Positions 1-56,184 are shown, counted from the whole stretch's first letter. The stretch: DNA of 56,184 nucleotides, filler included, from Dugesia japonica (GCA_001938525.1; 4 parts of 4 records of this genome joined end to end with filler, not necessarily neighbours in it), one strand, 5' to 3'. Notes: generated from the letters alone by a model not told the origin. Numbers and translations: made by a program.

Positions 1-884
1 GAAAAATACTAAAAAATATTTTTTTTCTTTAGAAAAAAATAGGTTGATTTATATCCTATAAATTGTAAATAGATAGAGCATAACATGAGAGTCGTTGTTA
101 GAAGTCGAGAAAACAATATTTTACATTATAAATAAATAAAATTAAAAATAAAGATACATTGGATATTTAATAACAGTTTTTGCTTTTCAAAGTAGCAGTA
201 ATTACAGACAAAGTTTCTGGAGTAAACACAGAAACTATCAAAATGTTGCATAAACATGCGATTTATGCGACAAACCTATATTTGAGTGATTGTCACATTG
301 ATGCTTTATTGAATTGTTATTCTTAGAAAAATACGTCTATATATTCATAATGATTCATATAGGAATCATGATGCACTGTAGGGTTAAATACAAGCCTTGG
401 TTGTGTATTTTACATATCACAAATAGTTGATCTATATATAATTTCAAGAAAACTCGCCGAAAAAGTTGGTTTTTTTGCAACAGCGTTAAATATCAATAAT
501 ACTTTTTAACGGAATTTCATTAAATTGTATAGTTACGAAATCATTACCATGTGGTCAGCGTGTGCTAATAGAGTAGGTACAAAAATTTAAAATTCAAAAC
601 ATAAGTATGAGACATGGCCATGTATTTCAGTTTGACTATTTTTCTTGACATTTGTTCAATTTTTAATTAAAATTATTTACGTAAACATAAAATTGATGCT
701 AAATAAATCAGGTTATTCAAATTTAAAATAATAATAAAAAACCATATTAATAGTGAAAACCAATATTGTTTAAACTTTTCTTATAATTTCGGTAACCGGA
801 TGAAAAATCGCACAAATAATAAAAGATTACTGTTTGCACAGTATGTATTATTCTAGTTGNTGACAAAATGAATGTATTTATTAA

Positions 885-2030
885 CAGGGTTTGTACCCAC
901 ATTACGAATTTTTGTAATTTAATTTTGTAAATAAATTTAGAATTATTATTAATTTTACAAACCCTAAAATTATTTCAAACGATATAAGAAGAAGGATAAT
1001 AGATTCATATTTTAATGGCCATTCAAAAATTGAAATTTTTACAGTATTCAATATTCTTTTATCAACAATATATTCAGTTATTAACATCTATTTACAGATA
1101 GAGCGTGTTGAGAGTGAGCTAAAGAGTGGTCTTAGGAAGAAAGCATTGAACGAAGAAGATGTAGCGACTCTTAAAAATTGGATAGAAAAAGATGCCAGTA
1201 TAACACTTGCGACATTAAGACAAAAGTTAATTTATACATATAATATTTCAGTATCAATCAAAACAGTTTATAATTGTGTTAATGGTTTTGGTTATTTACT
1301 AAAGAGAATAGCATTGATTCCGTCTAGATGAAATGATGAATAATCAATAGAAACAAGGAATGCCTACGCAAGACGCTTCCTTGAAATTTTAAGATTACAT
1401 GATGAAAATAATTTAATATTTGTGGACGAAATGGTGTATAATGTGTCTTTAAGTTTGAGAAGAGGAATGTTTTTACGTGGCACGAGACGTGTGCAAGTAG
1501 TTACAAGCTTACGACCACACAATATTTCAGTTTATTGTGTAATGGTAAAAACAGGAATTATCAAATATCATGTGCAAACAACTCATTATAATACGATTAC
1601 ACTTGCTTCCTATATTGAATATAAAATAACAACAATTGGTGGACGTGGGCCTGCAGTAATAATAATGGATAATGTTTCATTCCATCGATCATGTCAAATA
1701 TATGAAATTATTAGCGAGAAAGGAAATAATTTCCTTTTTCTTTTGGGATACTCTTTCCTCAATCGTATTGAAAACTTATTAAAAGAACTTTTTACATTGA
1801 TTGAAAATGTTGATAATTTAGTAACTACTAGATGTATAAATTGTGATGCAATTATTGATGAATTAGAATACATTTTGAACCGAATAGTATGTTTATATTT
1901 TATACTTACATCTAAATTTGAAAACATTTTAATTTGTTTTTTTCGAAATTAGAAAAGCACTTTATAATATATTTTAAATGTGCTTACACAAATTAGAAAA
2001 AAGGTTACAAAAATCTGAGTAAAAACCCTG
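885..2030 (+). mobile_element. Tc1/IS630-family (DD34E-like) DNA transposon, decayed
   Basis: Imperfect TIRs: CAGGGTTTGTACCCA at 885 and TGAGTAAAAACCCTG ending at 2030, followed by TA. Encloses a broken transposase. Confidence 0.85.
1100..1800 (+). pseudogene. Tc1/IS630-type DDE transposase pseudogene
   Basis: HTH-like segment 'ITLATLRQKL...VSIKTVYN' and catalytic motifs 'IFVDE', 'VIIMDNVSFH', 'GYSFLNRIE'; internal stops and deletions. Confidence 0.85.
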
Positions 2031-3568
2031 TATATTAATATAAATACAACAAGTACATAAGATAATAATAGACAATCGTGTTATAAAAACTCACTAAAAT
2101 TTTCTCAACTATGATCCGAGATACAATCAAAATTATACAAATTGATCCTTTGGATTTTACAAAATAAATAACTGAATTTTTTTAGTTAAAATGCATTTGA
2201 AAATACCGGGAGACATTAATTCATGCATATCTATTTGTCCAGCTATATAATTGGTATACATTAACGTTTAATCATTATCATATAGTTTAAGGTTAGATTG
2301 ATTTTATGAAACGTGTAGAAAAGAGAAGTTTCATTACTTTGTTGAAATATTTTTTAAGAATCATGACAAATGTCTTAATTTATTAACTGTTTGATGAATT
2401 TGTAACACTCGCCGTTGAATTCAAAAGATCAGCTGATTCCATCAACTTTATTAACTAAAAATAAAACAATAATTTGTTTATTTAAACAAAGTAAAAATAA
2501 TTAGGAGTTTAGTTGAAATTCTCCATAAAATTATTTATTATGATATTATAAACGCTATTTAAAAATTAAATTTATCTCCAAACTATTTTAACTCAACTTG
2601 CTTATAAATATCCATGTATAATAATTTAAAAATAATGTGTTTTAATTATTTTCAATAACTAGCTTTTTAACAACTATTTTAACGCAAAATTTTAAATACA
2701 AAAAATTGTTTAAAAATAATATTTTAATTATTTTTAATAATTATTCGTTAATAACTATTTTACCGCACTTGTATAAATTTAATAATTTATCCTATATGAA
2801 AAAANNNNNNNNNNNNNNNNNNNNNNNNNTATTTAACAAATTAAAATTTGAAAATACTCTTAATAATTAAATTAATTCTTTGTTAACAATTGTAAATTAG
2901 CTAAATTGATTTCAAAATTTTCTTTAAAATTTTAATATTTATTACTTATTTTTTTTAAAAAAACGTAATTACTTAAGAGAACTTTAACTAAAACGACAAA
3001 AAGTTCCATTCGGTTTCTTTAAAACAGCCTCATAATAGCTATGTACTATTACACAAATAAAGCATTAGCACTCAGTTTTTATTGAATGTATTTTCATTCT
3101 TCTTTGTTCCAATATTATGTCAATCAGCCACCGATGTCCTCGGTATTTAAATTGTAGTTCGGCAATGATTTTCAGCATTTAAATTTCGGTTATGCAATAT
3201 TCATACTATTATTGGAATATTGAAACAACGTTGCGTATATTTATTGTACATAAATTATGTATAAAAAATATTGAGTTATGATTAGGAATAACTAGTTCTA
3301 ATTTTAATAATGATATCATATTAAATTACCGCTAATTACCATAAAAATAATTAGAAAAAAATCAATGCACACAAGCTGCTTTTTTAGTGGTTACCAGCAA
3401 TGATGAAATGAATAAGAAATGAAATGCGTGAGTTTTTTGTAATTGTAATCCATTGGTCTGATTGCTCAAGCCACAGGAGTCATACTATAATAAAATGTCT
3501 TTATTGATTTTTCTTTAGAATAATTAAGTTTAATCATTATTTTATTGAAAGACATTTAATCACTTTAG

Positions 3569-3677
3569 AAATGGTTCTGTTACTGTTGGTAGAGGCGAAG
3601 AAACTCGCATTTGGCAACGGAAGGATGGTAAATGGCAAAATATACATGTTCACAAATCTGGTAATGCCTTTCTATGA
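3569..3677 (+). CDS. CaMKII: Terminal coding exon of calcium/calmodulin-dependent protein kinase II (end of association/hub domain)
   Basis: After the acceptor TTTAG it reads NGSVTVGRGEETRIWQRKDGKWQNIHVHKSGNAFL*, matching the CaMKII C-terminal motif [23 protein letters not shown]. Upstream exons were not identified in the window. Confidence 0.85.
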
Positions 3678-5209
3678 TAAAGTAATCGAGCCATTTTTTA
3701 AATATGAATTTAACTATGTTGGTGCCGATTGCGAACCGGTATAATCCAAATTTGGAGTGAAATGTATCTCTATACTGACAGTTATTTTTATCTTTTTATT
3801 GAAATTATTCTGAATATTATTAAAAAAAATTATTACTATTTTATTTTTCCTGACTTGTTCTTTGCTATTTACTTAGTATTCATGATCTCATTCGTTTTTT
3901 TTTCTAAGACAGCTTTATTGTTCTTTTGTGATAATCATTATTATTAATATTGTTGGTTATTTTTTACTCCTTATGATAATAAAATTATGACGATTGTCAA
4001 TTTTTATGTTGTTGTAAAAGCGCTCTATTTATTTCTATAACTATCTCTTTTACTATCTCTGTTGTTACATATTTATAAATTACTGTTATTAATGAATCTT
4101 ATGTATTTGTTATATAACTATCACTTTCTGTGATAATAATTTGTGTGCTTGTCTAACACACGATCACTCACCAAATTCATTTGGATTCAAGAAATTAAAA
4201 ACAATTTGTTTTCTAGTGGGAATGTGTGTTTTTGTTAAATAAACTCGTCATTTACTCATTTATTTTCACATATTGTATATTTATTGTGCACGAAAATTTT
4301 GTTGAAAATATTTCGTATCACTTTGTTACAGTTAAATCCTAAACGTTCAGCTACTAAGAAATGAAATTTGAATATAAATGCTTATATTTAATATTGTTTT
4401 AGACTACATTTTAAATTTTGTGAATCAGTGACATTGTTTATATGAATTAGTAATGGGAAAATGGTGTACAAATTTTGAATTATAGTAATTTATTTTCTCA
4501 AAATAAAAAAGACTTTCCATTTCATATATTTGAAGATTGTTAGAATTGCTGTTTCTTAAATTTAATGAATTTTTTGACTAAAACCAAAAATATATATTTT
4601 TAAAAAATTCTCAACAAAATTACAATAGTAAAACAACATATTCTTTTGCGGATTTTGTGCTCTTCTGGTAAATTGATTCATCCTACGTAAAATGCATACA
4701 GTCGAAATTTATCTTAACTATTTTTTATTTCAAATCCTTAAATTATTTTTTTGAAACTAATTTTAATTCCATATATTATTTTTAAATTTGTAAATCTCAC
4801 AAAGATAAAATAAACTTAGCTTTGGATTGAAATTTTCAAGTATTGTAAGTTAAAATTAGTTTTCAACAAAAAAGTCGTAAAACCATTTTTATACATATTT
4901 TACAATTACAAGAATTACTACGAGAATAATTGTTGAACTTAACCATTGATCGTATTTGAGATTTCATTAAATTAAAAGCTTCGATCAAATTGTTGGTCTT
5001 AAATATTCTTTCAGTTGTTGAATTAGTAATTAAAAAAACATTTTGATCTAAGCTTTAAATTAAAATTTTTGTATATTCTCTAGAAAATAGTTTTCAGCCA
5101 TTATGTGGTGTGCATTCAAATTTTAGGGTTTTCTATTCTTTCCTTTAGAATTCTTATTTTTATACTTAATGGACAAAATAATATAAACTTATTGTGTGTA
5201 TTTCTAACA

Positions 5210-5770
5210 CACTTATGTGCTATCAAAATTTTAAAAATGGTATGCAACAGAAAAATGACCATGTGACAGATTAGAAGAAATCAAATAGACTCTTCTCAGG
5301 TTGATAAAAAATTAATTCTTAAATTACGACTAACCAAGTAAAATTATATCAAAATATATATCTAATAAAATCAAAACCAACAGTAATTAAATTACCTTTT
5401 AATGAGAAATGTAGCCAAATCATGCAAAATATAATAAAACCAAAACTGAAGCACAATCTAAGAATAATATTCAAATCGAAGACACCTAGCCTTCAAATGC
5501 ATTTGTAATGGTAGAAATATATCCAATAGAAAAATGTCACTTATAAAATAATATATAAAAAATACATAAATAGGTGAAGCATTAAGAACTACCAGGACAA
5601 GAATTAAGAAACTACTGAAACAAAGTGAAGTTTTCAAACATTTTCAACACAAATAAAATGTCACCAGAACAATATCATATAAAATTGAAAATTTAGGAAC
5701 CCGCTACACTTACACATTATAAGAGGAAATATTAATTAAAAAAGAAAAACCTAAAATCAGTGTAGTTTAT
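5210..5770 (+). mobile_element. Penelope-like retroelement remnant (GIY-YIG endonuclease end)
   Basis: Frameshifted 'KYI-GEALRTTRTRIKK...SEVFKHF...IEEEILIKKEKPKISV', typical of the Penelope GIY-YIG tail. Confidence 0.55.
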
Positions 5771-5823
5771 AATAATTAAAATAAATTATATAACAAAAAT
5801 ATATAACATAAGATCATCTAAAG

Positions 5824-6586
5824 CAGGTACCAAACTGTGGTTCGCAAGAACCTTTTGATAGTCCGTGAAAACCTTTGGTAAAAGTGGCAAATTTAAATTA
5901 TTTTCACGCAATCCATTTTTTAAAAATATCGTTATATTCGCGGCTAAGTGGAGCATCGGAACATCTACCCCATCCGAGGAAAATATCTTTTAAAAACTCT
6001 AAGTGTAACCTCCAATAAGACTGCAAGAAAAATGATTTTACACACATAAGTGTTTCAGTATGGACTAAGCAGATTGCAGAAAAATGTGCGAGGGTTTTAG
6101 TATCCATGAATCAAATTGAAGGAAAATTTTTCGTGGGAATAATTAATTTTTTAAATTTTATGGGCAATTTAAATATTTTTTTAAATCTAAATTTACAAAT
6201 TTTAAATTTTAGTTTGAAAATTTTTCAACACCTCTTGAAAAAATTCCAAAAAAAATGTGTCGGTTAATAAGATTGCAGGATACTGTGTCGCTAAATTTTA
6301 GTAATACACTTTCAACTAATCGGCTTGCAATATACTGTATCACCAAATTATATATCACTTTGCCAACGAAGGAGGAATGATACATTACGCCACTATCTAT
6401 CTACATATGTTTAAAACGTAACATCAGTTGCTGGAGATTGAATGTACTTTTCATTGGATAATTCTGGGTGCTTTAAATTAAAGAATTACTTATCAGATAT
6501 CAACAAATATTATTATATCATTTTGCCGTAGGATTAAAAATTAATATTTTAGTGCTCTGTGAAGTCAAAAAGGTTTGGGATACACT
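5824..6586. mobile_element. Possible non-autonomous hAT (Charlie/Buster-like) remnant
   Basis: Ends resemble Charlie-type termini (CAGG..CCAAACTGTGGT ... AAAAAGGTTTGGGATACACT); no TSD confirmed. Confidence 0.35.
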
Positions 6587-7623
6587 TTATAGATTAAGAG
6601 TTATGGATACTCAATCAAATTCTTGCGAGTGTTTGTAAAGTATGACTACCCCTACTAGTCAAGATGACATAAAGTGTGGCTGAATAGTGATTTATGTTTT
6701 AACAGGTCCCTCTAGAATCCCAACAAAAGTAATACATTAAATAACGAATTTTTTTTTGAATATCGCAAAATTATGTTTATGAAAGTGGTGTATAAATTTG
6801 ATTATCTTGTGTAATAATTTAATTAGTTTGATTACAAAATTAATTTAACCATTTTCATTCTGATAAACCTGGTCGTAATAATTCTAAATAAACTCCACGN
6901 TTTCATTTAAGAAATCACTAAAAACGTTTCGTGCAATTATTTGATTATGTAATTATTACATAACATTCTACGTAAATATTACATAATATTTATTAAAATA
7001 AAATCGTAAAGTAGTTAAAGACTCACGATCGTTGGAATCGCATTGCAGAATCTTTTATCAAATGTTAATTTAACACGAAAAAGTTATAAATTTTACCAGA
7101 AATATTATTAATCTAATTATATTATTGGAAAATATTTTCGTAGAAACACGAGAAACTTAGCATAAATTAAAGTTAGAAAAGATGGAATCATCAAAAATTT
7201 TATAAATAAACATTATTAAATCGAAAAACTATTATTTGATAGCAATTACATTTGTTAAATATACCAACGGTATAAGTTATCCGTCCAAATAAAATAGAAA
7301 GATTTAACGAAGTAAAATAATGGATGTGAAGATTTAAGATTTTTCAATCTTCGTGGGAAAATAAAAGAATTGAATAATACTACAATATACAGAGAAATTC
7401 ATTTACTTTTTTCATTATTTTGGTTAAAGCGAGAACAATAGAAGCCATTATCATAATTAATTGTAATTAGTCATTAAAATTTGAGTTTTATCATGAATTT
7501 TCGTCATTATCAAATTTTTGGTTTGTTCTATAGAATTATATTAAAAGAAAATTCTCAAAAAAGTTGTCGAGTATTCTGAAGCGAATTAACCATCATAAAA
7601 TAGAACAAAAGTCTTTTGGAATA

Positions 7624-8230
7624 ATGTCTGTAGACAATTACACCAACCCTATGTGCCAATTCCATCGCAAGCATTCAAAGAAAATTCACTACGGCTTTTA
7701 ACTTAGAAAATATGCAATATTAATGAATTCAATGTAATATATAAATTTATTGTTCTAAATAAAACTTCTTCTTTTGAATTTTACTATGGAAAATGGCAAG
7801 TTTGTAAAAAATTAACCAAGAACAACGAATCAGAAAGATTGAAAGAAGGAGCAGTAAAATAAAATCTTAGATTTGATATTAATGCAAACGAAAATTAGAG
7901 TGTATCGGACGCAACCAACTTATTTTTGTTTCAATGTTCAGTTAGTTCAAAAAAACCAATTTCACACAAATATATACAGGGAAATTGTGATATTTAAATA
8001 AAACAATTGCAGCATATTAAAATTCATCAAAATCTCATTTTGCATTAGGGTCTTTCCAAAAATTCTATTACCAACGATATTTTATCGCATACTCTGCTTT
8101 GAAACATTGATCTATACCATCGCGTAGCTTATACGTATCACATTTTATAACAGATGTATATGTGAAAATATTCACAAATAATTTGGATTACGTGTTAAGC
8201 AAGAAAATCACAATTCCCGACAATATCCAT
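7624..8230 (+). pseudogene. Possible THAP-domain / P-element-like transposase remnant
   Basis: Fragments 'KICNINEF' and 'ERLKEGAV' resemble the THAP motifs (ICSxHF...RLKxxAVP); heavily decayed. Confidence 0.3.
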
Positions 8231-8645
8231 TTCACTTATTAAAAAATATGTTAATTGATAATCACAATTGTCGTAAATATAATAAGTTTAACAAAAAAAA
8301 CATTCCCACTTAAAACTAGACCGTAAAAATAAATTAAACACTTGGTAGTATTTTATTTTATACGATAACTTCAACTAAAGAAAAGCAAAATATACAATAA
8401 TTTTAAAACCAATTTTAGTATAACAAATAATTTGACCTAAATCTGTATTGCAAAAATCTATTAGATAAACTATTAAACATTTACAGTAAAAATTTTACAT
8501 ATGTTCAAAATATGCCAAAATTAAATATTCATTAAAATAAAATGTATCAAATCACAGAAAACTGAAAGTAAAATAATGATGAATATATTTTCTATGAAAA
8601 TTACCAATTAATGAGCTAGAGATACATAACTTGAAAAACATAAAA

Positions 8646-9044
8646 TTAACTGTACATCATTTGTGCCATTTCTGACATGGGATTTGACATGTGAAGTTGT
8701 TTGACCATATCTTTAGTTAATTCATTTAGCAAAATCTCAGTCTTCTTATCAATGGAATTCTTAATATGAGACTTTGGATTGCTTGAATTTAAATGAACGT
8801 TTTTTTTCTTTATATCACATTCATTTTTTATAGGATTTTCGATGCATTTTTTATCATTATCTATTAAAGGCAGAGCACTAAAAAAGAGCGATACGAATTT
8901 ATTGTAGTATTCTTCATCACTGGGTTTCGTTAGATAAAAAGACTTTTTTTCAGAAAATAGTATAGGCTTTGAATGCAATTTTCCTTTTTCTTGAGTTTTC
9001 CTATCCAAAGATTTTTGTGATTTAACTTCTTTTAATTTCATCAA
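8646..9044 (-). CDS. Hypothetical protein or exon (132 aa), function unknown
   Basis: Uninterrupted ORF with protein-like composition in very AT-rich DNA; no recognisable motif. Confidence 0.35.
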   Translation of the reverse strand: MMKLKEVKSQKSLDRKTQEKGKLHSKPILFSEKKSFYLTKPSDEEYYNKFVSLFFSALPLIDNDKKCIENPIKNECDIKKKNVHLNSSNPKSHIKNSIDKKTEILLNELTKDMVKQLHMSNPMSEMAQMMYS

Positions 9045-10759
9045 ATTTCAAAAAATTATAATTAGAATATTAAAACAAATTAATTGTTACATTATTTTTC
9101 ATTAAAGTTTTGAAGTAATTATAATTCTTCGATCAAAATGTTGTTTTATTTCTTTTTATTATGTTTTTGTGATAATTATTCGAATTTTCGATTATTACTT
9201 TTTAGGAATTTAACTTTTTGATTGATTTAACCAATATTAGAAAATTTTTCAAAATTTATTGCGTTTCATGAAATTTTATTGGATAACTTTTATTTATTAA
9301 AAAAAATTATTAAAAAAAATTATTTAGATTAACTTATAATTGTTTTACAGATACTGTTATTGCGAGAATAATTGTTGAACGTAACTATGGATCGCTTTTC
9401 AGATTTCATTAAAATTAAATTTTTAAAATTAAAAATTTTATCGAAGCTTTTATTTTAATTTTAATGAAATCTAAATAAAAATTATTCAAAAAATTTTCTA
9501 ATATAGGTTAAATCAATCAAAAAGTTAAATTACTGAAGTAGACAATAGTTGAAAATTGGATTATAACGGTAAATACCAAGCCTTGGAGACAACCCATGAA
9601 CCTTGAAGAAAAAATAGATACGGCCATAAAAAATTTAGTGGACGCTAATAATATAAGAAAATGTAATTCACAGTGGAACACACCACTAATATGCGTCCGG
9701 AAGAAAGAAAGAAAGAATGTGAGACTTTGCTTGGACTTCAGGAAACTAAATACAGTTACGGAACGACAGGCCTTCCCGATGCCAAACGCGAAAGAAATGT
9801 TAGACAATTTGTATGAGGCCAATTATTTCAGTATCATAGACTTGAGAAACGCGTATTACCAGGCACCGTTATAAAAAGAGTGACAAAAGAAAACAACCTT
9901 TTCGACAAAAAATGATCAATATTGCTTCACAAGAATGCCATTCGGCATAGCACCAGCTTCAGGAACATTCCAAGAACTAATGACAAAAGTATTGGATGGT
10001 CTAGATGGAGCAAAGGTGTATATGGATGACATAATGATATTCTCATAAAGACTAAAAGAGCATTATATAACTCTGGGTCAAGTATTAGAGCGGATCCAAA
10101 AGGCAGGGTTGCGAGTGAATCCAGAAAAATGTCACCTATTATGCAGAGAAGTAAAATTTCTTTGTCAAATAATAGATAAACTAGGAATTCGAACAGATCC
10201 AATGAAAATCGAAGCTATCAAAATTTTTGAGAAACCCAAATGCGTAAAGAGCCTAAGAAGCTTCCTCGGAATATGCAATTATCACAGAAAATTCATCAAA
10301 AATTATTCAAAGAAATCAAGAGCCCTAGAAGAATTATGCGGAAGCAACAGCACCAAGCTAATATGGTCAGATGGATGTGAGAAAGCTTTCGCAGAAATGA
10401 AACAAGCACTGATTGAAGCACCAATTCTAGGATTCCTTGATATAAAGAAGACATTTATTTTAGATACTGACCCTTGCTTCGAAGCAATAGGAGCGGGTTT
10501 ATCACAAAATGATGATGATGATGAAAGAGAAAGAGTTATTTCTTACAGCTCACATGAGAAAGGCTAATGTATTCCACCGAAGGAATTACTAGCAATTTTC
10601 TACTTATGTAACAGCTTTAAACATTATTTATATCGAAAAAAATTCATAACGAGAACAGATGACAAAGCCATCGTATTCATGAAAAAGACGAACAAACCGA
10701 TAGCACCTCAGTTCCAGACATGGATGAATCACCTTAGCAGCTTAGACATGGAATTAATA

Positions 10760-11612
10760 TGTTGGGGTACAGAGTACACAGCATGCACAACACGCAGACA
10801 AAAAACCTAGCATGCAAACATAACATCAAAGAAATCAAACAATTTTCAAAGTCAATCCAAAATCAGTCAGGACAGTTCAAATTCAAACCAATTCATCATC
10901 CAACTTCGAGCAGATCCCCTAACATTCATACTTATAGTTTATTGGACTCTAATTGTTTATTTGACTCTAATTCATGCTGATATTGTTTATTAGTTTTATT
11001 TTGTTGTGTTTGATTTGATTCAGTTTATTTTTAATGTGATTTAATTTTATTTTCAAGCTACTATATATTTTGAGAGTATTTTTTAATTTTGGTAAAAAAT
11101 TAATAAAAATTAACTCTGTATATTAAAAGGAATATTATTTTATAAAAAATCTATTTGTAATGTAATTATTTTAAAATGGAATTAATAAGAAAAAGGTAAA
11201 TTTGTATGAAAAAGATTAAGTCTTATTAAGTTTTATGTAAGTAATGTGTGCGGGTGTGTGATTGGAAAATTCAGTATAAATACTGAACTCTTTCATTGTA
11301 AATTCAGACTTCAATTATTGAACACTCCAACCTCTAAGGGCAGCAGTCGTTCATTTAATTAAAATCTGGTGATATAAGTATTGACATAAAAGAAAAATTG
11401 TATATTGTTATATATCCAAAATATCATTCTAAAAAGAAGTGTGTTTCATTTATTTATATAAGAACAAGACATATATTACTTTATTTATAATTTTCTTAAA
11501 ATATTGCATTTATATAATATTGTATTAACACACACGTCAACACACGAAAAGTTATAAAGTGATTATTGATTTGCGAACCATAAAATCTTTTGTTGAGTTA
11601 GAATACCCAACA
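10760..11612. mobile_element. Solo LTR (853 bp) inserted into the Gypsy RNase H region
   Basis: TGTTGGG...CCCAACA inverted termini with a perfect 4-bp TSD AATA (10756-10759 and 11613-11616). Removing it restores the frame LSSLDMELIYRQGEK. Confidence 0.9.
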
Positions 11613-12820
11613 AATATATAGACAAGGTGAAAAAGACACAAACGCAGATTAGCTCTCAAGAATTTAATGCGGAACGTGCACTCAATGTCATATGCAACAT
11701 GGAGATCCAAAGATGGGGAAGATGAAAAAAAGACAGATAAATCAGATGATAAAGATAGAGAGATGTAAATGGAAAGAGGGAATATAGGAAGTCAAACCAA
11801 TCAAACGAGATATTCAAGAAGGAGAAGATTCAAAGTATAGACTCGAAAGTAATATAGTGAAAACTAGTGATGGAAAATTTGGATTCCAAAAGAGAAAAGA
11901 ATATCAATGATCAAAGAGATACATACATTGTTAATACATGCAGGAACAGAGAAAATGATCAGCTACATAATCAGCAACTCCGACATGGAAGAACTGAAAA
12001 AGAAAATCACAAAAGTGATGAGACAGTGTGAAGCATGCTTGAAGAACAAAGTTAATACTGTGGCAACAAAAGAGACAACAGAAAAATTAAACGCAAATTG
12101 CCTATTTGAAAAACTATATATGGGCATATTTGGGTCTTTTCGAGAGACTGTGAACAGACGAAGATATATATGTAGAATAATATACCAATAAAGTCGATTT
12201 GCAAGCCTAAATGCAATAAGCAAGCAAGCTGATGAGACGATTTAAAAAGTAATAATGGAAAAATGGAGAAGATTTAGAGCACCAAAAAAAGTTCACGTGA
12301 ACAGTGGTAAAATATTTGAATCGAAAACTTCAAGAATCTGATGGAATCGATGAATATAGAAGTACACTTTTCAAGTCCATACCATCACAATACAAACGGG
12401 ATTATATAGAGACAATTCCGCACAATCAGATACTGTATTAATGCAGCCGCAGAGGAAGATAGAAGAAAGGATTGGAGTAACAGGAAACCGGAGATTGAAT
12501 GCATTATGAATGCGACAAGACAAAAAATTTGAGGATATCACAAGCAGAATTAATATTTGGTAGGAAATTACACAGAGAACAATGGTTCGACAGCCAAAAA
12601 GATGACAAAGAGTCGATGGAAGAAAGACCTACACAAATACAATTCCGAGTGGGAGACGAAGTATTGATAAAACTAGAACAAAAGACAATGAAAGATACGC
12701 TAGCTCATACAAGATCACGGATAAGGTATATGAGAGAAGATATCGTATACGAAATGCAAATGGAAAAGAGCTAGAAAGAAACGTAAAAAAACTTAAAAAA
12801 ATTCTTTTAATCGAGGGGGA

Positions 12821-13024
12821 TGTAAGGATTTAAAATTGAAAATTGCATTTTAAAGTTTGAAGAAGAAAATGTTATTAAAGATTTCAAGAATTTTTTAAAA
12901 TATTTAAAAACTTTGTTTAAATATTCAGCTTTTAAAAAGATAGTTTTTTGAAGATTTGAAGATTTGAAATTTCATTTGATAAATAAAATGTTATTGAACT
13001 TCAGAGAGTTTATCTGGCACTAAC
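12821..13024 (+). repeat. 3' LTR of the Gypsy element
   Basis: Starts TGT directly after the polypurine tract, contains AATAAA and ends ...TAACA before the AAT microsatellite. Confidence 0.7.
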
Positions 13025-13090
<66 letters not shown>

Positions 13091-13173
13091 NNNNNNNNNN
13101 NNNNNNNNNNNNNNNNNNNNNNNNNNNNNNNNNNNNNNNNNNNNNNNNNNNNNNNNNNNNNNNNNNNNNNNNN

Positions 13174-13244
<71 letters not shown>

Positions 13245-13255
13245 TATTATAATAA
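13024..13255. repeat. (AAT)n microsatellite spanning an assembly gap
   Basis: Perfect AAT repeats on both sides of the N run, degenerating downstream. Confidence 0.97.
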
Positions 13256-14599
13256 TGGTACTGACAACTTTCGTAATAACCACATTAATGATTATGATAA
13301 TTGTGGTTCCTTTTTCTAAATAACCATATAAACAGTATCAACCATCCTATAACAATCATAGTGCCTATGATAAATGGCTAGTCTACGCACCAGTTAATGA
13401 GGCTGTAACTAGAGTGGATATATTTAGTTATACGTTCAATGTTTATTAATACCTGACAGAGAGGGTAAATCTGTTGAAAATATTCGTTGTAATGAAATGG
13501 AGCAATATCGATGATGAGTGTTATAATATTGGAAATCATAAATGACAATTATGGCCATAAGATGATAATTGATGGCACATATGAATTAAGGATGACTATG
13601 ATAAGTAAATTGTATATTCATAATGGTAAACATAACTAAAGACCCAGCGTCATAGTGTGCATAACTTTAATAGGAATCATAGTTTTACTATAACGAGTAG
13701 TGATTGGATGAAAATTATTGAACAAACCAGAACCAATAAAGTGTTAAGAAGTACTTAGTTATGCATCAGAGAGAGAGAAAGAATCCAAACAAAAGGAGTC
13801 AAACTACGGGTTTTGAGTCACATGTCCTATTCGAAGATCTGGCATAGGGATGCTAGATTAAATTCTTAGCGGGGTTCTGATAGGCGACCACTCACTCGGT
13901 CATAAAATAGCATCTAGCTTAGGTGGGACCCCAACATGGTTAGCTACAACAATTATTCTCGCTATAATTATAATCGTAAAATAATTATAATTTGTTGAAA
14001 AATATTTAAAAGTAAAATAATTGAAATTTTTAAAGGATATTAAAAAGCCATTTCAATTGATCAAAATTTATTATATTAAAATTTTTTCTTTTTGAATCTT
14101 CTATTTTGTCAGACACAGTTTTCATATTTTTGTGTATGCATTCGACACAGAAATAGGGGTATAATATTGACTGGAATATATAATCCTGCTAACATTCTTT
14201 ACTTCGATTCTGGTATAATATTTATACCGTCCGACTTTATTTCTTGTTTTCTTCAGTCTCTTCTTTCAAATATTGAAAATGATTGTCCATTATTTTCAGG
14301 AAAATGTTTAAAATATGTAAATTAACATGAAATTATAATAATGATAATAAAATCAAACTTTTTTCTTTTTCGTATGGATTTTTTGTCTACTCTTCTTTCT
14401 CAATATGTTCAATGTAATTATCTTTTTAGTCTTTAGATATTTCTTCGATATATTCATCTTACAAATTCACAACATTCTGGATCTATAATACAAATAGACT
14501 CGTATTCCATTCATCTTAATTATATCTGCACATTTTTAAATTGAAATTACATAATATTTGTTGCTAAATTACCAATTTCGTTTTCCATAAAAGTTCAAA

Positions 14600-15200
14600 T
14601 AATTAAATTAATTAGTATAAATTTATTATTTAAAAAAATACACTTGAAGGTTTTTCAATTTTAAATTAATTTAATATTGACAAAACTCATCGGCCATTAA
14701 TAATCAGTGTAAAATTCATTAAAATTATTCAAGAAATGATGATTTACTAAAAGGAGTTTCTTTTTAAACTCTTAACAACCCCCTTTTTTAAAATCTTTAA
14801 TCTTCTCTAAATTTCTTATCACTGTATTTCCGTCATAAACGCTTAGTATGTAACTTCTTTCATGTATTTTCTTGATCACAGTATATTGTCCTACATATAT
14901 ATTTTGGTCTTTATACGGATTTCTTATTTAATCAACATGTCGTCTTCTATATTCAAATTACGTACTGTCATTGTGTTATATTACTTTCTTTGTGCTCCCT
15001 TTTTTATCATTATTACTTCTCTATCTACTTTGTTGTTACTAAACAATTGTTACTATACAAATCCAATATTATTCCATCAAAAAATCCTTGAAATTACATG
15101 TTAGATTCCTAGTGGGTTGTAGACCTTATAACAAGATTATCTGACTCCATTATAAATCAGAATAGAATAAATATTGAATATATCAACTAAAATAAGACCC
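14600..15200 (-). mobile_element. Gypsy 3' remnant (integrase C-terminus, PPT, LTR start)
   Basis: Minus strand reads 'YVGQYTVIKKIHERSYILSVYDGNTVIRNLEKIKDFKKGGC', then PPT AAAAAAGGGGG and TGTTAAG; similar to the integrase tails at about 12.7 kb and 48.0 kb. Confidence 0.75.
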
Positions 15201-15766
15201 ATTTAATAAAACTTTCATTAAATATGAAGAAAAGCTACAAAATTGTTTAATCGAAATTCAAATAAAATTGCTCGGGTCAAACACCCATATAGAAAAATAA
15301 ATTAAGAAAAGGACCCTACAAATAAATAGGTTATCCGTTTAATCAGTGAACTGTTAATAAAACAATTTTGGATTAATTGAAATAACTAAATTCAATAAAT
15401 CATAATAAAATAAATCAAGAAGAATTAAAACCGAAGCAAAATATCGAAAATGGAACCAGATATAATATAAGGAGGGGTAATTATTGAAGAATTTTATTAA
15501 GAAATAGAAAATTTATAGAAACTATTTGACTTTGAAAAAAAATTATTTTTAAAAAAATTTGTTTATATCAACTAAGAATTTTTTGACCAAATTTTTACAC
15601 AAACATTTTTTGACTTTTCGATTATTTTCTTGATTTTTAATATATTTCTAATTTTTTTAACTAACCNNNNNNNNNNNNNNNNNNNNNNNNNNNNNNNNNN
15701 NNNNNNNNNNTTAATTAATTAANNNNNNNNNNNNNNNNNNNNNNNNNNNNNNNNNNNNNNNNNNNN

Positions 15767-16331
15767 AACGCTTAATCCAAGATCAGAAGTAAGTCTATTA
15801 GAAAGATTAAATAAAAATAAATCTATATATGCAAATTATTCAAATAGAATTTGTTCTGTTAATGATATGGGTGAAGGATAAATTTATTCCATTAAATTAG
15901 CAAATCTAGCTTATAGACCAAGATATATTTTAATTGGTTTTAAAAAAACAGATATTTCTATGCAAAAGAATTATAATTTATTTATAGTTACAGATTGAAC
16001 AAATAGTTTAAAATCGATACAAATACAGTTAAATAATACATATTATCCAGTCAACAGAATGGAGTTTAATGAAACAAATAACGAAATATTATTTCCTTTT
16101 AGTTCATATGTAAATTGCTGTAAAGAATATAAAGTCAAACCACAACTTAGTTTGCAAGATTTCAATAAATTATATCCCATATTTTGTATTGATACGTCAG
16201 TACAAGACGATAAATTGGCGATTAATAATGTTAATGTTAATTTACATTGTATAAAAGATACAGGTTTCAAAGCTAAATTATATTTTTTAATTCTTGAAGT
16301 AAAGCAAATTGAAATGAGATTAAGTGGATGA
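15767..16331 (+). pseudogene. Polinton A major capsid protein (double jelly-roll), C-terminal part
   Basis: 'RPRYILIGFKK...IQIQLNNTYYP...LSLQDFNKLYPIFCIDTSVQ', typical of Polinton/adintovirus MCP C-termini; two in-frame stops. Confidence 0.8.
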
Positions 16332-16380
16332 AAAATAGGTATAGTAGCAAATGTAAGAGAAGATGTCTAATTTTTATAAA

Positions 16381-16521
16381 ATGAATGAACAAAATTGGTA
16401 TTGTAATGTATGTAATTCTTCTACTTTACTTAAACATAAAGCTAGACATGAAAGAACGGATAAACATATAAGAAATCTTAATTCCCCCGTCGGAAGAAAT
16501 ATTATAAAAGATCATCTATGA
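16381..16521 (+). CDS. Small C2H2-type zinc-finger ORF of Polinton A (possibly the frameshifted N-terminus of the next ORF)
   Basis: MNEQNWYCNVCNSSTLLKHKARHERTDKH: CxxC...HxxxxxH spacing. Confidence 0.5.
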   Translation: MNEQNWYCNVCNSSTLLKHKARHERTDKHIRNLNSPVGRNIIKDHL

Positions 16522-17916
16522 TGACTAATCTTAAACCGATAGATGCTTCATTTACGATGACTAATCGTAATACTATTAATAAATGTCCTTGGGAGAAAAC
16601 TGGTGGAGATATTCAATCTTCTATCGTTACTTCATTATTATTAAAACCATTTACGTTTGAAAAATATCCTGGTGAAAGACATTTATTTAGATATAATTAT
16701 ACTGAACAAAATACAAAATTTGATATTAGATCAGATGAAAATAATAATCCTTTACCAGGAGAAGAACCAATGAATAAAGTTAATTCTGCAACATTAAAAC
16801 ACGATATTGCTTATAAATCAAAAGATTTAAGAGATAGACATATTGCTGATGTAAGTTTAATTCATGATTTAAATAATATTGAAAATCCTTCATTTAAAGA
16901 AAAGATTCAAAGAGCTTTAGTTAAATTAGCTAAGAAAGGTAAAATTTTAGTTGGTGGAGGATTAAATAGAATGACGGTTTTACAACACCTAAGACCTAGG
17001 TCTGCAAAAGATATAGCTAATCATAAGATTATTGAACACGCAATGCAAGATCACAAAGAAAAAGAAAATGAAGATAATACTAAAATTATTGAATCTCAAG
17101 AAGATCAATTAAATTATGCAGTGGAATTACATCATGAATATAAAAAAATAAAAAGATTTTTAAAAGTACAAATACATAATAAAGATCACACATGGGAGAT
17201 GCGATATTGCAGATATGGTTTAAAAATCTACTTATCAAGATAAATATAGATATATTTTTGTATGTATTGATTTATATACAAAATATGCTTTTTGCGTTCC
17301 AATGATAAATATAACTCAAGAATCTTTAAGAGAAGCTTATGAAAATATATTTGAAGAAAATAATAGAATACCAGATTATATTTGGTTTGATAAANNNNNN
17401 GCAATAAAATCAAAATACTTTGATAAATTTCTAAATGAAAATAATATTAAATTATATCACACAGAAAATGAAGGTAAAGCTGTTTTTGCTGAAAGATTAA
17501 TAAAAACTTTGAAAAATAAAATGTTTAAATATTTCATCAATTGGGAAACAGGAATGGAAAAAAGCATTATTAGATAAAATAGTTAATGAATATAATAATT
17601 CAATTCATAGTAGTATTAAGTTATCACCAAAAGAAGCATCAGAAAATCCCGAAAAAATTAAAGATATAATAAATAAACACAACAATGAAAACAATGATCT
17701 TAAATTTATTAAAAGGTTTCAAATAGGTGATAGAGTAAGAATATTCAAATATAAAAATAAATTTGAAAAAGGATTTGCAACAAAATTTACTAATAAAATA
17801 TTTAAAATAACTAAAATTTATCATACTAAACCAATTACATATGGAATAACTGATTTAAATAATGAAGATATTTTAGGAAGGTTTTATGAAAATAAATTAC
17901 TAAAAACTAGTTTTTA
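16518..17916 (+). pseudogene. Parvovirus-type phospholipase A2 (PLA2X) fused in frame to a Polinton retroviral-like integrase
   Basis: PLA2 motif 'PMNKVNSATLKHDIAY...RHIAD'. The same ORF runs into the integrase N-terminus 'AVELHHEYKK...DHTWE'. After a frameshift: 'CIDLYTKYAF', 'IWFD', 'KAVFAERLIKTLK', 'FQIGDRVRI...GRFYENKL'. Confidence 0.85.
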
Positions 17917-18754
17917 GGCGAATTATTAAAAACTACTTTTTAGATGAATTACTATAATAAATCAGCAATAATCTCTTCTTTTTCTCTGTCTAAATAAATA
18001 TAATTATATTTATCTTTCCAATGATTTCTAATAAAATTANNNNNNNNNNNNNNNNNNNNNNNNNNNNNNNNNNNNNNNNNNNNNNNNNNNNNNNNNNNNN
18101 NNNNNNNNNNNNNNNNNNNNNNNNNNNNNNNNNNNNNNNNNNNNNNNNNNNNNNNNNNNNNNNNNNNNNNNNNNNNNNNNNNNNNNNNNNNNNNNNNNNN
18201 NNNNNNNNNNNNNNNNNNNNNNNNNNNNNNNNNNNNNNNNNNNNNNNNNNNNNNNNNNNNNNNNTCAAATATAACTAAATTCTTTTTATTTTTAGGAAGA
18301 TTATCACAATAAATAATATCTTCAGATTTATTAGAAAACTTAACATCAATTTTATTTTCCTCATCTATATATTCATTTTTGTTATACGTTGCACGTTCAG
18401 ATATCGAAGATGTCGCTTTTATATCAAAATTAATAATATTTTCTTTATACCATTCAACAATACTATACGCAGTATTTACTTCATCTAGTATTCTATCTTG
18501 ATTATTAAATATATTTCTTAGTTAAATTATTCTCTCAACCTTCTTTTAATATTTGTAATTCAATTTGATTTATAGTTGTAGAATAAAATATTAAATTGTT
18601 ATAATCCATAAAATTATCAGCTAATAACATCTTCATTAATAATTTATTCTTTCCACAACCAGAAGAACCAATGATTAATAATCTTAAATTATTAGGCAAA
18701 ATTTATTATTAAATAATGTTTTACATTTTTCCAAATCGGCAAATTCGTACTCAT
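17915..18754 (-). pseudogene. Polinton A packaging ATPase (A32/FtsK-HerA family), decayed and partly in a gap
   Basis: Minus strand 'LPNNLRLLIIGSSGCGK' Walker A near the N-terminus, in Polinton context. Confidence 0.75.
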
Positions 18755-18773
18755 TTTTTAATTTTTAAAAATA

Positions 18774-19349
18774 ATGACTAATATAACTGAAACTGAATTA
18801 AAAGAATTAATAGATTCGTAAAAATCAAAATCCGTTTTAATAGATAATAAAAAGTATGGGATCGGCAAGAATGTAAAAGAAGAAATTAAAAACGAAGAAG
18901 CTAAAGAAGGGGGAATATTACCGCTATTAACATTAATTCCTTCAATAATCGCTGGATTATCTGGTGCTGCAGGTATTGCTGGCGGAGTAGCAACAGCTGT
19001 TTCTAAAGCGAGAGAAGTTTTAAAATTAGGTGTAGAAAGACAAAAGATTGAAGAAGAATTAAGACAATTAAAAGAAGCAGGAAATAAAACTATTCAATCA
19101 TTTAAAGGAAAAGGCATTAGTTACAATGGTAAAAAGATTGTTGAAAGTTATAAAGGTAACGAAATTTATTTAAATCCTTATCAGGGAAAAGGAATATATA
19201 ATTTTATAAAGAATTTAATTAATCAATCAAACTTGCCCGATTCAGTAAAATCAACAATAAATGAAACTGGTAAAAAATTAAAATTGGGCGGTATTGTTAA
19301 AATAAAAGAATCAAAACATGGTTTAGGAATATATATGAGACCTTACTAG
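18774..19349 (+). pseudogene. Polinton A Gly-rich core/membrane-active virion protein
   Basis: 'KEGGILPLLTLIPSIIAGLSGAAGIAGGVATAV...GKGI...IYLNPYQGKGI...GLGIYMRPY*', the GGxLP / GxGxYLxPY pattern of Polinton virion proteins; one early stop. Confidence 0.7.
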
Positions 19350-20309
19350 TAGATAGATAGTGGCACACGGGCACAATTTGGCAATGAGCCACAATTCGGG
19401 CACAATTACTTTTAAGCAGTTATCGAGCCTCTCTCCCCCCGGGGGGCTCGGAAACACATTACGCTTAAGCTGCGTTTTTTTAACTATGATTTTTGTGATC
19501 AAAGAATTTTTGATCGAATCAAATTTTTTTTTGATCTGATTAGTTTTTTTTTATCCTGAAGGTGTCTGTGTGTGTATTTTTTAATTTCAAAATTTTTTTG
19601 TGTTTGGGTAGTTAAGGTGCTTTTTAAAAAGTAGGTCAAGTTGTGTTTGTGTGTGTGTATGTAAAAGACTGAAAAAAACGAGGAGGAGTATCTGGAGATC
19701 TAAGAGATAATTTTTATTGGATTTTGAAGATTTATTTATTGTCGGACAAAAATTTGGTCTATATATTGTCTAAAGGACTTATAAGTTTGGATGGATGGTT
19801 TTCATCACAAGGATAGTGACACACGGGCACAAAATATGAGTTATCGTGGGTGGTTTTATTTTTGGTTGTAGTTTTTTTGTTGTTGATGGAATTTGTTGTT
19901 TGATGGCTTGTTGGAGAGGTAATGTGATGGTAAAGATGTTGGTTGTCGAATGTGCTTTGATTTGTTATTTTAAGGACTACTTTTTGATTGGTTTATCTTG
20001 TAAGTAGTGAAGATGTCTTAAAAAAAATTTCGTAGGTGGAGGTTGATATGTGTGGAAAGAGAATTAATTATCGGATTTTTTAAGATTTATTTGAAATTTT
20101 TCTATTAGGTCGTTATGACGTCATAAATTTTTGAAATAATTAATTTGGTAAAAAATGCAAAATATTGCTTAATTTCATGAATTTAATGAAAGTAATATCA
20201 TTTTTGAGTTTTTGATGTATTTTTGGTTATTTTTTCGGTATTTTGATCGGGGAAGTGTTATTTTGTAAGATTTTCGACTGGGGAAGAGGAGAGTCTTGAT
20301 ATTTTTGAA

Positions 20310-20468
20310 AAAAATTATTTTGGCGGGAAATTTAAAAAAATATTTTTTTGGCGGGAAATTTAAAAAAAATTATTTTGGCGGAAAATTAAAAAAAAAATTT
20401 TTTGGCGAGAAATTCAAAAAAAATTATTTTGGCTAGAAATTTAAAAAAAAAATTTTTTGGCGGGAAAT
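20310..20468. repeat. Six approximately 27-28 bp tandem repeats with core TTTTGGCGGGAAA (E2F/DP consensus)
   Basis: Cores GGCGGGAAA (x3), GGCGGAAAA, GGCGAGAAA and GGCTAGAAA, separated by A/T tracts. Confidence 0.85.
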
Positions 20469-20779
20469 TGTAAAAAATGAAATTTTTCATTGAAACGGGG
20501 GGAAATCTTTTATTACAATTAAATTTAATTTAATTAAATTAAATAAAATTTAACTAAATTATTTTTTATATAAGAGATATTTTGCAAGGGACGAAGAAGT
20601 CTCTATATTTTACATGGTATGAGGGAGTCTAAAATTCATAAGCGCATGATTTTCAGTGTATGTGTGTTACATCATAGTTGCATTTATTAATAAAAATTCA
20701 TAGTCGTGTGATTTTTAATGTTTTTTAACTTTTAATTATAAACAATATACTAAATTATGAATAAATTAAAGTAAACAAG

Positions 20780-21420
20780 ATGGAAACATTAAGAAATGAC
20801 GCAGTCTATCAAATTGTTGAACCTAGTGGTAGCGGGAAAACTTTGTTTGTATGTCAATTATTGAAATCAAAGTTATTCAAGTCTAATTTTAAAAAAATAT
20901 ACTGGCATAGGGGTGCAGATGACGAGCATGGTCTGACTAAATCTTAATTTTGTAATATTAAAATGAAAATCATAAATGGTTTTGATTCTAATTGGAGCAA
21001 AAGATTAAGACCAGGTGATATTATTGTTGTTGATGATCTGTATCAGGTAGCAAATAAAGAAAAAGATTTCAATAATTTATTCACAAAAATATCTAGACAT
21101 TGTAATGTAACTGTAATATTTATTACATAAAATCTGTTTCATCAAGGAGGTAGTCATAGAACCCGTAATTTAAATGTGCAATATTTGGTTTTATTCAAAA
21201 ATCCTAGAGATCAAACTGTTGTTGATTTTCTAGCAAGACAAGCATATACAAATAACAGACAATTTCTTATTGAATCATTTCAAGATGCAACAGACACCAC
21301 ATGGATATCTATTTCTTAACTTTACACAACAATGTCCAGATGATTTAGGGTGAGAACAGATATATTCAACGCTAATGGTATCACAGTATATAAACAAAAT
21401 AGGTAATTTTTATATAATTA
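20780..21420 (+). pseudogene. Polinton B packaging ATPase
   Basis: Walker A 'EPSGSGKT' (G to E), Walker B 'IIVVDDL', 'LFTKISRH', 'YLVLFKNPRD'; stops and frameshifts. Confidence 0.9.
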
Positions 21421-22239
21421 TATAAAAGGGCAAAGTTTAAGAAAATTATAGTTGATTCAATTACTGATGGTGATGTTGTAAAACAAAGAAAAAGGTTGGT
21501 TTTGAAGAAACAAAACAAATCAATCTTATAAGAAAAAGTCTCAAAAGAAACAATCTCATAAGAAAACGAATTCAAAATAAGAAAAAACAATTGAATAAGT
21601 TTTAAAAACTTTCAAAACGTGATGGAAAGAAACTGGAAATGTTGAATGGAAGATGGAAATCACTTAGGAAACCATATGCAAATAAGAATAATGAATTGAA
21701 TAAGTTTAACAAACTTGCAAAAAGTACTGGAAAGAAACTAGAATTAATGAATGGAAAATGGATATCATTATAAACAATTAACTGGTATGTCTTTGTTATT
21801 GAAATAAAATGAAATTAGAANNNNNNNNNNNNNNNNNNNNNNNNNNNNNNNNNNNNNNNNNNNNNNNNNNNNNNNNNNNNNNNNNNNNNNNNNNNNNNNN
21901 NNNNNNNNNNNNNNNNNNNNNNNNNNNNNNNNNNNNNNNNNNNNNNNNNNNNNNNNNNNNNNNNNNNNNNNNNNNNNNNNNNNNNNNNNNNNNNNNNNNN
22001 NNNNNNNNNNAAAAACCTTACTATCGCTTGTAAATACTAAAAATAGGAGATTGATGAGGAAAGTAATACGAAATAATCAAGGTGTTGGATTTATAGCAGC
22101 ATTACTATCAATTGCATTAGCTGCATTAGGATTAACTCATTTCAAATAAACAATTGAAGCTTTTGATCAATATATTAATAAACAATGGGCGGATTNCAAT
22201 CATTACCTAATTTTGACTTGAAATTTGATCGAATTGTTG

Positions 22240-23270
22240 TAATGGGGAAGCTAAAGACAATATGGACGGATCCAAAAACCCAGCAGGTTTTCGAGGCGTA
22301 GACAAATTGATGAAAACATCTCAAAAACGAAAAGAAAGACAAAAAAGTGGTTATCGGGACAACTAGCGTACAGCCTGAACAAATCGATGTTGAAAAGATT
22401 TCCAACAAGAGCATATAAAACATATGGTATTGAGGATTTATGGCAAATGGATCTAATGNNNNNNNNNNNNNNNNNNNNNNNNNNNNNNNNNNNNNNNNNN
22501 NNNNNNNNNNNNNNNNNNNNNNNNNNNNNNNNNNNNNNNNNNNNNNNNNNNNNNNNNNNNNNNNNNNNNNNNNNNNNNNNNNNNNNNNNNNNNATGGACA
22601 TCCAGATAATTTGCAAACGGATTTGGGTAAGGAATTTTACAATTCCAAGGTGAAACAACTTTTAAATCATCTATCCATAAACCATTACAGTGTATGCTCT
22701 CAGTATAAAGCTGCACGTGTAGAGAGATTTAATCGCACATTGAGAGATGCATTGAAAAAGTACTTTGTACATGTTGGTAATAAGTCTTGGATAAATNNNN
22801 NNNNNNNNNTTATTCATAGTTATAATCATTCTGGTCATAAGGGATTAAATAGAGCATGGCCGGTTGATGTAAGTAAAAACAATCAATTAAAGTTATGGTT
22901 ATCACGTAAATATTCAAAAGCAAATCAAAAACCAAAGTATAAAGTTAGTGATCATGTGAGAATTTCAAAGATATCAGCTTCACCATTTAACGAGAATTTC
23001 AATAGTAATTGGAGTGATGAAGTGTTTCAAATATCAAAAATAAACACTAAACAAAATCCGGTCANNNNNNNNNNNNNNNNNNNNNNNNNNNNNNNNNNNN
23101 NNNNNNNNNNNNNNNNNNNNNNNNNNNNNNNNNNNNNNNNNNNNNNNNNNNNNNNNNNNNNNNNNNNNNNNNNNNNNNNNNNNNNNNNNNNNNNNNNNNN
23201 NNNNNNNNNNNNNNNNNNNNNNNNNNNNNNNNNNNNNNNNNNNNNNNNNNNNNNNNNNNNNNNNNNTTAG
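22240..23270 (+). pseudogene. Polinton B integrase (rve)
   Basis: 'DPKNPAGFRGVDKL', 'GIEDLWQMDL', 'LQTDLGKEF', 'KAARVERFNRTL', 'NWSDEVFQI'; partly N. Confidence 0.92.
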
Positions 23271-24282
23271 ATGAAATCGAGTAATTTCTATACGCTTTTA
23301 CCTAGTAATAGTTGTCCACTTATTCATCCTGAGAATAATGATAGTAAATTCATTGTTGAGCTACAAAATCCAATTTATATGGATGGTAGTTGGGAAGTTG
23401 CAATGATGGATTTCACCTTTCTATATTCACCATTTCTGGTATATTGCAAGTCGAAAATAGAATATGACTGCAAAAAATATATTGAATGAAATAACTGTAA
23501 CAATAAATAACAAGGGAAAAACGATTAGTGTTGATCAAAATAAAAATTTTGAAATATTTGAAAATAATCTCATAAGATTTTATTGTGAATTTACATATGT
23601 TGTCATATTTGAAGATGCACATATCGCATACTCATTTGGATTAGGATTTAAATCTAACAAATTATCACAGAAATATGGTCATATCTATACAAACTTTACA
23701 AATGATGACACAGTAAAAAAACAAAAATTAAAAGAGCTTATACAATGGTGAATTATCATACTTTTAAGTTTAATAATGAAATATACATATCAGAATTGGA
23801 ACAATTAAATAAATATTTGACTGAAAATTGTACTCAAATATTTAAGAAATGCCTTGTAAATGCGGATAAATATTTTGAATTCGAGCTACAAGATGACGTC
23901 AAAAAAGTTGTATTTGATAATGTCTTGACAAGAACATTGGGATTAGACAAACAACATTATTCTCNNNNNNNNNNNNNNNNNNNNNNNNNNNNNNNNNNNN
24001 NNNNNTCGAAAATAATGAAATTACATCAGCAAATGTTCATCTATAGTAGTCTTGTTGAACCTATAATTGTAGGAGATGTTAGTATACCTTTATTGAAAGC
24101 AATATGGGTAGAAAAGCATGAAACTGATGAAATAGTGCAAATAATAGTCAAGAATCCAATGTATTTACCTATTGCAACATCATGTATAAATAATATAAAA
24201 ATTAATATACGCGATGATAACGGAAAATTAGTCAAGTTTCCAAAAGATTCAAAAAATACATTTAACTTTACATTTTAGAAAA
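23271..24282 (+). pseudogene. Polinton B minor capsid (penton-like) protein, frameshifted
   Basis: N-terminal 'FYTLLPSNS...PEN..SKFIVELQNPI.MDGSWEVAM' and C-terminal 'MFIYSSLVEPIIVGDVSIPLL...NPMYLP...IKINIRD'. Confidence 0.85.
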
Positions 24283-24286
24283 ACTA

Positions 24287-24730
24287 ATGTCTAATCCTGA
24301 TATTATATCATTGTATAGTACTAGTCAAGCAGGTGGAGAATTACCGTACTTTCTTGGAAAACAATATGGATCTGGTTGGTTACGGACAAAAGGTAGATTT
24401 GCTTTACCGATTCTTAAACGTATTGGTTCTTTTGGTATGAAAACAGCTCAGGATGTAATAGCCAATGATGGAAAAATACTACCCACATTGAAATCAAATG
24501 CATTAGCTGAGCTTGGGAATGTTATGTCATCATTACCTAGCGGAGTAATCAGTATGATTCCAAAAGTAGCAAACATATTACTGCAAAGTATAACTAATAA
24601 AATGCCATCTGAAATAACTAATATGCTATCAAATCAAGTCACGACACCACAAAATAGAAAACGTAAGAAATCTCATGGATCACGTATAAACAAACGAATA
24701 AGAGGACATAGAACAATATTTGAAAAATGA
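24287..24730 (+). CDS. Polinton B core-like protein (Gly motif and basic tail)
   Basis: 'QAGGELPYFLGKQYGSGW...RFALPILKRIG' with an Arg/Lys-rich C-terminus ending 'TIF'; lies between the minor and major capsid genes as in Mavericks. Confidence 0.8.
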   Translation: MSNPDIISLYSTSQAGGELPYFLGKQYGSGWLRTKGRFALPILKRIGSFGMKTAQDVIANDGKILPTLKSNALAELGNVMSSLPSGVISMIPKVANILLQSITNKMPSEITNMLSNQVTTPQNRKRKKSHGSRINKRIRGHRTIFEK

Positions 24731-24875
24731 TTTGCGGTAAAACTGAATCATCTATTTTTGATAGACCATCTCCTCAAGCTGTAATTAGAAATGGGACTTT
24801 CGAAGATGTCTTTCCTATGAATTCAATTTCTGAATCACAAAGCGACGTAGAGTTTTTTATAAATGGATCTCAAAC
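24727..24875 (+). CDS. Polinton B major capsid protein N-terminus (cut by gap)
   Basis: 'CGKTESSIFDRPSPQAVIRNGTFEDVFPMNSI...VEFFING' matches the Maverick MCP N-terminal pattern C.KSELDLF..PPTQ...EF.I.G. Confidence 0.85.
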
Positions 24876-27246
24876 NNNNNNNNNNNNNNNNNNNNNNNNN
24901 NNNNNNNNNNNNNNNNNNNTTAATTAATTAANNNNNNNNNNNNNNNNNNNNNNNNNNNNNNNNNNNNNNNNNNNNGTAACAACGAATTTATAATTAAAAT
25001 TTAAAACAATTATAGCACTGATGTGTTCTTAACAATGAGGAATTTCATACTAAAGTTAAGGTTCGAGATCTAGATCAACTTGTCTGGCCTTTACCAGCAG
25101 AAAAGGTTCAACGAAACAGCGGAGGTCAGTCTCATCCGGATGTAGGATAAGAGTCGAAGTCAAAAGGTGTCCGNTTAGCTGTTACTTGNGGGATCGTTCG
25201 CTTTCTTGTCNGATCAAATTTTTNACCTCACTTAAGCTGCCAGTCATATGTCTAAATGAGAATGGGTTAACATAAGTTAACTTGAGATAACCCTTAAGTA
25301 ATAGAGGTTAGAACTGCTTGGTCAAGGATATCCATACCAGTTTCATTATACTCGGGTTTACTTAGTAAGTTATTGTTGCGGGCCGTAACAGGGGTCTAAA
25401 CTGTGGAAAGAATGATCGACGCTAGTGTGCAAATCATGAATGCTAATGTCGGTGAACCTTATCATTCTGGTGAATCACGGGAATCATTACTAGGTCACAC
25501 AATAACCTGTCATAAAAATATGATGGTAACAACCCCTGGGTTCATAAAATTAACAACTGATATCATCATGCCAGCCTAATAGTAATCATAGTATACGTGG
25601 ACGTTCTAGAAATGTGTTATTTTACTACGAATAGAAAAATACACGGACTTATGTCGTGATTTGATAAAAATAAAACAATGACATTAACACGGCCATGAAC
25701 AAAAATAACCAGTGTGATAAACAACATAGCGATAATGGAATAGTGGTCGGAATGGAATTAATAATAATGGAANNNNNNNNNNNNNNNNNNNNNNNNNATA
25801 ATAACAGTCAGAATGATAATAATAATAGTAAGTATAATATCATCCGTATCCCAAGAATAATAGTAAATAGTAATTACAATATTAATAATAATAATTATGA
25901 TAGCAGTCATAATAACTCAGAAATAATAATACTAACTATAATAGTGAAAATAGTACTAATATTTATAATAATAGTAATAATACTAATGAAAATATTAGTG
26001 ATTTTAATAATCAAGAATCATCACATCAACCCTAAGGGACATTAATACTTGTGCAAGTATGATAACAATATGATATGACAGATATTAATAGCCGTAGTCT
26101 TATTAATAAAGCCTAGTGGTGACAGCGTTAATTGATGATAAAAATCCTGTTCATGCCAATGCATTACTTGTAATCATTTACTATAGATAATGATACTAAA
26201 CTAGATGTTCGTGACTCTAATATTTAACAACCACTATGATAACAATAGTAAAAATTTTAATGTGGTAATAATCATAATGATGATGTTCATCGTTTCAGAG
26301 GACATTCCCACGTTTACCCAAAAAAGGAATGAAATTTAGTAGACTACGTATCCCAAAATGGGGTGCTTTGAGGATTATACTGAACAATGAAATTGCCGTA
26401 ACGTAATCATACTTAAATTTAACAATTACCCATGCATTTGCAGAAAAATCAAAATTTGACGTCAAGCATTTTTATTAATATTAAACGAACTCAAGCTGAG
26501 AATGTTAATTGTAAATTAAGAAAAATTCCTATCAATGCTTCCGCGCACATTAATCATATCATAATAATACTTCTGAAATGTAATAAAATCAAAGTCTCGT
26601 AGAACCCTAATGGTCGGTTCTCGTTGTGGCCTGATTCGGATATGAGAAGAAAGGACAACATATACTTGAATTATACTGATATCAGGAGTAGTCGACATAA
26701 TTCCATACCTAGTATTTAGAAGAAATTTTCATTTGAATAAAGTTTTAATTTATGACATGCATATCTAGGTTAGATCCACTACTAACGGAATCTTAATAAG
26801 GTAAGTGAAATAATTGTTGACTGACGTGTATTTTATGCTATCATCAACTGAGGTCATCATTTTCTAAGGAGTGACTCATTGGTCTACTACTCGCAGGCAC
26901 ATCTACTATCTACTTAGCTGGTGTAGTAAATCCGGATTATTGATTTGGTGAGTTTAGTGTTACACAAGGAAAATTCACGTTATCAGTGTTGTAATTAACA
27001 TCAAGTGTGGTTATTAACTGTTTTAAAAACTGTTTAACAGGCAACGCGAGCAATAGTGTGGCTGCCACTAAGTAAGCAAATTGCCAATTTAGAAATTGTT
27101 GTCTAAATTAGTTATTTTTATAAACTTGATTTACCTTATCAAATATAAATATACATTTTTATTTTTTAACAATTAATTAAACACATAATAACAACACAAT
27201 TAAAACACAATTAAAACCAATTTCTTACTAGTAAAATTTAGGATTC

Positions 27247-28216
27247 TGTAACAGGTTTTCCGAAGTGACAAAATCAGGATTCAAATTAGAGTTCGTGAAT
27301 GATTCCTGTTTTTATTTTTAACAATTAACTCCAGTGAGGTTATACGATTTCTATTTATCTTGATCTTTTCCAATTAATACTAGGATTTCTCCTTGAACTT
27401 AACAGTATATACTCCAATAGTTAAAAAGTAGTCAATAGTTTTTAACTAGTTGATTTAAAAATAGTAGATGGGTTTTCCAACACTTAAATTCTATGAAAAT
27501 TGCTGATTTTTTTAACTTAATTTTTTGGGCGTTTTATACTATTTCAGATACAACTCGGGATCATCTCCATTGGCTTTCTATTTTTATTTTTGCTTTGGCC
27601 TCTCCGATTCTTGTCATGTCTATTACTCTAAAAATTTTCGAGATTTTTAGCTGCTTCATTGGTGCCTATTTTTAGGGTACCTCGTGTTTTCCATGCCTTT
27701 GTTTTTTCTTTATTTTCTGATCTGTAATTGGTTGAATCTCCAAAACATTTTCTTGACCCTTTTGATGTTGGTAGCTTTTTCATTTTGAGAAATTTAACCG
27801 CACCGAATAATTTTGCGTCGGGATTTTCTTATTAGATTTTTCTGAAATCTTCCAGAGCAAAGATTTCTACAAAAACTGATTTTCATTCAATTAATCTTCT
27901 TTTTCGGAGTAAATTAAATAATTTTTTCTTGTTAATTAATTATTATTTTTAACGATAATTTTCTTGTTTTTTCTAATAAATTATATTTTTCTTTAATTAT
28001 TGAAATTGATTCAAGCCAATATTTTATCCACCCGGTATTTTCTTTCTACATTTGGTATTTTCTTCTGACTGTTTTATAGATATAATCATTATAGGTTTAC
28101 CCAAATAATAAATATTCAAAATTAGTTTTTTTCCGGCCACATTCTTCACTTTATTATTTCCGATTAAAGACCCTTGGTTCTCATTTCCTTTTCCAATCGG
28201 GTGTTTTACCCCAACA
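27247..28216 (-). repeat. LTR-like interspersed repeat
   Basis: Minus strand starts TGTTGGGGTAAAACACCCGATTGG and is colinear with 40804-41167; the opposite end is tentatively TGTTACA. No TSD confirmed. Confidence 0.55.
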
Positions 28217-28495
28217 AATTTCTCCCTGTTTTGTTGAAATTCCGTCCGGAATTTGTCATTGCTTATCACCGCTGCAGAATCCCTTAACCTTATATAAAAA
28301 CAGATTATGAGAAAATAATTATTTATTAATAATCTCACCTAATAGGAATTGAGATATCTAAATATTAATATTTAAATAATTGCATTTCATAATTATTTAT
28401 CTTATGAAATATAGTTTGTAGTAGTAAAATAAAAATGTCTAACAATATGAATTCTGATTTACAAAATTAATTAACAATTGAAGATCTACCTAACA

Positions 28496-28508
28496 TGGTG
28501 GCAGTGGT
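28496..28508 (+). promoter_or_regulatory. Primer binding site, tRNA-Leu-like
   Basis: TGGTGGCAGTGGT immediately after the LTR-terminal CA; close to the complement of the tRNA-Leu 3' end (TGGTGGCAGCGGT). Confidence 0.7.
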
Positions 28509-28545
28509 AAATATCGATTCTATTACTGAGAGGTTATCACCAAAG

Positions 28546-29518
28546 ATGTTCTGCAGAGGAGATAATTTTGAGAAATTCATCAAGCGATGTGAATTGTATT
28601 TTGAAGCTAAAAACATCACTCATGAGAAAGATTTGTTGGAAGAATATGTAAAGAAGTTTTAAAAAATTGAAGGTTTTCAGGCTCGTTTACGTATGGCATT
28701 TGAGAAAGAGAAAGATGCTATCAAATATTTTCAAAATTTGATTAACTATAAGCGTGGAAATGAAGAGATTCAAGTTTTTTTTAAAAATGTACAAGATTTA
28801 GTGGAAAGATTATTTACAAATAAAGTTTTTAATAAGGAAAAAATGGTTGGAAAGATGCTAGTATATTGTTCAGATAATAAAAAGTTGAAAAAGAAGTGAC
28901 TTCGCGGAAACGAGAGAATATAGAAGAAATTGAAAAAACAATGACGTTAGCAGATCGAGTAGAGAAAAACCGAGATTGAGTTGATGCCGTTAGAAGTTAC
29001 GCGAGAGTTACAAATCGAAATTATCAGAAACCGGTAAATCATACAGTAAATAGCCATGTGGAACAAAGAAAGGAAAAACAAAATATCGAATGTTGGTCAT
29101 GTCATATGATCGGTCATCGGCAAGTTGTCCAACAAAAAAAGTGGTAGAGTGCTGGATTTGTCATAAAATAGGACATATAAGTCGAGATTGTCCGAACAAA
29201 AAACCAAAAAAATGTTTTGGTTGTGCAAAAGTTGGCCATATTAGAAGGTTATGTCAAGAAGTGAAGTGTAAACGATGTGATAATGGTGGACATAAAGCAG
29301 AGGAGTGTTACTCAAGTTTGAAAGCGAAAAGAACAAGTGAGAAATTTATGACTGAAGAAAGATCAAGAAACCGATATAATCGAGTACATGTGATTAAAGA
29401 TGAAGATGTTAGTACAAACGATGGATATGAGAAAGTATATGAAAGTGATTCTAAAAGGCAGTACTCAAAGTGCAGGGCTACACTAGTAAAGGAGTTGGTT
29501 CGAGCCATCCATTGTTAA
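28546..29518 (+). pseudogene. Gypsy gag with three intact and one degenerate CCHC zinc knuckles
   Basis: CWICHKIGHISRDC, CFGCAKVGHIRRLC, CKRCDNGGHKAEEC, plus a frameshifted CWSCHMIGH knuckle upstream. Confidence 0.85.
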
Positions 29519-30380
29519 ATAAAGTTAGTAATTATCATCAAGGAGTTGAAAAGTGGGATGATATAGGAAAAGTTACAGAAAAAGTTTCCAGATTCTTAAA
29601 GAGGGAAAATTTTGCGGATGATAGAAAAGTTGAAATGGTTAGAACAGTTGAAGCAGAAAAGAAAACAAATATTTCGTACCATAAATTGCAAGGCAGATCA
29701 AGTGTGACAGTATCAATTCAAGGAAATAAAGTCGAATGTCTATTAGATACAGGGAGTCGAATTAACGTGATGAATTTGAGTTGTTTTAATAAATTACGAG
29801 AAGCAAATTTAGAAATGAGTGATGAAAGATTGCGTACACTTGAAATTGTTGGGAAAGTTAGAACTGGAGTGATAATTGATGAAGTTTGCAAAGAGATTAC
29901 TTTCTTAGTTGCTNAAAGAGTAACACCAGATCTGATANGAGGAATAGATATGCAGAGAAATTTTGGATATCAGCTTATGCAAAAGATCTATAGCAAAATG
30001 GATGAAAAAGTGGAAAATTACATTAGTAATATTGAAGCGAAATTCGGAAGACAAATTAAAAAAGGAGAGCTATTGAGAAGAGCCTTAAATATTGTGAAGA
30101 TTAAAGAGGATCAACGGTTATTAAAAATAATTGAAAGTAAAGAAAATGCTTTTATAGCAGATAAATTGGATGTAGGACGCACACATCTGACAAGACACAA
30201 AATAATCAAAACTGGTGAACCAATCAATCAAAACCGTACAGACAACCAATGAATTTAGAATCTAAAATTGAAGAAGCTATCCAAAACCTTTTTGAGAATA
30301 GTATAATCCGGAAATGCAACTCCGTTTGGAATACCCCATTGATCTGTGTTTGGGAAAAAGAAAAGAAGGACATAAGAATG
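29470..30380 (+). pseudogene. Gypsy pol fragment: aspartic protease and RT N-terminus
   Basis: 'VECLLDTGSRIN', 'LIxGID', 'DVGRTHLTRHKI'. Confidence 0.88.
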
Positions 30381-30467
30381 TTAACTTCTGTCAGTACTCA
30401 TGGTTCTTATCGTGTTTTTTTTGTCCTCAACCACTATTCTATGTTCTGTTAGTTTGGCCTCATTTCC

Positions 30468-30707
30468 TCAACATTCCTGACTTCTTATCTCTCTTAGGGT
30501 TAGTAAAATGGTGGCTAGTATGATTTTTCTGCTAGGAATTTTGTTCCGAGGTGTGATTTGTATTAGTTGAATTGCCAAGACCGGCATTGATAACCATAAT
30601 AAAATTATTCCTGTGATTCCGTATATTATCCTTGATGTTGGATAGATACTTGAATGGCTGCACAACAGAGTGACATTCATAGTCTCGATTTTACGTTGCC
30701 GAAGCAT
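30468..30707 (-). CDS. Small ORF with a predicted transmembrane helix, downstream of the integrase-RING region
   Basis: Hydrophobic stretch 'IIYGITGIILLWLSMPVLAI'; no family recognised. Confidence 0.3.
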   Translation of the reverse strand: MLRQRKIETMNVTLLCSHSSIYPTSRIIYGITGIILLWLSMPVLAIQLIQITPRNKIPSRKIILATILLTLREIRSQEC

Positions 30708-31249
30708 TTGATTGTCTGAACAAAAGTATAGAGTTTTAATACCTTGAGATGCAGTAGCTTATCTATTATTAGTTATAGTCATAGTCTGTTGTTACTGTAA
30801 AGGAACATTATGAGAGATAGGTGTGTCTGTCATTTTAGATATACGCGTTTTACCCGACCACCTTAGTTTCTTGGTGGGTTATGAGTTATTTAGTGACTTG
30901 GTACTTTCCTCGGCTTTTACTTTTTGCTTTCCTAACTGGGTTTGGAAATCCTGATACAAGGGCTGATTGTCTTTTAACTTCTTTGCTTTCCTCTGATTGT
31001 CAACATAGTCCAAGGCTGTATTTTTCACCCTTCTGGTTATCTTCTGTAATTCTGTCTTGGTTTTCTCCTCATTTGCTGGTTGCACGACAGGTTTTGATTT
31101 CTGGTCTTTATCTTTTTCTGCTAATTCTCCCTCCCCGTTTTCTTCAGACTCAGCGTCCTCGCTGATAATTCTTTTACGTAGTAATGATTCGAACCCGCTA
31201 CCTGGTGAAGGATCAGCTGACTGTGACCATGATACAATCCAATCTCATA

Positions 31250-32040
31250 CCAGTAATATGAGGTGGAAGTTTTTGATAGGTCTTGTCAGTGTTTCGCTAC
31301 AAACACTGGTACAACGTTCGCATAACGCGCTTACCGTGTCTTGCGATAACGGTGCTTGAATTGATAGCTCGTGGTGCGTTTTCTTGCTGTATTTTGTACT
31401 TAAGTCATCCTGTCGCTATAACCAAGTTCTTTGAGCAGAGACAGATTTTAATGCTAATTTCAAATTGGTTTGGATTTTTCTTACACATGTGAGACAGCTT
31501 TCTTCGACCAATGTTGGTGAGATAGGGAATTTCACCTGCGTGGGGTGAATACAACTACTGTCCGCCATTGGCACATATATCCCTCCAGGTATTATGGGGT
31601 ACAATGTTGTGGTATCCAGCTCTTTAACGCGCTGACTTAACTGACCCAGTGCAAATACTGGTACTGATGCTTTACCGAATATCATCATAGCTTGTTGCGA
31701 TCGTAATGGGTAACTATGTAAGATAGTGGACTTCATAATTTTCAGATTTCCGTGGTCTATCCGGCCGCCTGGGTTCTGTAATAGCTAATTTAATAATTAC
31801 GGTCGAAGCAGGTTCATCTGTTGCTGCAGCCTTTTTACATAGGTAACGTGGTAGATCTTTGGCTTTTCCAGAAGGTTTTCTTTCTTTTGAACCTTCACGT
31901 TAGTCTCAGTTACTTCGATTACCTCATATGGTCCTTGTCATGGTCGTTTCAATTTAGATGTCGTGCCAACGGAGATGTCCGGCAGATTATCAGCACCATA
32001 TCTTCTTTTTTAAACGAATGTTCTACTGTGGTTTTATCGT
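31250..32040 (-). pseudogene. Gypsy/Ginger-type integrase C-terminus (GPY/F) with AT-hook-like motif and RING-like finger, decayed
   Basis: 'FKKEDMVL...SKLKRP*QGPYEVIEV...IYHVTYVK', 'PRRPDRPRK', 'HSYPLRS', then across frameshifts 'CLTC...ICLC...G*L...LCERC...PIKNFHLILLV'. Confidence 0.6.
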
Positions 32041-32046
32041 GAAAAT

Positions 32047-32505
32047 CCGTGGTTCCCAAACTCTTTTAACCCACAGACCCCTTTTCATAGTCAAAACTTT
32101 TCCATGAACCCTGGGTGAAAAACTACATAAATGCATAATAGAAAAATTAAATATTTAACTTTGATGTCTTGAATGGTAAATGATGACGTAAAAATAAAAT
32201 ATTAATAAAATATTGTGTTGAAGAAGTATTTGTTGAAATTATAACTTTTGTTTTAAAATACAAAAACAATAATGACTTGGATTACACTGATGGAATGTTA
32301 TGATTGTATTTATGTCTGACTCAATATTTGTGAGTAGCAACCACAAGTCCCCACGAGTACTAATTTCTAGTCGGTTTCTTTTTATTGTGACGAAGCTCGT
32401 AAGGGTACTGAATTCACGTTCTACCAAAAAAGAAAACGGAAAAGTAATCAACAGCTTTTGTACAATTTCTCATAATGCTGGATATAAAATTGGTATTTCA
32501 TAAAT
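32047..32505 (-). mobile_element. hAT (Buster/Charlie) 3' end with transposase dimerisation-domain remnant
   Basis: Terminus CCGTGGTTCCCAAAC; 'FPFSFLVEREFS...KRNRLEI..GDLWLLLTNIESDI...HQCNPSH'. Confidence 0.85.
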
Positions 32506-32515
32506 AAGATAAGGC

Positions 32516-32657
32516 TTCGATCAAAACAAAACAAAATTTATTTGTAAAAAAAAGTTCAAATTTTCGACAATAGTCTTCTTCTTTGTTCCTGAAGAAGACT
32601 ATTGTCGAAAATTTGAACTTTTTTTTTACAAATAAATTTTGTTTTGTTTTGATCGAA
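32516..32657. repeat. Near-perfect long hairpin (about 66-bp arms, 9-nt loop)
   Basis: Arms 32516-32581 and 32591-32657 are reverse complements apart from one homopolymer indel; runs into an N gap. Confidence 0.95.
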
Positions 32658-32708
32658 NNNNNNNNNNNNNNNNNNNNNNNNNNNNNNNNNNNNNNNNNNN
32701 NNNNNNNT

Positions 32709-35150
32709 CTGTTGGATTTTCCATCTCTAATGAATGGTTCTGATACATTAAATGATCCATTAACGATGATGGAAATTCCTTTGCAATTATGCTCAGTATT
32801 GGCGACAATGACTGTTCCTCCAATACATCTTCTTCGTCTAAATCTACTTTACTGGCGTCATATTTGATACTTCGTACTAGCTCCTTTCTTGTCGTAGGAG
32901 AGTATCTTGTGATTTGGAGTTCATTGNCACTATCCGATAATTTNTATGCTGATGGTGAACCGAATATTTCAAGTTGCTGCTATAGGGGTTTTCTTCGTCT
33001 CTCGAGACGTTTCTGTACCTTCTGATTGATCAGTTCTAGGTCTTAATATCTGGCTAGCAGCTGGTTGTGTACGTTGTTTAAATGCTTTTAATTTGTTCGA
33101 GGTTTCTCCCATTACTGGCCGAGTTTTTCACCTGCTTTAAACGGATCCGAGTCCTACCAAATGAGTGTACATCCGGGTTCTGGAAAAACCTACAGCGTAT
33201 TACTCCGGATTAAATCTATCTTCATTAACCTGATTGGGGTGGTTTCTTCTAGCTCTCCTCCTTTGTCCAACAATTTGTAGGGCGGTTTATATGGTAATAT
33301 TTCTCGTATATGCTTTACCACACCATAGACTGGTATGAATATCGGGGTCTTTTCCCCTTCGAGATCAATTATTCTAAATTTGATTTGCAGTGGGGAAGGT
33401 TGTTCCATCTCCGCCCGTCGTCTTTTACCCAAAATTTTAATGAATTGGATCGGATCCCATACATGTTTTTTTAGAGTGCTTGAATCAGTCTCCGCAATTT
33501 TCTCAAGTCTTCTACTGCTAGATTTTGTTGTAAAGCTACTTTACATCTCCTTATTATTTCTGGTTTGACTAGTTTGTCTTCGACTAATAATTTACACAGC
33601 TCTGGTAAATTATCCTCTGGCTTCTCGTCCTTCACTGGTGTGTTGGTTAGAGCTGCCACCATTTCTACCCGTTGTTTTCCTTGTTCTTGTTTGGTGAGTC
33701 TTTCTTTCTCAAATATTATTGGGTGTATTTTTTCAACATAATATTCCTCTATTTCTTGGGCTTTCCTTTTCCAAAATTCTTCAGGAACACGTGGTCGTCT
33801 TCCCTTCTACTCTTTAACCGTTACATAAATTTTATGTTAGGTGCCTGACCTTATTCCGGAATGTTTTACCGGTAGTCTCATCCATTCCTCCACAATTTCT
33901 TGATTGTAAAATAGCACAATGTCATCTTCCTGTAAATATGGAAGTGTTACTGAATGCTCGTCATCCTGAGTTTTTTTTGTTTGTTCATATTTTTCATAAT
34001 TCTTTTTCGGAACTTGGACTATGTGTCATTCATGTGTATAGGAAACTGTACCTCGCTTTCATCGGGAAATGTAACGGTTACGTTCAAATCTTCATTGACT
34101 AGCATTTTGCTTGTATTGTATAATATACCATCGACTAAATTCTCAGGCATTTTTCTTAAAGCCCTTAACTGATTTAGTTGCAGGATTAAATGTTTGATTC
34201 TGCTATCTCTTAGTAATTCCAAATTTCAGGCTTTCCACACTGAGTCCATGGGTACTTTTCTTGAAGGTAGCAAAAATCACTAATTATCTTGGCTTTACGT
34301 TCAGTTTGTTTATAGCTAAAGGGGCCTGCGAATTCTTGCTTTCCAAATTAAGCATGTATTGGATATGTTGTTGAGCATATTTCAAATTACGATTTCGATT
34401 TCCACTCCAAGTTTGACTCCGTAATCATATAAATGATGTTTTCTAGCGTTAAAATCTACTATGGCGTTTGGGGTGCATACAAACTTATTTTTTAGACATG
34501 AATATACTGTTTATCTGATGGCCAATTCCAGGTCTTCTACCATTAATCCGGTGAGGATTAATTTCATATTTCCCTCAAGATTGTACATCCACACTTGATA
34601 GTCTGATATTCCCATGTTTGATATTACCCAATCATAATGTACCGGTAACCACTCTATCCATTCATTCTCGAAATTTGTTACCAATTTCATGACTTCTAAT
34701 AACTATACTAGTTGATTGGTTAACCTTAAATCTACCTCTTTCTTGAATGTGTAATGAAATTTTTGTGTGGTTGATAATATCTCATCGATTCGAGCCAAGG
34801 ACAATCGTGATGCTTCCTTTTGTTCTACATCAGGATAGTCCCTTAGTCTTACTTGTTTGAGCCTTTTGTTTTTGGTATTCGTGGGAATTTGTGGAAAATA
34901 TTTCCTTTAGAAATGTTTCTTCTAAATTATGATACAACTCGTCGGTATCCTCATCCTTGATTACTATCTGTGGTCTGTATATTAAACCCCAATTGATCAA
35001 ATTGATTAATGTTATTTCATGAGGCCATGCCCCATAATAAATTAGACTTTTGTCATCCGGGAGCATGTAAATTCCAATATTGCCAATCTGTAATCTAAAA
35101 TGGCGCCAATTGCCAGCCCATTGATATTGATCGTTGAACGGAGGTAATTT
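32709..35150 (-). pseudogene. Long decayed intronless ORF with two ubiquitin-like domains
   Basis: Largely continuous reading frame with scattered stops and frameshifts. Ubl-like segments at about 33815-34087 and 33184-33390 align by eye to ubiquitin. Confidence 0.55.
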
Positions 35151-35239
35151 AAAAAATGAATTTTTTGTTAATCCCTGAGGGCCGTTTATCCCCGGCCGAT
35201 ATACTTTTTAGCATCCACTCAGGTGGGACCCAAACAAAT

Positions 35240-35800
35240 TTTACGTTTTCATTAGTCTTTTGATTTGTCTTTTATATATTATTATTAATGTTATTAATGT
35301 CTGAGTTGCATCTAATGTTAATATTTTCCGGAGCGATTAATAGTGATGTTAATATTTCCCATGGGAAATTCACTTCAAAATTCGAAAATTTAAACACAAA
35401 ATAGGTTTTTCCCATCGATTTTATGTGAAAAATCCATAAAAATCATTTAATCCCTTAATTTAAATGAAAATCTCAAAACTTTGTAAATTTAAACAAATAA
35501 TGAAAATTTATTTATTTAAAGAAAAAATCATTAATCTCACTAAATTTTTAACCAAAACGTTAATTTCCTTTAATTTAAACAAAAAAACAAATGAACTTGA
35601 CCTTAAAAACCCTATGATGACCTCATCAGGACACATCGATGGCTCATCAAAAATCGAGGCCAGTTGACCTTAAAAATTTCGACCAATCAAAAAGGCTAGA
35701 AACGTGTGTACGACCTATCAAAACGCCTAAAATGGTGACCAATTAAAATTTTCTCCCCACGGTGTATAGTAGCCCCGTGCGCCACTATCCATCTACTACT
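35240..35800 (-). mobile_element. Polinton-like terminal region (5'-AGTAGTAGATGGATAGTGGCGCACGGG)
   Basis: About 24 nt nearly identical to the Polinton B terminus at 19348; internal blocks are shared with 44297-44750. Confidence 0.65.
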
Positions 35801-36184
35801 AACGTTTTTTTAGCAATTATCGATTAGTACAGTCAGCACATTAAAACAGCACCAAAATGTGAACCTACACTTTCCACATGCATAGATATCATACTTGATC
35901 CGGTCAAAACAAAAGCACACTGAAATTATAAAATTTTAAAAACTTATTTATTCAATTTAAAAAATTTTCCATCATGAAAACAACATTTTATATACCTTAT
36001 ATTTATATATCCGTTATCTGGTGACGAGGGTGTGGTACCGTGCACCAGTATCCACCTACTGATATCATTCAAAAATTAACCAATTTGAAACTATAAAACA
36101 TCATTTTAGTGATAAATAACTAATCATAAATCAAAAAAAAACAAAAAGACATTTTATTTGTCTATCTGGAACATTTTAATCTTG

Positions 36185-39100
36185 TCGAAATTCAAGCATT
36201 AAATAAATCATTATTAATATTAAAATCATAGACAAAAAATAAACGAAAATCAGAGATAATAATCCTATGAGTTCCAATTAAAAATTCATCGCTAATGATA
36301 AAATTAATTGGATTTGCACCTTGATATTCAATTGACTAAATATACTGACTAAAATTAAAAAACTAATATTTACGTACTTTGATAATGTAATCAAGCTTTG
36401 TTCGTAAATCAACAACATGCATTGAATTACCAATAATTTTTATAACTTTATAATAAAACAAGTACGAATATAAACGTACATATTTTAAAGGTAATAGTTT
36501 TTGACACATGTGACTACAATTTTTCTAAATTTTTATTTTAATTCATTATGCAAATAGCTTTCTTTGATAATAGGAAAATAAATAAAATACAATCTCTTAA
36601 TATTTATAATTAGAATCTTTCAAAAGCCATAAAATTACGGTTTTATGACAATATTTTCAGACAAAATATATTACAATTGTAATAATTAACTATTAATTTA
36701 AATATTAAGAAACTATTAATTAGACAAATTATATTAAAGAAAATACAAAAACACTATAATTGGTAGTACATTTTTGCGAACCTGATTTCATTATATTCGC
36801 TCAACAAGATGTTGATTTTCTATTTTCAAACATTGGTTTGCCGACAGAACATTTCAAGTAACATCAGAGATTTAATCAGTTATTTATCATACATTTATTA
36901 TGCAATAGTCAAAATGTTCAACATATTGCATTATCTAGTTATTTTCATTTTGGACAAAGTATGTGGAGAAAATTGCACACATCAGTAAAAGTAGCTATGT
37001 AAATAACAGAGAAGATGATGTCATGAAGGTGAAAAAGATGTTATTAATGTGTTTGAAAAACTTACCAACAGTGAGCCTTTCAAAAATGACCTAAATAATG
37101 TGGATTTCTTCGTAGATTATTTTAAGGACAATTATATCGGTCGTCTACTGTGTGAACGCAGAATGCAATCTCGATTTCCAATTAGCCTTTGGAATCAATA
37201 TGAACGTTTATTCAACGATTTTCTGAGAACCAACAACGTGGCAAAAGTATGGCACAATGCTTTCAACTCTATCATCAACATTTCACACGCTACGTGAAAT
37301 GTTATTTCATAAGACTGGTTCGAAAATTGCAACAACATACCTCAGTTATTCAGAGAAATCAAACTGAAACTGGTAGACGTATCGAGGAATAAATAATACT
37401 ATTAAAGCTTCGGTTTCTGGTTACAGTTAAAAGGTTCATTTGACATATTTTTCGGATTTTGAATATTAATGTGACATAGTTAAGTTTATTATTAGTTATA
37501 TTAACAGTTAATAATTATAATTAATCTTAATATATTTTGGCTAAATATATTGTTTCAGTATATTTTGTCCTACTACCAAAAATACACCGTTCATAAAAAA
37601 TTCTTAAGTTTATTTATTTCAAAATTTTAGTTTGCTAAACATATCAGGGATGTTCAATCTTCTGTACTTGCGAAGTACTTATTTTCTAAAACAAGTTCGT
37701 TTCTATCTGAGTATTCCGAAAGTAAACCCGTGTTTTCTCTAGGAAAATACAAAATATTTTGGAAAATCAAGTAGTTTAAATAATAAAATATTAACAGATC
37801 TTAGAAAGTTATGTAANNNNNNNNNNNNNNNNNNNNNNNNNNNNNNNNNNNNNNNNNNNNNNNNNNNNNNNNNNNNNNNNNNNNNNNNNNNNNNNNNNNN
37901 NNNNNNNNNNNNNNNNNNNNNNNNNNNNNNNNNNNNNAGTGCAAATATCAAATAAACAAATCAATACGGACAAGATAAATATAGTGGAAACAAGTTATCC
38001 ATTGCATTTAATATAAGCATGATAAGTAGAATTATATTTTGTGATTAAAATATGATTTATTAATTTTCAACCAACAATCAACTAAAAGTAATTATTCTAA
38101 GTACACGTAATTAATGGGAAAACTGCCTTGCGATTGTATGATTGAACAAACCTGATACAAAATAATTAAAATATCTTGACAGTTTTTTGTTAAAATGGTG
38201 CACGGTAAATTACACGATAATTTAAACTCATGAAATAAAGATAGGATTCAAAGCAATTTTAATAGATTTAATTAATCACCTATTATCAAAGAAATTACCT
38301 ATTCAATAAAATAATACATGTGAAAAAGATGGACTTCCCATAAAAAATTTTGAAAAATTTTTAATATCGCAATTTGAATAATCTTTTCTGATATAATATG
38401 CTACGGAATATAATAATTCTGCTTTTTTAATAGATAACTGAATATATTGATCAATATATGCTTTTAATATCGACTTTTGATTTTTCTTTGTAGCTAGAAT
38501 TTCACAGCATTCTAGATATCTGTAAATTGCACCACACCAATTGGAAGAACATTCCATTTTTGTCGCTTTTTCTGTACAAACTAAAGCTTCATTTATAAAG
38601 TTTAAATCGCATTCAGAAAACTGTTTTAAAATGAAATTGTTATCCATTATCAATAAATCTTTAAATCGATTATTCAAATAAATTTTAATATCAATTACTG
38701 ATTCTTTTAAAAAAGATTAAAGAAAGCAAATTCTTAAGATTTTTTTACCATTATATTTAGATTTTAATTCGTGATGGAACTCGTTTAGCTTTATACCGCC
38801 TTTCAAAAATAATTTAAAACATTTTTGGTTATACAGACATATGTTATTGCATATAAACTGAAGAAAATTTTCAGCAGATTTTCTTCTAAATTCAACAATA
38901 TTATCTTCAAATCTTTCTAAAAATCTACATTAAACTTTTAAGAAACAATGTTAAATTACTTAAATAATTGGGATTAATTAAAAAAGTACAGCATTTGGTA
39001 CCATATAATTTTGAATAAATGGTTTGTATGTTTAAACTAAGTTTAACGAATTCTTGATATCTCTTATAAATAATTACCTAAAATATTGTGGAATAAATCG

Positions 39101-39302
39101 ATCAATTCATTTAACCTACTTCAAAGAAACCATTTTCATCAAAATTCTGAAAAATAACATTTGACTGATAATTCGGCTACACAAATTTTAAAACCTGATA
39201 AATCACTTTATAAATTGTAAAATTGTATAGGAAATGTTTTTGCGGATCAGTAACCTGAATATTTCCTAAATGATAATAATTTGATAAATTTAAAATTTCC
39301 AT
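36185..39302 (-). CDS. RPS6KC1: RPS6KC1/SNX15-like protein (PX domain, MIT domain, start of pseudokinase), multi-exon
   Basis: Exons read 'MEILNL..VTDPQKHFLYNFTIYKV', 'VIIYKRYQEFVKL', 'RFEDNIVEFRRKSAENFLQF..LYN...FLKGG' (PX, close to RPS6KC1), the MIT-like ORF 38303-38677, then 'MHVVDLRTKLDYIIK' and 'THRIIISDFRLFFV' (kinase N-lobe-like). GT-AG introns are short apart from the one holding the MULE. The 3' end is uncertain. Confidence 0.75.
36638..37577 (+). mobile_element. MULE (Mutator-like) transposon remnant in an intron
   Basis: 'WFADRTF' (DGTF motif) and 'DYFKDNYIG...RFPISLWN...RTNNVAKVWHNAFN'; degenerate GACAA(A)ATAT-rich inverted ends. Confidence 0.8.
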
Positions 39303-39849
39303 TTGAAATTTTTAAAACTTTAATATGCAAACAGAAATTTTATAATTAAAATATTGTTTCGTTTCAAAATTGAATTTCCATTGTGAGATTGTTTTAAAAA
39401 TCGGTTTAATTTTTTGATATTATGACTTTGATTTATAGATATTTAAAATTAAATTAGTTAAAAATATTTTTTAATAAATCAATTATATCTTTTTAAAAAA
39501 ATTATTTTTAAATGGGAGATATGATTGGGAATTATATAATATTTTTATATTGACCTTTGTATATTTGAAAGAGAAAATTGACATGTATTTGAGAATATGA
39601 GAGTACATGATTGAATGTATGAGTGTGTGTATATAATTTGAAGTGCTCAAACATTATTACATTACTGATTCCTATAATGATAAAACGGAATTTTTAGAAA
39701 TTTTATTTGTAAGACATGTTTCCGACAAATCTATGTCCATCAGTTACTATTGTAAAATAAGAAGGAAATTGTTTATATACTGGCTAATAAAACCTGTTAA
39801 GTAATTAATCCAATAAAATAAGATTGAAATAAATTTAAAAGTAAATGTG

Positions 39850-40400
39850 TGTTAATCAGAGTATTAAGACTTGAATTATGCAACCCAATTCTNAAAGCCT
39901 CACACGAAATTCTTTCAAAATAGTTACCAAAACCGCTGTTCAAAACTGTAAACTCATCGATGCTTATTTTGTCTTTTCTATTTTTCTAGCAACAGGCATG
40001 ATAGAAAACCGAACTTTTTCTATTCAATTGCATATGCTTGCTAACAAGTGTGCGAAGATGATGTTTTGTGTCTCCAATATACCAGTTACAAGTAAATTGA
40101 TAAACTAGGTTAGAGCTTTTGGTATTGTAGATTTGTTGCTTAAATACCTGGAAGTTTTTTTTTAATGAAAGTTAATTTAAATTTATTGTTGGAGTTCCAC
40201 CTAAGTAGCTCAATTTTAAGTTATATCTAAAGTGACGTGACTTAGTAAAACCCTGTGAAAAATTTAACCCTAAAGTCCATTCTAGGTCTTCAGAATGAAG
40301 CCGGTAACTCGTAACTTATAGTTCAAAAGCATATTCCCATTTCTTTGGTTTGGGTTCACACTTCATAAAACTCGCTCTAATTTATGAGGCAAACTTAACG
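39850..40400 (-). mobile_element. Penelope-like retroelement remnant (GIY-YIG)
   Basis: Minus strand 'CNWYIGDTKHHLRTLVSKH...SSVFYH...FTVL'. Confidence 0.7.
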
Positions 40401-40803
40401 TTTATTGCTTTATTAGTCATTAGTTATGGTGACAGCGTGGTCGAATTTTAATTGTGCAACTATATTCGACTATTATTACTTGCTACTTTACTCCATCGTC
40501 TATAGTTCATAATTTTTTGAGTGAGGTGAAAAATCAAGCCTTTGATTCATAATTCATTACAATGCTAATTATCATTTTCTTATCGTAGATCAAAGTTGAC
40601 ATCAAGTCATACTCATACGCTACCCTATCATTAACATAAACATTAACCTTATCCACTTTAGTTATATATCGCCATTCATTATTAACACTACCACTTATTG
40701 TGTAATCTTATTATCGTTAATCCTCATTATTAAGTATTCCTTTGATGTTATTCTAATTTCCCCTAGTTGCCATTATTAACGCTATTAATATTATTCTTAC
40801 CAC

Positions 40804-41167
40804 TGTTGGGGTGAAACACCCGGTTGGTAAAGAAAAGTGAGAGCCAGGGGGGTTGAAAAGAAAATTGATTAGAAATACGTATCATTTGGCTAAAAATTAT
40901 AATACATAACCTAATAAAAAGATCAGCAAGAAAGGTAAACGGCAGAAAGAAAATATCAGATGAATGAATTCAACCACCACCTATGTCAATAATTAGAGAA
41001 AATTATAATTATTAATAATAAACAAGTAAATTATTATCAAAAATAATAATTTATTAACAGGAAAAATTAATTAAATTTTTGCAAAAAAAAGAAAATAATT
41101 GGCTGAAAAACAGTTTTTGTCAGATAACTCCACACTGGAAGGTCAGAAAAGATCCCAGTAAGAAAAA
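40804..41167 (+). repeat. LTR-like repeat start (copy of the 27247-28216 family), cut by gap
   Basis: TGTTGGGGTGAAACACCCGGTTGG..., colinear with the reverse complement of 27830-28216. Confidence 0.6.
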
Positions 41168-42189
41168 NNNNNNNNNNNNNNNNNNNNNNNNNNNNNNNNN
41201 NNNNNNNNNNNTTAATTAATTAANNNNNNNNNNNNNNNNNNNNNNNNNNNNNNNNNNNNNNNNNNNNTCTATTTTTTATTTTAATCAGTTAAATATGAAA
41301 ATTTTTATAAATGTTTATCAATTAAAATTGAAATTTTATTTTAAAAATAAATAATTTTATGGAAAGTGGCGGGTTCAAATGGGTGATTGGTACAATTGCT
41401 TTTCTCCCAGAAATAGTTAGACTAAAGATTTTGTTTATAAAGTTTTTAAACAATATTAAATAATTATTATTTTAATAATTAATAATAATTACTATTCCTA
41501 ATTAATAATTAATATTTTAATAATTTTAAACCCTATAGATTTAAAATCTTTAAAGTTTTTGACAAAAAATTTACAGTTTAGCTGTTATACTGTTTAGATA
41601 TTTACTAACTTCTTTGATTAAATATTCTGAAGATTTATTTGTAAAATGTTCAATTTAATTTGCAACAAAATCGCTTATTTTGTTAAATGACCTGGGCTGG
41701 CTTGTAGAAAAAATCTATTTTTATTTTTAAAAATTTTTTTTAAAAAAATATAAATTAATAGATGTCTAAATTCTTTTATCTAAATAAACAAATGCGTCGG
41801 TTATGTTTATTAGTGAAAATATCGGTATAAATATTTTTTTGTTTTCAGTTTTTTAACAAAGAAAAAAATGAAAGACATTTATTATTTGGATTCATTTTGG
41901 TAATGTGCCTCGGGGCTTATGAAATTATGTATGTAAACAGTAACAATGTCTAATTAAAGAAAAATTACGTAGAATAACGAATTTTTATTTATTAATTTTT
42001 AATGAATTATACCAACATAGATTATTCTTTAAGAACTTTCAAAATTTGGTTATTAAATCAAGGCTTTTTATTTAATTAATTTACTTAATTAAGGCTTACT
42101 TTATTCTAAAAATATTTAACGAACTATTGATTGCCTTGAAAATTGACTTTATCAGTGAAACTTTTTAATTTAAAGAATTTATCATTTAA

Positions 42190-42890
42190 TCTATGCCTAA
42201 CAAAATTTAAATTTTCAAGAAATGCTTTGCAAAATTCTGTATAAGAAGATGTAAGTCAGAAAGACAGTTCCCGCACCGGTCACCCAGTGATCACTGACGA
42301 CGAAGAAATTTTGGCTGAAATTAATTTATACCGCTATATCACGACGCAAACAATAGTAGAGAGCATCGTAATTGAATAGTCAACAATTCAGAAGTAGTTA
42401 AAAACTATAGGGATAAGAAAAACATTCAATAAATATATCTTGCATAAATTATCAGAAAAAAGACACAATGGATTTCATTGTAATATGTGATTCTCTCTAA
42501 GAAGGAAGTTCATTGAATCCATTTCCTAAACAAATAATAACTGGGAACTGGATACAGATTGTTTACAACAAAATGAAGTGTCGATGGTCATGGTGCAGTT
42601 GAGGTGAATCGTAGCTATCAGGTTCCAAACCTTGTTTGCATACTCAGAAGATGATGCCATGTATTTGGTGAGATTTTAAGTGCATTCTTTATTATGAGCA
42701 GCTTCTGAATGATTAATTTATCAATACAATAAAGTGCGGTGCTCAAATTGAAGAATTGAAGAAAGTTAATTTGAAGGAACATCCAGAATTGGCGAGTAGG
42801 CAGAATGTGATCTTTTACCATAACAACGCCAGACCACGTACTAAATTTTGCTAAACTGAAAGAATTCGGTTGGGAAGTAATACAGCATAA
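42190..42890 (+). mobile_element. Mariner (DD34D) transposase remnant
   Basis: 'LKQIITG..', 'SWCS*GE', 'IFYHNNARP', 'LKEFGWEVIQH'; many stops. Confidence 0.8.
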
Positions 42891-43107
42891 AAAAATGATT
42901 TCATTTTTATTTCATAATTATTATTTCAATTCTCAATAATTTAAATAAGATAAAATATTTTATAAAATACCCAGTAAATTTTAACAAATTCTTTTGTTCT
43001 AATATTTGTCATCTCCAGAATAAATTTTTAAATAGTTATTTTATTCATTTAGGAATAACATTTCTATGGCTTGCAATAATTAGCCTACTAAATTTACTAA
43101 ACATATT

Positions 43108-43344
43108 CCGTATTTTTCGGGGTATAAGCCGCATTTATTTTTTTTAATTATCAGAATTTCAACGTATAAGCCGCGGTTTATACTTTGAAATCTGTATCAG
43201 GTGTATTATTTCCCCCAAAGAGCTTATTAATTATACATAAAAATAAAAATAACTTATTNGTATGTTTTGGTATTTTAAGCCGCATCCCATTTTTCTTTCA
43301 AAATTTCATCGTATAAGCCGTTGCTTATACCCCAGAAAATACGG
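43108..43344. mobile_element. pogo/Tc2-like MITE
   Basis: TIRs CCGTATTTTTCGGGGTATAAG and CTTATACCCCAGAAAATACGG followed by TA; internal (TA)TAAGCCG repeats. Confidence 0.85.
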
Positions 43345-44296
43345 TAATATAAGGAAATGATTATGAAGAATTTTAGCCAAATTATTAATTTATTCGAAAA
43401 AATTATCTTTATAAGATTTACCTAATAAATACAATATAATATAATACATTTAATTAGTAATAGTATTACTAATAGTATTGGATATAGTGGGTTATAGTAT
43501 AAGTTTGGCTCACTGACTAACGCATTTTATCTAATGAGGCCCGAGAGATAATTTGAGTTTGAAACCCTTGGTTTAAATTATCATAAATAGATGGAAAATT
43601 ACAGAAAGGTAGCTACTCGTAATGAATGAAAAGATTTAATGAAAAATTTTGTTGACAATCACTAATAATAGTAATTATTGATTTGTTTTATAACTATTTA
43701 TAATTTACTTTCGTAACTTTTTTCATTTTAATTTGATTTCGTCCGGATTTTGCAATGACACAATTAATTAAAATTAAAAGTTTACATTTTTCAACGTCAG
43801 ATTCATTAAATTTAAATTCAATGAGAAATATTTAGAAAACTGTTCCCCATCTGCTGTAAAAATTCGCCATATTACTCAATTAGAGAGAATAAATCATCAA
43901 TTTTGTTTAAAAGATAAGCTTTGAAAATATTTTTAAGTTTCTATGAAAATATTTGAAAATGTAAACAGAAATAAAAATATTTTTTTCTTGAAATTTAAAA
44001 ACTTTTTCATCCTATCTAAATCGGGCTTCGTCTAGCATTTTTGGTAAATGGAGGAAATTTTAAATAAACAGCGTCGTTTTGGTCCATGCTAATTAAATGA
44101 AAATTCTTTAATTAATTTTATTAATTAATTTAAATATATAAACGATAATAACATTCCGATTTACATTTATTGATTTAAAAAGCTAAATTAAATTTATTGG
44201 TTCGAGATGCAAAATATAATTGACTTATTAACTTTTTACTGACAAGATAAAACTCAACATATCAAGCGTATAGAAGTGGATCTAATTTCCATCAAC

Positions 44297-44750
44297 AGTA
44301 GTAGATAGATAAAAGCGCATCGGATCAAAGATCTCCTCCTCGCCAGATAATAAGATTGAGTTTAGCCCATTACTTAACTGTGGTTTAAATTTATATAGTT
44401 TATTGTGTAATCGACATATGCTGATGACGTCATCATTATAATAATTATGTTATCATGTAGGAATTAAGTTTAAATTAAGTGAAATTAATGATTTTTCTTT
44501 AAATTAAGTAAAATTAACGACTTTCTTGGATCTTTCAAAATAAGTTCGGCCTATTTTTGTTTAAATGAACCAAAATTTTCAATTTTTTAAGTCGTTAAGT
44601 GAATTTCACCCGGCCAATATTAACATTAGAATTCTCCCCGGCCAATATTAGCATTAACATTAGCTTCTCTTTTGGATCATATTAACAATAATAATAATAA
44701 CAATAATTATTATTACTTACATTATATACAATTGAAATAAATTTGCTTGA
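44297..44750 (+). mobile_element. Isolated copy of the AGTAGT-terminal region family
   Basis: Starts AGTAGTAGATAGATA; shares the GATGA(C/G)GTCATCAT, TTTAAATTAA..GAAATTAA and CCGG..AATATTAACATT blocks with the reverse complement of 35240-35800. Confidence 0.6.
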
Positions 44751-45110
44751 AATTTTTGCGTGATTACCTCAGGATTTGAATGGCTTTTCCTGTGATTACT
44801 AAATAATAATTTCAAATAACTAATATTTGGATTGCGTTACATTGACTCGATTGAATCAAAGTCTTATTTATTACGAGTCAAAAGAAAAAGATGTCTTACA
44901 ATTAGTTGACAATTAACACAATTTAACTTAAATTTCAATTAACGTTTAAAATTATTACTATATTATCAAATTATTTGCTATTAACTCATTTAAATTATTC
45001 CAACTTAACTAAAATTTGCAAGTTTGAAACTTATTTTTACTTATCAAAAAAGTAAATTATTAAATCCAAATAAAAATTATCAAAATATATTACACAAGTT
45101 AGTTCATGAA

Positions 45111-48100
45111 CAGTGGCGTGGCTAGGTATGGTGAGTGTGTACGAGGTACAAAGGTCCATTCGACAAACCATAAAATTACAAAAAAATTTTAATTTTCTAA
45201 TTTAAAATTTTAAAATACTTTTTTTAAAAAAATATTCCTATTTTTTTAATCACCCTGTTTCCAACCAAACCAATCCAAATAAAATATGTAGGAAAATTTA
45301 CTCTGATAAGTTTTTACTTTAGAGGAAATACATATATAAAATGGGTATAAATTATTAGTCCACTGCCGTGTATAGAAAAGAATAAAATGCGACATTATAT
45401 TTTTTCCATACAAAAAAGTAATTATAACATATAAGTAATATGTTATATGATTCATGAAAGTCTCTTTAATTTACTGTTTTACAAAGTAAAGAATGAGACT
45501 TTTATATTTAGGTTTGTTTGGTTTTTTTTCGTTTTTCTTGTTGTATGATATGCCATATGCATATCATTCATATTGAAATAATAATAAATACGATATCAAT
45601 CATTCTTAACTTTGATGTCAATTCGATTTTAAAAATATAGTGTAATATTTAACGTTTTATACTTCTATACTTTTATTAAACTGTAAGTATTTGGAAAGTA
45701 TAACTATTTAATTAAAATTTAAATAAGGTAAAAANAATGAATGTCTTCAAAGTTTTTTTTCAAGTTACCGTCACCCTTTGACCCTCAAATTATAGTTAAT
45801 GTAATTGGAACCGAATACTTCTAAAAAAGTAAAAAGTGGGACCCAAAGAGTAAAATCAAAAAAGAAAAAGAGATTTTACTACAAAAATTACCGAAACTTG
45901 ATTCATTTCTGAAGAAAGACAGATAAAATATCCAGATCTTTAATACTCAACAGTCTGCAAATTCAAGTGAAAATGATGTTACTAAGATATCCATAAAGTA
46001 AAATGTAAGGCCCATAGTTGCAAATGAAAGAGATAAAAGCATTCAGCTCAACAATGAAACTGAACAGCCTGCTCAAAAAATCTCAACAAAATCAATGATA
46101 ACGATTTTGGTAAATATTTAAATCTGATTATATCTGATGGCGAAAAGCGTAAAATATTATGTAGTTCGCCATACTGACCAAAAGCACTGTTTCCTAAGGA
46201 CTCTAATAATAGAAGTGTCAACAAAATATTTATTATGCTAAATCTAAGTATGGTCCAGTTCCACGTTTATGGCTATGTTATTCAAAAATGTTGAATGCTG
46301 CTTATTGTCAGCCATATTGGCTGTTTTCAAATCAGATTGGAGGCATTTAAGTTACCGTATAAATTCCCATTGCTCATCAAAATTTCATACTGAGGCTTGT
46401 GCAGTTTATGAACTGAGGAAAAAAAATAAAACAGTTGACAAAAGTGATGAAGAGAAAGTCGGATATACAGCTTCATTTTGGAAAATGGTTTTAGAATGGT
46501 TATTTCGTATAACACTTATGCTTGCCAAAAATTGTTTGGCTTTTCGTGGTCATCGGAAAAAAATTTCAGATATTTATTAATGAAACGATTTTAGGATTTT
46601 TTCACTTGAAAAATCATTCTGTTACTGGAATGACCAACGAAGTTTTCCGTATACTGGATAGTTTGAACATTCCAATAGAAAAGCTTTACGATCAGGGGCA
46701 GGATGGTGCAAGTGAGTGGTGTTTACAATGGGGTACAATCAAAAATCAAAGAAATTCAACCCAATACCAAATATGTTTATAAGATAGCTTTTTTATATGA
46801 GAAAGGATATTGTACTACGCGGAAAGAATTGCTCGGAATTTACTACTTTTGTATTTATTTCAAACATTACTTATAAGGGAAGAGATTTATTCTCAGAACA
46901 GACCATAAAGCTGTCACTTTTATGCTAAATACCAAGAAACCGATCACATCACAATTTCAAACTTGGATTAATTATTTGAGTAGTCTAGCTGTAAAATTGG
47001 AATATAGAAAAGGATCGCTTCATACAAACGCGGATATGTTGTCAAAGAGTAAATGCGATACATGCGCCCGATTTCTAATGTCACATAAAGATCCCAAAGT
47101 GGAAAATTAAAACCAAGGATGTTAAATATCATAGATATTCAAGAAAAACAAGGCAATTTTGGTGAAAATGATGAAGGAATATGGATACATGCTCATAGGG
47201 TAGAATAAGTTATAATGAGGATACACCATATTTTGTGTCATGCTGGAACAGAAAAAGTAGCAGCGTATAAGAAGCATAAATATAAAGCGAAACATTTGTT
47301 GACTAAAGTACAAGGTTGTCTGTAAAGGTTGTCTGAAGCTGTATAACATGCCAGAAAGTTAAAATGTTGACAGCATAAACGAAGGAAGAAACGAAAGAGA
47401 CACAGCCTGACAAAATGTGTGAGTTGTTATTTATAGATGTGTGTGAACCACTGCCGGAGACAAGAGGTCGGAAAAATATATTTTCGGTATAATAGACCAA
47501 TGCAGTTAGTATATAGCCTTGATGACAATGACAAGACAAGATGATGAGACCATACGGAAAGCAATATTGTAGAAGTGGATATTAAAGTTCTGGTTACCGA
47601 GAGAAATTCGAGTTGATTGTTGAAGAGAATTGAATCTAAATAAATGATAGATTTTGCAATTGTACATGGAATCACCCTCAGGTTTTCGATTTCATATCAT
47701 TATAACACAGATGGGCAAGTTGAGAGACAGTTTAGAATTATGCGGGAAATGATAAATTCGACACTTAAAGAAAGGAAAACTTCAGATTGGGCTGATGTAT
47801 TGGCAGAGATAGAATTTACCTTAAATGCTACAAAACAGAAGACCATCAGGAAAAGCCCTGTTGAAATAGTACTTGGAAAGAGAATAAGCAGAGAAAAATG
47901 GTACAAAACCTATTCTCAAAAAGAGCACAAAGATCAAGATGAAGAGATATTGACCAAAAGAAAATTTAAGGTTGGTGATGAAGTCATTCGTGAAAGTTGA
48001 AACAAGAAACAAGAGCCAAGATCGTTAAGAAGGACCCTATAAGATCAAGAGGAAAGTTCACGAAAGACTCTACATTCTGGAAGATACAAACGGGAAAAGT

Positions 48101-49803
48101 CTTGAAACAAACGTAGAGAAGATCAAAAAAATTCTTAAAAAGGGGGATATAAAATAGTTTATTAAATTTTTAATTTTTAAAAACGGAATTTATTAAAATT
48201 AAAAGTATATTTAAATTTGTATCAAGAAAATAATTTATAAAATAAATTACTAAAATTTAAAAATATTAAAATAAAATTAAATGAATGAAAAATGTTTATT
48301 TAGTGTTTTAAAATTAGATAATAATAAAATATAAGAATTTAAATATTTAGTATTTTCCGTTTTTAAATATGAATTGATAAATTTGTTTGGAAAAAGCAAA
48401 TTTATGTTTATAGTTTTTTAAATAAATCTTGTTATGAATTCGAGTTCTGATGTTGATAATCCGATGAGTTCTCAAAACTCACGTAACAATGTTCATTGTA
48501 ATAGCCACAACTTGACTATGGTCATTAATAATAGTGTAGTTGGATGTCAGAATGTTATGTCATACTATACAATTTTGCAAAATATATATGCCTTCTTATG
48601 GCATAGTATAAATTGCTGGGATCTTCTATAATAATTTTCGAGGGAAATTGAAGTCGTTTTGAAAAAGCTTAACCCCACTAGATGGTCAGGAAGAATTCAA
48701 TCAATTGCTGCAATTAAGTTGCGATTTATTGACATTTTAAAAGCACTCTGAGAAATATCATTAAAGTGGAACAAAGCAGATGAAAGAAAAGAAGCAACTG
48801 CGATAAAAAAATGGAAAAGTTTGAATTTGTATTTATTACAGTATTTTTTATTCAAAATTATCAATGAAATAAATTTTGTTTCTAAAATGTTGAAACAAAA
48901 ACAGCATTGATTTCAGTGAAGCAGCCTCTCTATTAGAAACTTTAACAAGTAAACTAAATAAATTTAGAAATTCTTTCAAAGAATTCGAAAAGGAAAGTGT
49001 AGAGTTTGGAAAATATTGTAAAATTGATATAAATTTTACCAGTCAAAGGCAACGCCTAGATAAGCGTCATTTTGACGAATTATCTTCAGACTTTCGTTTC
49101 AATAATCTAGAGGAAAGATTTAGAGTAAATGTGTTTTATTATACCTTAGACAAAATAATTGTCCAAATAGAAAAACGCTTCATAGGTATGAATACAATTA
49201 ACCAAACTTTTTCATTTCTTCAACCTAGAAATATTTATCTATGTCTGAACAGGAAATAAAGATAGCTTGCGATAATATTTCAAAAAATATTCAGAAGTAT
49301 TTTCCAATAACTTGTCAATTCAGTTAATACAAGCTGCTAACTTGCTAAAACACTATTTGAAAGAAAACATGACAATTAAAGAATTTGCAGATATTCTAAC
49401 AACAAAATATATTATTATGGAAAGTGACTTATCTGATTTATACTTTTTATTTTATTTTTGCTTTTATTTTTTACCTTACCGGTAACAGTTGCGAGTGTGG
49501 AAAGGACTTTCAACAAATTTAAAAAAATAAAATCTACCAGAGGAATTCAATCGGACAGAGCAGATTGCATCAAATGCCACTACTATCCATTGAATACACA
49601 GAGGCTTCAAAAATGGACCTTAAAGACTTAATAAATACATTCGCAGAATCAAAGGCAAGAAAAAAAACTATTTAACTTTTTAAAAAATTTAATCAAATAC
49701 ACATAAGTTTTTCTTTGTGTATTTTATGTAATAAGAAAAGATTTGTAGGTGGACCCAAAAATGAATTCTTGCGCAAGAGCCCAAAATGCTAGCTACGCCA
49801 CTG
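45111..49803 (+). mobile_element. hAT transposon (Blackjack/ZMYM1-like), decayed, interrupted by a Gypsy fragment
   Basis: TIRs CAGTGGCGTGGCTAG and CTAGCTACGCCACTG; 'LAFRGH', 'QGQDGAS', 'LNPTRWS', 'TLPVTVASVERTF'. TSD not preserved. Confidence 0.9.
46785..48430 (+). mobile_element. Gypsy 3' fragment (RNase H, integrase, PPT, LTR) nested in the hAT
   Basis: 'KGYCTTRKELL', 'RTDHKA', 'YRKGSLHTNAD', 'YHYNTDGQVERQFR', 'EGPYK'; PPT AAAAGGGGGA at about 48138. Confidence 0.88.
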
Positions 49804-50269
49804 CCATATTACTTTCAAAAAATATTTAAGGTAAAACAATCCTGATTTTTCGAAAGTAAACCCAAGGGTTTTTTCCGGAAAATTCCGGTATGGAGATAAA
49901 TTTAATTAAAAGAAAATTCATTTAGAAAAAAAACTAAATAGACTTTTAAATAAAATTAAAGGTATAAATTCTTGGATAATCTAACAGAAATTTTAACTAG
50001 TGATTCGAATGTTTTTGTGATAAATTTGAAAGAGGTCAAAATGCTTAGATTATTTGTTTTAATTTAAAAAAGAAAAAAAGTATCATTTGTAAAATCTTTA
50101 AAAATATAGATATTAAATAGATAAATAAAATAAATACACAAGTTATATGATCTTAAATAAATAACAAAATTTTAAAAATTATTATTGAATATTTAAAAAG
50201 AATTTAATTTGTTGAGATAATTTAATAATTGATTATATAATCAGAATTTTAATAGATAGTTTAATTTTT

Positions 50270-50348
50270 TCATGCTCATACTAAGTTGGGTACATCTGAT
50301 TTCGTTCCATCTCTGAAATTAAGCACCGCTTGGCCTTATTAGTACTTA
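50270..50348 (+). pseudogene. 5S rRNA-derived sequence (pseudogene or SINE3 head)
   Basis: CATACTAAGTTG..TACA..TGAT.TCGTT..ATCTCTGAAATTAAGCA..GCTTGGCC...TTAGTACTT aligns with the first approximately 80 nt of eukaryotic 5S rRNA, including box A and the intermediate element. Confidence 0.75.
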
Positions 50349-51193
50349 TAACGTAAGCAGCGAGACTGAGCTTGGCTGGGGTTTGGCTAGAGATAACCTT
50401 ACGCTTTTCCGGTGCAAAATGGAGTCCGTCACCTCGTATTTAATTGTTCACATGTTTTCGTGTTCTCAGTTACGTCCTTTCAAATTCTCTTAGAATTATC
50501 TGCTTTATTAAATCGTCAAAGAGACACTCAAAATCAGCTAGCAGATTCTTAATATCTGCTAGCTGATATTCTGATGACATCATATTTACAATTCCCAGCA
50601 ATGGGGTCTTCAGTCTGAAAATGGCGTTGTTTATCACAGCGTATTAATACGTATAGTTTTATGCAAATTATAATTGATTTATTAATTTTTTACTGGAAAA
50701 ATAAAATAAAGCCTCTAAAAAATAGGAAAAAACCAAAATAAATTTTTTAATTATTTATTCATTTAACGAAAAGTTGAATATTGTGAAATATTAACTATTT
50801 CCATTAATAAAAAAAGTGATTTTGAAAAATTTCTTGTATGCATTAATATTAGAATTTTCTTCACAAAATATTTTTCAATATTATTTTTGTAAAATAAAAG
50901 TGTATAAAGTTTAAATAATTTGTCTATTTCAAATTAAAACAAATTTTAAAACTTATTAAGTATTGAATTTGAAGTAAATTTAAAATTCGTGTAGCTTAGT
51001 TTAGAATTTACCAGGACATTTATCTTTTATTCGTAAAATAACTCATTAGAATTTATTTAGAATTCATTATTATATGGTTTTCAAATTAAATGACACATTA
51101 AAATATTTTTAATTTGCATTTTTATAGAAATAAATTCCTAGCTACATTGAATATGTTTTTTTTATATTTACTCCATCTGTGAATCGTATGGTG

Positions 51194-51434
51194 CAGTGAT
51201 TTCCAAACTGGGAGACACGGACTTCTGTAATGGGAAGGGTGAGATTTTTCATAACACTTGTAAATAAAAAAAATACATCTTAATAAATTCCACTAAATAA
51301 CATATATATATATTAAAATAAAGCTTCGATCAAAATTTAAAATCATGCATTATTTTATAATAAAAGAGGGAAGGTGCCAAGATTAGATTCATTGTCAATA
51401 GAAAACCCAGCAACTTAAAGTTTGGAAACCAGTG
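51194..51434. mobile_element. hAT (Charlie-like) MITE with perfect 8-bp TSD
   Basis: CAGTGATTTCCAAAC ... GTTTGGAAACCAGTG flanked on both sides by GTATGGTG. Confidence 0.92.
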
Positions 51435-51751
51435 GTATGGTGTATGTTAACATGTAATTCTAATATCAATATCAATATCGATGCAATCTCATCAATAAAT
51501 CTTAATATTTGCTACAATATTAATATTTTTATAATTATCTTGTTCTACTTATTTTTTGAAAAATTTAATTTGTTACTACTTGTAATAAAAATAAATTTAA
51601 TTGATTTCAAAAAGGTAAATAATTTCTTTTAAAATTCTTTCCCTTTTTAAATACAAAAGAAAAGTAATGAAGAAGGAAGAATAACAATTCCTAAAATTTA
51701 GATTGTATTTGTATAAGTAGTTTATTCTTCGTTTAAAAAATTCAAATATAC

Positions 51752-52070
51752 CTTGTGCATAATAAGATAGTTTACAGAGAACTTCTCCAAGAACCCAATA
51801 TGTATAAATTGATCTACACAATTCAGCTGGTATACATACAAGAGTGACTCCGAGATCCGCAAGACTAAGATTCAATAAACAAATATTCTGTGACACTCTC
51901 ATTCGTTTGAATTTCAAGGCTAATATAACGACTAATCCATTTCCAAATACTGACAACAAGAAAATCAAAACACAAAGTGCAATATAAAAAATTCTCCATT
52001 TTGTTAATGGTTGAAAATATTGACTGAAAATGATATCCAAAATCTCTGCACTGTTATTAAGTTTTGTCAT
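51752..52070 (-). CDS. Class A (rhodopsin-like) neuropeptide-type GPCR, first coding exon (TM1 to start of TM3)
   Basis: 'GNGLVV', 'KRMR..QNICLLNLSLADL', 'WVLGEVLCKL..YAQ', then a GT donor (CAAG/GTATAT). Later exons were not found. Confidence 0.92.
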
Positions 52071-53359
52071 AATAGAATATTTGTTAAAGAAAAATTATTA
52101 TTATATCAAACAAAATAATTGGAATTTTCATCCAATCAAATTCATTTAATATTATTATATTTTCAATCATGTCATTTTTTTCCAAAAGAAATTGAAATTC
52201 TACTCATCATTGAATATTTTAATTATGTTAATGCAAATCGTAATTACGCTTTTTTTTTAAAAACAAAAATTAACTAATTCATTAAATTATTATTATGAAT
52301 TTCAATATTCTCTTTGTTATCCTTTAATATTAGTTAAATATTTTGTTTGAATTTTAATAATTTAATTTATTTAATTTATCGAAGGAAAAAAATTGTAGTT
52401 TTTAGAAAATAGAATTGGAAATGTTTTGGATTTCTTTCCATTACATTAATTTCAGAAAATTCAGTAATATTAAGTAATTAGTTAGAAATGTAAGTAATAA
52501 GAAAGTCTAGACTAATTCTTCAAAGAAGATATAATTAATGCCTAAATGTTACAATTTAAAGACACGTATTAATAATCTATTCAAAAATTACTCTTTTATT
52601 AATTCCAGTTTTGTGAATTAATAATTAATTAATTATTAATTAAAATTAAAAGATTATTTAGAGGTTTTATGGTGATTTTCATTGATTTTAAATAATTTGC
52701 AACCTGAGTAAAATATTATACTTATTTTATAGAGGTAAAACTTAATAAATATTATGAAAATGAGTAATCTATAACAAATTATTAATATTTACTCGAAAAA
52801 GCATAATTTATGAAAATTAATTAATACAACATTTTTAATAAAATTTTCCAATAAAATCTTATTACAAAACTTTGACACATTACAACATTTTATCGACTTT
52901 CTGCTTTGAAATTGCCTTCCCTACAATAATATGTATTGTTATGATCATTTAAGCAAACATTTTAAAATCTAATTAATTTTAAAAATTATTTTAAAAAATT
53001 ATTTTTAAATATTTTATTTTATTTTTTATTAATATTTGTATTTTACTTAAACTTAACAATTTACATAATTTTCTATACAATGATTTTGACCTAAAAATTT
53101 TTTAGATTCGTGAAAATTAAAAACAATTCATTAAAATTTAAAACATTTAATTTAAAACCATTATTGAATGATTTCAATTAGAACTTTTCGATTTATTAAA
53201 TTTTTTAAAAATTAATCAAATTTAAATTAAAATTTACATTCAGAATTCAATCTTAATTTTCTAAAAAAAATCATTTTAAAACATGTTCTTAAAACATTTA
53301 AAATTTCCTAAAATCGCTAATACATTTCTTCACTGGTTTCTATTTCCATTGTATATTAT

Positions 53360-54744
53360 TAGAAATTGTGATCGAGAAATCCTGTCTCGAGAATTCTCGA
53401 GAAATGGAATTTGCCGCTCTCGAGAATTTTTATAATTTATGTTTTCGAGATTCTTATTTCTTGAGAAATTTTTAATTTTTAATATTAGTTGTTTAAATAT
53501 TAATATTTAATTGTTTTCTTAATTTAAATATTTATGACCTATTTTATTTTTGTGTTTTTTATCCGAATACAAGAGTGAAGATATTTGGAAATTTTTCAAT
53601 AGAATTTCTGATCATGCCACTTGCAGCCTTTGCGGTAAAATCCTTGGATGCAAAAGCTTTTCAACAACAGTCTTACATCGCCATCTAATTAATGTTCACT
53701 TTATGAAAAGAAAGAAAAAGGAATCTGCGCAATTTAGCAGTGATAGTACATCTAAAAATCAAAAATTAAATACTATCTATAGATTTTTGCTACCGAATAA
53801 AACTTGGAAATAGGAAGAAATTGTCGCAAGACTCGTTGCTAAGGATGGACTTTCAAGAAGCAGCTAGAAGATTCTATCTGAGAAATTTTCAAACCAAGTT
53901 TAATAATAATTGATTATGATTTTCATTCACTTTTAAAAGAAATTAACATTTATGAAGCTACTGGAGATTTTACAAGTAATTTAAAGCAACTTAAAAATAC
54001 CTTAAATACAATAAACCCAAAACGAACGAAAGTTTTCGATTTCAAGTAATTTTGCTTCATGGAAAGGAGGCAGATTATCAGATAAATCTCTAAATTCATT
54101 GTGATTTTTGAAAATTTATTTCGTAAAAAACTATTAATTCTGAGAAATTAAAACTAATTAAAATTTTATGTTTGTTTTATTTATTTTTATTGTTTTATTT
54201 TCTTCAGTTTAAAATTTTAATTTATTCTATCTTTGTTTGTTTTAATGAATTATGTTTTGTTAATATATTTTATGTCGAGTTATTTAATCTTGTAATAACT
54301 GTTAAGTACTAAGTAGATTTCAATAAAATGTAATGTTTTTGTAAGTAACATTTTTCTTGAAAATTCTCGAGAACACCTTAGAATATTTCTCATTTCTTGA
54401 GAATTCAAAATTAGTAAAAAGGGGAATCTTATTGCTCGCGAATTCAAAATTAGTAAAAAGGGAAATCTTATTGCTCGAGAATTCAAAATTAGAAAAAGGG
54501 AAATCTTATTGCTCGAGAATTCAAAATTAGCAAAAAGGGAAATCTTATTGCTCGAGAATTCAAAATTAGTAAAAAGTGAAATCTTATTGCTCGAGAATTC
54601 AAAATTAGTAAAAAGTGAAATCTTATTGCTCGAGAATTCAAAATTAGTAAAAAGGGAAATCTTATTGCTCGAGAATTCAAAATTAGTAAAAAGGGAAATC
54701 TCATTTCTCGAGAATACAAAAAACACGAGAAATCACAATCTTTA
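53360..54744 (+). mobile_element. Internally deleted hAT transposon with BED zinc finger and perfect 8-bp TSD
   Basis: TIRs TAGAAATTGTGAT and ATCACAATCTTTA, TSD TATATTAT on both sides; BED finger 'IWKFF...ATCSLC...STTVLHRHLINVH'; dimerisation-domain remnant near 54020-54120. Confidence 0.92.
54395..54716. repeat. 39-bp subterminal tandem repeat (about 8 copies) inside the hAT
   Basis: Unit CTCGAGAATTCAAAATTAGTAAAAAGGGAAATCTTATTG; the CTCGAGAA motif also recurs at the left end (53373-53465). Confidence 0.95.
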
Positions 54745-56184
54745 TATATTATTAATATTAATAGTTTTTTGTAAAATATTTAAATTTTACTACTCTCTAT
54801 TGTTTTCAATATTTCTTGCCCAAAAAGTTTTTAATATTTACATTTGGATATATATTATTTTAAACGTTTCAAATTGTATTGAGATAAAAAAATTTTTATG
54901 CATGATTATTATTATTGTTATTACTATTGGGGTTCCACTCAGGTAAAACTTAGATTTTTTAGTGTCTAAATTATTATTCACTAGAAACCTGACAAAACAC
55001 CTCAAAGATTTAGGTATGTCACCCTAATTCAAACATGCAGAATAGAGCTGGTGACTCACAATCCCTAGTTACAGTGCATTCTAGTATTTCTTTGATTCAG
55101 GTTCATTCATTTATGATACCCATTTTGGTTTTGAAAATATTTGAGTCTATCTCCGTAGTAATTATCTAGTTAATCAGAATTTGTATTTTTCTCTCTTTGT
55201 CATCAATATCAACCTTATCAAGTTAGATTTCATGACTCATGCTTTCTAATAATCACTACTGTCTTTATTTACGGGTTTTTTTAAATATTCAGCAACTTCA
55301 CATTCATTATCTGCATCAATTTTAATTTTGGAAATCAGAAATTTGTGAAAGAAATTTATATAAAAATAGAAGATTGCTTCGGACTAAGTAGGATTTATTT
55401 TGTCTAATTATTTATAAATTACAGCTATTTTCATTGGTTGAAATGAAAGCAATAATTAATGAAGTATATGAATAGAGAATTCTCTTAGATATTTAAGTGA
55501 AGATAATCATTTTATGAAGTTAAGAAATACAAACTACTCTAAGAGAATTTGATGATGATAATGAATATGAAATGCTCTCAAATGGTTACATGAAAATCAT
55601 GTTTGACGAATATAGAGTAATGAGTTGGCAATTATGAAATGAAATCAAAAAATAGAACAAAACTTTTATAGGGTTATACAGGAGTAACTAACCTTTTGTT
55701 ACAAGTGCATTATTTTTTTAACATGCGACAAGTCACATGTTTTTATAAATTTTCTGCATCAATATAAAACGTCGAAAAGTCATTGTTTATAACTTTGTGT
55801 TATGATAAACACTGCCTCAATGAGATTACCACAGCAGACAAATGTCATAATATAAAGATAATAATTTAGGTAATAATTACTATCAAACCAGTAATTAATA
55901 CCATTCGCCTGACATTTAGACATCATAATTAATATTGTTTGCGTAAATTATGTCAATGAAATTTATTTAGAAAGACGTTTTATAGGCACTTCTTCATTAA
56001 TATATCCAAAATATCTCGGCATAGATATAGACAGAAATCTATCAGCAAAACTGTTTAATCTTTAAAATATATTAAAAAATTATTTTAAAGGTTTAATCAG
56101 AAAATAATCGAAAAGTTAGATGATTATTGAGATCTTCGCAAATTTAAATGTAAATAAAACGTGAATAAATATGCGTATGATTGA

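Follow-up and report, generated by a model that had tools for sequence, protein, structure and literature searches.

A 5.4-kb block in Dugesia japonica is probably transposon debris, with a Polinton-type end beside a Gypsy/Ginger1-type integrase tail

A 5.4-kb block (30385..35800) of the Dugesia japonica genome assembly (GCA_001938525.1) is probably transposon debris and not one new element. It lies in a window of 56,184 nucleotides, that is, the whole stretch of DNA analysed, in which parts of four records are joined end to end with filler, and it consists of two halves, a right arm (32708-35800) and a left arm (about 30390-32047). We consider it moderately probable that the right arm is a Polinton accessory arm lying beside a separate Gypsy/Ginger1-type remnant. 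An accessory arm next to a separate retroelement had been the second reading of a first-pass annotation, and it fits best among the readings. The single chimeric element with a Ubl/E3 module that the annotation also proposed fares poorly: neither a RING finger nor an integrase core, another terminus or a TSD was found in the block, its Ubl folds are candidates only, and its halves are kept apart by a hAT-like insert, a hairpin and a gap (Table 1).

Table 1. Features of the block and its left neighbour, with coordinates in the window
Feature	Position	Strand	Basis or remark
Host Gypsy gag-protease-RT start	28490..30392	+	zf-CCHC E=2e-5, weak aspartic protease matches
Decayed in-frame extension	30400..31810	-	About 450 codons; 9 stops in 533 codons
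Hydrophobic stretch, 19 aa	within 30471-30758	-	Kyte-Doolittle mean 2.18
Acidic/lysine-rich stretch of left extension	30882-31244	-	Part of the extension
Two-CxxC zinc cluster, ZAD-like	31313-31496	-	zf-AD E=0.019, below cut-off
Gypsy/Ginger1-type integrase C-terminal tail, broken	31810..32047	-	GPY motif in translation; without catalytic core
AT-rich insert, likely hAT remnant	32048..32515	+	GC 0.27
Near-perfect hairpin	32516..32657		66-bp arms; z=-17.7, 0/200 shuffles
Assembly gap	32658..32707		50 N; size nominal
Decayed long ORF, likely accessory gene	32708..35210	-	About 830 codons, disrupted by several stops and frame breaks; runs into gap
Candidate ubiquitin-like segment 3	33178..33390	-	Single-sequence model pLDDT 35
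Candidate ubiquitin-like segment 2	33810..34090	-	Split by frame break; sub-threshold Pfam match on first part
Candidate ubiquitin-like segment 1	34385..34603	-	By-eye pattern; most widely shared ORF part
Non-coding subterminal region, likely TIR	35231..35773	-	CRE-like motif, two AATATTARCAT motifs; highest summed contig depth
Polinton-type end	35774..35800	-	(AGT)2 motif and about 20 conserved nt; 22/24 nt match to 19348-19371

Each half is genuine, if decayed, coding DNA of the minus strand. The GC content of 0.40 at 30380-32120 and 0.37 at 32708-35210 exceeds that of the right flank (0.24) and of the window (0.28), which bears out the initial impression that the block is GC-richer than its host. 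The nine stops of one minus frame at 30400-32000 compare with a shuffle minimum of 21 (n=500), and the cost of a path through stops and frameshifts was 11 in the left arm (shuffle minimum 17) and 22 in the right arm (minimum 35 in 40 shuffles). Minus-strand coding is thus upheld for both arms, but the block does not code entirely on the minus strand, since the hAT-like fragment reads plus. Searches of the block proteins against PHROGs and NCBIfam profiles returned sub-threshold noise only, PDB sequence searches gave no E under 0.4, and viral and metagenome scans queried with the terminus or with proteins of the block yielded no relative; the three 17-mer matches in IMG/VR proved internal and unrelated. 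No homologue was found for a 296-aa piece of the block among 318 candidate proteins (lengths 162-518), nor for the 533-aa left arm among 7609 (lengths 293-933), longer proteins, polyproteins included, falling outside both ranges. The hairpin was the sole block feature shown by Rfam, below threshold.

The right half is likely the end of an abundant repeat of the Polinton kind. Its last six letters, ACTACT at 35795-35800, are the (AGT)2 end motif of Polinton/Maverick elements, the commonest Maverick end motif according to Barreat and Katzourakis (2021, PMC8097293), who describe accessory ORFs flanking the core. A degenerate 24-mer matches both 35774-35797 (minus strand) and 19348-19371 (plus strand) and none of 100 shuffles; the near-identity reported for this terminus and that of Polinton B at 19348 thus holds, and the likeness is confined to about 30-32 nt. 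From the Polinton B end, about 1.4 kb of non-coding DNA leads into ATPase, integrase and capsid-like frames (ATPase and capsid by eye), and ends of the AGTAG type number four in the window, beside two sets of Polinton genes. Because one contig, of 1844 bp, crosses 35642-37000 in two DNA runs, with 0-1 differences, the junction of end and flank is real; other contigs link 35527-35702 to the terminal 28 nt via different sequence.

About 570 bp of non-coding DNA separate this terminus from the ORF. Here, an alignment of 35605-35231 to 44351-44749 scores 154, whereas the best of 30 shuffles reached 88, and the likeness of about 430 bp to this other end, at 44297, ceases at the start of the right-arm ORF, the pattern expected of a TIR. 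No inverted partner of the terminus occurs inside the block, where the arm is truncated by the gap, and the right flank shared a 6-bp TSD with none of eight candidate left ends. Where the terminal homology stops there is a PBS-like 15-mer (about 35218-35232), preceded by TTTGTT and possibly akin to tRNA-Gln, with indels required for the fit. Of the degenerate tRNA-Gln-like PBS described earlier, the 15-mer itself is present; no CA or ACT LTR end precedes it and no direct repeat joins the two block ends as a second LTR. The window has no tRNA genes, hence no local sequence to compare with it. The LTR/PBS reading of the 570-bp end is weak.

Contig mapping covered 32945-37000, most of the right arm and its flank, and the family of the right arm is highly repeated, with 1281 and 1401 matching contigs in two DNA runs; the contigs of other copies are short. 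Exact pieces at depth 2-3 in the organism B run are likely carry-over and were left out as independent support. Among the 40 differences listed, 26 were placed in codons, 12 at third, 10 at first and 4 at second positions, too small a sample to use. The Atlas score for 33190-33540 is 0.76. Separately, 34833-35207 reached an Atlas score of 0.95 to unnamed clusters, a part of which carry Glyco_transf_7C; recognition is below threshold, which makes this a lead only.

The product of the right-arm ORF possibly includes Ubl domains, as candidates only. Two Ubl folds had been claimed; the protein instead presents three candidates picked out by eye. The single-sequence model of segment 1 has a beta-beta-alpha...beta order at pLDDT 49, with no beta-grasp among the fold matches listed and no Pfam or PDB match. 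Segment 2 gave the sole profile match of Ubl type, to Pfam UCH_UBL1 (E=0.014; 15.9 bits, where the cut-off is 24), and a fold search with segment 3 returned eight chains at Z 2.0-2.4, including one PB1 and one Ubl domain, none significant. Pfam found nothing in the isolated segments, none of their six pairings showed mutual likeness beyond shuffles, and MAFFT aligned none of them.

In the left arm, the GPY motif of the integrase tail is visible in translation, as claimed, and translations likewise confirm that both Polinton integrase tails of the window lack GPY/F. The tail had no Pfam or PDB match and no significant likeness to the window's other Gypsy tails. Further along the open frame, CxxC pairs at 31496/31487 and 31322/31313 enclose two His. 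RING fingers carry eight Cys/His ligands in C3HC4 or C3H2C3 spacing; a Cys/His map shows no such pattern in any of the three minus frames, and no RING profile matched. What had been called a RING-like finger is this two-CxxC cluster, with zf-AD as its best, sub-threshold match, and the predicted protein gives no indication of E3 ligase activity. In the reported TM ORF, the hydrophobic stretch is confirmed. An AT-hook-like motif is there as described, in imperfect form, and sits in a different frame (ORF 31717-31899). A retropepsin at 31419-31784 was rejected (414/1000 shuffles equally good), as was a MATH domain (no Pfam match).

The host Gypsy breaks off at about 30387-30395, where its match with the other Gypsy RT in the window stops (at 30387), and it does not resume past 35800, where 287/300 shuffles were equally good. 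At the start of the left junction stands an AGT motif, a loose mirror image of the terminus; roughly 1% of positions in the window (178/18722) score as well, and the likeness is at chance level, the position of the junction being uncertain. No inverted pair surrounds the left arm, and TGTTA at 30379 falls within the host RT alignment.

Between the halves, the N gap and the hairpin are both present as annotated, and the hairpin terminates exactly at the gap; it may be a foldback element or a contig-end artefact. A motif at about 32048, abutting the integrase tail, is one that we take to be a hAT/Charlie-like end, for which neither a partner end nor a TSD was found. The hAT fragment proposed here can be seen by eye on the plus strand and has no Pfam match. 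An integrase core at 32750-33150 was rejected against working controls: past the gap, 0/27 comparisons reached P<=0.02, whereas six control pairs were detected. No profile match to the Polinton pPolB, integrase, ATPase or capsid genes occurs within the block, and this copy has no minus-strand match to the Gypsy genes (Gag, PR, RT, RNase H, integrase core).

Counter to two fragments, the arms have strand and composition in common, the end comes without any linked Polinton core gene, its likeness to the Polinton B end is short, and the Ubl domains are candidates only. Dinucleotide divergence is 4.9 between the arms and 13.6-43.5 between the left arm and five other elements; for the right arm it is 5.2 and 6.0 to two Gypsy copies, 26.2 to Polinton A and 13.5 to Polinton B. 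Since the arms are similar in base composition, single-element readings keep some probability. The best of these, in our view unlikely, takes both halves as remnants of a single Gypsy LTR retroelement, giant and Burro-like, with AGT ends. Such an element would have had an accessory ORF with Ubl/SUMO-like domains upstream, a gag-pol middle since lost and an integrase tail with an extension, and would move by reverse transcription. The matching, retroelement-like compositions of the arms, the Gypsy type of the integrase tail and the place of the PBS-like 15-mer are consistent with this, as are the thousands of copies, the Ubi2/SUMO-like motif and the possible upstream accessory ORF of Burro described by Arkhipova and Yushenova (2019, PMC6431247). 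However, the terminus matches an end behind which Polinton genes follow, a second LTR and a CA/ACT ahead of the PBS-like motif are missing, and the block has no MATH, BCL2, BIR, Gag or RT match, Burro being compared by description only.

One chimeric DNA element, with Polinton ends, a multi-Ubl gene and an integrase of Gypsy/Ginger1 type that has a long zinc-cluster extension, internally deleted and hAT-interrupted, is rather improbable. Neither a TIR partner nor a TSD or an integrase core was found for it in the block, the RING is unsupported, the left end resembles the terminus only at chance level, and Ginger1 ends are TGTNR, not AGT (Bao et al. 2010, PMC2836005). It would suit the same strand, the similar decay and the mutual nearness in composition of the arms, as well as the loose mirroring at the left junction, and Ginger1 transposases with GPY/F and C-terminal extensions acting on ubiquitin/SUMO are described in that same paper. 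Least probable, to our mind, is a satellite nature of the right arm, as a non-autonomous family (only ends and Ubl-like cargo) that Polinton enzymes copy and integrate in trans, beside an unrelated left arm. In its favour, the family is very highly repeated while vertebrate Mavericks are mostly low-copy (PMC8097293), it has only the terminal 30 nt or so in common with Polinton B, and its composition is unlike the genes of Polintons A and B, but the gap cuts the element, so missing core genes are uninformative, and the dense AGT ends in the window make a high Polinton copy number plausible.

In the preferred reading, the block would be two unrelated dead fragments, the right one a repeated-element end with a broken accessory gene and the left one the tail of an integrase gene. 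In the active ancestor, the AGT repeat would have primed protein-primed replication through 'jumping back', and a Polinton integrase, whether provided in cis or in trans, would have linked the terminus to the DNA of the host. The gene next to this terminus may have encoded a protein with up to three putative beta-grasp modules, most likely a non-catalytic decoy or adaptor that would act on the host ubiquitin/SUMO machinery. The left element's integrase gene was presumably cut by the hAT-like insertion, and nested insertion and deletion could have brought both pieces side by side. If so, the significance is modest: an abundant Polinton-ended family with a database-orphan gene and possible tandem Ubl domains. 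AGT ends and a GPY/F-type integrase in one element are a combination not found in the literature searched. Linked arms would bear on integrase exchange among Polintons, Ginger1 and LTR retroelements, and a true chimera would be the relic of a very abundant undescribed family in which the integrases of Ginger1, Gypsy and Polintons have a living link.

Among known systems, Ginger1 has TGTNR TIRs of 40-270 bp, a 4-bp CCGG/CCGT TSD and OTU, Ulp1 or PHD domains at the C-terminus (PMC2836005). The block lacks the TIR pair, the TSD, the core and matches to these domains (its extension is decayed), and has in common with Ginger1 a GPY/F integrase tail that continues into a long C-terminal extension. 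Burro/GYPSM1 are giant planarian Gypsy retroelements (PMC6431247); going by their description, the block differs in having no LTR pair, MATH, BCL2, BIR, env or RT and in its Polinton-matching end, and common to both are thousands of copies, ubiquitin-system domains (Ubi2/SUMO-like ones in Burro, candidate ones in the block), accessory ORFs and a Gypsy integrase. Polinton/Maverick elements differ from the block, which has no second end, 6-bp TSD or linked core gene and is unlike the window's two Polintons in composition; they resemble it in the (AGT)2 end, the several hundred bp of non-coding terminal DNA and the accessory ORF beside the end (PMC8097293). The nematode Maverick cargo WASP/KRMA has one N-terminal Ubl with a protease or kinase (Widen et al., bioRxiv 10.1101/2022.07.12.499685), whereas the block ORF has up to three internal candidates and no catalytic domain detected; common to both are ubiquitin-like domains, candidate here, in a Maverick-carried gene. 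Ubiquitin-like domains are already known from Maverick cargo and Burro retroelements, and the preferred reading would extend the nematode Maverick pattern of Ubl cargo to another animal group.

We favour, with slightly better than even confidence, reading the block at 30385-35800 as two things: the right half (32708-35800) would be one arm, with terminus and accessory gene, of an element of the Polinton kind, and the left half (about 30390-32047) a separate Gypsy/Ginger1-type remnant cut by a hAT element. With a GC content of 0.28, the animal DNA of the window is rich in AT, and decayed transposons crowd it, among them Gypsy in three copies, two sets of Polinton genes and several fragments of DNA transposons. 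Evidence from beyond the window comes from sequencing contigs and reads matched to 32945-37000 and from the literature. An inverted 186-bp repeat (27824-28006 and 40983-41166, 77% identical) likely represents two copies of another dispersed element. Between 54349 and 54775, a 39-bp unit is repeated in tandem about 9-11 times, with several frames open; further on, at about 54930, there is a motif similar to the PBS-like sequence of the block. A likely class A GPCR exon of the host was read by eye at 51600-52094 (-). The identical N44-TTAATTAATTAA-N44 spacers at 15667-15766, 24876-24975 and 41168-41267 are a linker artefact of assembly.

Features of the window bearing on the two halves of the block
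Feature	Position	Strand	Remark
Related Gypsy elements, three decayed copies	9540-12830, 28490-30390, 46790-48150	+	
Polinton A genes	15999-19346		Profile matches
Polinton B end and genes	19345-24870		End begins at stop of Polinton A pX-like ORF
Assembly gap	32658-32707		50 N
Candidate ubiquitin-like (Ubl) segments, three	34385-34603, 33810-34090, 33178-33390	-	By eye
AGTAGTAGAT end	44297-44750	+	Shares subterminal sequence and motifs with block end, without the ORF

The right half starts on the minus strand with ACTACT at 35795-35800, and the near-identity to the Polinton B end claimed for this terminus holds (22 of 24 nt against 19348-19371; 0 of 100 shuffles matching). The end at 19348 adjoins the stop of the pX-like gene of Polinton A. 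Inward of it, about 1.4 kb without coding sequence gives way to frames that read by eye as ATPase, integrase and capsid-like, so the simplest view is that this is a genuine end of a Polinton. Its start at that stop suggests nested insertion. Among the genes of Polinton A are a fragment of a double jelly-roll capsid (E=5e-5), an rve integrase (E=1e-7) with a phospholipase A2-like ORF (E=2e-5) immediately ahead of it, and an ORF resembling adenovirus pX (Adeno_PX, E=7e-4). Ahead of the ATPase-like gene of Polinton B, 27-bp tandem repeats (20305-20480) bear TTTGGCGG motifs, which we take to be E2F-like. Two more AGTAG-type ends occur in the window, at 36063 (-) and 44297 (+). The former (36035-36063, 8 mismatches in 30 nt) lies 260 bp outside the block terminus in the same orientation, and possibly belongs to an element into which that of the block inserted. 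With the latter, 35605-35231 has about 430 bp in common (score 154 against a shuffled maximum of 88), and the similarity breaks off at the start of the block ORF. The block end and 1.2 kb of flank are covered by one contig with 0-1 differences. In the available text of PMC8097293, (AGT)2 is the commonest end motif of vertebrate Mavericks, serves jumping-back priming and usually has accessory ORFs next to it. Judging from its end, the element would once have used the AGT repeat for protein-primed replication, and a Polinton integrase would have inserted it.

Behind the terminus, the decayed ORF that extends from about 35210 as far as the gap is nonetheless genuine coding sequence (path cost 22 against a best of 35 in 40 shuffles, the plus strand being at chance). 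Two Ubl folds had been claimed here; by eye there are three candidate segments, with a two-strand/helix start and a C-terminal pattern that we take to be ubiquitin-like, and profile, PDB and model searches lent them little. Pfam gave a single match to the ORF, below cut-off (UCH_UBL1, E=0.014), and none to the isolated segments; PDB sequence searches returned no match, and mutual similarity was found in 0 of 6 segment pairs. Single-sequence structure models of two segments had pLDDT 35 and 49. Fold search with one gave eight chains (Z 2.0-2.4), a PB1 and a Ubl domain among them, and with the other no beta-grasp among the top matches listed. Ubl domains are plausible candidates, and the product would probably be a candidate multi-Ubl adaptor or decoy. 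The N-terminal piece (34833-35207, -) resembles unnamed phage/bacterial Atlas clusters, some with Glyco_transf_7C (first match 0.95, recognition below threshold), making a glycosyltransferase-like N-terminus a possible candidate.

The right-half family is clearly present in many distinct copies, because 36 and 39 contigs from two DNA runs (X1 and X4) differ at 34616. Across 32945-37000, the span compared at 80% likeness (single Ns at 32927 and 32944 exclude the left half), 1281 and 1401 contigs matched, of which 200 and 213 had a likeness of 95% or more. Summed word depth, which does not equal copy number, was about 24,500-26,900 at 34616 and 22,000-23,000 in 35257-35392, with 9-13 for locus-specific contigs. 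From one polyA RNA run, of which about a quarter was scanned, 114 reads aligned (84 less than 90% alike); depth reached 8.5 on the non-coding end and stayed below 1 across the ORF, so no ORF transcript was found in this partly read library. That the right half is a Polinton-dependent satellite is decidedly improbable.

The block is not one clean insertion, since the host Gypsy RT alignment reaches 30387 and does not resume past 35800. Within the left half, one frame of the minus strand (30400-32000) is interrupted by 9 stops over 533 codons (minimum of 21 in 500 shuffles) and begins with a GPY-bearing tail, a hallmark of Gypsy/Ginger1 integrases in the accessible part of PMC2836005. For the GPY/F tail first reported, the motif is visible in translation and profile confirmation was not obtained; GPY is indeed absent from both Polinton integrase tails. 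The supposed RING-like finger consists instead of two CxxC pairs separated by 55 codons, which zf-AD matches weakly (E=0.019), followed by an acidic, lysine-rich and then a hydrophobic stretch. Beside the gap, the described hairpin is near-perfect (142 nt, z=-17.7). The AT-rich DNA to its left (GC 0.27) reads by eye as the proposed hAT remnant, on the plus strand, and Pfam gave no hAT support. A motif presumed to be a hAT-like end lies at about 32048, exactly at the stop of the integrase tail; neither a partner end nor an 8-bp duplication was found for it.

The block is real as sequence; reading it as the first-pass annotation's single chimera is overstated. In favour of linkage, the arms share strand and a similar decay, and in dinucleotide composition each lies closest to the other (4.9, where half-versus-half values within elements are 4.0-8.4); the right arm is about as near two Gypsy copies (5.2, 6.0), Polintons being further off. 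The left junction is also a loose mirror of the terminus, but 178 of 18722 sampled window positions equal it. Against linkage, a foreign insert and the gap separate the arms, the block yielded neither a partner for the TIR nor a pair of LTRs nor a TSD, and beyond the gap no integrase core was found. One Burro-like LTR element spanning both halves is unlikely; Burro was compared by description and on the presumption, prompted by composition, of a planarian host, and its LTR ends could shift the odds. A new chimera of linked arms is decidedly improbable.

In the accessible portions of the literature, we found neither the right-half family described nor a GPY/F integrase combined with Polinton ends, and those of PMC11410931 and PMC13309565 hold nothing further on the subject. 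According to the available text of the respective sources, Ubl domains are known both in the cargo of nematode Mavericks (bioRxiv 2022.07.12.499685) and in Burro polyproteins (PMC6431247), and planarian piRNA targets include both Polintons and Burro (PMC8532177).
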